DNA of 64,000 nucleotides from Bacteroidota bacterium (GCA_026391715.1 JAPLDO010000233.1:1790-65789), one strand, 5' to 3'; numbered from the stretch's first letter, positions 1-64,000 are shown. The notes: generated from the sequence alone by a model not told the origin. Made by a program: numbers and translations.

Positions 1-1123
1 TAAAAAATAAGATTCCAACCAGGGAAAGATAAATGCGGTGCTCCGAGAATTTGGGAATCTGGTTGTTAACCGACACGAACGACGGAACCAGGAATATCAG
101 AAACCAGAGAATACCAAAAAAATAAAAAAACCATTGCTTTGGTTTGGTTATCATAACGAGCGCTATAAGCACACTGGTTGCAACGATACCCAGTTTGATT
201 GATACCTTCATATCGGCAATAATTGGGAATACGGACAGATCGAAAGGGAAAAGCGCTTTCCCGAGAAAGGGTATTACTGCCGGCAGATTTTTGACAACGG
301 AGAATATCTGTGCCGAAAAAGGAACCTCGCTTCCGCCACCAAGCGCGTAGTACCTTATTACAGCCCAGATAAAAGTTATAATAACCCAGGCAGGACCGGC
401 AATACTATAGTTTTTCAGCGGAGTGCGCATGATCGCCATGCTGTAAAGAATGATCATCACCGGAAGCACAATCGCGCTTTCCTTGGTGAAAAGCGCAATT
501 AAAAAAAGCGACAAATGAAGCAGCAAATACCTGTTATCACCGGTTTTTATGAATTTCAGCCAAAATAGGAATGAACTAAGGATAAAGATAGCCAGCAGGA
601 TATCGTTTCGTCCGGGAACCCATGCTACAGCCTGAGTTACCAGCGGGTGGACCAGGAACAAAAGAGCGAATAAAAATGACCGGATCCGGTCAAATCCAGT
701 CTCGACAAAAAAAAGGAAAAGCAAAAATGTAGCGAGCAGATGGAAAACGATATTTGAAAAATGGAACATGGCAAAGTTCCCTCTCCCAATCATCGCATCG
801 GCAATAAAGGATAGGGTCAATACCGGGCGGTAATAATAACCATTACCTGGTCCGGAGTGAAAAACATCCTCGCTAAAGGCATTTTTTATAAATGAAATCT
901 CGCCGAGCTTATCGAGGTTGCTCAGGATGAGGGTTTGGTCGTCGAGGTAAGTGTAATTAAAATTAATAGATTGTCCAAACAAAATGAATGCTACGGTTGC
1001 GAACCAAAGAAGCGGAAAACTCTTACAAAGCAGCGGCGGACACTCGCCCAAACGGTCATTAAATTTTTTTTGATGGAACTTGCCAGTATTACCCGATCTC
1101 TCTTTAGTTTTTGCTTTTACCAT
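1..1123 (-). CDS. TMTC-like GT-C membrane glycosyltransferase (protein O-mannosyltransferase-like), 3' end beyond window
   Basis: Manually translated open frame from ATG 1123 (not in ORF track): MVKAKTKERSG...FNYTYLDDQTLI...YYYRPVLTLSF...FHFSNIVFH...LFLVHPLVTQAVAWVPGRNDILLA. The DD, YRP and HP..AV.W...R motifs and many hydrophobic segments are typical of TMTC-type GT-C proteins. Confidence 0.7.
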   Translation of the reverse strand, partial: MVKAKTKERSGNTGKFHQKKFNDRLGECPPLLCKSFPLLWFATVAFILFGQSINFNYTYLDDQTLILSNLDKLGEISFIKNAFSEDVFHSGPGNGYYYRPVLTLSFIADAMIGRGNFAMFHFSNIVFHLLATFLLFLFFVETGFDRIRSFLFALLFLVHPLVTQAVAWVPGRNDILLAIFILSSFLFWLKFIKTGDNRYLLLHLSLFLIALFTKESAIVLPVMIILYSMAIMRTPLKNYSIAGPAWVIITFIWAVIRYYALGGGSEVPFSAQIFSVVKNLPAVIPFLGKALFPFDLSVFPIIADMKVSIKLGIVATSVLIALVMITKPKQWFFYFFGILWFLIFLVPSFVSVNNQIPKFSEHRIYLSLVGILFF

Positions 1124-1176
1124 CGTATAATAATTTACTCCCAAACCTGTAATAATTGATTCTTTTCCCTGCCAGA

Positions 1177-1257
1177 CTCTGTGAAACCTCGGTGAACTCC
1201 TTGATACAATTGGTTGTTACACAGAGTTCGCGGAGGCGTCACAGAGTTCAACAGAGA
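1177..1257. repeat. REP-like imperfect palindrome (CTCTGTG...CACAGAG type)
   Basis: ctctgtgaaacctcggtgaactc ... cacagagttcgcggaggcgtcacagag: staggered inverted repeats in an intergenic gap; similar in style to 61115-61180. Confidence 0.45.
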
Positions 1258-1314
1258 ATAAAGACACTGGTCACTCGGTTTTATTCCATCGCATACAGTA
1301 CATCCGAACAAAGG

Positions 1315-2817
1315 TCAATATCCTGGATTCTGAACCAGCATTGTATTTGAAAGTTCGGCGAGAGGAATTGGCAATATTTCGTTTTTATTGGGCTTAAAAC
1401 CTTTGCCAGCTAAAACGGTAGCAGCTTGTCCGGTGCGAACAAGGTCAAACCAGCGATGACCTTCCGTAGCAAGTTCAAGGCGACGCTCTTTATAAATATT
1501 ATCCAGTGTGGCAGGTATTGAAGGTAGTCCGACACGCGCCCGGACACGGTCTAAGTAATCCTGCGCTCTTCCAATATTTCCGCCGCCGCGAACTAATGCC
1601 TCGGCTTCCATAAGGTAGGTATCAGCCAACCGAATCTCCATAATATCGTTTGGATAGTTTAACATAGGATCCCCTCCGATTTGCGTTCGAAACTCCAATA
1701 ACGGGGCATACTTTGCAACAAAATATCCAGTGTTCTGGTAACCTTTTTCATAATTACACAATCCGGCTGTTTTCATACTGTCAATATTGACGATAGTGTA
1801 TTTGTATCTAGGATCGTTTTTCATAAGAGTAACCAGGTCGAGGGTAATAGGGTTAAATCCCCAGCTTGCCACATAGGTTGGTCCGGTATAAGCGCGCGGT
1901 CCGCACATCTGGGTATAAATGCTTCCCTCGAAGTTTGGCCACGACTCCCAGCCCGACATGGCTTTGGATGTATGCACAATTTCGAAAATTGACTCGCTGT
2001 TGAATTTATTATCGGGGCGGAAAATCAATCCAAAATCTGCCAGAAGTGCATAATTGGGTGAACTGTTCACCTGTTCAAACAAATCGGCTGCCTCAATCAT
2101 CCGGGCTTCATCGTTTTGAAACAATATCACTTTGCCCAATAAGGCAAGGGCAGCCATTTTTGTCACGCGCCCGTTTTCAGCGGCGACAACTTGTACCGGA
2201 AGATCTACGATGGCTTCGTTCAGATCTTTTTCAACCTGCGCATATACCGCCTGGGGCGAAGCTTGCGTTACCTTAAAGAATTCACTGGGAAGGAGAGGAG
2301 CGGTAAAAAGGGGAACGTTTTTAAAAAGCCGCACCAGATCAAAATAATAGAATGCTCTCAGAAACTTACATTCAGCAATAAATCTTGCTTTCAGAGTGTC
2401 ACTCATAGACACATTGGGAAGTTTTGAAAGGAGGGTATTAACCCGGTAAACGCCGGTGAAATTTCTGCCCCAGAAAGCTGCCTGGATACCGATAGCCGCG
2501 TCAATTGTATAGTTATTCCAGACTTGCCAGGTAGGGACGTCTGAAGAACTTCCGCCACCGGCATAACAATCATCGGAGGCAGAGTTGAGCGCCCCCACTT
2601 TACAAGCATAAACGTCTTTTCCCCAACATTCGGTTCCAAGTGGATCATAGCATGAAACCAGCCCATTAAACGCCTCTTCTGCATTTTTATAATAGTTGGT
2701 TTCCAAAGTGGTGCCTTTGGGTTCAACATTCAGAAATTCTTTTGAGCAGCCATTCAGGATCAGAATCCCCAGGATCAATGTACTCAGATATAAATTAAAT
2801 TTTTTCATTTTTTTCAT
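1315..2817 (-). CDS. susD: RagB/SusD family glycan-binding lipoprotein
   Basis: Lipobox (LNGC), RLADTYLMEAEA, ERRLELATEGHRWFDLVR, C-terminal QNPGY; directly downstream of a SusC. Confidence 0.95.
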   Translation of the reverse strand: MKKMKKFNLYLSTLILGILILNGCSKEFLNVEPKGTTLETNYYKNAEEAFNGLVSCYDPLGTECWGKDVYACKVGALNSASDDCYAGGGSSSDVPTWQVWNNYTIDAAIGIQAAFWGRNFTGVYRVNTLLSKLPNVSMSDTLKARFIAECKFLRAFYYFDLVRLFKNVPLFTAPLLPSEFFKVTQASPQAVYAQVEKDLNEAIVDLPVQVVAAENGRVTKMAALALLGKVILFQNDEARMIEAADLFEQVNSSPNYALLADFGLIFRPDNKFNSESIFEIVHTSKAMSGWESWPNFEGSIYTQMCGPRAYTGPTYVASWGFNPITLDLVTLMKNDPRYKYTIVNIDSMKTAGLCNYEKGYQNTGYFVAKYAPLLEFRTQIGGDPMLNYPNDIMEIRLADTYLMEAEALVRGGGNIGRAQDYLDRVRARVGLPSIPATLDNIYKERRLELATEGHRWFDLVRTGQAATVLAGKGFKPNKNEILPIPLAELSNTMLVQNPGY

Positions 2818-2829
2818 TTTTAGAGGTGA

Positions 2830-5800
2830 TTAAATAGTAACTGTTAATCCAATCATAAACGAACGGGCTTGCGGATAAACGCCGCGGTCAATGCCATAAC
2901 TTGCTCCGCCAATTTCCGGATCAAATCCCTTGTATTTGGTAATTGTGAAAAGATTGTTGGCGGTGACATAGATTCTAAGGAGTTGCAAACCTATCTTGCT
3001 AACAATCGCCTTGGGAAACGTATAGCCTAACTGAATGGTTTTAAATCTGAAATAAGCGCCGTTTGTCAGGAAAAATGTTGACGGTTTGCTGAAATTTCCA
3101 TTTGGGTCGCCAATTACCAGCCTTGGATAGTCGGTTGATGTTCCCACTCCTGTCCAACGACCTAACGCATCAGAAGTCCAGTTAGCGGTTGGCATATCTA
3201 AACGGCGCAATCCGTTGAATACATCATTGCCTGCTACGCCCTGGCAGAAAACCAAAAGATCAAATCCCATAAAAGCGGTATTAAGCGTGAAACCATACGA
3301 CCATGTTGGCGTTGGGTCTCCGATGAATTTGCGGTCATTCGCATCAATTTTCCCATCTTCGTTCAAATCGGCATACCGAAAATCGCCCGGTTTTGCATTG
3401 GGTTGAATCATGTTGCCGTTTTTGTCAACATAAGCCTGAACTTTCGACATTGACTGAAAGATGTCGAGAACTTCAAAACCATAGAAAGCGCCCATTGGAT
3501 GACCTACAGCCAACCGGCTGATTTCATAACTGCTTGACTGGAAAGTGGCGCCTGAAATATATTCGACAGTTCCGAGGTCGGTAATTTCATTTTTCAGGTA
3601 AGAAGCATTTCCACTGAATTTAAAATCGAATTCGCCAAATTTTTTGTGATAGCCCAATTCCAGTTCAACGCCTTTATTTGACATGGAACCCACATTTCCT
3701 GTGGGCGATCCGTTTGCGCCAATGTAACCGGGTAAAATAACCGGCTGCAACATTCCGGAGGTTTTTTTATTAAACCAGTCGAAAACCAAAGTAATATTCT
3801 CAAAAAATGTAGCTTCGAGCCCAATATCCAACTGACTGGTTTGCTCCCATTTCAAATCGGGATTGGCAGGCGCATTAGGGCTGTAACCTATTACATAATT
3901 GTCATTTCCGAAGGTATAATTTCTGCCGCCGCCAACTGTTGATAAATATTGAAAATCACCAATATTATCATTACCATTCACGCCATAAGAACCGCGGATT
4001 TTAACAAACGTAACAACTTTATTTTCAGGCCAGAATTTTTCGCGCGAGGCTACCCAGCCAATTGAAGCGGAAGGAAAGGTTCCATATCTGTTGTTACTTC
4101 CAAACCTGGAGGAGCCGTCGCGACGAATAATACCGGTAAACAGATACTTTTCATTATAGTTGTAAATTACGCGGGCAAATAATGAGCTAACCTTATGGTC
4201 GGGCGATTCCCAACCGCCGCCAATTCTGTCAGAAGTTACCACATTGTAGTTCATTGAAGCTTCTTCAAAAGTATTGACAGGCAAATTCTTATAGGTAGCG
4301 TTCACGCCGATATAATTTTCAACGTAAACACTCGTCCCAATCAGAACTGTTCCATTGTGTTTTCCAAAACTTCTTGTATATGAAGCCGTATTTTCCCAGT
4401 TCCAGATAAAAGCTCTGTTGCTGGCGCGGAAATATGAGTTATTCGATGTAATGGTGGACGCATTCAGATATGAAACAGGGGAAAAACTTTCATCCCCATA
4501 AAAAGCGAGTTTGGCGCCAAAGTCCGATCTTACTTTGAACCCTTTGATTGGCTCAATTTCAGCGTAAATATTGCCAATAAGATTATCCGACCATCCGAAA
4601 TTGCCTTGCCTGGTTTTAATGTAAGCAAGCGGGTTTGTCATTTCCTGAACAACTATAGTTGAAATGCCATAAGGATTTCCATTACCATCCCTCACGACAG
4701 GAAACGTACTGTAAGGCGGAGCATTAGCAATAGCGGGATCAGTGATGATTACCGGAGTTATTGGATCTAGGTTGACTGCCGAAGATAAAGGACCACCGTA
4801 CTCGCTGTTTGTATTAAGCGATCCCTTACTTTTTATATGCGAATATGCAACGTTATTACCAAACCTAAGCCAATCCTTTAATTTATGGGCTGAATTAAAA
4901 CGCAGGTTAAGTCTTTGATAATTACTTATGGATGTAGCAACTACGCCTTCCTGCGAATAGTATCCGATTGATGTATAATAGGTTGATTTATCGTTACCAC
5001 CGCTTATATTCAGTTCATAGTTTTGAATTTTTGCAGAATTATTGAAAATTGTACTTTGCCAGTCGGTGCCGCTTCCAAAAGATGAAGGATTGGCAAATAC
5101 TATCGGTCCGCCTCCATTTACAGATGCTTCATTTCTTAATGTAGCGTAATCTGTGGCATTTAGCAGATCTAATTTTTTTGCCGGAGACTGCGTGCCGTAA
5201 TACATATTAAAACTTACCTGCATACTCCCCGAACCAACTTTTAAACTACCTCCTTTGCCTTTTTTTGTGGTGACAATGATAACCCCGCTGGCTGCCCTTG
5301 TTCCATAAATTGCTGCCGATGCGGCATCCTTCAATACTTCAATGGATTCAATATCGTCAGAATTCAAATAGTCAATACCGCCATTGTCAAGCGGAACTCC
5401 ATCAACAACGTATAGCGGATTGCTGTTATTGATTGTGGTTGTACCGCGAACTCTCACGGTTGAGGATGCGCCCGGCTGACCCGAACTGGAGGCAACGCTT
5501 ACGCCGGTAGTTCTTCCCTGCAACGCCTGTTCGATACGAACAATCGGCATATACTCAAGATCCTTTGATTTTACGCTTGAAATAGCTCCGGTTACCACGC
5601 TTTTCTTCTGCGTTCCATAACCAATAACCACTAATTCGGAAAGTCCTACTGTACTGCTAACGAGTACTACTTTTAATGGAACGTCGGCGGTAGCTTTAAT
5701 TTCCTGTGTAACATATCCAACGAAGGAAAACACAAGAACTTCCGAAGACTTGGTTGAAGTAAGTTTGAAAGCTCCGTTGATATCTGTTGCAGCTCCATTG

Positions 5801-5988
5801 GTTGTTCCTTTGATGACAACGCTTACTCCCGGCAGCGTTTCACCGGTTTTATCCGCAACAGCGCCACTGTATTGGTAACTGGTCTGAGCAAACATCGAAG
5901 CGACGCCAAGCCACATAATGCCAGCCAGTAGCATTAGTCTCCTTCTGAATTTAAGGCAATTTTGAAAATCAGGGTACTTTTTTTTCAT
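2830..5988 (-). CDS. susC: SusC/RagA TonB-dependent transporter
   Basis: N-terminal CarboxypepD-reg-like domain, VVIGYGTQKK, plug motif IESIEVLKDAASAAIYGTRAASGVIIVTTKKG, NPDLKWE, C-terminal YPQARSFMIGLTVTI. Confidence 0.96.
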   Translation of the reverse strand: MKKKYPDFQNCLKFRRRLMLLAGIMWLGVASMFAQTSYQYSGAVADKTGETLPGVSVVIKGTTNGAATDINGAFKLTSTKSSEVLVFSFVGYVTQEIKATADVPLKVVLVSSTVGLSELVVIGYGTQKKSVVTGAISSVKSKDLEYMPIVRIEQALQGRTTGVSVASSSGQPGASSTVRVRGTTTINNSNPLYVVDGVPLDNGGIDYLNSDDIESIEVLKDAASAAIYGTRAASGVIIVTTKKGKGGSLKVGSGSMQVSFNMYYGTQSPAKKLDLLNATDYATLRNEASVNGGGPIVFANPSSFGSGTDWQSTIFNNSAKIQNYELNISGGNDKSTYYTSIGYYSQEGVVATSISNYQRLNLRFNSAHKLKDWLRFGNNVAYSHIKSKGSLNTNSEYGGPLSSAVNLDPITPVIITDPAIANAPPYSTFPVVRDGNGNPYGISTIVVQEMTNPLAYIKTRQGNFGWSDNLIGNIYAEIEPIKGFKVRSDFGAKLAFYGDESFSPVSYLNASTITSNNSYFRASNRAFIWNWENTASYTRSFGKHNGTVLIGTSVYVENYIGVNATYKNLPVNTFEEASMNYNVVTSDRIGGGWESPDHKVSSLFARVIYNYNEKYLFTGIIRRDGSSRFGSNNRYGTFPSASIGWVASREKFWPENKVVTFVKIRGSYGVNGNDNIGDFQYLSTVGGGRNYTFGNDNYVIGYSPNAPANPDLKWEQTSQLDIGLEATFFENITLVFDWFNKKTSGMLQPVILPGYIGANGSPTGNVGSMSNKGVELELGYHKKFGEFDFKFSGNASYLKNEITDLGTVEYISGATFQSSSYEISRLAVGHPMGAFYGFEVLDIFQSMSKVQAYVDKNGNMIQPNAKPGDFRYADLNEDGKIDANDRKFIGDPTPTWSYGFTLNTAFMGFDLLVFCQGVAGNDVFNGLRRLDMPTANWTSDALGRWTGVGTSTDYPRLVIGDPNGNFSKPSTFFLTNGAYFRFKTIQLGYTFPKAIVSKIGLQLLRIYVTANNLFTITKYKGFDPEIGGASYGIDRGVYPQARSFMIGLTVTI

Positions 5989-6068
5989 GGTTTTGTTGTT
6001 TAGTTAAAGGTGATTTATAGTTTATAATATGAGATGTATTAGCTATTCATGTTACTGGTTGTGAGTTT

Positions 6069-7520
6069 CTACCATACGACAGAAGCTACTGATTGCGACG
6101 GAATTGAATATGAAAAATTCTTGTTCCCTTGTTTAACCGAAAAGGTTTTTGAGGAGGAGCTGTAATTGCAAACTATCATAGCTTTCGACCCATCAGGGTT
6201 TACAAATGCCACAGCCCCAATTTCGCTTAGGGTTTGCGGCATAGTTAACAAAACTCTGAATGCTCCGGGTCTTACGAATTTTGAAAAATGGGCAATAGAA
6301 TAGTACTCTTCATTGAATATTATCTGTCCGTTGGATGAATTGATGGTGACAACGCCCCTGCAATTGCTGCATCCGTTATTCGTGGGTCCATACTGCTGAT
6401 CCAGCGCCAGGTTCCACAGGAGAGCGCATTTCGACCAGTTCTGGGTAGTTCCGATAAAGATGTTTTTCATGTTCCACATCAGGTTGGAGCCGAAATCGGT
6501 AGCCCAGGCGCCGCCGGAAATCTCAGTAAAATAAAGCCCTTTATCGGGGTAGGCATTATGAACTGCGCTCATGGCTGAAACATCGCCGGCGTAAGCATGA
6601 AAGGCAGTACCCGCTATGAATTGTCTGACTGCCGCATCATTGAGGATTGATATCGCAAAGTAGGTATTATCCCAGTTGTGATCGTAAATAATAATTTTAG
6701 TATTTATCCCAGCCGCCTGAAATTTCGGGCCAAGATGGTTCTTAATAAAAGTTGCCTGTTCGTCAGGTTGCATCTCCATGCAAGGGTAACCCGCTGTAAA
6801 GTATAGCGGTTCATTTTGTGGCGTTACAGCGGTAATCGTGACGCCATGGTTTTTCATCTCCTGAATATACCTGACGAAATAGTCGGCATAAACTGAATAA
6901 CAATCAGTTTTCAATTTTCCCCCTTTCATATTTCCGTTGGTTTTCATCCAGGCGGGCGGGCTCCACGGCGATCCCATCAAACTTATTGCAGGCGTTATCT
7001 GAACAATTTCTTTTAAAATGGGAATCACATCGTTGGTATCGCCGGCGAGGGAGAAATGCTGCAAGGAAAAATCAGTTTGTCCCGATGGCAAATCATCGTA
7101 AGTAAAATCGGAAAGAGAGAAATCGGAAGCGCCGATGGTCAAACGCAAAAAGGAAATACCGGCGCCATTCACCGTGTCGAACAACTTTCGCAGCAAAGTC
7201 TGTCTGGCGCCAGAGCTTAATTTTTTATTAAACAGATAAGCCGAAGAACCTGTTAATGCCGCCCCGAATCCTTCGATGGTTTGAAGTTTTGTAACGGTAT
7301 CAACAGTGATTATTGGCACGGCGGACGATCCCTGAGCTTGTATTGACAAGTCGGCTTCTCTGTTAAATAGTTTTGATTTATCGCCGCGGGTCAGCCACAC
7401 TTTGGCTTTGCCAATATCAGTGGGCGTGGGAGGATCGGGTGAAACGTTATTATCGTTGGTTTTACAACTTATCAGAAAAAGAAATATGATCAGGGTCAAT
7501 ATCTTTGATTGGATTTTCAT
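6069..7520 (-). CDS. GH30 glycoside hydrolase lipoprotein (probable endo-beta-1,6-glucanase, GH30_3-like)
   Basis: Lipobox LISC; GFGAALT, SPWSPPAWMK, PQNEP (acid/base), YDHNWD, FTE (nucleophile), HFSKFVRPGA. The subfamily assignment is inferred. Confidence 0.88.
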   Translation of the reverse strand: MKIQSKILTLIIFLFLISCKTNDNNVSPDPPTPTDIGKAKVWLTRGDKSKLFNREADLSIQAQGSSAVPIITVDTVTKLQTIEGFGAALTGSSAYLFNKKLSSGARQTLLRKLFDTVNGAGISFLRLTIGASDFSLSDFTYDDLPSGQTDFSLQHFSLAGDTNDVIPILKEIVQITPAISLMGSPWSPPAWMKTNGNMKGGKLKTDCYSVYADYFVRYIQEMKNHGVTITAVTPQNEPLYFTAGYPCMEMQPDEQATFIKNHLGPKFQAAGINTKIIIYDHNWDNTYFAISILNDAAVRQFIAGTAFHAYAGDVSAMSAVHNAYPDKGLYFTEISGGAWATDFGSNLMWNMKNIFIGTTQNWSKCALLWNLALDQQYGPTNNGCSNCRGVVTINSSNGQIIFNEEYYSIAHFSKFVRPGAFRVLLTMPQTLSEIGAVAFVNPDGSKAMIVCNYSSSSKTFSVKQGNKNFSYSIPSQSVASVVW

Positions 7521-7562
7521 TATTTGCGCTTTAATGTTTCCTGTTTATCTCGTTTATAGTTG

Positions 7563-7659
7563 ATTTACGGCTTGCCTGTAGAACCAGTGCGCTGCAACCT
7601 TTTGTAGCAGAATTCCGTCGGCCGCGTTTGTTTTACAGGCGTGTTACCATCAGTAAAAA
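7563..7659 (-). repeat. attC-like site A (end of mazEF cassette; distal array boundary)
   Basis: Minus strand: GGTAAC-ac-GCCTGTAAAACAAACGCG...CGCACTGGTTCTACAGGC-aagcc-GTAAAT (14/18 stem). Homologous to site G. Confidence 0.75.
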
Positions 7660-7661
7660 GT

Positions 7662-7985
7662 TCAATCAACAAAAGTCTCCTTGATGATTGTCTTGACCCT
7701 TTTGATTTCTTTAGCTTCAAGTTCCCCAATAATTTTAATAATTCTGGTTGAATCAACAGTTCGGATTTGATCAATTGCGATCCAATTATCATATCCCTCA
7801 AGTATGAACCTGACCCTTGTAAAATAATCCTTAGACTTTGAAGTAATCGGAGCGATTGTTATTGTCCTCAGGTATTTATTCATTTCGTTAGGTGAAATTA
7901 CTAAGCAGGGGCGTGTTTTTTTAAATTCTTTCCCAACAGTAGGATCCAAATTTACTATGATGATTTGATATTGCTTTATTTCCAT
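7662..7985 (-). CDS. mazF: Type II toxin, PemK/MazF family
   Basis: NLDPTVGKEFKKTRPCLVISPNEMN...IAPITS...DQIRTVDSTR; overlaps the upstream antitoxin. Confidence 0.93.
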   Translation of the reverse strand: MEIKQYQIIIVNLDPTVGKEFKKTRPCLVISPNEMNKYLRTITIAPITSKSKDYFTRVRFILEGYDNWIAIDQIRTVDSTRIIKIIGELEAKEIKRVKTIIKETFVD

Positions 7986-8221
7986 TCTTCAAGATTTTCG
8001 TCAATAAAGATGTCATCAATAAGAAGTTTGTCATCACCATTCTCATGCATTTGCTGGAATGATTTTTCCCAACCCTGCCTGGGTTGTCTTACAGGTTTTA
8101 ATATTATTCGTCCTTTTTCCAATATTAACTCGACTTTATCTTTGATTTCATATTTTTCTAACAAAGATTTTGTTAATCTGATGCCTTTTGAATTTCCGAT
8201 ATCAATAATAGATACTTGCAT
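7976..8221 (-). CDS. mazE: AbrB/MazE family antitoxin
   Basis: MQVSIIDIGNSKGIRL...PRQGWEKSF...EEWK. Start placed at 8221 because the longer track start (8263) runs through the operator palindrome. Confidence 0.9.
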   Translation of the reverse strand: MQVSIIDIGNSKGIRLTKSLLEKYEIKDKVELILEKGRIILKPVRQPRQGWEKSFQQMHENGDDKLLIDDIFIDENLEEWK

Positions 8222-8232
8222 ATATTTGGGCA

Positions 8233-8255
8233 TTATAATTACATTGTAATTATAA
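8233..8255. promoter_or_regulatory. Probable MazE autorepression operator
   Basis: Perfect 11-bp inverted repeat TTATAATTACA-t-TGTAATTATAA, 12 bp upstream of the mazE start. Confidence 0.65.
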
Positions 8256-8298
8256 AAATACAATTTAATTTATCACGGCGCGTCTTCTTTCTATTTTA

Positions 8299-8445
8299 TT
8301 TTTATGACTGGTAACGGCTGAGTGTAGAAGTAGTATGGGATTGCGGGCTACAAACCTGTCTGCCGCCACCGAAGTTTGAGCGGAACAGAATGCTTGAATT
8401 ACCACTGAATCCCTTATTATATATCGCATTTATTATCGGTTGGTT
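8299..8445 (-). repeat. attC-like site B (degenerate left core)
   Basis: Minus: CCGATAAT...AAGGGATT...AATCCCATACTACTTCTACACT-cagcc-GTTACCAGTC. Interior (ctgtctgccgccaccgaagtttgagcgg...atgcttga...cccttatt) aligns with site E. Confidence 0.72.
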
Positions 8446-8573
8446 TTCTTTCAATTTTGACGCATCAATGCACCAACTTGTAATAACCTATCTTAAAATA
8501 CCAAAATTAGCTGGTTTATAAATATTCTTTTCCAATTTATTTTACTAATTGTATTGAAAAATTAGATGTGTTT

Positions 8574-9131
8574 TCAAAATTTCGGGTGCGTTTTCCCTAT
8601 ACTCCAGGCTTTTGCATACGAATCGCCCAATTGCCAGTATTTCCTTGTATTCATATCAAATAATATCGGGTCAATTTTCTTTAAATCTATTTGCCCATCG
8701 GTTAAAACCGAATCATCGCAAAAAGTATTAACAATTTCTCCTATGAAAATATCATGCGATCCGTAATCAAGATGATCTATCAGTTTACATTCCATGTTCA
8801 CTGCAAATTCCTCAATCATGGGAGCTGTTTTCATCACTCCGTAAAATGATGTAAAGAGTTCGGACTTGTCGGTGTTTTTCCCCGAAACTACACCACAATA
8901 ATCGGTTACAACGGTTTGTTTGGTCGAAGGCACATTTATACTAAATGTTTTATTTTCTATAATGCCATGCCCGCTGAAATGCACCTTTGCCATGCCCATA
9001 CAAACAATGTTGGCTTTAAGCACTCCCACATGAGCCATGGTAATATAATTTGGTTTGCCATTAATAACAGTACCCACCAGCACGGTTGGCAAAGGGTACA
9101 AAGCATTTAATGTACCTATTTTATTTTTCAT
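8574..9131 (-). CDS. Flavin reductase family protein (flavoredoxin-like)
   Basis: LYPLPTVLVG, FSINVP, DYCGVVSGKNTDK, APMIEE..NMEC, GSHDIFIGEI. Confidence 0.88.
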   Translation of the reverse strand: MKNKIGTLNALYPLPTVLVGTVINGKPNYITMAHVGVLKANIVCMGMAKVHFSGHGIIENKTFSINVPSTKQTVVTDYCGVVSGKNTDKSELFTSFYGVMKTAPMIEEFAVNMECKLIDHLDYGSHDIFIGEIVNTFCDDSVLTDGQIDLKKIDPILFDMNTRKYWQLGDSYAKAWSIGKTHPKF

Positions 9132-9137
9132 GTCTTT

Positions 9138-9650
9138 TTAAAATTTATTCCAATGTACTTTTTGCTTATCGTAGCGGCTTTTAACATCGTGTGTTTTTCC
9201 TTCAAAATGTCCGAAAGGAATTACCGAAACAGGATTTAAATTTGAGGGCAAATTAAGAAGTTCACGAATGTCGTCAATTGCATTTAGGAAGACAGCGCCC
9301 CAAACACCGCCCATGCCCTTGGCATGTATTGCCAATAAAATATTTTCGGTTGCAGCACAACAATCGTGAAAATGATAACCGATATTTTTTTCCAATTTAG
9401 TATCGCCGCAAACTAAAATGGCTGCTGAAGCATTTTTTAGATAACCAACATTTTGGTTTAGTTTTGAATATTCCTTCATAACGCTTTTATCGGTCATCAC
9501 TATAAATTGCCAAGCCTGTTCGTTCCCTGCTGATGGTGCATTCATGCCTGCTTCTAAAATTTCGCAAATATCGGTTTCCGAAATAGTTTCGTTGGTGAAT
9601 TTTCGCACACTGCGGCGAGTGTTAATTATATTTAAAAAATTATTTTCCAT
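9138..9650 (-). CDS. Nitroreductase family protein
   Basis: RRSVRKF, APSAGNEQAWQF, DCCAATENILLAIHAKGMGGVW. Confidence 0.92.
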   Translation of the reverse strand: MENNFLNIINTRRSVRKFTNETISETDICEILEAGMNAPSAGNEQAWQFIVMTDKSVMKEYSKLNQNVGYLKNASAAILVCGDTKLEKNIGYHFHDCCAATENILLAIHAKGMGGVWGAVFLNAIDDIRELLNLPSNLNPVSVIPFGHFEGKTHDVKSRYDKQKVHWNKF

Positions 9651-9666
9651 TTAATTTCATAATCTG

Positions 9667-11343
9667 TCAGTCGACTAACTTTGTAGCCGGTAAAATCATT
9701 CCGTCAAATGTTGAATTTAACGACTCTGCTTTCCCTTCTTTGTTTAAAACGAATGAAATCTTACTGGCAACTTCCATTGCAAAATAATCTAATTCACCTG
9801 TGGGCAGCAATTCGTATTTAGGCATATATGGCGTTAATACAAATAATTTGTCATTCTCTTTTATTATCTCAATTACGTAATTATTTCCAAAATCATATTT
9901 ACCAGTCAATTTATCATAAAAGTCAGGATTAATTTTTATAGGAGTTTCATCTTTAAGTCTGGTCGCTTCAAAAAAATCACCGTTTTGATATTGAAATAAA
10001 CGATCAACAATTGAGTATCTGTCTGATACGAATTTAATTTTTGCATTCCGGGCCTTGAAATAAAATTCATTTTCAGAAATGGGGGTCAATGGACTTGCTT
10101 CCATAGCTGTCATTTGTCCAAATAATTGTTTGTCTTTCAATGTTACCCATAAGGCCATCCCTTGCCCGTAATTATACCTGCCCACATATTTTTTCAAAAT
10201 GTTTTCGCTAACAATCGTGTCCACGCCAATACGCTGATTTTCGATTTTATCCTGGAGTATAAATTCAAATATTGCCTGACCATTTAATGTTGGATGAATA
10301 CCTTCCGGTGACGGAAGAGAGTTTAATAAAACACAAACGGTAAGCTTGTTTTCCGGCTGGCGTCCAAGAAATGCGCTAAAACCAGAGACGCCACCTGAAT
10401 GTTGAATAAATTTAAGTCCCCTGTTAGTAATTAAGAACCAACCAAACCCATAGTCAACCTTGCTGCCACTGTTTAAACCCGCCTGTGTGAAAGCTGCTTT
10501 TAAAGTGGCATTTGATAATACTTTTTCATTAAAAATAGCCTCGTTCCATTTGTACAAATCCTTTGTGGTGGAATAAATACTTCCAACTCCCAAAGTCCAC
10601 GACATTTCCTGAAAGTCAGCTTTCTTGACCTTTCCACCATTCATACTGTATCCTTGCGCTTCGTTATTCAATACAATATTGGTTTCGTAGATACCTGAAT
10701 TTTTCATACCCAAAGGTTTGAAAAAAGTTTCGTTCAGATATTCACCTAAAGTTTTACCTGAAAGTTGCGCAACGATATAACCTAAGATAAAATAACCGGA
10801 ATTGTTATACAGGTATCGTTCTCCCGGATTGAAATCGTATGGAAGTTTTTTAATGATATCAAGTAATGCCTGAGGAGTAACAGGCTTGGTCATATCCAAA
10901 TTAGGTGTAGAATTATAATCATGGATTCCGGAAGTATGCGTAAGAAGTTGATAAATCGTTACTTCATTTCCGCGTGGAAAATCGGGGATGTACTTTGATA
11001 ATTTATCCTCTGTCTTTATCTTGCCTTCTTCCTGAAGTTTGAGAATAGCAACAGCCGTAAATTGTTTTGAAATAGAACCTATTTTGAATTTTGTATCAGG
11101 CGTAACAGGAATTTTCTTTTCAATATCTGCATACCCAAATCCTTTTTGGTAAATTATATCTCCGTTTTGGGAAACCAATACAGAAGCTCCCGGCATTGTG
11201 TCAATCTGTAAACTTCTAAATATGTGCGAAATATAGTAATCTAAGGAGGGTATTCTATTCTTTTCCTGAGCTTGCAGGTTAATACCTGCCAGAAGGTTAA
11301 TCAAAATGATTGCAGACGAAACAAATCCAACTATTTTTTTCAT
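9667..11343 (-). CDS. Serine hydrolase, beta-lactamase/AmpC-like (peptidase S12) with C-terminal DUF3471-like domains
   Basis: Signal peptide; SxxK (GSISKQF), LLTHTSG, YxN (YLYNNSGY), HSGG; two C-terminal KYVGRY/KLTGKY modules. Confidence 0.88.
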   Translation of the reverse strand: MKKIVGFVSSAIILINLLAGINLQAQEKNRIPSLDYYISHIFRSLQIDTMPGASVLVSQNGDIIYQKGFGYADIEKKIPVTPDTKFKIGSISKQFTAVAILKLQEEGKIKTEDKLSKYIPDFPRGNEVTIYQLLTHTSGIHDYNSTPNLDMTKPVTPQALLDIIKKLPYDFNPGERYLYNNSGYFILGYIVAQLSGKTLGEYLNETFFKPLGMKNSGIYETNIVLNNEAQGYSMNGGKVKKADFQEMSWTLGVGSIYSTTKDLYKWNEAIFNEKVLSNATLKAAFTQAGLNSGSKVDYGFGWFLITNRGLKFIQHSGGVSGFSAFLGRQPENKLTVCVLLNSLPSPEGIHPTLNGQAIFEFILQDKIENQRIGVDTIVSENILKKYVGRYNYGQGMALWVTLKDKQLFGQMTAMEASPLTPISENEFYFKARNAKIKFVSDRYSIVDRLFQYQNGDFFEATRLKDETPIKINPDFYDKLTGKYDFGNNYVIEIIKENDKLFVLTPYMPKYELLPTGELDYFAMEVASKISFVLNKEGKAESLNSTFDGMILPATKLVD

Positions 11344-11418
11344 AATTACTATTTTAAAGATTACTTTTTGAGTTCATTATCAATTTATTATGATGGATCA
11401 GCATGATGCCGCAGAACA

Positions 11419-12726
11419 TTAATTTTTATTGATTCCTTTCCAATCAATCTTTCTTGAGTAATACATTACGATGGTCAAAATGACAAATAGCCCCATGCTC
11501 CCTATCAATAGGGCATAATCTTGCAACTGAAGGATGACGAAAATAAAACTATAAAGTATTACTAGATTTCCGCTCACCAAATAAGCCAATTTTTTGTCTC
11601 TAAGGATGCTTCTTGAGTACCAGGTAATTAGCCCGATTGTCATTATACTTGCTATTAAATACGCGAAGTTGAAATATAACTGCTCTGATAACGATAAGAG
11701 CAGAACGTAAAAAATACATAAGGCAAATCCAATGAGTATATACTGCAATGGGTGGATTGAATTGTTATTCAGCAATTCCAGAAAAAAGAAAATCAGAAAT
11801 GTAAGCGCAATAAACAGAATTGCATATTTGATGGAACGATCCGTTTTGGTATAATTATCAACCGGAAGGTATAACATGACGCCAAATGCCGATTCATCGA
11901 CTGAGAATGTTGAATTTAGCCATGATTGTGGATAGTTCCTATTTAAATGAAGCACTTTCCAATTTGCCGAGAAGCCAGTTGATTCAATTTCCCTGCTTAT
12001 TGGTAAAAAAGCGCCATCAAAACTAGGAGTTGCCCATCCGGATGAAATGCTTATTATCGTTTGTTTCCCGACTGGAGTGAAATAGAGATATTGCGAACCT
12101 CTCAATTTTAAATTTATCGAAAAATCGTGGATGTGATTGAGCGAATCCTGGTTATTAATTTGGATTCGGGTGTTGATTCCACTTTTAAAGATGTCAGTTG
12201 TCTCAACTCCGGAATTAAATGAATACTTCGTTGTATCAAAGTTAATGGTAACGCCATTTTCAATTCCGCGCAAATCGGTTATCCCAATCGAAATAAATGC
12301 TTCATTATACAAAATATCTTTTGACTGGATTGAAGGAAGCGATGGATTAAGGTCCGAAAAAGTTCCGTAAATTTCAATATCTGATGTATATACAACGGTT
12401 TCATACATTCCCCGGTATCGTTTTTCAGGCGCTAATTTCCCTTTAATATTTAGTTCCTCAGGAAGTATATGGATGTATTTTTTAGTTTTATGCACTGTCC
12501 CATTGGATTCTCTATAATAGTCCTCGTAGGGGATGGACACAATAGGCCCTGTTAATGTTTGAGCGTTGGCCCATTTGTTGCTTACCTCTGTAAATGCCTC
12601 TTTTTGTCGGGATTGCCTTTCATCCACTAAGGTATTAATGATTAACGTTGGAATAAGAAGCAAGATAATCAAAGCTGTGACTATAAATCCTTTGATCGTA
12701 ATCTGGTTTTTTGATTTCTCAGTCAT
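11419..12726 (-). CDS. creD: Cell envelope integrity inner membrane protein CreD
   Basis: ERQSRQ..W..AQTLTGP, W.TPSFDG.FLP, RSIKYAILFI, IHPLQYILIG, LQDYALLIGS, MYYSRKIDW. Confidence 0.92.
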   Translation of the reverse strand: MTEKSKNQITIKGFIVTALIILLLIPTLIINTLVDERQSRQKEAFTEVSNKWANAQTLTGPIVSIPYEDYYRESNGTVHKTKKYIHILPEELNIKGKLAPEKRYRGMYETVVYTSDIEIYGTFSDLNPSLPSIQSKDILYNEAFISIGITDLRGIENGVTINFDTTKYSFNSGVETTDIFKSGINTRIQINNQDSLNHIHDFSINLKLRGSQYLYFTPVGKQTIISISSGWATPSFDGAFLPISREIESTGFSANWKVLHLNRNYPQSWLNSTFSVDESAFGVMLYLPVDNYTKTDRSIKYAILFIALTFLIFFFLELLNNNSIHPLQYILIGFALCIFYVLLLSLSEQLYFNFAYLIASIMTIGLITWYSRSILRDKKLAYLVSGNLVILYSFIFVILQLQDYALLIGSMGLFVILTIVMYYSRKIDWKGINKN

Positions 12727-12747
12727 TTTATTATCCGTTAATTGATA

Positions 12748-12835
12748 GTTGCCAATGCCTTGCCAGCAGCCGCCAGTGCGGGTTTTACTTGTTGCATCGT
12801 TGCTTTTCCTCTGTCGCTAATCGGTTGGGCAGGTT
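12748..12835 (-). repeat. attC-like site D (truncated; right arm only, GTT mutated to ATT)
   Basis: gccaatgccttgccagcagccgccagtgcgggttttacttgttgcatcgttgcttttcct aligns with site F (gccaacgtgccaccggcagccgcagtgcgggatttacttgttttatgtttgcttttcct); left arm absent. Confidence 0.7.
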
Positions 12836-12849
12836 TTCCCTCATTTTTG

Positions 12850-14124
12850 TTATTTTTTCAGAAACTGATCGAACCAATTTTTCGCATGTATCACTGAATA
12901 TATGAAAGTTGCACGATGATCGGCTTTATCTCCTGCATAAACAGCGGTTGTGGGTCCACCGCCCAAAACTTTTTGAAAAGTTTCAGGAAGTCTTGCTATA
13001 AAAACCGGAACCACCTCGTCAGAGCCACCATAATAATTATACAAAGGCGTATGACTGCGCCAGCGGTATGCCTGACTTTTATCTAAAACTTGCCAATATG
13101 GACTTTCGCATGTGTTCCCGCTTGCCAGGAACTCAGGCTTAAGATAATCCTGCAGTTTGTCTTTGGTAAGTTTTCTGAAAGTCGCCCAATCTATTTTGCT
13201 GTTGTAAAAATCGATGGATGCCTGAAGATACTCGGGGCGAATTGCCGAGGCAGTTAATCCAACCTGTTGGTGATAATATTCCTGTGCCTGAATCTGCAAT
13301 GTTATACAACCCGGAAGATAAACAGCATCAATTGGTTGATAATTATTAAACCATCGGTCATACATTACAAGTCCATCTGCCGGAGCGCTTGCTGTTGCAG
13401 TTGCTGTTACGGTAATTCCTAAAGATTCCAATTTTTGCAGTAAGACCAGTGTAGCCCAGCCGCCCTGCGACCATCCGGTTAAAAATAATGGACCCTGCTT
13501 GATTTTTTTTGAGGTCAGGATGCTATTGGCTGCAAATAACATATCAACACAGGCCTGTTGAGCGCTGTTTAAAACAAGGTAGCTGTCGGGAAGGTCAGAC
13601 ATTCCTTTTCCAAAATAATCAGCGCATACAACAATATAACCCTGCGATGCAAACCGCGAAACTATGATTTTTGTCTCCATTGAATTTTCCGGGAAAGATG
13701 GCGCTTCGGTTTTGGAAAATGTTGTTCCATGTTGATACATCAACAATGGCATAGAATCTGAACCATTTTCAGGAATAGCAATTAATCCGGAAGCAACTAC
13801 TGGCCTGTTGGAGAGTTCAGGTATTACTGAATTATATTTTACACGATACAATTTTACAGGATATGTTGCAGGCGGGAAACTGTCGTTATATGCCTTGGAA
13901 CCAACCGTGGAAGTCTGTAAAAAATCTTCGAGATCTTTCTTGAAAACTTCGTTTAGTTTATGGGTGTCATAAGTTCCGATTAATTGGTATTGAACGCCGG
14001 ACGATACTTTAATATAATCATTGTCAGCTTGTCCGAAGGACTGCGGCAAGAAACCGATGATTAAATTGAAACAAAGGACACAAGCCCCAATTCCTGTTTT
14101 GATACTACCACTTATAATTTTCAT
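12850..14124 (-). CDS. Secreted alpha/beta hydrolase (lipase/esterase-like)
   Basis: Signal peptide; YQHGT, ADYFGKG, nucleophile elbow GWSQGG, DEVVP and late His (ADH). Confidence 0.85.
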   Translation of the reverse strand: MKIISGSIKTGIGACVLCFNLIIGFLPQSFGQADNDYIKVSSGVQYQLIGTYDTHKLNEVFKKDLEDFLQTSTVGSKAYNDSFPPATYPVKLYRVKYNSVIPELSNRPVVASGLIAIPENGSDSMPLLMYQHGTTFSKTEAPSFPENSMETKIIVSRFASQGYIVVCADYFGKGMSDLPDSYLVLNSAQQACVDMLFAANSILTSKKIKQGPLFLTGWSQGGWATLVLLQKLESLGITVTATATASAPADGLVMYDRWFNNYQPIDAVYLPGCITLQIQAQEYYHQQVGLTASAIRPEYLQASIDFYNSKIDWATFRKLTKDKLQDYLKPEFLASGNTCESPYWQVLDKSQAYRWRSHTPLYNYYGGSDEVVPVFIARLPETFQKVLGGGPTTAVYAGDKADHRATFIYSVIHAKNWFDQFLKK

Positions 14125-14272
14125 AATTATCAGTTTTGATGTTGTTTCATTGATAGAAAATTGTACAGGTTACCAATCTGACATTTTGTAAAATAATGGA
14201 AATGCATTTTTGTCGGTGACCATCCTAAGAAATAATTTCAATTTATATATTTGCCCTTTGGCCATTATTATT

Positions 14273-14873
14273 GTCGGGTAACGCAGGCGGGTTACCCTGC
14301 CCTTGTCCCCTAAGAACCGTACTTGATAGTTTCCCATCATACGGCTCAGTCTCTCCAAAGGCGGATTAAACCACCCGGCAATTTACAATATATTCAGTTC
14401 ACAAATCTGTACCTAAACCTTTTGACGAAGTAATTATCCCAGGAAGTATCGAAAGGATTAGCGTTTCCATTAATGAGCCGATGACGTTTGATATGGAAGT
14501 AGCCAAACATGCGAGGCAAGATAATCTTACCGATGTGTGTAATTTTGGTTTTCTCCGGTGATAAGAGTAACCCCCTTGTACTCGTATAAAACATACTTGC
14601 ATCCTGTCTTCTTGCCATTTTGGCCAATGTGTATCAACAACTTTCACATTTTCGCTGCATGACGGTACGTCGCCGGCAGTTTATATGTTTTCACCATACC
14701 ACCAAAGCCGACGCCTTTCAGAATGTTGTTCTGTCAGGGAATCTTGTTCCGGCAGCTTCACACCCCAATGTTGCCATTGACGCATGTGCCGGTAGGCTAC
14801 TCATGATGGAACATGAGATTAAATCACTCTTATAAAGAACGTTTAAAGTTATTTGAACGGCCTCGTGCCGCAC
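14273..14873 (-). mobile_element. Internally deleted group II intron (601 nt) retaining both termini
   Basis: 5' GTGCG at 14873; domain V GAGCCGTATGATGGGAAACTATCAAGTACGGTTC; domain VI hairpin ending ...TTACCCGAC at 14273; RT/maturase relics inside. Confidence 0.88.
14394..14627 (-). pseudogene. Fused relics of a group II intron reverse transcriptase/maturase
   Basis: RGLLLSPEKTKITHI (end of RT palm) joined directly to HIKRHRLINGNANPFDTSWDNYFVKR (C-terminal maturase region); no YADD motif. Confidence 0.82.
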
Positions 14874-14883
14874 TTCTAATTGA

Positions 14884-15022
14884 GCCTAACGATTGAGGCT
14901 ATATGCAGTTAGGTATTGCGGGTTAAACATCTGTCTGCCGACACCGAAGTTTGGGCGGGTCAGGATGCTTGACATACAACCGAAACCCTTATTGCATATA
15001 GCCTTCGTTAGCGTTTCGTTGT
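14884..15022 (-). repeat. attC-like site E (end of Fic cassette), intact
   Basis: Minus: AAACGCTAAC-ga-AGGCTATATGCA...TGCATATAGCCT-caatc-GTTAGGC; 12-bp perfect stem. Confidence 0.85.
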
Positions 15023-15086
15023 TTTCTATTTTGTCGTTTCGCTTTTCATTTTTTTGTTGTGTCCTGCCCCTTTTGCCGTTTTTTCT

Positions 15087-15968
15087 TTAATCATTTTCTT
15101 CGTAATAATATGAGTAGTCAATTCCTTTCATAAACATTTCGCGGTCGTTTATTTTAGTGGTAAGCGCTTTTTCCAAAAGTGTTTTTAGAACACTACTTTG
15201 GATTGGACTTAACATCATTGCGTTCATGTAATCTCGCTTGCTTATTTTACTCCAATCTACGCATTTTTTGAGGCGTTTTTTTAATATCAAATCCAACCAT
15301 ATTCGGGCGCTTCTGCCGTTGCCTTCCATAAAAGGGTGTGCAATGTTCATTACTATATATTTGTTTACGATTTCGTCAAATGTAGTTTCGGTCATTGCTT
15401 CTATTTGCATTAATGTGTCGCCTAAAAAGCGCGATACGGCAAATTGAAAACCACCTTTTGAAATATTTTTTTGTCTGATTTGTCCCGCAAAATCATACAA
15501 TCCGCCAAACAAATAAGCGTGTATTTGTTGCAAACCTTTAGTTGTGCCAACTTCTATGCTGTTGATAAAAGAACTTTCAAACATGGCATACGCTTTTGTT
15601 TTGCTTTTTCCATCTATGCTTTCATCGCTGTACGTAAACCATTCTATAAATCGGTTTGCCTTTTTGCTCGGAAATTCTTTGCCTAAGGCAATAATACCGG
15701 CGTAATCCAACATATCGCTTAAATATCGTTTACCGTCGCTTGCTAAAAGTTTCAGTTGGGTAGTGGCGCTAACCAACTCGCTGGTTTCTTTTTTTATTTT
15801 GGCTTTAAGGTATTTCCAATAGTTGCGGGTTTTGGTGTAGTCGTCTTGGTCGGTAAGCAAAGCTACAATATCCAACACACTAAACCACCACTTGGCGTTT
15901 TGTTCGTCCCAAACGGCTCGCACTTCGCGGTCGTCAAAAAAACGTATGGATATTTTTGTATTACTCAT
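15087..15968 (-). CDS. fic: Fic family protein (adenylyltransferase) with N-terminal BRO-N-like domain
   Basis: Canonical Fic motif [12 protein letters not shown]; N-terminus [26 protein letters not shown]...RNYWKYLK is BRO-N-like. Confidence 0.88.
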
Positions 15969-16060
15969 AATTTTAATGTTAACCATTCTGTCACGCTGTA
16001 ATTATTCGTGCAACGTTATGTTAATTTTTATCTTGTAGTTGAAGTCTGCGGCGTCACGTT

Positions 16061-16210
16061 ACAATAAACGCCAACGTGCCACCGGCAGCCGCAGTGCGGG
16101 ATTTACTTGTTTTATGTTTGCTTTTCCTTTATCGTTTATAGGTTTGGTGAATGCCCGCCTCCGGAAACCGCCCGCAATGCCCGGCTGCCAGTTCGTTACC
16201 TGCAAGGGTT
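16061..16210 (-). repeat. attC-like site F, intact
   Basis: Minus: GGTAAC-ga-ACTGGCAGCCGggCATTGCGGG...CCCGCACTGCGGCTGCCGGT-ggcac-GTTGGCG. Confidence 0.82.
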
Positions 16211-16230
16211 CATTATTCAGTGTGTTTTGA

Positions 16231-16530
16231 TCATAATTTAACGACTTTCTCCGTAAACAATAATTTATTGTCAGATGAAAACACATTTATGACATAGCTT
16301 CCAGGTTTAAGGTCTGCAACTGATATCCTATTCTCAAGGGTTCTAATTGTATTGCAAGTCTTACCCCCCGAGTCAGTAATGACAATGTTTTTGATTCCAT
16401 TAATTGAAATTGTCAGCAGATTACTTGTCGGATTTGGGTAAATCACATACTCGGTTAATGATACATTTTCAACAACGGGTCTCATACTGTTTTTAATGAC
16501 TTTTTTAGTAATCGATTTATGAGTCCCCAA
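16231..16530 (-). pseudogene. 3' fragment of a T9SS type A sorting-domain protein
   Basis: IYPNPTSNLLTI...DLKPGSYVINV...TEKVVKL is a T9SS CTD; no signal peptide, and the frame begins where site G is cut. Confidence 0.75.
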
Positions 16531-16531
16531 A

Positions 16532-16596
16532 CTGCAATTTTGGTAGCAGAAAACCGCTGATTGCGCTGGTTTTGCAGGCTTGTTACCAACAGCACT
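16532..16596 (-). repeat. attC-like site G (left arm only; end of higBA cassette)
   Basis: Minus: GTTGGTAAC-aa-GCCTGCAAAACCAGCGC...ttctgctaccaaaattgcag, homologous to site A up to 'ttgcag', then breaks. Confidence 0.75.
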
Positions 16597-16602
16597 TGGT
16601 TA

Positions 16603-16908
16603 TTACAAAATTGTCAAACGAATCTTTTTGCCAAGCCCAGTCTCAAATATCTTGAATAAGGTTGATAATTGAATGTCGGCTTTTCCGTTTTCAAGTCTGG
16701 AAATATAACTTTTCTTCGTCCCTATTTTGTCTGCTAATTGTTCCTGTGTAATATGGGCTTCTTTTCTTGCTTCTTTTAACATTTCTGAAATAATAAAAAA
16801 ATTCGCTTTGGCATCATACGCGTCTCGTAACGAAGTGCCTACTTTGCCATACTTTATATCCAAGAGTTCATCGAATGTTTTAGCGTTTCTTATTGCTTGT
16901 TCTTCCAT
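16603..16908 (-). CDS. higA: XRE/HTH antitoxin (HigA-like)
   Basis: LKEARKEAHITQEQLADKIGTKKSYISRLENGKADIQLSTL; downstream of a RelE-family toxin. Confidence 0.85.
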   Translation of the reverse strand: MEEQAIRNAKTFDELLDIKYGKVGTSLRDAYDAKANFFIISEMLKEARKEAHITQEQLADKIGTKKSYISRLENGKADIQLSTLFKIFETGLGKKIRLTIL

Positions 16909-17260
16909 TTTCCTTAGTTTTTGAACTTTTAAAATATTCCCGCTTCAGTCGGAGGGCTTTCTCAATTTCTTTCAAAGGTGTTTTCTGTGTCTTTTTTTGA
17001 AATCCGCTGAATAAAACAACAATATTTCCCTCATCGAAGCAGCAGAAAATTCTGTATATATTTGAACTGTATCCTACTTTCACTTCATAGAGGCCATCAG
17101 TACCTTCAATTAGGCTGAGAAATTTCTTAGAAACTCTCTCAGCCTACCTGATTATTCGCAGCACAAATTCTATCTTCTCCTGAACCCTTGTCGTTTGTTC
17201 AAGATAGAAATCAGCAAAGTTGCTGCCATGAAATATGATTATTCTTTCAACAAATTTCAC
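16880..17260 (-). pseudogene. higB: RelE/ParE-family (HigB/Gp49-like) toxin with an in-frame TAG
   Basis: GTG 17260: VKFVERIIIFHGSNFADFYLEQTTRVQEKIEFVLRIIR*AERVSKKFLSLIEGTDGLYEVKVGYSSNIYRIFCCFDEG...GFQKKTQKTP; TAG at 17144-17146. Confidence 0.85.
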
Positions 17261-17264
17261 ATTA

Positions 17265-17290
17265 CAAAGTTAACGGTAAAGTCAACATTT
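17265..17290 (-). promoter_or_regulatory. higBA promoter (-7 TAACTTTG) with overlapping palindromic operator
   Basis: TAACTTTG (17265-17272) matches the Bacteroidota TAnnTTTG element; overlaps GTTAAC-N6-GTCAAC. Confidence 0.55.
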
Positions 17291-17325
17291 CCTAATTTTC
17301 GTTAACAGTATGATCCTGTTTTTTT

Positions 17326-17439
17326 AGGGTTGTTGCTAACGGTTAAGGTATTGCCACAGTGCCGTCCGCTCAAATGTTTCAAGTTACCACAAAACTTTCT
17401 GGCGGCATTGTGGCAATACCTGCGTGATGTGTTCGTGCT
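17326..17439 (-). repeat. attC-like site H (end of R-M cassette)
   Basis: Minus: ACATCAC-gc-AGGTATTGCCACAATGCCG...CGGCACTGTGGCAATACCT-taacc-GTTAGCAAC; 18/19 stem. Confidence 0.85.
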
Positions 17440-17467
17440 TTTATTTTCCTTTGGTCTGTCGTTTGAA

Positions 17468-18358
17468 TTACATTGTCGCTTTCTTTCTTGTTCGTTTATA
17501 TTTCACTTTTGGTTCAAACAAACAATACTGACTTTCCTCAGCAATTTGTTTTGGTAATTTTTGCAGGTAGTTTGAAATAAAAAGTTCTTTTCCTGTTTGG
17601 TCAGAAGTGTCTGTAATATTTCTCATACCATAAGTCAAGTCCCAGGGAATAATGTTTGCGAATGAAAACAAGTCCCGGATATATTCACTGTCGTCATAAG
17701 TAATGAGCCAATTGTGTTTGCAGTTTTTCATTGTATCTGCAAACCGAATGTGGTCAAAAACTTTGTGCAGGTTTCCGTTCTTTCCGTAAAGAGCCGATTT
17801 AGTTGCTGAATGATAAGGCGGGTCAAGAAAAATAAATACATTTTCCCCATCTTGTTTTACTAACTCTTCATAGTCAAGATTAGTGATAGTTGAGCCGTTA
17901 ATTACTTTGGCAAATTGATTAAGTCTTTTAATACTGCTTTCGGTGAAACGACCTGTAAAAGCTCCTTCACTAAAACCACCGCTTAAACTTGTTCCGGAAA
18001 ATGTAATTCGGTTGTAAATAAAAAACGCTGCGGCTCTTTCCAAATCATTAAAGCCTGATATATTTTCATTTAAAAATTTATGTAATTCTTTTCCTATTGT
18101 GAATTTATTTCGCCATTCATAAATTTTATCAATTAAAGTATCTACGTCTCGTTGCGACATTTCCCAAAATTTAAAAAGTTCAAAATAAAGGTCGTTGACC
18201 CAAAACTTTTTATTTGGAAATCGTTGTTTGGCATAAATAAAAATAGAGCCTCCACCTAAAAATGGTTCACGAAACTCTTCAAAATAGGGCAACAGAGTTG
18301 AAATTAAGTCAACGGCTCTGCTTTTGCCTCCAGGGTATCTTAATGGACTTTTTATCAT
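17468..18358 (-). CDS. N6-adenine DNA methyltransferase (Dam/D12 class)
   Basis: SPLRYPGGKS, motif I EPFLGGGS, motif IV FLDPPY, ITYDDS, ELFISNY. Confidence 0.93.
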   Translation of the reverse strand: MIKSPLRYPGGKSRAVDLISTLLPYFEEFREPFLGGGSIFIYAKQRFPNKKFWVNDLYFELFKFWEMSQRDVDTLIDKIYEWRNKFTIGKELHKFLNENISGFNDLERAAAFFIYNRITFSGTSLSGGFSEGAFTGRFTESSIKRLNQFAKVINGSTITNLDYEELVKQDGENVFIFLDPPYHSATKSALYGKNGNLHKVFDHIRFADTMKNCKHNWLITYDDSEYIRDLFSFANIIPWDLTYGMRNITDTSDQTGKELFISNYLQKLPKQIAEESQYCLFEPKVKYKRTRKKATM

Positions 18359-19446
18359 TTTGAATATTGTACTTTAATGATAAACTTGTTCTGTTTAGCT
18401 TCCGCTATTATAGTTTCAATTAAAAGGATTTGCGAAACTGAAAGACTATTGTTTTTGAAAAATTCAGAGAGTTCGCTTTTAGAGCTTGAAGAAGTAATGC
18501 CTCCTTTAAGTTTCGAAGATGTCAAACATAAAATAGCTTCACTTTTTATTTTCTTGCTATCTGCAGTTACTTCTGAAAGATTACAATACAAAATCATTTT
18601 TAGCAAACCATCTTTAATGTCGCCTTTTCTTGGAAGTATAACATTTTTGCTATGCTTTCCTTCAATTAAACTTACCTTGTTTTTAGCAATTAAAATTTCA
18701 TCCACTGTAAAAAAATACTGTCCGCCTAAATAGTTGTTTATAGTAACTTTTGCTTTTGATAATGTGGATAAACTTTCTTTTGGTTGAAAAGTTGCAAATT
18801 CTCTTGACTGTGCTTTCTCTGCTTTACCTCTTGAAAACTCCATAAACTGCGAAACATCTTTTCCGATTTTGTTTTGAAAGTTTTCAAGTCCTGAGAAGCC
18901 GTGCAGTTTAACTCCTGATGATTTTTCTATTGATGTATAAGATGTTTTTACTTTCTCAATAATGGAGTGAATATTTGTATTCAATTCATTTAAATTCCAA
19001 TGCAAGGCAGAACTGTGATATTGTTCAATCTCTTTAATCTTTGTAAGCACATATTTATTGTCAAACTGTTGGTTCGTAATTTTCTTATCTGCTTTGTCAG
19101 CTTTGTTGTAGTAAGCAAAAATCACGAACACATCAAGCAAACTCATAAGTGAAACGGTATCCCATTGGATATAATCTCTGTCACCTACTGCGCCTTCGTC
19201 CTTAACGATAGGAATTACAGTAATCTTTTTAGAAATGTTGAGCGTGTTGTAAACTCTTGCATACGGAAATGAACGGGTGCGTTTAGGTGAAACCCATCTT
19301 GAGATTGCAAAAGAATGTTTACCGTCATTGATAATGCAGGCAGTTGGTACTTTGTTAATGTCAAAGTTAACCGATTCAATTTTTTCAAGTTCGGTTGCAA
19401 GTAAAACTTTGTATGTTATTCCTGTAATTTTTCCTGATATATTCAT
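18355..19446 (-). CDS. Putative type II restriction endonuclease (PD-(D/E)xK-like)
   Basis: Overlaps the MTase start (ATGA); VDE...LIEGKH resembles a PD-(D/E)xK motif. Function is inferred from context. Confidence 0.62.
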   Translation of the reverse strand: MNISGKITGITYKVLLATELEKIESVNFDINKVPTACIINDGKHSFAISRWVSPKRTRSFPYARVYNTLNISKKITVIPIVKDEGAVGDRDYIQWDTVSLMSLLDVFVIFAYYNKADKADKKITNQQFDNKYVLTKIKEIEQYHSSALHWNLNELNTNIHSIIEKVKTSYTSIEKSSGVKLHGFSGLENFQNKIGKDVSQFMEFSRGKAEKAQSREFATFQPKESLSTLSKAKVTINNYLGGQYFFTVDEILIAKNKVSLIEGKHSKNVILPRKGDIKDGLLKMILYCNLSEVTADSKKIKSEAILCLTSSKLKGGITSSSSKSELSEFFKNNSLSVSQILLIETIIAEAKQNKFIIKVQYSK

Positions 19447-19450
19447 TTTG

Positions 19451-19458
19451 CAAATTTA
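19451..19458 (-). promoter_or_regulatory. Bacteroidota -7 promoter element for the R-M cassette
   Basis: TAAATTTG ending 4 nt before the ATG at 19446. Confidence 0.5.
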
Positions 19459-19504
19459 AAGTTTCGTTTCATTTTTATATTAGCACTGTCTGCCAATCTT
19501 TTTA

Positions 19505-19530
19505 AGCATGACACATAACGCCAAAATAAC
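19505..19530 (-). other. Array entry half-site (attI-like or secondary site)
   Basis: Minus: gtggttattttggc-G|TTATGTGTCATGCT. No upstream hairpin arm; sequence after G is complementary to the left end of site H. Confidence 0.68.
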
Positions 19531-19593
19531 CACAATACTATTTATGTCCAATTAAACCCAAGGTGTTTACATTCTGCAAAAGGGGTAATTCGG

Positions 19594-21060
19594 TTAATAT
19601 CCCGGATTTTGCACCAGCTTTGAATTTTTATCAAGCTCAGCTTGCGGGATAGGCCAAAAAAGCCTGTTTGGCGTGAGGTTATAACCTATTTTTTTACCAT
19701 CCGGTCCAACTGCATTGTTCATTACTTCAATCGCTCTTCCTGTGCGTTTGAGATCAAACCAGCGATGCGCTTCATAAGCAAGTTCGAGCCTTCTCTCCTT
19801 TTCAATGGCAAGCCTCATGGCATCCTGGGTTGTGGCAGGTGTATTCTGCAATTTTGCCCGACTTCTGATCTGATTAACAAGAGCTGCAGCGCCTGACAAA
19901 TCGTTTAGTTCGTTTAAAGCTTCGGCTTTTAGCAACAGAATATCAGCGAGGCGGATGAAGATGTAGTTTTGATCGCTTCCCGTCGTAAAATTCCGGTACT
20001 TGTTGATAAATGGATAGTGTGTTTGAGGCCAGTTCGGATCTGACCATTTTCCGGTTACATCCAGAAAAATAATGGAAGCGTTTTTTCTCAGAGTGTCTTG
20101 CTCATCGTCAAATGCTTTCGTCAAATCATTCGCAGGAAGGTTGAATTTTTTCCAATCCAATCCCCTGAAAATTGTAACGCCCCAATTACCATCGGTTATG
20201 CCGCCTGTATAGTTGATTTCAAAAATTGACTCTGCCGAATTTTTATTCTGATTGTTCCACAGATCATTGAATTCAGGCATCAGGCTGTATCCTCCGGAAA
20301 TTACCGCGTCACAATATTGGGAAACTTTTCCCCAGTCATGAGGCGACTGAGTTGCATAAACGTAGGCAAGCATTGAATTAACAGCGCCTCTTGTTACATA
20401 GCCCTTATTGACTGCAGTAGCCGGTACAACTGCAACAGCAGTTTCAAGATCGGCAATTATTTGCTTGTAAATCGTTGCCATTGCGGTACGCGGAGGAAAC
20501 AGGATAGGATAAATTTCAGCCAGATTACTTGAACTGATTGACTTTACCTCCTTCAACTGCAAGGGAACATCGCCCCAAAGTTGCACCAGTTGAAAATACA
20601 TGAAAGCTCTGATAAATGAAGCTTCTCCAATGATTTGCTTTTTTCGCTCCGGCGTAAGTACCGGGTCGGGACATGAGTTCACATTATTGATTACCAGATT
20701 TGTTTTTCCAATAGTGGAATATAGGTAACCCCAGTCGCGGCTGACATTTGAGTTGGTTGCGTCGAGTTTAAGAGCGTCAATCTGAAAATTGGCAGGATTA
20801 TCGCCGCCTGAATATGCATCGTCGGATTGGGCGTCGCCGTTTACGAAATAATCGAGCTGGTAATACTCGTTTTTAAAATCGCCATAAGCTCCGCCCAAAG
20901 CGGCTTCAACCTCCTCGGCATTTTTATATAAAACCGAATCGGAGCTGCTGTTTTCAATTGCAATTCCCTGCGATGTCGGTTTCAGGTCGAGAAATTTCGT
21001 ACATGACTGAAATGAAATTCCGCCCAGAATTATTATCGCTAAAATGATTATCCTTTTCAT
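19594..21060 (-). CDS. susD: RagB/SusD family lipoprotein
   Basis: MKRIIILAIIILGGISFQSC lipobox; RLADILLLKAEA, ERRLELAYEAHRWFDLKR, QNPGY. Confidence 0.95.
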   Translation of the reverse strand: MKRIIILAIIILGGISFQSCTKFLDLKPTSQGIAIENSSSDSVLYKNAEEVEAALGGAYGDFKNEYYQLDYFVNGDAQSDDAYSGGDNPANFQIDALKLDATNSNVSRDWGYLYSTIGKTNLVINNVNSCPDPVLTPERKKQIIGEASFIRAFMYFQLVQLWGDVPLQLKEVKSISSSNLAEIYPILFPPRTAMATIYKQIIADLETAVAVVPATAVNKGYVTRGAVNSMLAYVYATQSPHDWGKVSQYCDAVISGGYSLMPEFNDLWNNQNKNSAESIFEINYTGGITDGNWGVTIFRGLDWKKFNLPANDLTKAFDDEQDTLRKNASIIFLDVTGKWSDPNWPQTHYPFINKYRNFTTGSDQNYIFIRLADILLLKAEALNELNDLSGAAALVNQIRSRAKLQNTPATTQDAMRLAIEKERRLELAYEAHRWFDLKRTGRAIEVMNNAVGPDGKKIGYNLTPNRLFWPIPQAELDKNSKLVQNPGY

Positions 21061-21070
21061 ATTCCAAAGA

Positions 21071-24001
21071 TTAAAATTCAACATTGAATCCTGCAATAAG
21101 CGTTAAAGCCTGTGGATAGGTTCCATAGTCAATCCCCATTTCGGTAGCGCTGTTGCCGTAAGCATTTACTTCGGGATCGAAACCGGTGTATTTTGTGAAA
21201 GTAAGCAGGTTCTGACCAGTCACGAAGACAGATAGTTTTGGAACGCCTTTCAGTTTTTTTGGATTTTCAATAATTTTGTATGAAAGGGTGATGGATTTTA
21301 GTCTTACATAAGAGCCGTCTTCGACAAAACGAGTGGAGTTGCGAACATTTTCAGTGTTGTTTTTGCCCATCACTCTTGGAATATCGGTATAGCGGTTGTC
21401 TGGCGTCCATCGGTTCAGCACAGAAACCGACTGGTTTTTAGAATCGAACATACCTTCGAGGTCAATCCGTGTGGCATTGTAAATGTCATTGCCAACGCTG
21501 CCCTGAAAAAATATGGACAAATCGAATCTCCAGTATTTAAATGTGTTGGTGAATCCGAAGGTGTAGAGAGGTTGTCCGTGTCCGATAACAGTGCGGTCGC
21601 CTGCGTCAAGGCGTCCGTTATTATTAAGGTCGGCATATTTGATCATTCCGGTTTCCGGATCAACGCCTTCCGACACATAGCCGTAAAATGTTCCGAGCGG
21701 CATCCCAACCTGAACTATTGATACATTCTGGTTATTGCTGTAAATCCATCCGAAGGCATAAGGTCCGGGGTAAGTTAATTCTTTAACCATGTTACGATTG
21801 AACGAGAGATTAAAATCGGTGTCCCACCTGAGTTTTTTAGCAATGTTAACGGTGTTCAGATTAAATTCTATTCCTTTGTTTTCGATTGTGCCGGCGTTTG
21901 TCATAATGTTTGTAATCGGGCTGGAAGCGGGAAGCTGAACGGGCAGAATGACGTCATGGGTAATTTTATAATATACGTCAACATTGAAGGTAATCCTTGA
22001 ATTGAACATCGAAAGGTCTAATCCGATGTTTGTCTGGCTGGTTGTTTCCCATTTCAGATCAGGATTTCCGTAAGTTACCTGCACAGCGCTTGGACCTGAT
22101 AGCGGATCTGTACTGGCGCGAGGGTAGTAGTTAGTTAGTCCGTAGCGTGCATAATTTGGAATTCCTTCCTGGTTGCCGTTTTTACCCCAGCCGCCACGCA
22201 GTTTCAAATCATTAATTACTGTTATTTTTTTCATAAAGGATTCGGCAGAAATTCTCCAGGCAGCCGAAAACGCAGGCATTGTTCCCCAGGGATTTGCCAG
22301 TTTTGAAGAACCATCGCGGCGCAAACTAACCGTTAGATAATACTTGCTGTTGTAATCATAAGTAACCCTGCCAAAAAACGAAGCAAGCGCCCATTCCTCG
22401 ACATTTGTCCAGCCATAAACTTTATTAGCGGCATTTAACGTAGTAACCGAAACATCGGATGGAAAATCGTTACCTTCTAAATAGGTTTGATTGTGGTTAT
22501 AACGTTGAATACTTGCGCCAACGAGAGCGGCTATTTTATTTTTTCCGAAAGACTTTGTATAATTCAGCGTATTTTCCCAAAGCCAGGTCAGGTTGTTATA
22601 TTTATCGGAACGTCCTACTCCGTTCTTTACGCGACCATCGCTGGTGCGAAACGGATCGAGGTAATAATCCCACTGGTGGTTCAGGAAATCAATGCCGAAG
22701 TTGGTTGTGAAAGAGAAATCTTTAAGAAACGTTGCCGTTGCATTCACATTTCCAAACACTCGGAAATCAACCGATTTCTGGTCGGGACCCTGCATATATG
22801 CAATCGGGTTTTCCCAGGAATTCTGGAAAGGGTTGGGATCAAACTGACCGCTTCCGTCATTTTTGTAAACACTGAGAAATGGCGGCGTATTCAATGCGCT
22901 CATAATCACTCCGCCACGTCCTGAACTGGCGTTATCAGGTGTATCTTTTGTTTTAGAATAGATCATATTCAAACTTGTACCTATTTTCAACCAGTACCGT
23001 AACTCATTGTCGAGATTAAGCCGGAAAGAATACCGGTCAAACTGAGCAGGTTTTACAATTCCTGCCTCACTTAACACGCCAATAGAAGCAAAGTACTGGG
23101 TTTTCTCAGATCCTCCGGAGGCAGAAAGCTGGTATGACTGATTGTATCCTGTACCGAAAGTTTCTTTACTCCAGTCGGTATAACCGGTCCATGCGGGATT
23201 ATAAGTACCTGAATCCATCTCATCAATAAGCGCCCTGTATTGTTTTGTATTCAATACTTCGATGGGTTTGCGCAACCATGACATTCCAAAATAAGTGTTG
23301 AATTTGATAGTTGGAGTATTTTCCTTACCCCTGAAAGTTGAGATAGTCACCACGCCGTTTGCAGCCCTGGCTCCGTAAATGGCGGCTGAGGAGGCGTCTT
23401 TTAACACGCTCATTGAAGCGATATCGGAGGGATTCAACCCGCGGATGTCGGTTGTAGGTACGCCATCAACTACATAAAGAGGCTCATTACCTGCAAGAAC
23501 TGAAGTTGTGCCGCGTACATGAACCGAAATATTCGCTCCGGGTTTGCCCGAAGGCTGCACAACCTGTACGCCGGCAGCCTTACCCTGTAATGCCTGAGCG
23601 GCAGTGACAATAGGTCTATCTTCAATATCTTTCTGATCCACCACTGAAACCGCAGTTGTCAGGTCCTTTTTAACCTGAGCGCCATATCCAATAACCACAA
23701 TCTCATTCAGCGTACTTACATTTTCCTGTAACGCCACATTAATAATGGTCTGATCTTTCAACTTGATCTCTTGCGTGATATACCCAACGCAACTGAATTT
23801 TAACCCGCCTTTATCAGCATCTATCCTGAAAAGTCCGTTAACGTCAGTAGTTGTCCCTTTTGTGGTCCCGGTCAATTGAATAGTAACGCCAGGTATGGTG
23901 GAACCATCGGGACCGGTAACTTTACCTGTTATTTCGCGATTCTGGGCAAATACAGATAAAGATAAAACGGCAAATAAAACAAGTGTAAAGTGTTTAATCA
24001 T
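21071..24001 (-). CDS. susC: SusC/RagA TonB-dependent transporter
   Basis: VVIGYG, LKDASSAAIYGARAANGVV, NPDLKWETT, DYGTYPQ...GFNVEF. Confidence 0.96.
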   Translation of the reverse strand: MIKHFTLVLFAVLSLSVFAQNREITGKVTGPDGSTIPGVTIQLTGTTKGTTTDVNGLFRIDADKGGLKFSCVGYITQEIKLKDQTIINVALQENVSTLNEIVVIGYGAQVKKDLTTAVSVVDQKDIEDRPIVTAAQALQGKAAGVQVVQPSGKPGANISVHVRGTTSVLAGNEPLYVVDGVPTTDIRGLNPSDIASMSVLKDASSAAIYGARAANGVVTISTFRGKENTPTIKFNTYFGMSWLRKPIEVLNTKQYRALIDEMDSGTYNPAWTGYTDWSKETFGTGYNQSYQLSASGGSEKTQYFASIGVLSEAGIVKPAQFDRYSFRLNLDNELRYWLKIGTSLNMIYSKTKDTPDNASSGRGGVIMSALNTPPFLSVYKNDGSGQFDPNPFQNSWENPIAYMQGPDQKSVDFRVFGNVNATATFLKDFSFTTNFGIDFLNHQWDYYLDPFRTSDGRVKNGVGRSDKYNNLTWLWENTLNYTKSFGKNKIAALVGASIQRYNHNQTYLEGNDFPSDVSVTTLNAANKVYGWTNVEEWALASFFGRVTYDYNSKYYLTVSLRRDGSSKLANPWGTMPAFSAAWRISAESFMKKITVINDLKLRGGWGKNGNQEGIPNYARYGLTNYYPRASTDPLSGPSAVQVTYGNPDLKWETTSQTNIGLDLSMFNSRITFNVDVYYKITHDVILPVQLPASSPITNIMTNAGTIENKGIEFNLNTVNIAKKLRWDTDFNLSFNRNMVKELTYPGPYAFGWIYSNNQNVSIVQVGMPLGTFYGYVSEGVDPETGMIKYADLNNNGRLDAGDRTVIGHGQPLYTFGFTNTFKYWRFDLSIFFQGSVGNDIYNATRIDLEGMFDSKNQSVSVLNRWTPDNRYTDIPRVMGKNNTENVRNSTRFVEDGSYVRLKSITLSYKIIENPKKLKGVPKLSVFVTGQNLLTFTKYTGFDPEVNAYGNSATEMGIDYGTYPQALTLIAGFNVEF

Positions 24002-24020
24002 AGTGTGCTGGTTTAGTGGT

Positions 24021-25088
24021 TTATTTGAGAATCAGTTTCTGTGTTTTAGTCTCCCCATCAGATTTTACTGATAAAAAATAGATCCCTTTTGGGAGAACCG
24101 AAATATCAATATCCTTGCTGCTGTTATTGATTTGGAAGTGGAATACTTCCGCGCCGAGTAAATTATAAATAGTTCCCTTACCCGGCAGGACGGATGTAGC
24201 TTTGATAATAATTTTCCCGCACGTCGGGTTTGGGAAAAACAGTGACTTTTCAAAATTCCGGTTGATATCCTCGCCATCAGAGTCGTCAATGCCGATAGGA
24301 TATTGATAAACCCTTACATAGTCAATCATCATGCGCGCCGAGGTTAGCGCCGGATCAACGCCGTTTTTCAAACCTCCGGTTTCATACTGCGGGTCGCTAC
24401 CCATATTTCCGCCCATTGCAATATTCATTATCAGGAAAAAGGGAAGATCGAATGGCCATGTTGAAAGATTTCTCACAGTTGGCTTGTAGGTGTAATACAA
24501 AACGCTGTCAATGCTGAATTCAATTTTTTCGTAGGTCCAGTTCATCTGGTAAGTATGAAATTCGGAATTGGCTGTGCTGACAAATTTCTTTTTGAAATTC
24601 ACCATACTGCCTCCGTAGCTCGAAGGTGTATGCAAAGCGCATTGCACCCAACCGGGATCCTTGCCAACATGCTCCATTACATCAATTTCACCGCAGGCAG
24701 GCCAGCCTTTCGTGGCAAAATTTTCGCCGAGCATCCAAAGCGCGGGCCATGTTCCGCTGCCAACGGGAAGTTTGGCGCGAAAAACAACTCTTCCATATTT
24801 AATTTCCAATTTGTTGTTGGTAAGTAGCCTTGCTGATGTCCAGGAATTTCCTGACTTCAGAGCGTCAATAATCAGAAAGCCATTTTCCTGCCTCGCGTTT
24901 TGGTAGGAATTTGTATAATTCTGAATTTCATTGTTGCCCCATCCGCCACTTCCCAAATCATAAGACCATTTGGCTGGATCGGGAACCCCAATTCCGTTGA
25001 ATTCGTCGCTCCAGACGAGCGCTTCCTGCTGGGCAAAACTATTCTGTGAGAATAGGATCACGAAAAAAAATACTATCAGCGATTTCAT
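24021..25088 (-). CDS. GH16 endo-beta-1,3-glucanase (laminarinase-type) with T9SS C-terminal domain
   Basis: WSDEF, GWGNNEIQNYT, WPALWMLG, catalytic GEIDVME; C-terminal FPNP...LPKGIYF...KLILK. Confidence 0.92.
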   Translation of the reverse strand: MKSLIVFFFVILFSQNSFAQQEALVWSDEFNGIGVPDPAKWSYDLGSGGWGNNEIQNYTNSYQNARQENGFLIIDALKSGNSWTSARLLTNNKLEIKYGRVVFRAKLPVGSGTWPALWMLGENFATKGWPACGEIDVMEHVGKDPGWVQCALHTPSSYGGSMVNFKKKFVSTANSEFHTYQMNWTYEKIEFSIDSVLYYTYKPTVRNLSTWPFDLPFFLIMNIAMGGNMGSDPQYETGGLKNGVDPALTSARMMIDYVRVYQYPIGIDDSDGEDINRNFEKSLFFPNPTCGKIIIKATSVLPGKGTIYNLLGAEVFHFQINNSSKDIDISVLPKGIYFLSVKSDGETKTQKLILK

Positions 25089-25110
25089 AAAGGTTTGATT
25101 ATAGGTTATA

Positions 25111-25153
25111 AAAAAAACAGGAGCGAGGCAGAATCCGGCTCACTCCTGTTTTT
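25111..25153 (-). terminator. Intrinsic terminator-like hairpin between the PKD gene and GH16
   Basis: Minus: AAAAACAGGAGTGAGCC-loop-GCCTCGCTCCTGTTTTTTT. Confidence 0.7.
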
Positions 25154-25182
25154 GAATCAATCAAATTGATAACTGTTAAAAA

Positions 25183-26952
25183 TTAGCGTTCAAAAATAAT
25201 AGACCATGAAGCTGATCCGTCATGAGCTGCCGATATATCAACTGAAAGGAACATATACTCTTTGGTTCCTGAATAAGCATAACCCATTACTTCGTAAGTA
25301 TTGGTAGCTGAGCCAAAATTCGGAATGTCCACGCCATTATTTTCGCCGCCTTTAACGCCGCTTGCAATGCCATTGTATCCTTTATAGAATCCAGCGAATG
25401 CAGCCCCGGTTGCGCCATTTGTTAATGTTAAAATTGCTCTGTTATTACCGCTTGCAGGGGTAAGGGCATAAGCGTGTACGCCACTGCCGAATGCTGCGCC
25501 ATTACCGCTTGCCGCTATCTGAGCATCCGACCAACAGCCGTTTGGAGAACCAAAATAGCCATCGTTACGGGCGCTACCCATCGTTTTGTACTCATAGTTG
25601 GCACCTCCGCTGAAAATAAATTCATCGTCGGGCATACATGTCCAGTCGTCAACGCCTGAGCCTCCTGTGAGGAAGCTTTTTGGTAATGCCCACCAGTTGC
25701 TTTGTCCAAGCCCGGAGCCACAGAATACTGATTTTTCAGAAACGTAAACGTGCCAGGCTGCGCCCTCTAACAATGATTCGGTAAGGTCGGTAGTTGGAAT
25801 GAATAACATAGTTGAAGCAGTAGTTGTTCCATTTGCATTGGTGGCAGACAAAATGATATTATAAGGTCCTCCACTGTATGTATGAACAGGGTTTTGCTCA
25901 GTTGAGTTTGTACCATCGCCAAAATCCCAGCTATAAGAGGTTGCATCGGTTGTAGTATTGTTGAAGGTAACAACCAGACCAGACACCGAAGTAGTGAAAG
26001 CTGCATTTGGTTTGTTTCCTGGAATAGGTGGTTCCTGGGTAGGATCGTCATAATGCATCAGAACAAATCTCCAGTATCCACCTGTAAAAGTAGGATCGGC
26101 AGAATGGTAAATACCTTCAATTACGAGCGTATCAACAGGTCCGTCGGTTAGCAATATAATATTATAGGTGACATAGTCCTGAGGAACTTTTGCTTCGGCG
26201 TCGTTTCCTAATTTGAAAAAGCCAATGTATGCGCCCTTGCCAACAGCCTGAATTGTCGGAGTGGCTCCGGCAGTCAAAACAAAGGTATGATTTCCAGTGT
26301 TCCATGCAGAACAGTCGCCATTTATTCCCATCATTACATCGGTTGAGGTGCAGATATTATCAGGGGTGGGGAATATATCTTTTTCTGCCCAATAATCTCC
26401 CACAGCGTTAAATTTCATTGTGCCATTACGGTAAAATGTCCATTCATCATTTAACATACAAGGGCGTTTTGCAAGTTCGTCATTATTCAAACCTACAGCC
26501 CACCAAATAGTAGAGCGGTCAACAGGTCCGACCTGAAGCGGGTATCGCCCTGTTGCAGTACTGCGAAGCAACTTCCATGTTTTTGCGGTATCGCCAACAA
26601 GCATGGTCAAAAAGGCATTAGGATCGCTAATAGTAACTGGCGCTGAATATGTATCAGTAGCCCCTCCCGGTGACGTGGCTGTAAGTTTTACAGTGTAAAT
26701 ACCTACCGCTCCATATTTATGAACCGGATTAACTTCTGAAGACTTAGCTGTATTGTCGCCAAAGTCCCAGGAATAACCGGCAGCATTAGACGATGAATTG
26801 TTAAAATGGATCGTCATAAAATCAGTGTCGTCAGGCGTAGATAAAAAACTTGCAATTACAACATCCTCTGTTGTCTTCTTTTTGCAGCCAATCATGACCG
26901 GGATGATTAGCGCCAGGTAAATCATCCATTTGAACTTTGAAATGTTTTTCAT
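25183..26952 (-). CDS. PKD-domain lipoprotein, probable surface glycan-binding protein
   Basis: Lipobox IGC; two PKD domains (YSWDFGD...NPVH.Y), each followed by a related W-rich module (WWAV/WWAL...CM.DDE..F); first gene of the PUL. Confidence 0.8.
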   Translation of the reverse strand: MKNISKFKWMIYLALIIPVMIGCKKKTTEDVVIASFLSTPDDTDFMTIHFNNSSSNAAGYSWDFGDNTAKSSEVNPVHKYGAVGIYTVKLTATSPGGATDTYSAPVTISDPNAFLTMLVGDTAKTWKLLRSTATGRYPLQVGPVDRSTIWWAVGLNNDELAKRPCMLNDEWTFYRNGTMKFNAVGDYWAEKDIFPTPDNICTSTDVMMGINGDCSAWNTGNHTFVLTAGATPTIQAVGKGAYIGFFKLGNDAEAKVPQDYVTYNIILLTDGPVDTLVIEGIYHSADPTFTGGYWRFVLMHYDDPTQEPPIPGNKPNAAFTTSVSGLVVTFNNTTTDATSYSWDFGDGTNSTEQNPVHTYSGGPYNIILSATNANGTTTASTMLFIPTTDLTESLLEGAAWHVYVSEKSVFCGSGLGQSNWWALPKSFLTGGSGVDDWTCMPDDEFIFSGGANYEYKTMGSARNDGYFGSPNGCWSDAQIAASGNGAAFGSGVHAYALTPASGNNRAILTLTNGATGAAFAGFYKGYNGIASGVKGGENNGVDIPNFGSATNTYEVMGYAYSGTKEYMFLSVDISAAHDGSASWSIIFER

Positions 26953-26992
26953 TTTTTTTTAGATTTAATTGGTTAATAATAAATTATTTAGG

Positions 26993-27000
26993 CAAATATA
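26993..27000 (-). promoter_or_regulatory. -7 promoter element (TATATTTG) for the leftward PUL operon
   Basis: TAnnTTTG match about 40 bp upstream of the ATG at 26952; a second match (TAATTTTG) lies at 27089-27096. Confidence 0.5.
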
Positions 27001-27098
27001 ACAAAATAGGTATTAAGCATAAAATATCATTTAAGCTAATGGCTGTTTTTTCTTTTTTTTTAACCGGAATTTTTATACTATTGCATACCAAAATTACA

Positions 27099-27117
27099 TA
27101 GTGTAATTTGGACACTA
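27099..27117. promoter_or_regulatory. Predicted NrtR-family operator
   Basis: Perfect palindrome TAGTGT-AATTTGG-ACACTA, matching the GT-N7-AC core of NrtR/AraR sites, between the regulator and the divergent PUL. Confidence 0.72.
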
Positions 27118-27356
27118 AGGTACAAGGTTTTTTAATATGTTATCAGGTTTTTTAAAAAAAAGAAAAATATTTTTGCGTTGTATTCTATTTCTATGTAAAT
27201 ATCAGATATTATGACATTTAGACGTAACGTAATCATCATCCTCATATAAAAACATCAATTATACAAGTTGTAAATTCCCGTCATGTTCAATTTCTTTCTT
27301 GCAATTTTGCCTCTTTCTCAAAATAAATTTGCCAGTTATCCCTTAAAAATTTCAAA

Positions 27357-28094
27357 ATGGCTGGATTAAATGTACCTGAAAACCTTAATCCTCATGTTTC
27401 GGTTGATTGTGTGGTATTCGGGTTCGAATTCGGCAAACTCAATGTCCTGTTGATTGAACGGAACATGGAATTTGAGGGTAAAGAATACCATGACCTCAAG
27501 CTTCCTGGCGATCTTGTACGGAAGGACGAAGACCTTGATACGGCTGCATCGCGGGTACTCAAGGAGCTCACCGGACTTGATAACATCTATCTGAAACAAT
27601 TTTCCGCCATTGGTTCGCCTGAGAGATTGCTGCGGCGTCCCCGCGATATGGAATGGCTTAGAAGTATTGGACATCCAGAAGAAATTGTTGTCACCATTGC
27701 CTATTATTCACTCCTGAATATTGATCAGGATAAGGCTTCCAGTTTCATTTTGCAATCTAATGCCAGTTGGCTCATGGTTTCCGAGATAAAAGAATTAGCC
27801 TTTGACCATTTATCTATATTGGAGCAGGCTCTTCAGGTATTACGTACCGACCTTATATTAAACCCTATTGCTTTTGAGCTATTACCTGCCAAATTTACAT
27901 TGAGGCAATTGCAACAGCTTTATGAAGTCATTCTGGGAATTAAACTCGATAAACGCAACTTCCGGAAGAAAGTCGCCAACATGCCATTCATTTCACAAAT
28001 CAATGAAAAACAGGTTGAGGTTTCTCATAAACCTGCGCAATACTATAGTTTCAACAGGAAGATTTATATAAAAACAAAAAAGAGTTTGTTTTAG
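27357..28094 (+). CDS. nrtR: NrtR/AraR-family transcriptional regulator (Nudix + winged helix)
   Basis: VSVDCVVFGF..LNVLLIER, LPG..V..DEDLDTAA.RVL.ELTGL, LAFDH, FELLP.KFTL.QLQ.LYE.ILG..LDKRNFRKK. Confidence 0.9.
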   Translation: MAGLNVPENLNPHVSVDCVVFGFEFGKLNVLLIERNMEFEGKEYHDLKLPGDLVRKDEDLDTAASRVLKELTGLDNIYLKQFSAIGSPERLLRRPRDMEWLRSIGHPEEIVVTIAYYSLLNIDQDKASSFILQSNASWLMVSEIKELAFDHLSILEQALQVLRTDLILNPIAFELLPAKFTLRQLQQLYEVILGIKLDKRNFRKKVANMPFISQINEKQVEVSHKPAQYYSFNRKIYIKTKKSLF

Positions 28095-28117
28095 CCCAGC
28101 CACCTGGGTGGTGTGGA

Positions 28118-29425
28118 TTAAAATGTTTCGCTTACATTCAGAAACACCCCTTTTGATCCATTAAGTCCAAATCCCATGTCAATAGTGAGATTTGAAAGCG
28201 AGCGTTTGTTGAGCATCACTCGCAAACCGGCGCCAGCGGATGGCGCAATATATTCAAACAATCTTACAGATTTCATATCACTATCGCTCGTGCTGGCATT
28301 TGTAAAAACTACTCCACTGAGGATACGGGTATAGCGGCTAATTGGAAAACGGTATTCAACCTCGCCATAAATATAATTTACTCCTCTGATTCTTCCCTGC
28401 ACATACCCTCTGCCGGTTCGTCCGTAGGTATCCCAACCCACTGCCGGAAGATTCAGGTAGCCCAGTTTCCCGTCGAGGAGAAATTGACTCTGATACCAGA
28501 AAGCTATAAGATGCGCCGGATTTCGCTTTGATAATCCGACGTATGTGCGAAATTCGGCATTCAGCGATACCGAATTTTTTGAGCTTCCGAGTATATCAAG
28601 ATTAAATCGTGGAACAAGGCATGCATAAATTCCTTTAACCGGTCTGATGGAATTATCGCGACTATCATACAGGATTGAAAAAACAAGCCCGGAGGCTGAA
28701 TACTTTTGCGGGTTAAATCCATATTTCTCAGAATAAAGATAATGTTGCGAAACCCGTGCAGGTTTCGATTCCAGGTTCTGATACTCATCTGTAATATTAA
28801 GAAACCAATCAAGGTGATACCCAACGCCGAGATAAAAACGGCCAACGATGCGTTTATTAATCGTTTCGTACAACCTGATATAATCGAACTTCATCGGTTC
28901 TGCCACATCGTTTACTGAATAACATAAATCCCCAGAATGCATTATCCAGCGGGAAGTATCTATGCCGGTAATATCCGAACCCAGACCATAAGTAGGTTGT
29001 GAAAAGAGGTAAAACCTCCAGTCTCCCTTTAGAAACATGTCGGCATTGCTGGTAAATATGCTCGAACGCACCGACAAAAGCATCTGGCTGCGGGTTGTAA
29101 AGTTCACATTGACTGCAAATGCAGATATTGGAGTATTCCTGATGTCGCCCAGATAAACTGCCGGATTAAAAGTTCCTCCCACTACAAAACCAAGAGCCGG
29201 GTTATATCCTACAAAAGGAAAAGCAGATATATACAGTTTGAATGGCTTTATTGTCACAACCTCCCCATGTAGTCGGGCTCTCTTTTCCTTTGAAAGAAAG
29301 AGGTCAAATACATCGCCCTGAACTACCTGTTTTGGGCTTTCATTCTGAGCGCAGACATCTTTAGAAACCGTCTGCAATGCCAACATTACTATAAAAAAAA
29401 GGATGAAATGATGTACTTTCTTCAT
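28118..29425 (-). CDS. BamA/TamA (Omp85) family outer membrane beta-barrel protein
   Basis: YDSRDN...P..G, GRGYVQGRIRG, EVEYRFPI, terminal VSETF. Confidence 0.78.
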   Translation of the reverse strand: MKKVHHFILFFIVMLALQTVSKDVCAQNESPKQVVQGDVFDLFLSKEKRARLHGEVVTIKPFKLYISAFPFVGYNPALGFVVGGTFNPAVYLGDIRNTPISAFAVNVNFTTRSQMLLSVRSSIFTSNADMFLKGDWRFYLFSQPTYGLGSDITGIDTSRWIMHSGDLCYSVNDVAEPMKFDYIRLYETINKRIVGRFYLGVGYHLDWFLNITDEYQNLESKPARVSQHYLYSEKYGFNPQKYSASGLVFSILYDSRDNSIRPVKGIYACLVPRFNLDILGSSKNSVSLNAEFRTYVGLSKRNPAHLIAFWYQSQFLLDGKLGYLNLPAVGWDTYGRTGRGYVQGRIRGVNYIYGEVEYRFPISRYTRILSGVVFTNASTSDSDMKSVRLFEYIAPSAGAGLRVMLNKRSLSNLTIDMGFGLNGSKGVFLNVSETF

Positions 29426-29544
29426 TTACACGGGTCATTTTTCATACTGTTTATTTTAATTGTATAAACTGATTGAACGCAATCTTACCAGTAAATTTGA
29501 AAATCACTTTTTGGGATAATTCCTGCAAACTTGACAGAAAACCA

Positions 29545-29650
29545 AACCACAAAGGCGCACAAAGTAGGTCGCTAAGTCGCACGTTTACTGGTACGATTGC
29601 GATTAATCAGTTTGTATTTTGTGCCATTTCATGTCGCTCTAAGGGATTCT
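29545..29650. repeat. Degenerate REP-like palindrome
   Basis: ccacaaaggcgcacaaag...tttgtattttgtgcc: imperfect inverted arms in an intergenic region. Confidence 0.3.
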
Positions 29651-29698
29651 GTTGCAAAACCAATCATTTCGATCATTTCAATCTGCTTTATAATAATT

Positions 29699-32077
29699 TC
29701 ACTGTTTGATAAACCGGGCAATTGTTGTGCGTCCTTCAGATTCTATTCTGACGAGATATTGTCCTTCGGGATATCCGCTGATTTCAAGGTCTAACTGTAA
29801 AGTGGGTTTCGTTGGCAAATCAACTGTTGAAGAGTACACAGGTTTACTATCCATTCCGGTTATAGTCAATAAAGCAGCCGTTTGAAGCCCGGTTATCAGA
29901 ATTGAAACTTTGTCATTTGCCGGGTTTGGAAAAACAGTAATAGCCATACCGTTTTCTTTATTCTCGGCTATACCGGTACATGGATCAAGTACAATGTGCT
30001 TATCTCTCAAGGCTGTCCCCTCGCATGGAGCGATGGGTAAAACCAACAATTTTACATCAACAAAGCCGGTTGTTTTATCATGGATTCCCGGAAAATAATC
30101 GGTAACGAGCGATGTCGGGTTTGAGAAATAACCATCGCCGGCAGTGCCCCATGCCACCTTGCTGTAGTTTGTCGCTGATGCGTTCATCGGAATAGGCGAA
30201 ACATACCAGCACACAATTGTATCATTTCCGGCTGTTGATGTTGACGCCGTAATTATGCGAACTTCAGTTGTGTCATGCCTTGTTAGCAAACCATCGCTTA
30301 CCGCCGCAATGTATTTTGTGGTTATCGCCGGTTTAACTATCGGGTTGTTTACCGCTGATGAAAAACCTGCCGGGATTGAACTCCATGAATATGTATAAAC
30401 GCCAGAACCCCCATAACCATAAGCAACGAGATGTATCGAATCGGAGGAGGAGGTACACAATGACGAAGGAGTTGCGGAGGCTGCTGAGGAGAAAACATTG
30501 CCGAAGGTAAATGAGGCAATACGGGTTTGCCATGAACTTGTGGATGATGAGCCATAATATTCGGTGGTGTACCAGAATGTTGTTGGAGATGCAGGATCAA
30601 TGCTGATTCCGCTGTAATCGCCCCACCGGCAACGTCCGCTCCAAATCCCTGTTTGAGATCCGCCGCCGTTAATGATAATCTTTTCCGCCATAGTCATCTG
30701 GTTAATTGGATCGGTTTTCAACCGCCCGGTATAACGGATTCCCGGATATGTGGAGAGTCCGGAAACTGAATAGCCCATAGCTATAGTTCCGGCTGTATCC
30801 TGAGCTATGCTCCCCATCCAGCGTGAATTTGCATCAGCGATTGCGTAGGTTGCCTGCTGGTATATGGACCACGTTGTTCCGGTATTCCGGAGTTCATACC
30901 AGCGAATACCAGCGCTTCCTGTACCTGCATTGATTGTATGGTTTAGCGCCATTGACGAATAACCGTTGAATTTCCGGTATTGCAAACGGTACATCAGCCG
31001 GTCGGAAAGCGGGTCGAGTTTTTTATCGGTATCCGGTTGAGGAACCCCATTACTGGAACCGCCCATGGTACTAAAAGGAGTAACATTCAAATAGGTTATA
31101 TTTCCAAATGTGGAAGCTGGCGGATTTTCCCAGTCAGCGTGAAACTCAATAATTCCAAGCCGCTGCGTGCCGTGAGTTCTTATATAGGTATAATAATTTG
31201 GAGTCCCAAGCGGGGGGAAATCGCCGTCACAATCGGAGGGCAGGGGTGAAATAAACTCTTCGGTTCCCGGAGGAAGCGTAAAAGAGATACGGAGCGCGTC
31301 GGGGTTACCTGACAGCATTGCATCCCTGTTATATGCGTAAGCCCCATTGCCAACCCAACCGCCCATAAAGTTGTTGGTTGCCATGTAATAACCATCAGTC
31401 CATACGCCAAACTTAGGATAATCAGGCATACTGGAAAACTCATATTGATACCGGTACCAGCTTCCGGTAGGATCGGGCGTTTGCGATACTGCAATCATCT
31501 GGTAAAATGGAGCCGTTGACGATCCGTTGGGTAACGAAAATTGTGAAAAAAGCCAGCGATTTGCCACCTCGTCATATATTACAATGGCGTCGCCGCTATT
31601 TGCATTGTTTGGCATACCTGACCAAACTGAGCTATTGGCAAGCGGTCCCAAGATTTTAGCGCCACTCTTGTTGTAAATTGCATAAGAGCAATTTACAGTT
31701 TGAAAAAAGTAATTTAATCCGGCTTCGCCATGAGTATCAGGTGGAACATAACCGCTTACATTTGGTAGTCCTTCAAAATTCTGAATAGTTGTGTCGGATG
31801 GAAGTAATCCGTCGGTAGCCTGCAACCCCGGGTCAACCATACCTTTTAACCGGGTTGACTGATTTTCGTCCTGATCCGGATCAAAATAATTTTTTATCAC
31901 GCCATCTTTCCAGGTTCCATCAAAAGGTTCGGGAGCTGTTTGTATCATATCCCTGAGAGGAGGAGAAATATCAAAGTAAACCGGACGGTCGAAAGAAGGA
32001 GCTAAAGCAGCTTGCTGGGCATTTGAAAACTGCGCAGCCATCAATGTGTTGAAAAGAAGAAAAAAGATTTTTTTCAT
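29699..32077 (-). CDS. T9SS-secreted protein with an uncharacterised N-terminal domain
   Basis: Signal peptide; PPDTHGEAG, GDAIVIYDEVANRWLFSQF, PDYPKFGVW, RWMGSIAQD, RWGDYS; C-terminal VFPNPAND...PEGQYLVRI...FIKQ. Confidence 0.78.
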   Translation of the reverse strand: MKKIFFLLFNTLMAAQFSNAQQAALAPSFDRPVYFDISPPLRDMIQTAPEPFDGTWKDGVIKNYFDPDQDENQSTRLKGMVDPGLQATDGLLPSDTTIQNFEGLPNVSGYVPPDTHGEAGLNYFFQTVNCSYAIYNKSGAKILGPLANSSVWSGMPNNANSGDAIVIYDEVANRWLFSQFSLPNGSSTAPFYQMIAVSQTPDPTGSWYRYQYEFSSMPDYPKFGVWTDGYYMATNNFMGGWVGNGAYAYNRDAMLSGNPDALRISFTLPPGTEEFISPLPSDCDGDFPPLGTPNYYTYIRTHGTQRLGIIEFHADWENPPASTFGNITYLNVTPFSTMGGSSNGVPQPDTDKKLDPLSDRLMYRLQYRKFNGYSSMALNHTINAGTGSAGIRWYELRNTGTTWSIYQQATYAIADANSRWMGSIAQDTAGTIAMGYSVSGLSTYPGIRYTGRLKTDPINQMTMAEKIIINGGGSQTGIWSGRCRWGDYSGISIDPASPTTFWYTTEYYGSSSTSSWQTRIASFTFGNVFSSAASATPSSLCTSSSDSIHLVAYGYGGSGVYTYSWSSIPAGFSSAVNNPIVKPAITTKYIAAVSDGLLTRHDTTEVRIITASTSTAGNDTIVCWYVSPIPMNASATNYSKVAWGTAGDGYFSNPTSLVTDYFPGIHDKTTGFVDVKLLVLPIAPCEGTALRDKHIVLDPCTGIAENKENGMAITVFPNPANDKVSILITGLQTAALLTITGMDSKPVYSSTVDLPTKPTLQLDLEISGYPEGQYLVRIESEGRTTIARFIKQ

Positions 32078-32169
32078 GGAATTTGCAGATTGTTGAAAAT
32101 AATTGACTTAAAATAGTCTGCAAATTTAACGATTCCAGATGAAACATTGAATTCGGATAAAATGTAAAC

Positions 32170-32452
32170 TTGAGCCTACTCCGAAAAGTAGTTAGAAAAA
32201 TCAAAATAAATAAACTGCTATTTGTCATATAATCCTACATTGGACCCCACCCCCAACCCCTCCCCAAAAAGGGAGGGGAGTAACGTGCTAATCGGCATAA
32301 TACAATGATTAACAGAACTAAGGCATATTAGCACGAGTCTCCCCCTTCCCTGTTTGGGGAAGGGGGTCGGGGGGAAGGGGGCTAAATGCAGGAGCAAAAG
32401 AGTGATGATTTTAGCAATGTGGCATAAAAATGACTTTTCTGAGTGGGTTCAA
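32170..32452. mobile_element. MITE-like element, copy 1 (shared TIR, C-rich/G-rich REP interior)
   Basis: Ends TTGAGCCTACTCCGAAAAGTAGTT / AATGACTTTTCTGAGTGGGTTCAA (19/24 inverted); interior hairpins CCCCTCCCC..GGGAGGGG and CCCCCTTCCC..GGGAAGGGGG. Confidence 0.7.
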
Positions 32453-32635
32453 GGTTCCAGGTTCCAGATTATCAAAAAAGTGTAAAATTTTTATCATGTA
32501 AATTAGTTTAAAATATCGTCTATTTGTACTTTTACTCGTGGAAAAGTTGCTTTTTTGCTTTTTTGGTTAATGATTGATGATTATCAAGGTCTTAACAAAT
32601 TTTTCCATCTTTATAAAATATTTCGGTAATTCCTT

Positions 32636-33463
32636 ATGATGAATAAAAACAATATTCTGACAACTTTCTCTAAAATTCGTTTTTTAATTCTGATCTCTTT
32701 TATTGCCAATCCAACTTTTGGGCAAGGGCTTACAGGTAAAGTAAAATCATTTAGAGACTCATATTTTTCTGTTCATGAAATATTCGGAAAAATAAAAAAA
32801 GGAACGAAATTAAATGATTCTGTTTATCATGATCAGTTTGTTACTTTCGACCAAAACGGAAATGTAACGGAGGCGATTGACTATAATTTTGATGGGACTA
32901 TATTCTGCAAATATACTGGACGAAATGATTATAGGAACAATAACACTGAATCTATATTTGTACGATTTGATTCAAAATTAATTATTGATAAAACACCATT
33001 CCTTCTCGCGTCGGTAAAATACCCTTCGGGAGAAATGTGCGAAATGGCATATAAAAATGATTTAAAGGGTCGCCCCATTGAAGAAACCATCTTTGATCTG
33101 ATGGGGAGCGTATTATTTACGATAATCATCAAAAGAGATGAAAACGGAAACCCATTGGAATATAATTTCTCCGACGGGGTTGTTTATCTTTTTAAATATG
33201 ACAACCATGGAAACAGAGTTGAATTGATTTTCCGCTCCTCCACCGGCAAGACTTCTATAACAACTTATAAAAACGATGTCTCTGGAAACATGATCGAAGA
33301 GAATATAAACGATTTTTTTAAATCATCATATAAATTTCATGATGAACACAACACGTATAAATATCTGTATGACAAGCAAGGCAATTGGATAGAGAGGACA
33401 GATTACGAACATGATATTCCGCAAAGAATAGTTGTAAGAACCATTGAGTATTTATCTGATTGA
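32636..33463 (+). CDS. Exported protein with YD-repeat-like motifs
   Basis: Signal-peptide-like N-terminus; repeated (Y/F)D..GN units (FDQNGNV, RDENGNP, YDNHGNR, YDKQGNWIER). Confidence 0.62.
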   Translation: MMNKNNILTTFSKIRFLILISFIANPTFGQGLTGKVKSFRDSYFSVHEIFGKIKKGTKLNDSVYHDQFVTFDQNGNVTEAIDYNFDGTIFCKYTGRNDYRNNNTESIFVRFDSKLIIDKTPFLLASVKYPSGEMCEMAYKNDLKGRPIEETIFDLMGSVLFTIIIKRDENGNPLEYNFSDGVVYLFKYDNHGNRVELIFRSSTGKTSITTYKNDVSGNMIEENINDFFKSSYKFHDEHNTYKYLYDKQGNWIERTDYEHDIPQRIVVRTIEYLSD

Positions 33464-33514
33464 TACTTGAAATGTGTATTTTTGTTCATAAGTATTCCAT
33501 TTAATATCTAACCC

Positions 33515-34645
33515 ATGAAAATCAAAACAATCACTACCGATTCCATCAGCGATTTTTCCCGGCAGTTCATCAACAGGACGAGCGATGGATTCAAACCCAA
33601 TACAGCCATCATTTTTGCTTCAGTTGAGATGAATCTTCAGGAAATGATTCGGTTCCTGAAGGATAATCAGGTACAGGTATTTGGCTGTAGTTCGTGCGGG
33701 GAAATTTTATATGATCAGGCAGATCAGATAATTTCCGAAGGCGGGCTTGTGTGTATGTTATTGGAACTAACGCCCGCCGCTTATGAGATAAAGAGATTTG
33801 CTAAGAATGATTTGTCATCTTTTGACCTCGGTAAAACTGTTGGCGACTGGGCAAATTCGGTTTTTCAGAAACCGGCGATGCTTATCCTTGCCAGTGGCCT
33901 CGATACCGATGGAGAGCAACTTGTTAACGGGGTTCAACACGCCGCCGGTAAAGATATTACAATGTTCGGCGGATTGGCAGGCGATGATGCTCAGTTTAAA
34001 AATACTTATGTTTTTACTGAAAAGCAAATTGAAGAAAACGGCGCAGTTGCCATGGTTTTAGATACAGCTTTTTACGATATTCGCGGGCTTGCCACCAGCG
34101 GATGGGTTGGCATTGGCGCCGATAAAATCATAACCCATTCCGAAGGCAATATTGTTTATACAATTGATGATGTACCTGCACTCGACGTTTATATCAGCTA
34201 TCTGAATATTAATGCCGGCGAACTACCCGAAATCGGTGTAGAATATCCACTGCTTGTGAAAAAACAGGGATCGCCCGACGTTCTTCGCGCTGTGATTAAT
34301 GTTGATCGCGAAAAGAAAGCGCTCATATTTGCAGGCTCTGTGCCTAATGGAGCAATTGTCACATTTTCCAGTTCCCCCGGATTCGAAATCATTGAATCAA
34401 CCCGAAACAAAGTCATTGAATTTTATCAGCAAAACCAGGAAACCGACATGCTTATCCTTTTCTCATGTATGGCAAGACACAATGCACTGGGTCCCACTAT
34501 TTCCGAAGAAATTGAAAATGCCTGGCAAAATTGGAAAAAACCACTGATTGGTTTCTTTACGTATGGGGAAATAGGCAGTAATTATAATAATTCCTGCGAT
34601 TTTCATAATGAAACCTTCACTATGGTTTCTATTAAGGAAAAGTGA
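33515..34645 (+). CDS. FIST N/C domain signal transduction protein
   Basis: VFGCSSCGEI, FGGLAGDD, GW..IG..K.IT.SEGN.VY.ID..PA, FSCMAR, GFFTYGEIG. Confidence 0.9.
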   Translation: MKIKTITTDSISDFSRQFINRTSDGFKPNTAIIFASVEMNLQEMIRFLKDNQVQVFGCSSCGEILYDQADQIISEGGLVCMLLELTPAAYEIKRFAKNDLSSFDLGKTVGDWANSVFQKPAMLILASGLDTDGEQLVNGVQHAAGKDITMFGGLAGDDAQFKNTYVFTEKQIEENGAVAMVLDTAFYDIRGLATSGWVGIGADKIITHSEGNIVYTIDDVPALDVYISYLNINAGELPEIGVEYPLLVKKQGSPDVLRAVINVDREKKALIFAGSVPNGAIVTFSSSPGFEIIESTRNKVIEFYQQNQETDMLILFSCMARHNALGPTISEEIENAWQNWKKPLIGFFTYGEIGSNYNNSCDFHNETFTMVSIKEK

Positions 34646-34646
34646 C

Positions 34647-36398
34647 ATGTCGCTTAAAATCCTTTCACTTATCGAAGATATCGGAAAACTGGAAACCAGC
34701 GAGGGAGAAGCCGGTAAAATCCCAGTCATTCTTGATGAATTGAAAAAAATCAACTCCGATTTTGATAAGATGACTTTCAAACACGAAAGATCAATCAAAG
34801 AAAAAAACATTCTGGCGTCGCTGCTTACTCACACCTCCATTGACCTGAAAAGGGTTTCAGATAGCTTAAAAATCAGAGCCGAAGAACTTTCTACGGTCCT
34901 AACCACTATTCCGGCTTATGTTTACTTTAAAGACACCAACCTCAATTATATGATGGTTAACCAACCATTTGCTGAAATGATTGGGTTATCAACCAACCAG
35001 ATAATTGGAAAGCAGTTGCAGGAAATCATTCCCGGTTATAACAACAAAGATTATCTCGTTACGGAAAAAATGGTAATTAATTCCGGAACTGCTATGTACA
35101 ATATTGAAGAAGAGGTTGTTCATCATGATCGTAAACGATGGGTGAATAGCAACCTGGCGCCCATAAGGAATGCCGTAAATGAGATAATCGGACTCATCGG
35201 GATTTCGTGGGATATAACCGACCGAAAACTTCATGAAGAAGAACTTCGTGAAGCCAAAGATGCTGCAGAAGCCGGAACTCAGGCAAAGAACGAATTTATC
35301 GCCAGTGTTTCACATGAATTCCGCACGCCAATGAATGGGATTCTTGGCCTCGCAGACATCATGCGCAACAGCCCTTTAAATGCCGATCAGGATGATTTGC
35401 TGAAAGGAATCACAGCTTCTGCTCAAAACCTGTTGGTCTTGTTAAATGATGTTCTCGATTTTTCAGCTATCGAAGCCGGAAAGATGGAAATGGATTATCA
35501 ACCCTTTATGCTTGACCGGGTTATGGAAGACATTTCATTGGTGATGAAGATGAAAGCCGCTGAAAAATCACTGCAATTCGATATTATTATTGATGAAAAG
35601 GTTCCGAATTACCTGATTGGCGATTCCCAGCGACTGAGGCAGATACTGATCAACCTTACAAACAATTCAGTTAAATTCACTGAAACCGGGCAGATCAATG
35701 TTTTTGTGAAAACAGTTGATAATACTGAAAATAAGGCAACGCTTCGTTTCGAGGTTACCGACACAGGTATTGGAATTCCTCCGCAGGCAATCAATTCACT
35801 TTTCCAGGTTTTCTCAAGAGTTAAACAAGATAAAACAAAACTTATTGCCGGAACAGGCCTTGGTCTTTCGATATGTAAAAAACTTACCGATATGATGGGT
35901 GGACGCATTGGCGTTGAAAGCGTCTATAAAAAAGGTTCAACATTTTGGTTTACGCTTCCTTTTACATTGACAACGCTACCGGGAAAAACCACGCCCAAAA
36001 AGGAATCCCCTGCCGAGAATCGTTTTGCCCGGAAAAAAGTACTTGTTGCCGAAGACAATGCCATTAACCAGCGAATCGTCAGTTTTCATCTGAAAAAAAT
36101 GGCATTTGAAGTTGATCTTGCCAGCGACGGACAGGAAGCTTATGAAAAATTTTGCGCCGGAAAATATGACCTGATTATTCTCGACATCCAGATGCCCAAA
36201 ATGGATGGCTATCAGGTTGCCAAAGCAATCCGCAACAAAGAAAGAAACATAGCAAACCATTCGCCTATCATCGCTCTCACAGCTAATGCGATGAAAGGAG
36301 ACCGGGAGTTGTACCTCGAAGCGGGGATGGACGGTTACGTGAGTAAACCATTCACTTACGAAACTTTAGAAGAAGCAATTAGCAATCTTCTCATCTGA
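34647..36398 (+). CDS. PAS-domain hybrid histidine kinase / response regulator
   Basis: PAS/PAC (YFKD...DITDRK), H-box SHEFRTPMNG, HATPase (DTGIGI, GTGLGL), REC (LDIQMP, KP). Start moved to ATG 34647, just after the FIST stop. Confidence 0.92.
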   Translation: MSLKILSLIEDIGKLETSEGEAGKIPVILDELKKINSDFDKMTFKHERSIKEKNILASLLTHTSIDLKRVSDSLKIRAEELSTVLTTIPAYVYFKDTNLNYMMVNQPFAEMIGLSTNQIIGKQLQEIIPGYNNKDYLVTEKMVINSGTAMYNIEEEVVHHDRKRWVNSNLAPIRNAVNEIIGLIGISWDITDRKLHEEELREAKDAAEAGTQAKNEFIASVSHEFRTPMNGILGLADIMRNSPLNADQDDLLKGITASAQNLLVLLNDVLDFSAIEAGKMEMDYQPFMLDRVMEDISLVMKMKAAEKSLQFDIIIDEKVPNYLIGDSQRLRQILINLTNNSVKFTETGQINVFVKTVDNTENKATLRFEVTDTGIGIPPQAINSLFQVFSRVKQDKTKLIAGTGLGLSICKKLTDMMGGRIGVESVYKKGSTFWFTLPFTLTTLPGKTTPKKESPAENRFARKKVLVAEDNAINQRIVSFHLKKMAFEVDLASDGQEAYEKFCAGKYDLIILDIQMPKMDGYQVAKAIRNKERNIANHSPIIALTANAMKGDRELYLEAGMDGYVSKPFTYETLEEAISNLLI

Positions 36399-36421
36399 TA
36401 TTTCTCTATAATCCATTTTGC

Positions 36422-37840
36422 ATGAAAAGAAAATTACTCAATTATTACTATCGGGTTTTGCCCTTTATTATCCTGGTTTTGCTTCTTCCGGTCAGCGGAC
36501 TAACGCAGCATAATAAACCTGAATCAAATTCAGGTAACGAAATACCGGAAAAATTCTCACTGAAAGATCTGGAATACCGGACTTTTCGTTATTTCTGGGA
36601 TCTTGCCGATTCGGTTTCCGGATTAATTCCCGATCGTTATCCAACAAAATCCTTTTCCAGCATTGCCGCCACCGGATTCGGGTTATCTGCATACCTCGTT
36701 GGCGTTGATCAGCAATTTATCTCAAGGAAGGAGGCAGCGGCAAGGGTATTGAAAACTCTGCGATTTCTATACCAACTGCCGCAAAGCGCTGATAAAACAG
36801 GTGTTGCCGGTTATAACGGACTATTTTACCACTTTCTCGATATGCGGACAGGGTTGCGTTTTAAAAATGTTGAACTTTCCACAATTGATACGGGGCTTTT
36901 AATGGCTGGTATACTTTCCTGTTTGCAGTTTTTTTCCGGCGATACAGAGGAGGAACGCGAAATCAGAGAGCTTGCAGATAAACTTTACCGTCGCGTAAAC
37001 TGGAGCTGGGCATTGAATGGAAAAGATATTCTGAGCATGGGATGGCATCCCGAAAGCGGTTTTATTGATAGTTACTGGTATGGATATAATGAAGCGATGA
37101 TACTTATTATAATGGCTATGGGATCTCCCACTTATCCCATCCCCGCTTCATGTTGGAAATCCTGGACTTCAAAGTACAACTGGGCTTCATGGCAAGGCTA
37201 TGAGCATCTGAATTTCGGACCTCTTTTCGGACATCAGTATTCTCATATTTTCATTGATTTCAGAAAAATCAAGGATGAATATATGCGGGCAAAAGGAATT
37301 GATTATTTTGAAAACTCGCGCCGCGCAACCCTCGCCCAGCGTGAATATTGCCGGTCAAATCCGCGTCGGTTTACCAATTACAGCGAGAACATCTGGGGAT
37401 TAACAGCTTGCGACGGGCCTGGTTACAGAAAAGCCTTATGGAAAGGGAAAGAGATTGTGTTTGAAGGATACTCAGCCCGCGGCGCTGCCAATGATTACCT
37501 TGTTGACGACGGAACAATTGCGCCAACCGCCGTTGGAGGTTCGATCGCGTTTGCTCCCGAAATCTGTATTCCGGCGCTTGAAGCAATGTATTATTTATAT
37601 GGTGCAAAACTTTATCAGGAGTATGGTTTCAAGGATGCATTTAATCCCTCATTTACTTTTGGAAAAGACAACGGAAAAGGCTGGTTTGACGTGGATTACC
37701 TCGGAATTGACCAGGGACCGATAATTCTGATGATTGCTAACAATCGTTCAGGATTGGTCTGGAATCTGATGAAAAAGAACCCATTTATTGTCAAAGGCTT
37801 GAAAAAAGCAGGGTTCAAAGGGGGATGGCTGATAGAATAG
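36422..37840 (+). CDS. GH144 ('glucoamylase family') probable endo-beta-1,2-glucanase
   Basis: TFRYFW, SSIAATGFGL, ELSTIDTGLL, GW.PE.G, YNEA, PLFGHQYSH, WGLTACDGP, YGFKDAFN, GIDQGPI. Confidence 0.82.
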   Translation: MKRKLLNYYYRVLPFIILVLLLPVSGLTQHNKPESNSGNEIPEKFSLKDLEYRTFRYFWDLADSVSGLIPDRYPTKSFSSIAATGFGLSAYLVGVDQQFISRKEAAARVLKTLRFLYQLPQSADKTGVAGYNGLFYHFLDMRTGLRFKNVELSTIDTGLLMAGILSCLQFFSGDTEEEREIRELADKLYRRVNWSWALNGKDILSMGWHPESGFIDSYWYGYNEAMILIIMAMGSPTYPIPASCWKSWTSKYNWASWQGYEHLNFGPLFGHQYSHIFIDFRKIKDEYMRAKGIDYFENSRRATLAQREYCRSNPRRFTNYSENIWGLTACDGPGYRKALWKGKEIVFEGYSARGAANDYLVDDGTIAPTAVGGSIAFAPEICIPALEAMYYLYGAKLYQEYGFKDAFNPSFTFGKDNGKGWFDVDYLGIDQGPIILMIANNRSGLVWNLMKKNPFIVKGLKKAGFKGGWLIE

Positions 37841-38110
37841 TGAACGTCTTCAATTTTAATAAATATTAATTAGTATCCGGTTGTTTGCCAAATTGTCAAA
37901 ACTAATTTTTCTTTACAACTGGTAGCTGTCTCTATTTTGTTTTGCTACAAACATTTCTTCGCTAAAGGCGCTGTTCCGTAGGAATGGAATGTTAAAACTG
38001 ATTCTGGCATGCTCATTCCATTAAAAAAGTACTGCCAATCATGAGTTATAAGAACAGAGGTTAAAACTTTGTAATTTTGCCAAAAGTTTTAACTTATAAA
38101 TCAATTTCCC

Positions 38111-39304
38111 GTGGATGAAATTCTATTTAAAATTAATGAATTGGCTGAAAACTACGTTGACTATACTTCCGGCAACCTTTCGGAACTTGTAAAAACCCGT
38201 TCATTGAGCGCGGGCGAAAAGGAAGTTGCCGAAGTTCTTGAGCGTCAGATGCGCGATGCAGGATTCGATGAAGTTCGTATTGATAAACTTGGTAATGTTA
38301 TCGGACGCATCGGAAACGGAAAAAAAATTCTTGTTTTCGACGGACATATTGACACCGTTGATACCGGAAACCTTGCCAACTGGAGTTTTGATCCATTTTC
38401 GGGTGAAATCAGAGATGGCTTTGTGCATGGTCGCGGCACAGTTGACCAGAAGGGCGGACCTGCCGCATTCGTAACCGCCGGACGCATTCTGAAGGAGATG
38501 GCTTTCGATAGCGATCTCACCATCTATTTCACAGGTACTGTAATGGAAGAGGATTGCGACGGTCTTTGCTGGAAGTATATTGTGGAAGAGGAGAAAATCC
38601 GTCCCGACTGGGTTGTGATTACCGAACCAACGAACCTTAATATTTACCGCGGACAACGCGGCAGGATGGAAATCCAGGTTTCGTTCCGGGGAATTTCATC
38701 ACACGGATCGGCGCCCGAACGAGGGAAGAATGCTATATATCTCGCCTCCCGCGCCTGCCTGGAAATCGAAAAACTTAATGAACGTTTGAAATCCGATGAT
38801 TTTCTCGGGAAAGGCAGCGTTACTATCTCGGAGTTTGTTTCAGGCAGCCCATCGCTTTGCGCTGTTGCCGACTATGCCCGTATCCACCTCGATCGCAGGC
38901 TCACCTGGGGCGAAACAAAGGAATCGGCAGTTGCTGAAATCCGCGAAATCGTGAAGGAAATGGATGCTGAAGTAACTGTTTTTCAATATGAGGAAACTGC
39001 CTATACCGGACTTCGTTACGGTATGGAAAAATACTATCCCACCTGGAAGATCGAAGAGGATCACCCCTTTGTGATCCGCGCTCAGGAAGCCTTTGCAGGC
39101 ATCTTCGGGAAAGAGCCCATTACTGATAAATGGACATTCTCCACAAATGGCGTTACCATCAATGGCTACTACGGAATCCCTTGTATCGGCTTTGGTCCCG
39201 GCAACGAAGTGTTGGCGCATGCACCCGATGAGAAGGTTCCGGTAAGCGATCTCATTGCGGCTTCAGCTTTCTATGCGGCTCTGGCATTTTATATTTCGGA
39301 GTGA
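38111..39304 (+). CDS. ygeY: YgeY family selenium-metabolism-linked M20 hydrolase
   Basis: DGHIDTVD.GN, GRGTVDQKGG, TVMEEDCDGLCW, EPT, GQRGRMEI, HGSAPERG, DRRLT.GET, DKWTFSTNG, GFGPG.E..AH.PDE. Confidence 0.9.
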   Translation: MDEILFKINELAENYVDYTSGNLSELVKTRSLSAGEKEVAEVLERQMRDAGFDEVRIDKLGNVIGRIGNGKKILVFDGHIDTVDTGNLANWSFDPFSGEIRDGFVHGRGTVDQKGGPAAFVTAGRILKEMAFDSDLTIYFTGTVMEEDCDGLCWKYIVEEEKIRPDWVVITEPTNLNIYRGQRGRMEIQVSFRGISSHGSAPERGKNAIYLASRACLEIEKLNERLKSDDFLGKGSVTISEFVSGSPSLCAVADYARIHLDRRLTWGETKESAVAEIREIVKEMDAEVTVFQYEETAYTGLRYGMEKYYPTWKIEEDHPFVIRAQEAFAGIFGKEPITDKWTFSTNGVTINGYYGIPCIGFGPGNEVLAHAPDEKVPVSDLIAASAFYAALAFYISE

Positions 39305-39312
39305 TTGCTTAA

Positions 39313-39469
39313 TTGAGTCCACTCCGAAAAGTAGTGAAAAAAATAAAGTTTGGCTAAAGCCCGGAATGTCAGCAACTTGAATTGCCACGACCTTAAGGTC
39401 GTGGCAATTGATAATCAGCTCCTTAGTTGGCTTTAGCCAAATTTTTCTTAGTTTTCAAAGTAGGCTCTT
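39313..39469 (+). mobile_element. MITE-like element, copy 2 (nested palindrome)
   Basis: Outer TTGAGTCCACTCCGAAAA/TTTTCAAAGTAGGCTC; middle TTTGGCTAAAGCC/GGCTTTAGCCAAA; core AATTGCCACGACCTTAAGGTCGTGGCAATT. Confidence 0.8.
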
Positions 39470-39515
39470 AATTGCTTTAAATTATGAAGATAAAATCAAG
39501 ATAGAAATCAAGAAA

Positions 39516-40790
39516 ATGTCCGAAAAATTTCATTTCGAATGTATTGATTGCAAAGCTGAATATCCAGGCGATGAACTAATCTACCTTTGCCCTGCCTGTG
39601 AAAAGATAAATCAACCTGGTCAGCCGCCGCGCGGAGTTTTGAAAACTATCTATGATTATTCCTCCATCCGTGGAACTTATTCCCGCAAACGCCTGTTTAA
39701 AACATTGCAGCAAGATCATTTCCTGCCATTGCTTCCGATAGTTAGCTTTGGCAACTGGTCAAAGTTGAGAATAGGAGGGACGCCGTTGTATGGGATTGAG
39801 AAGATTGAGAAGATTGAAGGGATTGAGAGGATTGAAAAGTTTGAATTATTTCTGAAGGATGATTCGCAGAATCCTACTTTTTCATTTAAAGACAGAGCAT
39901 CGGCGCTTGTTTCGGCATGGGCAAAGGAACATGGAATTGAAATGCTGGTGGCGGCTTCAACCGGAAACGCCGGATCGTCTCTTGCCGGTATTTGTGCATC
40001 GCAGCGACAAAAGGCTGTGATAGTGGTTCCTGCAACCGCGCCACTTGCAAAACTTACCCAGGTTCTCATGTATGGCGCTACCCTTATACCCGTGAATGGA
40101 ACTTATGATGAAGCCTTCGACCTTAGTGTGAAACTATCGGAAAAATATGGCTGGTACAACCGCAATACAGCCTATAATCCACTTACCATTGAAGGAAAGA
40201 AAACGGTATCTTTTGAAATTTTTAGCGACCTCGGACAAAGGACTCCCGACCGTATCTTTATCCCGGTTGGCGACGGAGTTATCTTTTCCGGCGTATGTAA
40301 AGGCTTCGAAGAACTGTTAATGCTTGGAATCATTGACCGGATGCCCATTCTCGTAGCCGTTCAGTCGGAAGGCAGCGCCAATCTTGTGCATAATCTGGAA
40401 ACCGACCAATTCGTTTCTAAACCTTCTGTAACATTGGCAGATTCTATTTCTGTTGACATTCCGCGAAATTTTTTTATGACGAAACACTATTTTGAAAAGT
40501 ATCGCAACGAATGGATCACAGTTACAGATAGCGAGATTATATCCGCCTCCGTATCACTCGCAAGATCGTCCGGAATCTTTTCCGAACCTGCTGCGGTTGC
40601 CGCCTTCGCCGGAATGCTAAAGTACAAGGCGCAGGGATTGATTCCATCCGGCGATCTTAATGTGGTTTTGCTTACCGGCAGCGGTTTGAAAGACCCAGCC
40701 GCTGCCCGGTCTCTTCTTTCAATGCCCGAACCGGTGAAACCGGACATTTCAGCAATCGGGCATTTAATATCTGACCTGCTTCATTCCTGA
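39516..40790 (+). CDS. Threonine synthase-like PLP enzyme (fold type II)
   Basis: N-terminal CxxC...CPxC, GGTPL, NPTFSFKDR (PLP lysine), ASTGNAGSS, EGKKT, PVGDG, EPAA, LTGSGLKD. Start at 39516 because the track start (39408) lies inside the MITE. Confidence 0.85.
   Translation: MSEKFHFECIDCKAEYPGDELIYLCPACEKINQPGQPPRGVLKTIYDYSSIRGTYSRKRLFKTLQQDHFLPLLPIVSFGNWSKLRIGGTPLYGIEKIEKIEGIERIEKFELFLKDDSQNPTFSFKDRASALVSAWAKEHGIEMLVAASTGNAGSSLAGICASQRQKAVIVVPATAPLAKLTQVLMYGATLIPVNGTYDEAFDLSVKLSEKYGWYNRNTAYNPLTIEGKKTVSFEIFSDLGQRTPDRIFIPVGDGVIFSGVCKGFEELLMLGIIDRMPILVAVQSEGSANLVHNLETDQFVSKPSVTLADSISVDIPRNFFMTKHYFEKYRNEWITVTDSEIISASVSLARSSGIFSEPAAVAAFAGMLKYKAQGLIPSGDLNVVLLTGSGLKDPAAARSLLSMPEPVKPDISAIGHLISDLLHS
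39794..39845 (+). repeat. In-frame 9-bp tandem repeat (GATTGARRR x5-6)
   Basis: gattgagaa gattgagaa gattgaagg gattgagag gattgaaaa gtttgaa, encoding IEKIEKIEGIERIEKFE. Confidence 0.8.
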
Positions 40791-40910
40791 AAAATTAGAT
40801 TAAGCATATACCAGAAAGCGAAAAAAAATGTCACTTGCGGTGATTATCCTACCTAATTACCGCATATTTTGCGGCGATACATTTTTTGTTGCGGAGAATA
40901 ATAGATAAAT

Positions 40911-41051
40911 TTGAGCCCACTCAGAAAAGTAGTTAGAAAAATAAGAATTTAGCTAAAGCCCGGAATGTCAACAACTTGAATTGCCACTACCTTAAGTGGC
41001 AATTGATAACCAGATAGTTACTGGACTTTAGTCCAAATTGTTTGCTTTTCG
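40911..41051 (+). mobile_element. MITE-like element, copy 3 (right TIR eroded)
   Basis: TTGAGCCCACTCAGAAAAGTAG...GCTAAAGCCCGGAATGTCAACAACTTGAATTGCCACTACCTTAAGTGGCAATTGATAA; aligns with copies 2 and 4. Confidence 0.8.
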
Positions 41052-41071
41052 TTCTAAAGTCTGGAGAAATA

Positions 41072-41160
41072 TGCCGCCATTTCAGGGCTGGTGATAGTCA
41101 TGATTTGCAACATCCGTGGGCTTTACCCACGGTTATTGATATTACGCCGCTTTGCGGCTG
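41072..41160. repeat. REP-like three-hairpin element
   Basis: gccgccatttcagggct ... CCGTGGGctttaCCCACGG ... GCCGCtttGCGGC. Confidence 0.5.
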
Positions 41161-41298
41161 ATTGCTGGGAAATACTTCACTGGTAAGAATGTGTTCAATC
41201 TATAAAATAACGCCCACGGTTCGTAGTCGGTACATTGGCTGGTCGCACAAAAAGAAAATTAACAGAGGTCTAATCAACTACACAAACCAATTAATAGC

Positions 41299-43920
41299 AT
41301 GATTAAATTTTTCCTGAATAATCAACTGATTTGCTTTTCAGGGAATGAAGAGCTGACCCTGCTGAACTACATTCGCGGCTCAGCGGGCATAACCTCGGTT
41401 AAGGATGGCTGTTCCGGACAGGCAGCCTGTGGCGCATGTATGGTGGAAATTGACGGGAAGGCAAAGTTATCCTGCACCCAAAAACTGAAACTCATGGAGG
41501 GAAAGCGGGTTATCACCATGGAAGGCATTCCCGATAAAATCCGCGAAATCATAGCGCAAGCTTATGTTAATAAAGGCGCCGTACAATGTGGCTTTTGTAC
41601 GCCCGGACTAATCATGCGCACAAAAGTTTTGTTCGGAGAAAATCCAAATCCCAACCGGGAAGAAATTAAAAAGGCGATCAACCTGAATCTTTGTCGCTGC
41701 ACCGGATATATAAAAATTGTTGACGCCATTGAAGAGGCTTTGAAGAAACTGCGGGTAAGGAGCGAAAAGGATGACGAAAGGGAATCGCCAGTTCATCCTC
41801 CGGTAAAAGCCGGAATCGGCGAACCGCTACGCAAATATGACGCATATAATACCGCCATCGGGAAAAAACTTTTCGTCAACGACATGCATTTCCCCGGAAT
41901 GTTATATGGCGCATTACGTTTCAGCGACCATCCCAGAGCCGCAGTATTATCTGTTGATGTTTCGGAAGCCTTGAAAACAGAGGGTGTGGTAAGAGTTTTC
42001 ACAGCCGCCGACGTTCCAGGCGAAAGATATACCGGACTTATTTTCAGCGACTGGCCTCTGATGATTGCCAAAGGAGAGATCACAAGGTATATTGGCGATG
42101 TGATTGCAGGCGTGGTAGCCACAGATGAAGAGACCGCGAGGAGAGCGTCAAAGCTCATCCGTATAGATTATGAAGTATTTGAGCCGGTTTCTGATCCTGA
42201 AAAGGCTATTGAGCCAGATTCTCCCGAAGTTCACCCCGGAAAGCCGAACCTGCTGGAGAGGTGCATGGTCAGTCGCGGAGATCCAATAGAAACGGTTTTC
42301 GGCAATTCAAAATATGTTGTTTCCGGAATCTATGAAACGCAGCGAATTGAACACGCTTTCCTCGAAACCGAGGCTGCCATTGCTCTCCCCGATGGCGACG
42401 GGATTCGCCTCTATTCCCAGGGTCAGGGAATTTATGTTGACCAACGACAGGTTGCTTCACTTCTCGCGCTTGATGAAGATAAGGTTCGCGTAACTCTCGC
42501 GCCCTGCGGCGGCGGCTTCGGCGGTCGCGAAGATATGACCGTTCAGGGTCATGCCGCGTTGTTTGCCTGGCATTTGAAATGCCCTGTGCTGGTGCATCTT
42601 TCGCGTGAGGAATCAATAATCATGCACCCAAAGCGACATCCGGTAAAGATGGACGTCACGCTCTCCTGCGATGAACAAGGAATGTTTACAGGGTTGAAAA
42701 TGTTGGCGGTTGGCGATTCTGGGGCTTACGCTTCGGTAGGAACCAAGGTGATGGAGCGAGTTGCAGGTCATGCCAGCGGAGGCTATCATGTTCCATCGGT
42801 TGATATAGAATCTCTGACCGTTTATACCAACAATATTCCTTCAGGCGCTATGCGCGGATTTGGAGCCAACCAGGCGGCTTTCGCACTGGAAAGTTGTGTT
42901 GACGAGTTGTGCGAAAAAGGCGGATTCGACAGGTGGCAGTTCCGGTTTAAAAATGCGCTTGACCATGGAAAGATGACTGCCACAGGGCAGATTCTTGGAG
43001 AAGGAGTCGGGATCAAAGCCTGTCTGACGGCATTGAAAGATCATTTTTATTCTGCAAAATATGCGGGCATTGCCTGTGGAATAAAAAATTCCGGAGTTGG
43101 AAATGGCATGACCGATTTCAGCGATGTAAAAATCAGCATTCTTAATAACGGCAGGGTTTTGATTGAACATGGCTGGACAGAAATGGGTCAAGGAGTGCAG
43201 AATATGGCAATCCAGACCCTTCACGAGGAAACCGGTATCGCCGCTTCCATGATTGATGTGGTTGTGGACACTAATGCAGGGCTACCTACCGGAATGACAA
43301 CTTCATCGCGGGCTACAGCTTTGCTGGGAAATGCTATAATTGACGCTTCAGTCGCGATCCGCAACGACATCAGTCAGTGTATTCAGGGCTTTGGCGATAT
43401 TGAAGAAAATCAGCTTAGCCTTGCCCTTCTTCAGTTGGCAGGAAAAACCTATTCAGGAAAATATTATTGCGACTGGACTACCAAACCTGGCGCCGACGTC
43501 GAAAAAATTGTCACACATTATTCTTATGGTTATGCCGCTCAACTTGTCATTCTGAACGACGAGGGTGAAATAGAAAAAGTTTACGCGGCGCACGATGCCG
43601 GAAAGATCATGAACCCCATGCTTTTCGAGGGACAGATTCAGGGAGCTGTTCACATGGGACTTGGTTATGCGCTGACAGAAGATTTACCGATGGAAAAAAG
43701 CAGGCTTACGAGCGCGAATCTTCGTGATTGCGGAGTATTAACCGCTTCGCAAACCCCTGAAATTATCGTTATCGGCATTGAAGAGGCAGACCCGGTTGGA
43801 CCTTATGGCGCTAAAGGAATTGGCGAAATCGGACTGGTTCCAACGGCGGCGGCGACGGCAAATGCACTGTATCAGTTCGACAAAATCAGAAGGAAAAAGT
43901 TACCGATGAAAAGAACCTGA
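41299..43920 (+). CDS. xdh: Selenium-dependent xanthine dehydrogenase-like molybdoenzyme (2Fe-2S + Moco fusion)
   Basis: KDGCSGQAACGAC, QCGFCTPG, NLCRCTGY, EHAFLETE, GGGFGGRED, HPKRHP, MRGFGANQ, EMGQG, EGQIQGAVHMGLG, AKGIGEIG; lies next to ygeY. Confidence 0.88.
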   Translation: MIKFFLNNQLICFSGNEELTLLNYIRGSAGITSVKDGCSGQAACGACMVEIDGKAKLSCTQKLKLMEGKRVITMEGIPDKIREIIAQAYVNKGAVQCGFCTPGLIMRTKVLFGENPNPNREEIKKAINLNLCRCTGYIKIVDAIEEALKKLRVRSEKDDERESPVHPPVKAGIGEPLRKYDAYNTAIGKKLFVNDMHFPGMLYGALRFSDHPRAAVLSVDVSEALKTEGVVRVFTAADVPGERYTGLIFSDWPLMIAKGEITRYIGDVIAGVVATDEETARRASKLIRIDYEVFEPVSDPEKAIEPDSPEVHPGKPNLLERCMVSRGDPIETVFGNSKYVVSGIYETQRIEHAFLETEAAIALPDGDGIRLYSQGQGIYVDQRQVASLLALDEDKVRVTLAPCGGGFGGREDMTVQGHAALFAWHLKCPVLVHLSREESIIMHPKRHPVKMDVTLSCDEQGMFTGLKMLAVGDSGAYASVGTKVMERVAGHASGGYHVPSVDIESLTVYTNNIPSGAMRGFGANQAAFALESCVDELCEKGGFDRWQFRFKNALDHGKMTATGQILGEGVGIKACLTALKDHFYSAKYAGIACGIKNSGVGNGMTDFSDVKISILNNGRVLIEHGWTEMGQGVQNMAIQTLHEETGIAASMIDVVVDTNAGLPTGMTTSSRATALLGNAIIDASVAIRNDISQCIQGFGDIEENQLSLALLQLAGKTYSGKYYCDWTTKPGADVEKIVTHYSYGYAAQLVILNDEGEIEKVYAAHDAGKIMNPMLFEGQIQGAVHMGLGYALTEDLPMEKSRLTSANLRDCGVLTASQTPEIIVIGIEEADPVGPYGAKGIGEIGLVPTAAATANALYQFDKIRRKKLPMKRT

Positions 43921-44023
43921 CGCCAATATCTACCGTGAGATCCCTGACGAACCGGGACATTTGCTAACATCCATAAAGTTAGACATTGAGGAGATCGACG
44001 GGAACCAACGTGAGAACAACATC

Positions 44024-45319
44024 CTAACTGAAAAGTTGGATCCGGTCATCAGCCTGGTTGATTTCTATTGTTGGGAGTTCAATCCAGAAGGCGCTACCTT
44101 CGCCGACAATGCTTTCAACGCCAACCAATCCTTTTGTGGCTTCCATTATTCGCTTAACTATAGTTAGTCCAAGCCCGGCGCCTTCAGTTTCTGTTTTTTC
44201 AACCCCAATGCGTTCGAAGGGTGAAAAAAGTTTTGGAATGTCATCCGATGGAATACCCATACCGGTATCTGTAATAGAAATCCGAACAAAAACAATTCCT
44301 TTATCGTCCATAGGCTGCGTTTCAATTTTGACTAAAATAGCGCCGCCTTGCCTGTTATACTTCACGGCATTGGTGAGCAGGTTGAACAACACTTGTTTTA
44401 AACGTTTCCTGTCGGACATTACAAAAATTGGGTTTACAGACCCATTTACAAGCTCAGGTTTAATTTGCCTGGCATTGGCGAGTGGCTGAATCGCGTCCAT
44501 CATTTCAGAAACGACACTGTTTACCTCCACAGGTTCGGATAAAAGTGGGAGTTTGCCGGATTCGATTCCTGAAATGTCTAATACAACATCTATTAATTCG
44601 AGCAGATATTTCCCGCTGGTTAAAATGTGACCGACACTTTTCTTATGTCTGGGGTTGAGTTCTCCCATATCCATCAACTGTGCAAAGCCAAGTATTGCAT
44701 TCATCGGGGTCCTTAATTCATGGCTTACGCGGGAGAGGAATTCGCTTTTGGCACGATTTGCCTTCATTGCCTGGTCTCTTGATCGAATGATCTCTTCTTC
44801 AGCCCTTTTAATATCCAGGATATTTTTTTGAAGATTTTTATTGACTTCCCTGAGCTCCTGGGTTCGCTCTTCAACTTTTAACTCAAGTGTGGCATTTAGT
44901 TCCTGAAGTTCTTGGCTTTGCCGGTGCAATTTAAGATGCGTGTAAACACGGGCTTTTACCTCTTCTGCCTGAAAAGGTTTATTGATAAAATCAACTCCGC
45001 CTGTAGTCAAAGCTTTTACGATATTAGCCGTGTCGCCCAGCGCGCTGATAAAAATAACCGGTACATCAGCCAGACCGGGGTTTGCTTTTAACCGGCGGCA
45101 AACTTCAAATCCATCCATTCCCGGCATCCTGATATCGAGCAGGATCAAGTCAGGCTTCTCTTTTTCCGCAGCATTCAATGCCAGCATTCCGCCGGGAACG
45201 GGTCTTGTTTTATACCCTTCGGGTTCTAGTATGTCGTCAAGCAACTTGAGATTGTCGCCAATATCATCAACTATCAGGATATTGGGAATGTATCGGCCGT
45301 CAAGGGCGTCGTCTTTCAT
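44024..45319 (-). CDS. Hybrid sensor kinase (REC-coiled coil-HisKA-HATPase)
   Basis: ILIVDD...LLDIRMPGMDG...KPF; SHELRTPMNA; NAVKYN, DTGMGI, GAGLGL. Confidence 0.92.
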   Translation of the reverse strand: MKDDALDGRYIPNILIVDDIGDNLKLLDDILEPEGYKTRPVPGGMLALNAAEKEKPDLILLDIRMPGMDGFEVCRRLKANPGLADVPVIFISALGDTANIVKALTTGGVDFINKPFQAEEVKARVYTHLKLHRQSQELQELNATLELKVEERTQELREVNKNLQKNILDIKRAEEEIIRSRDQAMKANRAKSEFLSRVSHELRTPMNAILGFAQLMDMGELNPRHKKSVGHILTSGKYLLELIDVVLDISGIESGKLPLLSEPVEVNSVVSEMMDAIQPLANARQIKPELVNGSVNPIFVMSDRKRLKQVLFNLLTNAVKYNRQGGAILVKIETQPMDDKGIVFVRISITDTGMGIPSDDIPKLFSPFERIGVEKTETEGAGLGLTIVKRIMEATKGLVGVESIVGEGSAFWIELPTIEINQADDRIQLFS

Positions 45320-47700
45320 TTTTTTCTGATTGTCAATATCTGTAACAGGTAATTATAATTAAAATCGGTTGCCTCGGTCATTAGGTGACTACAGAGATGC
45401 GGATAATCATTTTCAATGCTCTTAATATGCGCTGTAAGCAGGTGAAAATCGGCTGATTCAACTGCACGCATCATTTGTAATACCAGCTCTTCCGGCAGTT
45501 TTGCAATATCATCCTCAACGATTCCATTGTTATTCAAATATTTGGAAAGAGTGTCGGATGTTGTTTCTTCTTTGTAAACATACTCGATGCCAAGCGCCTT
45601 GCCGATTATGTCAAACAAGTCACTTTCGTGAAAGGGCTTGCGGATATAGCCTTCGATATCAAGTGTGGATGTTTTTTGTTTCTCGTCTTCATGCGAGCTG
45701 GCGGTTACCGCAATAATCGGCGTTTGCTTCCCTTTTTCAGTTGATTTGATGTGTCGGGTTGCCTCATAGCCATCCATCACGGGCATTCGCATATCCATCA
45801 GAATCAGGTGCGGGTTCCACTCTTCAAACTTCGTAATGGCATCTGCTCCGTTTACCGCTTCATTGGTTTCGAAACCAGCCAGTCTGAGAAAACTCCCCAT
45901 TACCTGCCTGTTCTCTTCTTTATCATCTACAATCAGTAAGCGATAAACATCGTTTGGGTTATCAATGCCCGTCACACGTTTTGAAATGTAAGCTTCACGA
46001 ACTTCGGGTTTCCCCTCCCTGATTTCCACATTGATGGTAAAAACCGAACCTTTACCTTTTTCGCTGGCAACGGTAATATCTCCCCCCATTAACAGGGCCA
46101 GTTCACGGCTCAGGGCAAGCCCCAGACCTGTGCCGCTGTTTTTCTTGATTCCGGCAGTTGTCTGTTCGAACTGTCTAAAGAGTTTTCCCAGTTCGTCCTC
46201 CGACATTCCCGGACCTGAATCCTGAATTTCGACAATCAGGCGGCTTTTGCTGTCATTACCTTTATAAACGCGGGTATTTACGGTAACTCCGCCTTTGTCG
46301 GTGAATTTTATTGCATTTCCGATAAGATTGATAAGGATTTGTCGTAATTTATGGTCATCTGTAATGATATGATGCGGAAGATCGCCGGAGGCTTCAATAA
46401 CCAACTGAAGTTGTTTGGATTGGGCTTGTTCTTTGAACATCATCTGTACGTCGTTCAAAACAGCATGCAGATCAAAATTTGTAGGGTTTAACACTGCGCG
46501 GCCAGCTTCCATTTTAGACAATTCAAGAATGTCGTTTATGAGTTTTAGCAAATGTTCGCCGGCTCGATTGATGGAGGCAACAAACTCCTTTTGTGAATTG
46601 GTTAATGATTTTTCCCGGTTCATCAGTTGCGAAAACCCAATGATCGCGTTCAGTGGCGTTCTGATTTCATGCGACATATTCGTCAGGAATGTACTCTTAG
46701 CCTTATTGGCAACTTCGGCGTCTTCCTTTGCCTTAAGGAGCGCTATTTCAGCCTTCTTGCGCTCAGTGATATCGCGGGTGACGCCAATCATAGATACTGA
46801 ACTTCCGTCATTCTCCAGTACCGGATAACAAAAAGATTCGGTCAACAATGTAGACCCGTCTTTACGATAATACTCAAGTTCTCCATGAAAGTCTGGCAGA
46901 GGCAGTCCAGTCACAAAAGCAGCATGTAGTTGCTGAACGTAACCTATGCTAATGACTTGAGAATCTGGTGTGAGTATCTTGTCAAGCGGCTGGTTCATCG
47001 CCTCCTCCACAGTGAGGCCGCGCAACAGCTCCACGGCTGGACTGACATAAGTAATGGTGCCGTCAAGATTCATGGTATAGACGACATCCCTGGTATTTTG
47101 TGCCAATAACCGGTAACGTTCTTCGCTGATCCGCAACTCATCTTCCACCCGTTTGCGCTCGGTGATGTCGGTGATGAAGCCATGCCACATCACCGATCCA
47201 TCCGCCTCCTTCTGAGGTATAGCATTGCCGTAGAGTGAGTGGATGGTGTCATCATCAAATTTCACCCGGTATTCATGTTGCCAGGGAGTGAGGTTTTGCG
47301 CCGATTCCTTGATTGAAGCGACAACGCCGGCAAGGTCGTCAGGATGACCATTTGCAAATACCTTTGAAGCATCTTCTCGCACTTCATCGGGGCTTACCCG
47401 GTATATCTCCCTGATAGCCTCGCTGGCGTAAGGGAAACAGGAGGTTCCGTCGGGGCGCAGAAGATATTGGTAAACAAGTCCGGGAACCCGGCTGGCGATT
47501 TTCTTCAGATTATCCTGTTGAAATGCCAGTTCTTTGTTGGCAATGAGCAGCTCTTCGGCTCGTTTTGTTTTTTCTTCGTTTTGAAATGCCAGTTCTTCTA
47601 TAAGTTCAAGTATTTTGGCTTCTGACTTCATTTTGAGCAACTCTTCAGCCTTTTGACGAATAATTTCGGCTGTTGATTTGTTTTCGGCATTTTTTTTCAT
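45316..47700 (-). CDS. PAS-PAS hybrid histidine kinase / response regulator
   Basis: ELAFQNEEK..RAEELLIANKELAFQ coiled coil, two PAS/PAC (DITERK), SHEIRTPLNA, HATPase, REC (MDMRMP). Confidence 0.92.
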   Translation of the reverse strand: MKKNAENKSTAEIIRQKAEELLKMKSEAKILELIEELAFQNEEKTKRAEELLIANKELAFQQDNLKKIASRVPGLVYQYLLRPDGTSCFPYASEAIREIYRVSPDEVREDASKVFANGHPDDLAGVVASIKESAQNLTPWQHEYRVKFDDDTIHSLYGNAIPQKEADGSVMWHGFITDITERKRVEDELRISEERYRLLAQNTRDVVYTMNLDGTITYVSPAVELLRGLTVEEAMNQPLDKILTPDSQVISIGYVQQLHAAFVTGLPLPDFHGELEYYRKDGSTLLTESFCYPVLENDGSSVSMIGVTRDITERKKAEIALLKAKEDAEVANKAKSTFLTNMSHEIRTPLNAIIGFSQLMNREKSLTNSQKEFVASINRAGEHLLKLINDILELSKMEAGRAVLNPTNFDLHAVLNDVQMMFKEQAQSKQLQLVIEASGDLPHHIITDDHKLRQILINLIGNAIKFTDKGGVTVNTRVYKGNDSKSRLIVEIQDSGPGMSEDELGKLFRQFEQTTAGIKKNSGTGLGLALSRELALLMGGDITVASEKGKGSVFTINVEIREGKPEVREAYISKRVTGIDNPNDVYRLLIVDDKEENRQVMGSFLRLAGFETNEAVNGADAITKFEEWNPHLILMDMRMPVMDGYEATRHIKSTEKGKQTPIIAVTASSHEDEKQKTSTLDIEGYIRKPFHESDLFDIIGKALGIEYVYKEETTSDTLSKYLNNNGIVEDDIAKLPEELVLQMMRAVESADFHLLTAHIKSIENDYPHLCSHLMTEATDFNYNYLLQILTIRKK

Positions 47701-48848
47701 GCGTTTGGAATTGTAAAAATGAACATACTGCCTTCACAAGGAGAGGATTCTACCCAAATATTTCCGCCATGTTTTTCGACAAATTCTTTACATAGAATTA
47801 AACCGAGACCGGTTCCTTTCTCGTTGTTGGTGCCGGGGGTCGAATAGGTTTCGTCGAGGCGGAATAGTTTTTCAATTCTGTCTTTTGAAATGCCAACCCC
47901 TGAATCCCTCACCGTTACTGTTAGTACGTCTGGTTTTTCTACTGCCGAAATGGTTATCTCGCCGCCAGGGTTAGTGAATTTTATGGCGTTGGAAATCAGG
48001 TTCCGGAAAACGGTATTTATCATCGCCTGATCAGCGTAAACAGTGGCATTCAAAGGTAAATCCTTTTTGATGGCGATTGATTTTTGCCCGGCAATGTCAT
48101 CAAATAAAGAGGTAATTTTTTTAATAAAATCAACCATTTCGAAATGCTCAGGAATGAATTCCATCCTGCCGGTTTTGGCGCGGACCCATTCCATCAGGTT
48201 CATGAGCAGATCAACTGACTTTTGGGAGGATTTAAGGATAATTTCGGCATGTTTTTCAATTCCGTCATAATCCTTTTCCCTGACTTGTTCGACAAGAATT
48301 TCGCTAAAACCCATAATAGCGTGAAAAGGACTTTTAAGGTCGTGAGCGATGATTGAGAAGAATTTATCTTTGGTTGCGTTAAGTTTCTCAAGTTCTTTGG
48401 TCTGGCGCTTCAGCTTTTCTTTTTGTTCCAGAAGCTCCAGGCTTTGATTATGAAGTTTAAGATGGGTTTGAGCCCGCGCTATGACTTCTTCTGCCTGAAA
48501 AGGTTTATTGATATAATCAACTCCGCCTGTAGTCAAAGCTTTTACGATATTAGGCGTGTCGCCCAGCGCGCTGATAAAAATAACCGGTACATCTGCCAGA
48601 CCGGGGTTTGCTTTTAACCGGCGGCAAACTTCAAATCCATCCATTCCCGGCATCATGATATCGAGCAGGATCAGATCGGGCTTTTCTATTTCAGCCGCCT
48701 TTAATGCCAGTTCTCCGCCGGGAACAAGTCGCGTTTTATATCCTTCGGGTTTTAGTATATCATCAAGTAATCTGAGATTGTCGCCAATATCATCAACGAT
48801 AAGAATGTTGGGAATATGGCTGGCTACATGGTGTTGTTCAACTTTCAT
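47697..48848 (-). CDS. Hybrid sensor kinase (REC-HisKA-HATPase)
   Basis: REC nearly identical to that of 44024-45319; AHDLKSPF, NAIKFT, DSGVGI, GTGLGL. Confidence 0.92.
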   Translation of the reverse strand: MKVEQHHVASHIPNILIVDDIGDNLRLLDDILKPEGYKTRLVPGGELALKAAEIEKPDLILLDIMMPGMDGFEVCRRLKANPGLADVPVIFISALGDTPNIVKALTTGGVDYINKPFQAEEVIARAQTHLKLHNQSLELLEQKEKLKRQTKELEKLNATKDKFFSIIAHDLKSPFHAIMGFSEILVEQVREKDYDGIEKHAEIILKSSQKSVDLLMNLMEWVRAKTGRMEFIPEHFEMVDFIKKITSLFDDIAGQKSIAIKKDLPLNATVYADQAMINTVFRNLISNAIKFTNPGGEITISAVEKPDVLTVTVRDSGVGISKDRIEKLFRLDETYSTPGTNNEKGTGLGLILCKEFVEKHGGNIWVESSPCEGSMFIFTIPNA

Positions 48849-49212
48849 AGTTCAATATTTAGTTATGCTGACCGGGGTAAGGCATTGTCGAAAATATAAC
48901 CGCCAAAGAGTTTAGTAACACTTTGGCAATTTGGAAAAGGATTTTAATATTTTTAACCCCTGACTCAAAAATGTATATTATGTAAAAGTAGTTTATAATT
49001 CAGGAAACTGACGATAAACCTTTGAATTTTGTTAATGTAAGTGTGATTCAATGATGGTATATGGCATTGGGAATAGTATAATACTCCCCAATTATAAGAA
49101 AGAAATATTATTTGATTTGAGAAAAACATTGGTTTTACTACTCAAAGAAGATGGAATGTATTACATTTGGAAAGATCAAATTCCAACCAAAGTCGATCCA
49201 ACAATTTGAATG

Positions 49213-49370
49213 AAGAGCCTGATCCGAAAAGGAAACAATTTGGACCAAAGTCCAGTAAATATCTGGTTATCAATTGCCACTACCTTAAGGTAGTGGCAAT
49301 TCAAGTTGCTGATATACCGGGCTCGCAGCCAAATTTTTATTTTTATAACCACTTTTCGGAGTGGGCTCAA
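49213..49370 (-). mobile_element. MITE-like element, copy 4 (inverted)
   Basis: GAGCCTGATCCGAAAAG...AATTGCCACTACCTTAAGGTAGTGGCAATT...CTTTTCGGAGTGGGCTCAA; reverse complement of copies 2 and 3. Confidence 0.8.
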
Positions 49371-49406
49371 AATTGAAGTAATTTTGTAATAACTAAACAC
49401 TGTTGT

Positions 49407-50870
49407 ATGAAAAAGCTGATTCTTCTACTTAGTCTTCTTTGGTTGTTGTCACCTGATATTTTAATTGCCGGCAATACGCCGGATAACCCGGTTGCTCCTG
49501 CCGGGAAAAAGGTAACTGTTTATACTACCGCCGAGAATACGAAATTCAGGATTTCAGCCACAGAAACTCTTATTATGTCCGATTTCGGTCAGCCATTAGA
49601 AACTCAACCTTGTATTTTTGTGGATCCCGGCAAAACCTTCCAGACCTTCATTGGGATTGGCGCAGCTTTAACAGACGCTTCAGCGGAAACTTTTGCGAAA
49701 ATGCCAAAAGATAAGCAGCAGGAAATTCTGCAAAACTATTTTGATCCTCAAAAGGGAATTGGCTATACGCTTGCGCGAACCAACATTCACAGTTGCGATT
49801 TTTCCAGTGGCAGCTATACGTATGTTGATGAAAATGACGCCGATTTGAAATCATTCACCATTGCCCACGACAGGGAATTCCGGATACCATTCATCAAACA
49901 GGCGATTGCTGCGGCAGGCGGTAAACTTACTTTGTATGCAAGTCCCTGGAGCCCCCCGGCATGGATGAAGGATAATAATAATATGTTGCAGGGTGGAAAA
50001 CTGAAACCGGCTTTTTATCAAAGCTGGGCAAATTATTTTGTCAAGTTTATCAGCGCTTATCAGGCGGAGGGCGTCCCGGTTTGGGGAATCAGCGTTCAGA
50101 ATGAACCTATGGCAAAACAAAAGTGGGAATCCTGTATTTTTACTGCGGAAGATGAAAGAGATTTTATTAAGAATTTCCTCGGACCCACTCTGAAGAAAGC
50201 TGGAATGAGCGATAAAAAACTTATTGCCTGGGATCACAACCGCGACCTGATTTATCAGCGCGCCAGCACAATTCTTGATGATCCTGAAGCTGCAAAATAC
50301 GTCTGGGGCATTGGATTTCATTGGTATGAAACCTGGACAGGCGGAGGGAATATCTTCGATAATGTTAAACGTGTTGCTGAATCGTATCCCGAAAAGGCGC
50401 TGATTTTTACCGAAGGCTGCGCCGAAAGTTTCACTTTCAGTAAAATGAATGAATGGAAATGGGGAGAAATATATGGGCGAAATATGATCAATGATTTCAA
50501 CAACGGCGCGGTTGGCTGGACAGATTGGAACATAGCGCTTGATGAAACCGGCGGTCCGAATCACGTTCAGAATTTGTGCTTTGCGCCGCTTCATGCAAAT
50601 ACAAAAACCGGCGAGTTGTATTATCTAAGTTCATTTTATTATATCGGACATTTCTCGAAATTTATCCGCCCCGGCGCTAAAAGAATCATCAGCTCGGCAA
50701 GCCAGGGCCAGCTACTTACAACTGCTTTCCTCAATACCGATGGAAAAATCGCGGTTATTGTAATGAATCAAAGTGAAGATAAAATTCCATATCGTTTATG
50801 GATACATGGACAGGCTGCTGAAACAATTAGTTTACCACATTCGATACAGACTTTGGTGGTGGATTTTTGA
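49407..50870 (+). CDS. GH30 glycoside hydrolase (glucosylceramidase-like / beta-glucanase)
   Basis: GIGAALTD, HSCDFS, SPWSPPAWMK, VQNEP, WDHNRD, FTEGC, WTDWN, GHFSKFIRPGA. Confidence 0.9.
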   Translation: MKKLILLLSLLWLLSPDILIAGNTPDNPVAPAGKKVTVYTTAENTKFRISATETLIMSDFGQPLETQPCIFVDPGKTFQTFIGIGAALTDASAETFAKMPKDKQQEILQNYFDPQKGIGYTLARTNIHSCDFSSGSYTYVDENDADLKSFTIAHDREFRIPFIKQAIAAAGGKLTLYASPWSPPAWMKDNNNMLQGGKLKPAFYQSWANYFVKFISAYQAEGVPVWGISVQNEPMAKQKWESCIFTAEDERDFIKNFLGPTLKKAGMSDKKLIAWDHNRDLIYQRASTILDDPEAAKYVWGIGFHWYETWTGGGNIFDNVKRVAESYPEKALIFTEGCAESFTFSKMNEWKWGEIYGRNMINDFNNGAVGWTDWNIALDETGGPNHVQNLCFAPLHANTKTGELYYLSSFYYIGHFSKFIRPGAKRIISSASQGQLLTTAFLNTDGKIAVIVMNQSEDKIPYRLWIHGQAAETISLPHSIQTLVVDF

Positions 50871-50944
50871 CCGCAATAAAATAAATTTCCACACCAAACT
50901 ATTTTAGTACTTTTATCATTTATTTTTCACAAAAAATTCAGGTT

Positions 50945-53900
50945 ATGCAAGAAGTTGTCTCGTATAAGAGTTTTTCCAGGCTCTTCAGTGTTGTTTTATC
51001 TCTCTTTTTTCTAATGGGTTTTGGTTTGGTTTCTTTTGCTCAGGTTAGAACAATAACCGGAGTAGTCACTGCAAGCGATACCAAAGAAACGCTTCCTGGC
51101 GCCACAATTCTCATCAAAGGCGCTACCGCCGGCGCTGTAACCGATATCAATGGAATGTATTCCATTACAGTAAAATCGGACAAAGCGGCGCTGGTTTTTT
51201 CTTATGTTGGTTACAATACCAAAACGATTGAGCTGGGGAAACAAACCGTTATAGACGTGCAGCTCGAACCTAAAAAAACAACCCTCGACGAATTGGTTGT
51301 AATTGGTTATGGAACTGTGAGAAAAAGCGATCTGTCCGGTTCCGTTGGAAGCGTTAAATCGGAAGACATTACTAAAATTACATCATTCAATCCTGTCCAA
51401 AGCCTTCAGGGAAATGTTACAGGCGTGCAGGTGACAACTGTTTCCGGTGAACCTGGCGCAGGCGCCGCAGTAAGAATCAGAGGAATTGGAACTTTCGGAA
51501 ATTCCAGTCCTATATACGTGGTTGATGGCGTTATTGTGAATGATATTTCGTTTCTGAACAGCGCCGACATCACCTCAATGGAGGTTCTCAAGGACGCCTC
51601 TGCCTCGGCAATTTATGGATCGCGAGGAGCCAACGGGGTAATTATGGTGACAACTAAGATAGGCAACGCCAAAGATGAAAAAACTGTCTTCAATTTTTCA
51701 GGAGAAATCGGGATGCAGAAGTTGGGTAAAAAAATTGATTTGCTTAGCGGACGGGACTTCGCCATTGTGAGAAATGTAATCAAACCCGGCTATTACAACA
51801 ATGTTGACGCCGTTCCAAACACAGACTGGCAGGATTTGATTTTTCAAACAGCTCCGGTTTATGATTTTCAGTTGTCGGCGTCAGGCTCATCCAAAAATAT
51901 GCAATATTATATCAGCGGAGGTTATTTCAAGCAGGGAGGCATAATTGAAAAATCGAGTTATGAGCGTATCACTCTGAAAATAAACAATATTTATAATTTA
52001 TCGCGGTATGTAAAACTTGGGAATAACATAACGTTGGCGCCATACAGCCAGCAGGTTTCACCCGGAGTGACCTGGGCTGCATACAGAGCCTGGCCTACGC
52101 TTGTTCCATATTATCCCGATGGCAGTTTTGCGGCAGTTCCCGGCGTAGGTAATCCTCTGGCAGATCTGGCATACTCAAATAACTTCAATAAAGGAATAAG
52201 GGGAGTTGGAAATATTTACGGCGAGGTCAATTTTCTTAAAGCCTTTACCTTCAAAACCAGTTTTGGCATTGACGCCGGGTATAATAAATCGGAAAACTTC
52301 ACCCCTGCCTATACTGTTTATAATCCCGATGGAACAATTTCGATGCAGCAAAACCTCCTGAGCCGTCTTAGTAAAAACAATAATTATAATTTTACGTGGC
52401 TGTGGGAAAATACGCTGAATTTTAAAAAGGATTTCGGCAAACATTCAATTGACGCTATTGCTGGTTACACCATGCAAAATACAACTTCCGACGGGTTCAA
52501 CCTTTCTGGCGCCAACCTTATACGCGACGGATCAAGTTTCTGGTATATCCAACCCTCCTATATTTACGACCCAACCAATCACGTAAACAACATCAGCGAC
52601 ATTAACGAGGCGGTTGATATGAATCAGTATTATTCAATGATCTCGTTCCTGTTCCGCGTAAATTACGTTTTCAATAAAAAATACATCCTTACAGCTACTT
52701 TCAGAAGCGACGGGTCATCCAAATTTGCTCAAAATAACCGGTATGCAAACTTCCCCTCCTTTGCATTGGGTTGGAATGTTTCGCAGGAAAAATTTATGCA
52801 AAATATTTCCTGGCTTAGTAAATTGAAAGTAAGAGCAAGTTGGGGAAAACTCGGAAATGATAAAATTCCCTATTGGGACCGCTTTGCACGTGTGGAATCG
52901 AACATTCTTGCCATCTTTGGAACCAAAGGCGATCCCAACACAGGCGCTTCTTTTGGAATTAATGGCAACCCCGATTTGAAGTGGGAAGTTACAACTCAGA
53001 CCGATATCGGACTTGAATTTGGTTTATTCGACAACCGGTTTACCGCTGAATTTGATTATTACAACAAACAAACCGATGATATTCTTATTTTATTATCTGT
53101 TCCCGGATACTTTGGAAATGGCTCAGGCGCCAAGGTGAGGTTCAATGCCGCCTCAGCCGTGAACAGGGGATTTGAGTTCAACCTCGGCTGGCGCGATCAG
53201 GTTGGGAAATTCAAATATAATATCGGCGTTCTCGGAACCACCATACATAATGAAGTTCTGAAAATTGGCGGAATCAGCGGCGTTGATGATGCGCTGTACG
53301 GCAGTTATGTTAACAATGTCCCGATTACCCGCAGCATTGTTGGATTACCGATAGGGTCATTCTACGGATATCAAACCGATGGCGTCTTTCAAAACCAGGC
53401 AGAATTGGATGCTTACCCTCACGACGGATTAGCCGGAGTGGGCGATCTGAGGTTTGTTGATATAAATGGCGACGGGAAAATTGATGGCAGAGACAGAACA
53501 TTTATTGGCTCCCCAATCCCAAAATTCATTTTTGGTTTCAACTTTGGTTTTGAAATCTATGGGGTTGATTTGTCTCTCAACATTCAAGGACAAACAGGAA
53601 ATAAAATCTTCAACGCAAAGGAGGTGATCAGACCTGATCCCTATAATTTTGAAGCTCACGTTCTCAATTATTGGAGCGGGGAGGGTACAAGCTCAACCGA
53701 ACCCCGTCCATCATTTGGAGGTTACAACTACACTTCATCTGATCATTTTATCCAGGATGGTTCTTTCCTGAGAATACGAAATGTAATTCTGGGCTATTCG
53801 TTGCCTGCCGCCTTGAGCGCTAAAATATTTATGCAAAAAATAAGATTGTACATTAAAGCAGACAACCTTTATACATTTACAAAATTTACAGGTTATACCC

Positions 53901-53998
53901 CTGAAATTGGTAGCGACGATGTTTTATCGGCGGGTATTGATTATGGAGCTTACCCCATAACTGCTGTTTATTCAATAGGTATCAATTTAAACTTCTAA
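50945..53998 (+). CDS. susC: SusC/RagA TonB-dependent transporter
   Basis: VVIGYGT, LKDASASAIYGSRGANGVIMVTTK, NPDLKWE, DYGAYP...GINLNF. Confidence 0.96.
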   Translation: MQEVVSYKSFSRLFSVVLSLFFLMGFGLVSFAQVRTITGVVTASDTKETLPGATILIKGATAGAVTDINGMYSITVKSDKAALVFSYVGYNTKTIELGKQTVIDVQLEPKKTTLDELVVIGYGTVRKSDLSGSVGSVKSEDITKITSFNPVQSLQGNVTGVQVTTVSGEPGAGAAVRIRGIGTFGNSSPIYVVDGVIVNDISFLNSADITSMEVLKDASASAIYGSRGANGVIMVTTKIGNAKDEKTVFNFSGEIGMQKLGKKIDLLSGRDFAIVRNVIKPGYYNNVDAVPNTDWQDLIFQTAPVYDFQLSASGSSKNMQYYISGGYFKQGGIIEKSSYERITLKINNIYNLSRYVKLGNNITLAPYSQQVSPGVTWAAYRAWPTLVPYYPDGSFAAVPGVGNPLADLAYSNNFNKGIRGVGNIYGEVNFLKAFTFKTSFGIDAGYNKSENFTPAYTVYNPDGTISMQQNLLSRLSKNNNYNFTWLWENTLNFKKDFGKHSIDAIAGYTMQNTTSDGFNLSGANLIRDGSSFWYIQPSYIYDPTNHVNNISDINEAVDMNQYYSMISFLFRVNYVFNKKYILTATFRSDGSSKFAQNNRYANFPSFALGWNVSQEKFMQNISWLSKLKVRASWGKLGNDKIPYWDRFARVESNILAIFGTKGDPNTGASFGINGNPDLKWEVTTQTDIGLEFGLFDNRFTAEFDYYNKQTDDILILLSVPGYFGNGSGAKVRFNAASAVNRGFEFNLGWRDQVGKFKYNIGVLGTTIHNEVLKIGGISGVDDALYGSYVNNVPITRSIVGLPIGSFYGYQTDGVFQNQAELDAYPHDGLAGVGDLRFVDINGDGKIDGRDRTFIGSPIPKFIFGFNFGFEIYGVDLSLNIQGQTGNKIFNAKEVIRPDPYNFEAHVLNYWSGEGTSSTEPRPSFGGYNYTSSDHFIQDGSFLRIRNVILGYSLPAALSAKIFMQKIRLYIKADNLYTFTKFTGYTPEIGSDDVLSAGIDYGAYPITAVYSIGINLNF

Positions 53999-55506
53999 TG
54001 GATATGAGAACGCAAAAAAAATTATACATCCCCATCATTGTCATTCTTGTTGCTTTTTCCTTTGCAGGGTGCAAGAAATTTCTTGAAAAAGATCTTCAGG
54101 GAACACTTACTCAACAATTATTTCCTGTATCCGCATCCGACGCCTTGCTGGCAACAAACGCCACTTATGAAGCTTTCAGGGATTGGGCGTACAACGCAGG
54201 AGGATTCCCAATCTTTGATATCATGTCGGATGACGCCCGCAAAGGCAGCAACCCCGGCGATGCAGCCACAACGGTAGGACCTTATGATTCCTTTACACAC
54301 ACGCCTACACAGGATGGACTTGGCAGTTACTGGAACGCTTTATATGTAGGCGTGAAAAGGGCAAATGTGGTTATTGAAAAGATTCCGGCAATCGTCATGG
54401 ATGAAAAATTAAAAACAAGGTACATTGCCGAAGCAAGATTCCTCCGTGGGTTGATATACTTCGACTTTGTGCGCTCATGGGGAGGCGTTCCGCTTGTCAC
54501 CACAACACAGCCTCCATTAAAATTACCTCGTGCTTCTGAGGAAGACGTTTATGCCCTTATCATTGGGGATCTGAATTTTGCAGCGGATAACTTACCCCTG
54601 AAATCAGGTTATCAGGGCGTTGATCTCGGAAGGGCAACCAAAGGAGCCGCACAGGCGTTGCTTGCGCGCGTCTATCTCTTCAGGAATGATTTCATCAATG
54701 CCGAAAAATATGCCATGGATGTTATCAATTCAAATGAATATGGACTGGAAACCAAATTTATTGACGCCAATGGGGTGAATGGCAATAACGGGACGGAATC
54801 GGTTTTTGAGGTAGGCGCTATCCAGTCCGAAACTACTTCAGGCGGGGGAAACCAATACGCAAATACGCAGGGCGTCAGGGGAACTCCAAACCGGGGCTGG
54901 GGATTCAACCGCCCGTCAGTTGATCTGCGAAATTCTTACACACCCGGCGACCCTCGATATCAGGGAACGGTTATCAACCTCGGCGACTCGATTGATGGCG
55001 TTTTAATCCTTGGCGATGGGCAAACCCCTAAAATTACCAAAGCCTGGAACGGTCAGGACAGCGTTATTATAGAAGTTCAATGTTACAACCGGAAAGTCTG
55101 GGTTCCCGGAGATAATACCATAACCCAGTGGGGACATCATCGCAGATTGATAAGATATGCCGACGTACTCTTAATGGCGGCTGAAGCGCTCAATGAAAAT
55201 AATAAACCCACGGAAGCGTTAGTTTACCTTAATAAGGTCAGGCAGCGTGCGCGGCAGGGAAACAATACTATTTTACCGGATATCACAACTACAAACCAGC
55301 AGGAGTTGAGGGATATTATTTTTAATGAAAGGAGACTCGAACTGGCTATGGAAGGATGGAGATTCTGGGATCTGGTAAGGACAGGAAGAGCTGCGCAGGT
55401 TTTAGACTCGCTTGGGTTTGTTGCAGGAAAACATGAACTTCTGCCTATACCTCAAAGTGAAATTGATATCTCTGAAGGATCGCTTGTTCAAAACCCGAAT
55501 TGGTAA
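53998..55506 (+). CDS. susD: RagB/SusD family lipoprotein
   Basis: Lipobox FAGC; IRYADVLLMAAEA, ERRLELAMEG.RFWDLVR, QNPNW. Confidence 0.95.
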   Translation: MDMRTQKKLYIPIIVILVAFSFAGCKKFLEKDLQGTLTQQLFPVSASDALLATNATYEAFRDWAYNAGGFPIFDIMSDDARKGSNPGDAATTVGPYDSFTHTPTQDGLGSYWNALYVGVKRANVVIEKIPAIVMDEKLKTRYIAEARFLRGLIYFDFVRSWGGVPLVTTTQPPLKLPRASEEDVYALIIGDLNFAADNLPLKSGYQGVDLGRATKGAAQALLARVYLFRNDFINAEKYAMDVINSNEYGLETKFIDANGVNGNNGTESVFEVGAIQSETTSGGGNQYANTQGVRGTPNRGWGFNRPSVDLRNSYTPGDPRYQGTVINLGDSIDGVLILGDGQTPKITKAWNGQDSVIIEVQCYNRKVWVPGDNTITQWGHHRRLIRYADVLLMAAEALNENNKPTEALVYLNKVRQRARQGNNTILPDITTTNQQELRDIIFNERRLELAMEGWRFWDLVRTGRAAQVLDSLGFVAGKHELLPIPQSEIDISEGSLVQNPNW

Positions 55507-55560
55507 TTTTTTCCAAAATAACACAAATAATCAAATATTGTTTAACCCAAATGTAAAAAA

Positions 55561-56844
55561 ATGAAAAAGCAAGTTGTTTTATTTAGCTCATTGTTTATCG
55601 CAGCGGCTCTCCTGATGGGAGTGGCAAGCTGCAAAAAGAAAACTGATACAGTATCATTTACTTTATCCTCGCTCGTTGCCCAACTGGATGGAGGAAGTAT
55701 TGATTTGAACGGGGCTTCATCCGCAAATAATGTACCCTCAAAACCAACGATTGTCGCCACCTTTTCGCTTGACGTCAATGCCGCCGGAATAACATCCGAC
55801 AACATCATACTATTAAGGGATTGGGACAAGAAAAACATCCCTTTAACAGTAACCACATCCGGCAACAAGATTACCATCGTTCCAAATGAGGAATTAGGCA
55901 ACGGAGCATTATTTAAACTTACGTTCCCGGCAGTTTCCGCCTCCAGCGGAGAGTCAATTTCAAGTTTTTTCCGCACCTTTTCAACCATTGGAACATTTGT
56001 TCCAACCGGTCAGGTTGCATACTGGAATTTCGAGGATAATGCGAATGACCAGGTGGGTACTTTTAACGCTGACAGTTTAATAAATATAACCTATACTCCT
56101 TCATATAAAACCACTGCGGGAAAAGCTGCAACTTTCGACGGAACTACCAGCATTATCGAAATTCCCAATGCCGACCAATTAACAAACACGGCAGAATTTT
56201 CTTTATGTTTCTGGATGAAAACAAACTCAATCGGTCATGTTGATGCCGCAGGTAATCCCAAAGGACATTTTGTAGTTGGGCTGGGAGCATTCAATGGATT
56301 CCAGTTTGAAATACAGGGCAGCTACGCTGAATGTAAGCTTGGCGCAACTTATGATTGTGGCGCCCCCGCTACAAACAGTCATGACCTCACTTTCAATGGC
56401 GACGGACTATTTAACAATAATCCGCTGGGATGGAAAGCGTGTACTTTTTGCAAATTGTTATCGCCTACCCCGCCTGAAGGAATGGCTGCCATTATTAAAG
56501 ATAAATGGGCTTCTGTTGTTTTCGTTTTCAACGGAACAACCAAAGTAGCGTCATTGTACATAAACGGCGAAATAATGAAATCGGAAGATTTCACCCTTGC
56601 AGATCCAACATTAAATCTTGCTACCGGGCTAAAATGGAATGGAATGCCACCTGATGTTTATCCCAGACTCGCTTTCGGATTCATTCAATCAAGGCAGGGT
56701 AAACTGTGGGCTACGCAACCCTGGGGTGGATATTCGATTCCAACATCGAACCATTTCGGCGGACAATTGGATGACATAAGAATTTTCCATCGCGCCTTAA
56801 CCGCAACCGAAATAGATTTGATGTACTCATCTGAAAAACCATAA
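55561..56844 (+). CDS. Lipoprotein with Ig-like and LamG/ConA-like domains (probable surface glycan-binding protein)
   Basis: Lipobox VASC; Big_5-like N-terminal region; AYWNFEDNAND...FSLCFWMK...LYINGE...FGGQLDDIRIFHRALT. Confidence 0.8.
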   Translation: MKKQVVLFSSLFIAAALLMGVASCKKKTDTVSFTLSSLVAQLDGGSIDLNGASSANNVPSKPTIVATFSLDVNAAGITSDNIILLRDWDKKNIPLTVTTSGNKITIVPNEELGNGALFKLTFPAVSASSGESISSFFRTFSTIGTFVPTGQVAYWNFEDNANDQVGTFNADSLINITYTPSYKTTAGKAATFDGTTSIIEIPNADQLTNTAEFSLCFWMKTNSIGHVDAAGNPKGHFVVGLGAFNGFQFEIQGSYAECKLGATYDCGAPATNSHDLTFNGDGLFNNNPLGWKACTFCKLLSPTPPEGMAAIIKDKWASVVFVFNGTTKVASLYINGEIMKSEDFTLADPTLNLATGLKWNGMPPDVYPRLAFGFIQSRQGKLWATQPWGGYSIPTSNHFGGQLDDIRIFHRALTATEIDLMYSSEKP

Positions 56845-56857
56845 TTCTTTACAAATT

Positions 56858-56911
56858 GATATACAGAGAGGGTTTCGGAGCTTCTTAACCCTCTCTGAAT
56901 ATCTGTTTTTT
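56858..56911 (+). terminator. Intrinsic terminator
   Basis: GATATACAGAGAGGGTT-loop-AACCCTCTCTGAATATC followed by TGTTTTTT. Confidence 0.72.
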
Positions 56912-56998
56912 GCTGTTTGATAAATATTTCAGTCCTTGTCTAAAATAAATAATTACCTTTGAGAATCTAATAATTGTACTAACTAAAAAATTAAAATT

Positions 56999-58927
56999 AT
57001 GAAAAAAATTCTACTCATTAGCATTATGCTGCTGACAATTGTCGGCTTTTCGAAAGCGCAGGTTGTATCTGATTTCGAAGTTATTAAAATGAATTTAATG
57101 TTGGGAGGGGCTAACGATTCGAGTTCCTTTGCAGTGGTCCCCAATCCCGATCCAACCGGAATTAACACAAGTAAATGGGTGGCTGCGTTTGCTCGTTCTA
57201 AAAATGGCGTTCCCTGGGGAGGCTTCTGGTCGGCTTTAGCTTCAGCCGTTGACGTAACGGTTAACAAGTACGTCCACGTAAAAGTGTGGAAACCCCGTAT
57301 CAGTCCTATTAAGTTTAAACTCGAAGGAGGAACCGCAGGCACTCTTGAAGTTGCCTCAATGACTCCGCAAACCAGTATCGGCACATGGGAAGACATGGTA
57401 TTTGATTTTACCTCAAAAACCGGTACTTATCCTACAATAGCATTCATGCCCGACTTTGAAGATCCTCTCACAATTACCGATAATCTGACTATATTTTTCG
57501 ATGACATCATGGTTAACAACGACCCAACGCCTAATAGCGCTCCTGTTTATGTAATCGAAGATTATGAAATCATTCCATTGAACCTGATGTTAGGCGATCC
57601 TGCTGTTGATGCAAGCGCAATGGGTTTAGTTCCAAACCCTGATCCCACAGGTATTAATACCAGCAATTGGGTTGTATTGTTTATTCGCGATAAAAATGGC
57701 GTTCCCTGGGGTGGATTCTGGTCCCCGACAGCCGTTGACTTAACAACCAACAAGTACATGCATGTAAAAGTGTGGAAACCACGTATCAGCCCAATTAAAT
57801 TCAAAATCCAGGATGGCGCCGCAGGCACTCTCGAAGCTGCTTCCACCGGACCCCAAACCTCTGTTGGAGTATGGCAGGACATGGTTTTCGATTTCTCATC
57901 CAAAACAGGTCCATATCCAATTATTGCCTTCATGCCCGATATTGAGGATCCACTCACACTTACCGAGGATATGTTCATGTTTTTCGACGATATCATTTTA
58001 AACAATGATCCCAATCCTATTGTACCCCCCGTGTTACCACAGGTAATTCTTAATGTTGATATGCATCGTTCCGGACTCACAGCAGGACAACAGGTTTATT
58101 TTGCAGGCGATTTTGGCGGCGTCTATGGCACCTGGAATGAACCGGGAACAAATCCAGAAAATGAGCTTACGGATGCCAATGGCGATTCTATTTATTCCGT
58201 AACATTGACTTTGCCGGTTGGAAATTATCAATTTAAGCTGTTTAAAGGCGCTGGCTGGAATGGTGGCGAATGGACGGGCGATCCCAACCGTAAGGTAACT
58301 ATTGCCGGCGATGTTGCCCTTACCTACAAATGGGGCGTTAAACCTGCCGTTGTCACCTTTAATGTTGATATGAAAGGCTCAGGATTAACAACCGGACCAG
58401 TTTCAAACGTAGGAAATTTCGGAGGAATTTACGGAATATGGAATGAACCCGGAACAAACCCTGCTAACGCATTGATAGCCGCGCTCCCGGTTACGGACTC
58501 TATTTATACTATTACCATGACTCTTGATTCTATCGGAACATATCAGTTTAAGTTTTTCAATGGCATGGGATGGAATACAGGCGAATGGACCGGCGATCCA
58601 AACAGATCTGTCAAAGTATTAGGAGATACTACTTTTGCCGTTTTCAAATGGGGACAGAAATACCCCGCCGGTATCAGCGCAAACCCACTTGCAAACCAAA
58701 TCACCGTTTACCCTGTTCCATTTAACAATAACCTGATAGTAAACACTTCGGTTGAATTGAAATCAGCCGCCATTACTTCAACTATGGGTCAGCAGGCGCT
58801 GCGAATTGAAAACCTTCGTATTGGCGCTACTACCGTTAATACATCAGAACTAACTGCCGGCTTGTATTTCGTTACCTTCTATCCGAAATCCGGCAATCCA
58901 TATACATTGAAAATTATGAAATATTAA
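56999..58927 (+). CDS. T9SS-secreted multi-module protein (A-A-B-B-CTD), probably non-catalytic glycan binder
   Basis: Two ~160-aa repeats (VPNPDPTGINTS.WV...GVPWGGFWS...KVWKPRISPIKFK...DMVFDF), two ~100-aa repeats (NVDM...FGG.YG.WNEPGTNP...YQFK.F...GEWTGDPNR), C-terminal VYPVPF...GLYFV. Confidence 0.78.
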   Translation: MKKILLISIMLLTIVGFSKAQVVSDFEVIKMNLMLGGANDSSSFAVVPNPDPTGINTSKWVAAFARSKNGVPWGGFWSALASAVDVTVNKYVHVKVWKPRISPIKFKLEGGTAGTLEVASMTPQTSIGTWEDMVFDFTSKTGTYPTIAFMPDFEDPLTITDNLTIFFDDIMVNNDPTPNSAPVYVIEDYEIIPLNLMLGDPAVDASAMGLVPNPDPTGINTSNWVVLFIRDKNGVPWGGFWSPTAVDLTTNKYMHVKVWKPRISPIKFKIQDGAAGTLEAASTGPQTSVGVWQDMVFDFSSKTGPYPIIAFMPDIEDPLTLTEDMFMFFDDIILNNDPNPIVPPVLPQVILNVDMHRSGLTAGQQVYFAGDFGGVYGTWNEPGTNPENELTDANGDSIYSVTLTLPVGNYQFKLFKGAGWNGGEWTGDPNRKVTIAGDVALTYKWGVKPAVVTFNVDMKGSGLTTGPVSNVGNFGGIYGIWNEPGTNPANALIAALPVTDSIYTITMTLDSIGTYQFKFFNGMGWNTGEWTGDPNRSVKVLGDTTFAVFKWGQKYPAGISANPLANQITVYPVPFNNNLIVNTSVELKSAAITSTMGQQALRIENLRIGATTVNTSELTAGLYFVTFYPKSGNPYTLKIMKY

Positions 58928-58993
58928 CTGTAATTTATTAACGCGGAAAATTGGAACTCGCTTCCAGGAGTACCGTTTTAAAGTCAAAAAAAT

Positions 58994-59027
58994 TGAAGCC
59001 TCTTTTCTAAGGGGCTTCAGTTTTTTT
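58994..59027 (+). terminator. Intrinsic terminator
   Basis: TGAAGCCTCTT-ttct-AAGGGGCTTCA-GTTTTTTT. Confidence 0.75.
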
Positions 59028-59052
59028 GTTCGGTTGGCTAACTTCTTTTATT

Positions 59053-61026
59053 ATGAAAAAATATTCTTTTCTGACTCTGTTTCTGGCTCTTAACCTGCTT
59101 TTTTACACAGCCTGTAAGAAAAATCAGGTTGATACGCCTACAGGTACTATTCAATTGGCGCAGGTCAAAGCAGGTTCGGTAACGCTAAAAACCGGGGAAA
59201 CCACCAAAGACATTGCAGTTGACAGTTTAATTACTATTTACTTTAATAATATTCTCGACCCTTCTGCTGTTATCGGTAGCATAATTTTAAAGAAAGCCGA
59301 TAATACCGGAATCTCCTGCAATTATATCGTTTTAGATGAAAATAGAACTGTCAGACTTACTCCTCAAAAACCGCTTGATCACAGTACAAACTATAAATTG
59401 CAGATTACTTCGGGATTGAAAGGATCGCTTGGCGAAACCTTTCCCGGAATTGAATTTCTTTTCATTACCATCGCCGGAAAACTTCGCATTGATTCTATTA
59501 CTATTAACCGGCAGCTCTTTCAAATACCATTAATTCCAAAGAATATTGACTGGAAAAATGTAAGCGTCGAAATTACCTTTTCAGATTCGCTGGACCCCGC
59601 GAAACTTAATTCGTATTTTTCCTTGTCTTCAGGAATGCCATTGAGTTTTTCACTTTCAGAAAACAATAGAAAAGTAACGGTTTCAAACACGCAACCATTA
59701 AAACCTTTTTCGCAGTGTTTTTTGAATATTTCAAAGAATTTAACATCCAAAAACGGATTTCCTTTCGACGGGTTTACCAACTATTTTTATACCGCCCTCG
59801 ATTCAACTCCAAAATTCCCGGTCATTCCCGATGATCAGCTTCTTACTCTCGTCCAGGAAAAAACCTTCCGTTACTTTTACGATTTTGCTCATCCATCATG
59901 CGGACTTGCACGGGAACGGAATACATCGGGCGATATCGTTACCATTGGCGGCTCCGGGTTCGGGGTAATGGCGTTAATAGTTGGAATTGAGAGAGGCTTT
60001 ATCACCCGTGACGAAGGTTTGACCCGATTAGCGAAAATTCTGAATTTTCTTGAAACATGCGATCGTTATCATGGCGCCTGGGCTCACTGGCTCAACGGAA
60101 GTACCGGAAAAACCATCCCTTTTAGCGATAACGATAATGGCGCCGACCTGGTTGAGACCTCTTACATGATTGAAGGACTAATAACCATGCGGCAATACCT
60201 TGATCCGGCTTTTCCAACTGAACAAATTCTGATTGATAGGATAGACGCCCTTAACAATGCGGTTGAATATGATTGGTTTACGCGGGGACAGAATGTATTG
60301 TACTGGCACTGGTCGCCAAACCTGGGTTGGATTATGAATATGCAGGTTCAGGGATACAATGAAACGCTTATAACCTATATTGTCGCGGCAACTTCAACCC
60401 TCCACCCGATATCCGCGTCAGCGTATCATCAAGGATATGCAAGAAACGGCGGAATAAAAAACGGCGGCAGTTACTATGGATACAAGCTCCCTCTCGGCGA
60501 GCCTTACGGCGGACCTTTATTTTATACCCATTATTCTTTTCTTGGATTAGACCCACGAAACCTTCAGGATCAATATGCAAACTATTGGGAACAGAATGTA
60601 AACCAATCTTTGATTAACTGGAGCTATTGTTTTACAAATCCAAAAGGCTATCCCGGATATAGTAAAGTTTGCTGGGGACTTACCGCCAGTGATAATCCCT
60701 GGGGTTATGAGGCGCAGTCGCCAACTAATGATCTGGGAGTAATAACGCCGTCGGCGGCTGTTTCAGCAATTGCATACACTCCCGAACAATCCATGAATGC
60801 CATCAGGTTTTTCTATTACACTCTCGGCGACCGGCTGTGGGGCGAATATGGTTTTTATGACGCCTTTGCCCCGTCGGAAGGATGGTGGGCAGATTCCTAT
60901 CTTGCAATTGATCAGGGTCCGATTGTTTGTATGATCGAGAATTACCGGAGTGGTTTGCTGTGGAGTTTGTTTATGTCGAATCCTGGTGTAAAGTCAGGAT
61001 TGACAAAGCTGGGATTCACATATTGA
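59053..61026 (+). CDS. Lipoprotein with Ig-like domains and C-terminal GH144 (probable endo-beta-1,2-glucanase)
   Basis: Lipobox YTAC; TFRYFYDFAHP..GLARER, GGSGFG, DLVET, YWHWSP, GYNE, GPLFYTHYS, WGLTASD, YGFYDAF, AIDQGPI..MIENYRSGLLW. Confidence 0.85.
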   Translation: MKKYSFLTLFLALNLLFYTACKKNQVDTPTGTIQLAQVKAGSVTLKTGETTKDIAVDSLITIYFNNILDPSAVIGSIILKKADNTGISCNYIVLDENRTVRLTPQKPLDHSTNYKLQITSGLKGSLGETFPGIEFLFITIAGKLRIDSITINRQLFQIPLIPKNIDWKNVSVEITFSDSLDPAKLNSYFSLSSGMPLSFSLSENNRKVTVSNTQPLKPFSQCFLNISKNLTSKNGFPFDGFTNYFYTALDSTPKFPVIPDDQLLTLVQEKTFRYFYDFAHPSCGLARERNTSGDIVTIGGSGFGVMALIVGIERGFITRDEGLTRLAKILNFLETCDRYHGAWAHWLNGSTGKTIPFSDNDNGADLVETSYMIEGLITMRQYLDPAFPTEQILIDRIDALNNAVEYDWFTRGQNVLYWHWSPNLGWIMNMQVQGYNETLITYIVAATSTLHPISASAYHQGYARNGGIKNGGSYYGYKLPLGEPYGGPLFYTHYSFLGLDPRNLQDQYANYWEQNVNQSLINWSYCFTNPKGYPGYSKVCWGLTASDNPWGYEAQSPTNDLGVITPSAAVSAIAYTPEQSMNAIRFFYYTLGDRLWGEYGFYDAFAPSEGWWADSYLAIDQGPIVCMIENYRSGLLWSLFMSNPGVKSGLTKLGFTY

Positions 61027-61114
61027 GATATTTTGATTTATACCTCCCGCTAAAACGAGAGGAAATTCAAGTATAAAAACAAAAGGAATTAAAAGATTGG
61101 TTAACAAACTTTAG

Positions 61115-61180
61115 CTTTGCGGCTCTCTGCGTAAAAACTCAGCGGTTCTCTGCGGTTAAGTCTTTTTTACCGCAGAGTAG
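61115..61180. repeat. REP-like element (CTCTGCG...CGCAGAG)
   Basis: ctttgcggctctctgcgtaaaaactcagcggttctctgcggttaa...accgcagag. Confidence 0.45.
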
Positions 61181-61243
61181 CTAAATAATTATTAGGTACA
61201 CAAGCGGATAATCATAAAAAACAATTCAGAAAAATTAAAGGCT

Positions 61244-63484
61244 ATGTTGAAAATTTTCCAAACCAGAACTATCATTTTCTTACTATTCACAATGGCAACT
61301 TTGGCATTGAAATCGCAAACTCCGACCAACAGCGGAATTTCACCCGCTGATAAAAGCAAAATTGATAACCTTTTGAAAACAATGACTCTCGATGAAAAGA
61401 TCGGGCAATTATCATTGTTCACTTCCGATTGGGATGTAACCGGTCCTACGCTTAACAGTAATTACAAAAATTTGATTAAAGAAGGGAAAGTTGGCGCAAT
61501 TTTCAACGCATACACTGTTGATTATGTCAGGGAATTACAAAAACTTGCCGTTGAAGAATCCAGGCTGAAAATACCGCTTATATTTGGTTATGATGTGATT
61601 CACGGTCACCGGACTATTTTTCCGATACCACTGGCTTCGGCATGTAGCTGGAATCTGGCGGCTATTGAACAATCGGAGCGGATTGCTGCCTGCGAGGCGT
61701 CAGCCGAAGGTATAAACTGGACTTTTGCCCCGATGGTTGATATTGCCCGCGATCCACGCTGGGGAAGGGTTGCCGAAGGCGCCGGAGAAGATACCTGGCT
61801 CGGCTGCCGCATTGCAGAAGCCCGCGTAAAGGGTTTTCAGGGTTTAAATCTAAAAGACAACAATACAATCCTTGCCTGCGCAAAACATTTTGCAGCTTAC
61901 GGAGCCGCGCAAAGCGGCAGAGATTATCACACAGTTGATATATCGCAACTTTCCCTTTACGAATGGTATCTTCCGCCATATAAAGCATGTATTGACGCCG
62001 GCGTTGGTTCGGTGATGACTTCGTTCAACGAAATTGCGGGAATTCCATCCACTTCAAACAAATGGCTTCTGACCGATCTGGTGCGAAAAGATTGGGGCTT
62101 CAAAGGCTTTGTCGTTACAGATTATACATCAATTAACGAGTTGGTAAATCATGGCGTGGCAAGGGATAACAAAGATGCAGCAATGCTCTCGCTTAATGCC
62201 GGAGTTGATATGGATATGCAGGGAAGTACATTTCTTGATTATCTTTCGGATTTGCTGAAAGAGAAAAAGGTGACAATCGAGGCAATTGATAATGCCGTGC
62301 GTGTAATTCTTGAGGCAAAAGCTAAACTGGGATTGTTTGAAGATCCTTATCGTTATTGTAACAAGGAGCGCCAGGAGAAGGAAATTATGGCAACTGAAAA
62401 CCTTGCGTTCGCAAGGAAGCTGGTATCTGAGAGTTGTGTTCTTTTGAAGAATGACAAGCAAACACTGCCAATCCCTGCCGATGTTAAAACCATTGCCGTT
62501 ATTGGTCCGCTTGGCGATTCAAAGAAAGATATGCTCGGAAACTGGTCTGCGGCGGGTCAATGGGAGAAGTGCGTAACATTGGTTGAAGGGTTGAAAAACA
62601 AGTTGAAAGGAAAAGTTGAGATAATTTTTGAACAAGGTTGTAACGCAAACGATGAGAACCGGAGTGGATTTGCAGCGGCAGTCAAACTGGCAGAAAAAGC
62701 CGATTTCGTCATTCTGGCTTTGGGCGAAAATGGCTGGATGAGCGGCGAAGCGTCAAGTCGCAGTTCCATTGATCTCCCCGGCGTTCAGAATGAGCTTACA
62801 GCGGAAATCATGAAAACAGGTAAACCTGTGGCAGTTGTATTGTTCAATGGACGTCCGCTCGCTATTACGAAACTTCACAGCCTGGCGCCTGCAATCCTTG
62901 AAACCTGGTTTGGCGGAACAGAAGCCGGAAATGGAATCGCCGATGTTTTAATGGGCGATGTGAACCCATCAGGCAAATTAACGATGACATTCCCACAGAA
63001 TTTAGGTCAGATTCCGATTTTCTACAATGCCAAAAATACAGGGCGACCATACCGCACAACTGATCCAAACGCTAAATATGTAAGCCGTTACCTCGATGTT
63101 TCTAACGATCCGCTTTTTCCATTCGGCTACGGATTGAGTTATACGAAATTTTCTTACTCAGGTCTCGAAACAAAAGTTGATGGAAATAAAATCCAGATAA
63201 CCATTAAAGTCGCCAATACCGGAATCCGCGACGGCGAGGAGGTTGTTCAGCTTTATATTCAGGATAAAGTTGGTTCAATAACGCGACCGGTGAAGGAGTT
63301 GAAGGGTTTCCAAAAAGTATTAATAAAAAAGGGTGAAACAAAAACTCTCGTTTTTAATCTCACCCTTGATGATCTGGCTTTTTATCATCCCGATCTGAAA
63401 AAGTTTTGGGAACCGGGAGAATTTGTGGTTTATGTTGGAACTAATTCAGCGGAAACGATCTCAAAAACCATTAAGGTCTTATAA
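61244..63484 (+). CDS. bglX: GH3 beta-glucosidase (BglX-type)
   Basis: DVIHG, FAPMVDIARDPRWGR..EG.GED, KHF, VVTDY (nucleophile), MSGEASSR, FPFGYGLSYT, RPVKELKGF. Confidence 0.94.
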   Translation: MLKIFQTRTIIFLLFTMATLALKSQTPTNSGISPADKSKIDNLLKTMTLDEKIGQLSLFTSDWDVTGPTLNSNYKNLIKEGKVGAIFNAYTVDYVRELQKLAVEESRLKIPLIFGYDVIHGHRTIFPIPLASACSWNLAAIEQSERIAACEASAEGINWTFAPMVDIARDPRWGRVAEGAGEDTWLGCRIAEARVKGFQGLNLKDNNTILACAKHFAAYGAAQSGRDYHTVDISQLSLYEWYLPPYKACIDAGVGSVMTSFNEIAGIPSTSNKWLLTDLVRKDWGFKGFVVTDYTSINELVNHGVARDNKDAAMLSLNAGVDMDMQGSTFLDYLSDLLKEKKVTIEAIDNAVRVILEAKAKLGLFEDPYRYCNKERQEKEIMATENLAFARKLVSESCVLLKNDKQTLPIPADVKTIAVIGPLGDSKKDMLGNWSAAGQWEKCVTLVEGLKNKLKGKVEIIFEQGCNANDENRSGFAAAVKLAEKADFVILALGENGWMSGEASSRSSIDLPGVQNELTAEIMKTGKPVAVVLFNGRPLAITKLHSLAPAILETWFGGTEAGNGIADVLMGDVNPSGKLTMTFPQNLGQIPIFYNAKNTGRPYRTTDPNAKYVSRYLDVSNDPLFPFGYGLSYTKFSYSGLETKVDGNKIQITIKVANTGIRDGEEVVQLYIQDKVGSITRPVKELKGFQKVLIKKGETKTLVFNLTLDDLAFYHPDLKKFWEPGEFVVYVGTNSAETISKTIKVL

Positions 63485-63493
63485 AACTTTCAA

Positions 63494-64000
63494 TTACTTT
63501 CCCCTTTTATAGACGATCGAAACCAGCGATTTATCATCCCCGCCCATGTTTACGGTAAGACCATAAGGACGGTTGGGATTAATCGTTATCTGGGCGTCGC
63601 CAGCTTTGCCGGTGAGTTGTTCCAGAATTGTAACAGCCTGGTGAACCCCAGTGCCACCCGTCGGGTGTCCCCAACCAATCAACCCGCCGGTTGTGTTTAT
63701 AGGAACCTTTCCGCTGCGGGCGGTATTTCCTTCAAGAATGAAATCAGAGCCTTTGCCTTTTTCAGCAAAACCAATAGCTTCCATGCACATCAAACCAGCA
63801 ACGGTGAAGCAGTCATGAATTTCGGCAGTGCCAATCTGGTCGCGGGTAATTCCGGCTGAGGCAAGCGCCATTTTTATTGCTTGCTTTGTTGTTGTAAGTT
63901 CAGTTGGGTCAACCGGCGGTTTAGTAATGTCTTCCTCTATCTGTCCCCAGCCAATAACTTCAACAGCTTCGCTTACAGGGATACCGCACCGTTTAAGTCC
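63494..64000 (-). CDS. Thiolase family protein (SCP2/nonspecific lipid-transfer type), 5' end beyond window
   Basis: AEIHDCFT, INTTGGLIGWGHPTGGTG, NMGG; frame stays open to the window edge. Confidence 0.85.
   Translation of the reverse strand, partial: GLKRCGIPVSEAVEVIGWGQIEEDITKPPVDPTELTTTKQAIKMALASAGITRDQIGTAEIHDCFTVAGLMCMEAIGFAEKGKGSDFILEGNTARSGKVPINTTGGLIGWGHPTGGTGVHQAVTILEQLTGKAGDAQITINPNRPYGLTVNMGGDDKSLVSIVYKRGK

Follow-up and report, generated by a model that had tools for sequence, protein, structure and literature searches.

In the canonical integron mechanism, a cassette comprises its attC hairpin and carries it along when it moves, and restriction-modification (R-M) and toxin-antitoxin functions are typical of the content of chromosomal integron cassettes. 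Canonical attC sites have extrahelical bases on one arm and are recombined as a folded bottom strand. Clusters of attC sites and single attC sites that are not accompanied by an integron integrase were reportedly named CALIN and SALIN, respectively, by Cury in 2016. Crossover takes place between the G and the TT of GTTRRRY, the first T of R' marking the start of the cassette (excerpts of PMC3518468 and PMC2674596), while the 7-bp attC consensus reads RYYYAAC/GTTRRRY (excerpt of PMC3053210). Since this crossover signature is classical for integrons, complementary cassette ends that meet at G|TT represent a textbook integron signature, and the principle underlying the locus described here is already known.

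The array under study occupies approximately 12 kb (positions 7568 to 19519, minus strand) of a 64,000-nt stretch of Bacteroidota bacterium GCA_026391715.1 (JAPLDO010000233.1:1790-65789), referred to below as the window. It resembles sedentary chromosomal integrons, as exemplified by the Vibrio cholerae array and its integrase VchIntIA, in that it consists of promoterless cassettes of one orientation, behind each of which lies an imperfect palindrome between AAC and GTT, in a probable G|TT crossover whereby the bases behind the G are owned by the next cassette, and in its toxin-antitoxin and R-M cassettes; at loci of homologous recombinases, the likeness extends to an attI-like GTT near the integrase gene and to hairpins that are nearly uniform within an array (L062 and L064). 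We consider it probable that the locus is an integrase-less, CALIN-like array of the integron type inserted in a polysaccharide-utilization locus, the cassettes of which were exchanged at G|TT, most likely by an enzyme of the type encoded on contig C79, and in which the hairpin serves as a separable linker.

Array content and chromosomal setting

The array interrupts the polysaccharide-utilization locus between its susD and GH30 genes (Table 1), a reading which follows from the adjacency of these two genes in four relatives (G013:C22, G012:C8, G004:C13, and G021:C32), with an intergenic distance of 9 to 60 nt in the three relatives read. Its GC content is 36.7%, against 42.8% for the genome. 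No integrase adjoins the array, and no recombinase match lies on its contig, C118, which belongs to a draft assembly of 256 contigs with 98.99% completeness. Hairpin sites, three of them complete and four partial or terminal, are located between positions 7568 and 17423; with at least two attC sites, called in this analysis and not by IntegronFinder, and no integrase nearby, the array is CALIN-like. As in CALIN or SALIN elements and attG insertions, an integrase-less array thus lies amid ordinary chromosomal genes and shares one junction with non-att host sequence, although this junction, at which the last site ends in GTA instead of GTT (G at position 7568), is G|TA here, whereas attG is given as GWT in an excerpt of the preprint by Loot et al. 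(10.1101/2022.09.11.507474).

Table 1. Features of the cassette array and its flanks (positions counted in the window)
Feature	Position	Strand	Basis
susD-like gene, upstream flank of insertion	19594..21096	-	Pfam SusD_RagB/SusD-like_3; adjoins GH30 gene in G013, G012, G004, G021
Cassette 1, R-M pair; start GTTATGTGTCATGCT, end AGCACGAACACATCAC	17424..19519	-	Cognate score 9, rank 1/20
Stretch in 363-aa ORF, 20/22 complementary to far end of same cassette (17421-17442)	19118..19139	-	Inverted repeat I10
D12 N6-adenine methyltransferase of cassette 1	17468-18358	-	Family match
Hairpin 1, 83 nt from CAC to next GTT; 19-bp stem, 95% complementary	17341..17423	-	Inverted repeat I23; fold
Cassette 2, higB (Gp49 family, in-frame TAG stop) and higA (HTH_3); start GTTAGCAACAACCCT, end AGTGCTGTTGGTAAC	16582..17340	-	Cognate score 6, rank 1/20
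Type B hairpin, left part only, joined to interior of next gene	16531..16581	-	Repeat family D3 with 7600-7653; sequence read
5'-truncated gene; T9SS C-terminal sorting domain alone remains	16231..16530	-	Pfam Por_Secre_tail
Hairpin 3 (type C), between GGTAAC and GTTGGCG	16076..16194	-	Repeat D2; scan match
Cassette 4, Bro-N/Fic protein adenylyltransferase; start GTTGGCGTTTATTGT, end ACAACGAAACGCTAAC	15007..16075	-	Cognate score 6, rank 1/20
Hairpin 4 (type A, 116 nt)	14891..15006	-	Repeat D1
Group II intron remnant, ~600 nt	14273..14873	-	Rfam RF02012 (72.6 bits), RF00029 (60.4 bits)
Block without intact sites: alpha/beta hydrolase, CreD, beta-lactamase-fold protein with DUF3471, nitroreductase, flavin reductase	8574..14124	-	Pfam
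Right half of type C hairpin, inside the block	12757-12829	-	Repeat D2
Degenerate type A hairpin; center kept, arms no longer pairing	8316..8457	-	Repeat D1, 74%
Cassette 7, mazE-like (95 aa) and mazF/PemK; start GTTACCAGTCATAAAAA, end TTTTTACTGATGGTAAC	7643..8315	-	Cognate score 9, rank 1/20
Hairpin 7 (type B), ends GTAAATC (G at 7568), junction with host sequence	7568..7642	-	Sequence read; fold
GH30 glycoside hydrolase, downstream flank of insertion	6069..7520	-	Pfam; adjoins susD in relatives

The intact cassettes of the window carry R-M, higBA, Fic, and mazEF functions, as is typical of chromosomal integrons. The 363-aa open reading frame (ORF) of cassette 1 (18355-19446) has no family match; the internal complementarity between it and the far end of its own cassette was equaled by none of 100 shuffles. 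About half of the array (8574-14873) is devoid of intact sites, and the candidate ends of the 8574..14124 block display no significant complementarity. Hairpin 3 shares 94% identity with a hairpin in G008:C15, while copies of the type A hairpin occur on contigs C237, C149, C216, C17, C3, and C191. The intron remnant, the start of which is 17 nt from the G of hairpin 4's GTT, on its far side, and which contains no intact reverse-transcriptase ORF, is reminiscent of the group IIC introns associated with attC in its position directly behind a hairpin site; it differs from these in being cassette oriented, approximately 600 nt long, and without an intact ORF.

Several of these features would also be expected of an ordinary integron remnant, namely, a CALIN produced by a canonical IntI that was lost or remained unassembled, with exchange confined to bottom-strand G|TT and with the long pairing reflecting no more than the outer portions of long attC palindromes. 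The AAC...GTT boxes, the imperfect palindromes, the toxin-antitoxin and R-M cassettes, the intron beside a site, the fragmented state of the draft, and the listing of integrons for Bacteroidota in reviews (excerpt of PMC8618304) are in keeping with this explanation, which we nevertheless regard as unlikely in view of the cassette orthologs and recombinase loci discussed below.

Complementarity of the cassette ends

Imperfect palindromes between AAC and GTT were delineated at 17 complete sites, with 74 to 121 nt between the triplets, the exceptions being the R-M far end, which reads CAC instead of AAC, and the terminal GTA. The full heptamers GTTRRRY and RYYYAAC were fitted by only 3 of 21 R' sites and 3 of 20 R" sites, respectively, and the fourth base of R', a purine in all 21 cases, was the sole conserved position behind GTT. 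Neither a genome-wide hairpin scan (352 matches versus 488 in the reversed-genome control) nor an inverted-end scan (128 versus 142) was specific, and sites can therefore be recognized only locally.

All eight end sequences quoted in a preliminary description of this locus are present at the minus-strand coordinates which it gave. To score their complementarity, the 18 nt behind GTT were aligned to the 18 nt that precede AAC, using the triplet as the anchor but leaving out the shared GTT/AAC itself. The R-M, higBA, Fic, and mazEF pairs scored 9, 6, 6, and 9, each ranking first among 20 candidate ends, with next-best scores of 5, 3, 3, and 5 for the same starts. In the corresponding four-by-four table, the observed sum of 30 was reached by 1 of 24 permutations, that is, by the identity, the next-best sum being 22. 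When 12 cassettes from other contigs and genomes were added to the four of the window, the 16 cognate pairs (mean, 9.4; minimum, 5) each ranked first of 20, while same-site, array-adjacent pairs (n = 16) averaged 2.4 (maximum, 6) and noncognate pairs (n = 404) averaged 1.9 (maximum, 7); the lowest cognate score was attained by shuffled starts in 2% of 2,000 trials. The cassette starts hence pair better with their own far end than with the adjacent left core, as had been described for the four window cassettes and as now holds for 16 of 16, and the paired ends run over 15 to 22 nt, which bears out the claim that they exceed the 7-bp R box of canonical attC.

In silico circularization at G|TT, the check proposed alongside these claims, gave the same result. 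Using DNA parameters, at each of the 13 sites examined the circular form was more stable than both the array form and every permuted partner, including those of R-M (-28.3 versus -20.9 kcal/mol), Fic (-31.8 versus -24.5 kcal/mol), and mazEF (-18.6 versus -12.7 kcal/mol), for each of which 19 to 20 permuted partners were compared; the higBA site was scored by arm pairing alone because its hairpin is truncated. The bottom strand folded better than the top strand at only 9 of 13 sites. An asymmetric unpaired loop behind AAC, with 1 to 2 nt on one arm and 4 to 5 nt on the other, was present in 13 of 13 predicted folds, in apparent contrast to the 5- to 6-nt spacer on each arm of canonical attC (excerpt of PMC5027507); the low incidence of GTTRRRY is a departure from the canonical site.

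An explanation of the hairpins as terminators or REP-like intergenic repeats, with chance pairing of the cassette ends, might draw on the fact that they follow genes and form dispersed families in the genome, and that generic hairpin scans match as often in the reversed genome. The preliminary description had maintained that such a model does not predict the pattern, and indeed the permutation tests contradict it, as do the energy comparison and the cassette boundaries shared across genomes, making this explanation highly improbable.

Extent of the mobile unit

Cassettes with the same boundaries but different neighbors were identified in other genomes, as anticipated in the preliminary description: the Fic and mazEF cassettes and a cassette of contig C17 each begin there at the same GTT. 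Orthologs of the Fic cassette are present in G027, in which the match ends at position 15007, and in G008, G003, G015, and G026, and their ends covary; the mazEF ortholog in G011 matches exactly window positions 8315 to 7644, while the C17 cassette matches cassette 1 of L062. Homology between orthologous cassettes extends from GTT to AAC only, stopping also at the far-side AAC: identity amounts to 56 to 79% inside the cassette ends, 49 to 59% before GTT, and 36 to 62% after AAC, against a background mean of 53.5%. Accordingly, the hairpin does not accompany the cassette, again unlike canonical attC, and all three cassette families compared (Fic, mazEF, and C17/L062) are associated with different hairpins in different genomes. 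A single crossover at G|TT does not explain why homology stops at AAC, and an ordinary remnant exchanged at G|TT only leaves the hairpin change in three of three families unexplained. Since orthologs retain the GTT...AAC body but neither hairpin, we infer that strands are also exchanged on the other arm, at its AAC (AA|C on the top strand).

It is proposed that each unit extends from G|TT to AAC, with a hairpin of 74 to 120 nt behind it. In a circular cassette, the first 15 to 22 nt behind GTT would pair with the last 15 to 22 nt before AAC, the paired ends constituting an extended outer stem, R-box-like, beneath the hairpin, and a tyrosine recombinase would exchange strands at G|TT. Such an exchange would render every GTT junction of the array a hybrid, with the hairpin side derived from one unit and the bases behind the G from the next cassette, while a second exchange on the other arm, at AAC, would make the hairpin a separable linker. 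The suggestion that array sites are hybrids formed from circles thus stands in part: cognate pairing in 16 of 16 cases supports recombinant junctions formed by site-specific exchange at G|TT or directly beside it, but no trustworthy circle or excision joint was recovered from short Logan contigs of four metagenome runs, in which joints were weak or repeat derived, and the circular intermediate is accordingly presented here as a step presumed by analogy with integrons.

The same boundaries could be ascribed to mobilization by a transposase, with hairpins as targets and with the units being small transposons or MITE-like elements that end in terminal inverted repeats, as each unit is bounded by a 15- to 22-nt inverted complement and neither flanking hairpin moves along. 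However, the end sequences vary by cassette, with only the pairing and GTT/AAC being kept, which argues for recognition of structure rather than of a transposase-binding sequence. The units contain no transposase, target duplications are not evident at the junctions, and arrays tile regularly downstream of the gene for a tyrosine recombinase and its attI-like GTT, so that we consider movement by a transposase improbable.

The C79 recombinase and its homologs

The enzyme most likely responsible for exchange of the G|TT-bounded units is a 542-amino-acid IntI/XerA-like tyrosine recombinase encoded on contig C79, a contig distinct from that of the array, on which a single attC-like site precedes the contig end. 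Its best NCBIfam match is the integron integrase model TIGR02249 (209.6 bits, under the cutoff of 265), and its best PDB match is VchIntIA (2a3v; E value, 3.9e-38); it contains a PF00589 catalytic domain (E value, 3.3e-41) and a PF13495 SAM-like core-binding domain (E value, 9.7e-14). It lacks the IntI-specific additional domain (patch III), having 20 residues (444-463) where VchIntIA has residues 181-243, and TIGR02249 model positions 180-238 are unmatched. Archaeal XerA models match the family as closely as IntI models do (best E values, 9e-67 and 1e-65, respectively). The protein further differs from IntI in some 270 extra N-terminal residues, in which the family has three beta-beta-alpha repeats, and, at homologous loci, in the orientation of its gene, which is that of the cassettes. 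For these repeats, a match to the structure-specific DNA-binding domain HARP stayed below the cutoff (PF07443; E value, 8.5e-5), and their fold matches include UvsW (Z, 6.6), XPB (Z, 6.1), and SMARCAL1 HARP (Z, 4.6), but also eIF1 (Z, 6.9), Z scores below 8 being common by chance; Foldseek returned no match for them at an E value of ≤0.001. A protein of this type would belong to the "Integron-like" subgroup of simple tyrosine recombinases (Smyshlyaev et al. 2021, PMC8138268), although in the excerpted passages members lacking the insertion are ascribed neither a function nor a cassette array, and an N-terminal repeat domain is not mentioned.

Association of this recombinase family with cassette arrays is apparent at homologous loci. 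At the five full-length homologs with at least 1.5 kb of downstream flank, 18 AAC-hairpin-GTT sites were found in 33.7 kb downstream versus 2 in 44.6 kb upstream. The arrays tile at a spacing of approximately 120 nt, their ORFs read in the same direction as the integrase gene, and a conserved attI-like GTT is located 240 to 310 nt behind the stop codon, the bases after which pair with the first cassette end at the three loci tested. The attI-like GTT and a cassette array adjoin the recombinase gene at L062, L064, and G005:C31, and in 12 of 17 homolog loci in relatives, a contig end lies within 600 nt of the 3' end of the gene. This placement of arrays directly behind an insertion-less recombinase, together with the lack of any above-cutoff TIGR02249 match in the host genome despite its 98.99% completeness, argues against derivation of the array from a canonical IntI.

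It is possible, though we advance this tentatively and with less confidence than the reading of the array itself, that these loci represent a widespread Bacteroidota integron lineage missed by current definitions, characterized by an insertion-less IntI/XerA-like recombinase, an attI-like GTT some 250 to 300 nt behind its gene with co-oriented arrays thereafter, exchange at G|TT and AA|C, a GTT...AAC mobile unit with a terminal pairing of 15 to 22 bp of its own, and an exchangeable hairpin of 75 to 120 nt. In such a lineage, the three N-terminal repeats may read branched or hairpin DNA, and the hairpin would either stay with the array or constitute an "overlap" between the two cut points. If true, this reading would explain the uniformity of hairpins within an array and would be relevant to the way in which cassettes come by their attC.

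Layout of the cassette array

Every gene between 6 and 24 kb of the window lies on the minus strand, and the 12-kb stretch bounded by the susC/susD pair and a GH30 hydrolase gene (see table) has a GC content of 36.7%, compared with 42.8% for the genome. Repeats able to form hairpins lie between its units; they belong to at least three families (D1, D2, and D3, which form the type A, C, and B hairpins, respectively), apart from a unique repeat with a 19-bp stem, and each hairpin is flanked by AAC to its left and by GTT to its right. Four intact cassettes (GTT...AAC bodies) are present, namely, those of the restriction-modification (R-M), higBA, Fic, and mazEF genes.

Genes and units of the array and its flanks (window positions)
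Feature	Content	Position	Strand	Remark
susC/susD pair		19594-24001	minus	one flank of the 12-kb stretch
Unit 1	restriction-modification pair		minus
Unit 2	higB/higA	16880-17250 (higB)		higB (Gp49 family) with in-frame TAG stop; higA apparently intact
Unit 3	5'-truncated gene			remnant is the T9SS sorting domain only
Unit 4	Bro-N/Fic adenylyltransferase
Unit 5	group II intron remnant, ~600 nt	14273-14873	cassette orientation	Rfam RF02012 and RF00029
Unit 6	alpha/beta hydrolase, CreD, beta-lactamase-fold protein, nitroreductase, flavin reductase
Unit 7	mazE/mazF
GH30 hydrolase		6069-7520	minus	other flank of the 12-kb stretch

Elsewhere in the array, hairpin 2 breaks off after its left part, which runs into the middle of the gene for the T9SS cargo protein, the hydrolase gene is followed by a type C hairpin of which only the right half is present, the type A hairpin preceding mazEF has lost its arm pairing, and the final array site ends in G|TA at the host junction. 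A deletion of the same kind as that at window position 16531 was observed on contig C17 of the same genome (13300-13520), where only the left half of a hairpin of the type seen on contig C79 follows a cassette end and is fused into the interior of a higB-like gene. The intron remnant, whose insertion point is 17 nt past the GTT of hairpin 4, retains Rfam domains D1-D4 and D5/6, and no intact reverse-transcriptase ORF was found in it; related pieces are present in three relatives (G016, G022, and G005). The four-gene block from CreD to the flavin reductase was considered as a single cassette (ends at 12756 and ~8440) and rejected, as its end-pairing score of 4 is reached by 4.8% of window positions and rereading the ends by eye gave no better pairing, leaving no significant end pairing.

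Two further features of the window were recorded. Positions 19118-19139, inside a 363-aa ORF of the R-M cassette, are complementary at 20 of 22 positions to the far end of that cassette (17421-17442), a match which exceeds that of the true cassette start and was reached in 0 of 100 shuffles; it could reflect long-range mRNA pairing or be a relic of an earlier boundary. An isolated AAC...GTT site (29467-29612; stem of ~20 bp, span of 140 nt, scan score of 37) lies between the ORFs at 28118-29425 and 29699-32077; it could be a lone stray site or else a terminator.

Complementarity of cassette ends

The preliminary description held that the two ends of each intact cassette are complementary to one another, as the footprint of circular intermediates crossing over at G|TT, and the eight end sequences on which it relied were all recovered at their positions. 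The 18 nt that follow GTT were scored for pairing with the 18 nt that precede AAC, the alignment being fixed at the triplet; the shared GTT/AAC was excluded, since it would give undue credit. The own-end scores of the four window cassettes were 9, 6, 6, and 9, each the best of 20 candidate ends, and in the window-only 4 by 4 table the true assignment (total of 30) was reached by 1 of 24 permutations, the identity itself, the next best being 22. The claim that the bases behind GTT pair less well with the adjacent left core likewise held, same-hairpin pairs having a mean score of 2.4 (n = 16; maximum of 6).

The set was extended with every other complete cassette that could be delimited: one each on contigs C3 and C199 of the same genome, one on contig C31 of relative G005, and five, three, and one at the recombinase-homologue loci L062, L064, and L088, respectively. 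At L064, sites of >100 nt were retained and two short matches were dropped, while at L088 sites beyond position 12000 were retained and one was dropped; the partnerless window sites (truncated hairpin 2, the half hairpin at 12757-12829, and the degenerate hairpin at 8316-8457) stood outside the count. All 16 cognate pairs (the start and far end of one cassette) ranked first of 20, with a mean score of 9.4 versus 1.9 for 404 non-cognate pairs (maximum of 7). Folding with DNA parameters, the energy comparison which the preliminary description had suggested, yielded a corresponding result, in that at 13 of 13 sites the form circularized in silico was more stable than the array site and also than every one of the 19 to 20 permuted partners (means of -33.6, -25.3, and -25.4 kcal/mol for circular, array, and permuted sites, respectively). 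The complementarity of the cassette ends is thus confirmed, far beyond chance.

Neither of two genome-wide scans was usable as a census: a generic AAC-hairpin-GTT scan returned 352 matches versus 488 in the reversed-genome control and, being nonspecific genome-wide, was therefore applied only locally, and a scan for inverted GTT.../...AAC ends returned 128 matches versus 142 in the control.

The array resembles an integron cassette array in its sites, composed of AAC, an imperfect palindrome, and GTT with a hybrid junction at G|TT, in the single orientation of its cassettes, and in its toxin-antitoxin and R-M content. Crossover between G and TT, and definition of the cassette from the first T of R' (the GTT-side box), are textbook knowledge (PMC3518468, PMC2674596, PMC5027507). 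The earlier interpretation is supported in part, with circles as putative intermediates of the cassettes, and does not constitute a new principle: the observation alone re-derives the argument which established the G|TT crossover in integrons. Because no integrase was found on the window contig, the array itself corresponds to a CALIN-like cluster.

Insertion of the array and recurrence of its cassettes

A comparison of window positions 5000-24000 with 31 genomes (that of the window and 30 relatives) identified susD and the GH30 gene as direct neighbors in four relatives (G013:C22, G012:C8, G004:C13, and G021:C32), with a spacer of 9 to 60 nt in the three inspected; these spacers are too diverged to align, so that the empty site is defined by gene-level adjacency. 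On this comparison, the array is an insertion between susD and GH30. It is stable in the population, since independent metagenome contigs from another study (X5 record 22 and X3 records 14/15) bridge the susD/array junction without differences; uncovered parts and depth differences of such contigs were disregarded. No trustworthy excision or circle joint was found in the contigs of four metagenome runs, joint 8321>15077 being rejected (depth of 2.4, side of 28) and joints 12793>16126 representing variants of the type C repeat.

In the comparison suggested by the preliminary description, pieces of the array were found on their own, with the same boundaries, in other genomes. The mazEF match on contig C27 of G011 covers exactly window positions 8315-7644, the Fic match on contig C531 of G027 (92%) stops at 15007, the C of AAC, and a cassette of contig C17 of the window's genome recurs at L062 (77%) with the same GTTATGCACAAGG start, where it lies between the first and the second of the hairpins called by the scan. 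Homologues of higBA (G003:C58, no recognizable cassette ends) and mazEF (G014:C452, no surrounding hairpins) were not counted. In G011:C27 (loci L017/L060, ~715-900), a GTT forms the joint between a mazEF cassette and codons 1 to 57 of a second C79-type recombinase gene, while C187 of that genome bears the intact copy; the joint is either an insertion at a secondary site within the gene or an assembly chimera.

While the hairpin travels with the cassette in canonical integrons, orthologous cassettes here retain only the GTT...AAC body. Behind the Fic cassette, the window has a type A hairpin of 116 nt, G027 an unrelated one of 37 nt, and G008 one of type C, the last being 94% identical to the hairpin upstream of Fic in the window, with Fic bodies that are 83% identical. 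Hairpin and body are likewise uncoupled in the mazEF and C17/L062 cassettes, and over all comparable pairs identity amounts to 49 to 59% before GTT and 36 to 62% after AAC (background of 53.5%), with 56 to 79% at the inner cassette ends. Both ends of the Fic orthologues changed together (GGCGTTT/AAACGC versus GGCGGTC/GACCGCC), which argues for selection on pairing.

The sites depart from canonical ones in further respects: 15 to 22 nt pair at the ends, instead of 7 nt, and of the R' boxes (n = 21) and the R'' (AAC-side) boxes (n = 20), only three each fit the canonical attC heptamer consensus. All 13 circular sites are predicted to fold on one plan: an extended outer stem leads to a loop immediately inside AAC/GTT, which is asymmetric (1 to 2 versus 4 to 5 nt), and beyond it come an inner stem and a center that is large and variable. 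Because exchange at G|TT alone cannot part a cassette from its hairpin, we propose, as the simplest extension, that a second crossover would take place at the AAC of the other arm, as top-strand AA|C, a position of which canonical IntI is reported to make rare use (PMC5027507). Such an exchange would fit an enzyme devoid of the domain that reads extrahelical bases.

Two further observations concern other contigs of the same genome. Contig C3 carries a second small array with type A and type C hairpins (~3400-3530 and 4870-4995) and, at its end, an IS4-like transposase ORF (5606-6634), and inverted runs of GTTCAAG/GTTCCAG heptamers flank ~3.5-kb segments on C160 (11283-14849), C241 (11653-14905), and C243 (443-4052), the runs resembling the termini of a different repeated element.

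A candidate recombinase and its family

The best integron-integrase match in the genome is a 542-aa protein encoded downstream of leuS (C79:3687-5315), which is likely to be the recombinase acting on the array. It scores 209.6 bits against TIGR02249 (cut-off of 265), above XerA (189.8) and XerD (153.7), and its closest solved relative is VchIntIA (2a3v; E = 3.9e-38); across 27 family members, the IntI and XerA models score about equally. As 20 residues replace VchIntIA residues 181-243, the IntI-specific insertion is absent. Residues 1-270 form an extension modeled by AlphaFold2 (pLDDT of 81.9) as three beta-beta-alpha-beta-beta-alpha repeats, the third resembling the domains found at the N termini of T4 UvsW (Z = 6.6) and XPB (Z = 6.1), more weakly the SMARCAL1 HARP domain (Z = 4.6), and also eIF1 (Z = 6.9), Z values of a size common by chance. 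The Pfam HARP match is subthreshold, and Foldseek returned no match to the N-terminal model at E <= 0.001; a structure-specific DNA-binding role of the repeats may, from the model, be regarded as a lead and not a finding.

Homologues are encoded by 23 of the 31 genomes, that of the window among them, and by 15 of the 18 that belong to its genus; a homologue with 45% identity is present in an isolate record. For 12 of 17 loci, no more than 600 nt separate the 3' end of the gene from the contig end, an expected assembly effect of variable or repeated DNA; on C79, the recombinase gene is followed by higBA, a small ORF, one attC-like site, and the contig end. AAC-hairpin-GTT sites were scanned for in 47 of 50 loci from named records (L073, L109, and L110 were omitted as fragments). 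Five full-length homologues with at least 1.5 kb of downstream flank have 18 sites in 33.7 kb downstream versus 2 in 44.6 kb upstream, while the other 42 loci, mostly catalytic-domain-only matches, have 6 in 188 kb and 17 in 246 kb, respectively. At both L062 and L064, the DNA is tiled with such sites: the AAC of one cassette and the next GTT are ~120 nt apart, and the array ORFs share the orientation of the recombinase gene. Seven loci have a semiconserved region with an AAATATA box that ends in GTT 240 to 310 nt past the stop codon, and the bases behind this GTT pair with the first cassette end (scores of 10, 8, and 13 for L064, G005, and L062, respectively). Recombinase gene, post-stop GTT, and array thus present the architecture of a complete integron with attI, and the surrounding system looks like an integron variant, apparently a new one.

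The literature searched yielded no earlier description of this recombinase-array combination. In surveys, integrons are recognized by the IntI-specific domain together with an attC model whose training used canonical sites, criteria by which the Bacteroidetes had almost no integrons. The account of IntegronFinder 2.0 mentions one complete integron in this phylum, in Salinibacter ruber, and an "integron-like" subgroup of tyrosine recombinases is described as including insertion-less members, with no role assigned in that description (PMC8138268). Of 8000 candidates scored, 3383 database proteins matched the family at E <= 1e-20, and the best 120 carry generic names in their sources (XerD or site-specific integrase). 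If the family truly runs such arrays, a large reservoir of mobile cassettes, including toxin-antitoxin, R-M, and Fic genes, has been overlooked. The uncoupling of hairpin and cassette would weaken attC similarity as a tracer of cassette origin, at least in this lineage, and would offer a concrete entry point to cassette genesis and to the strand selectivity of an enzyme that lacks a domain reading extrahelical bases.
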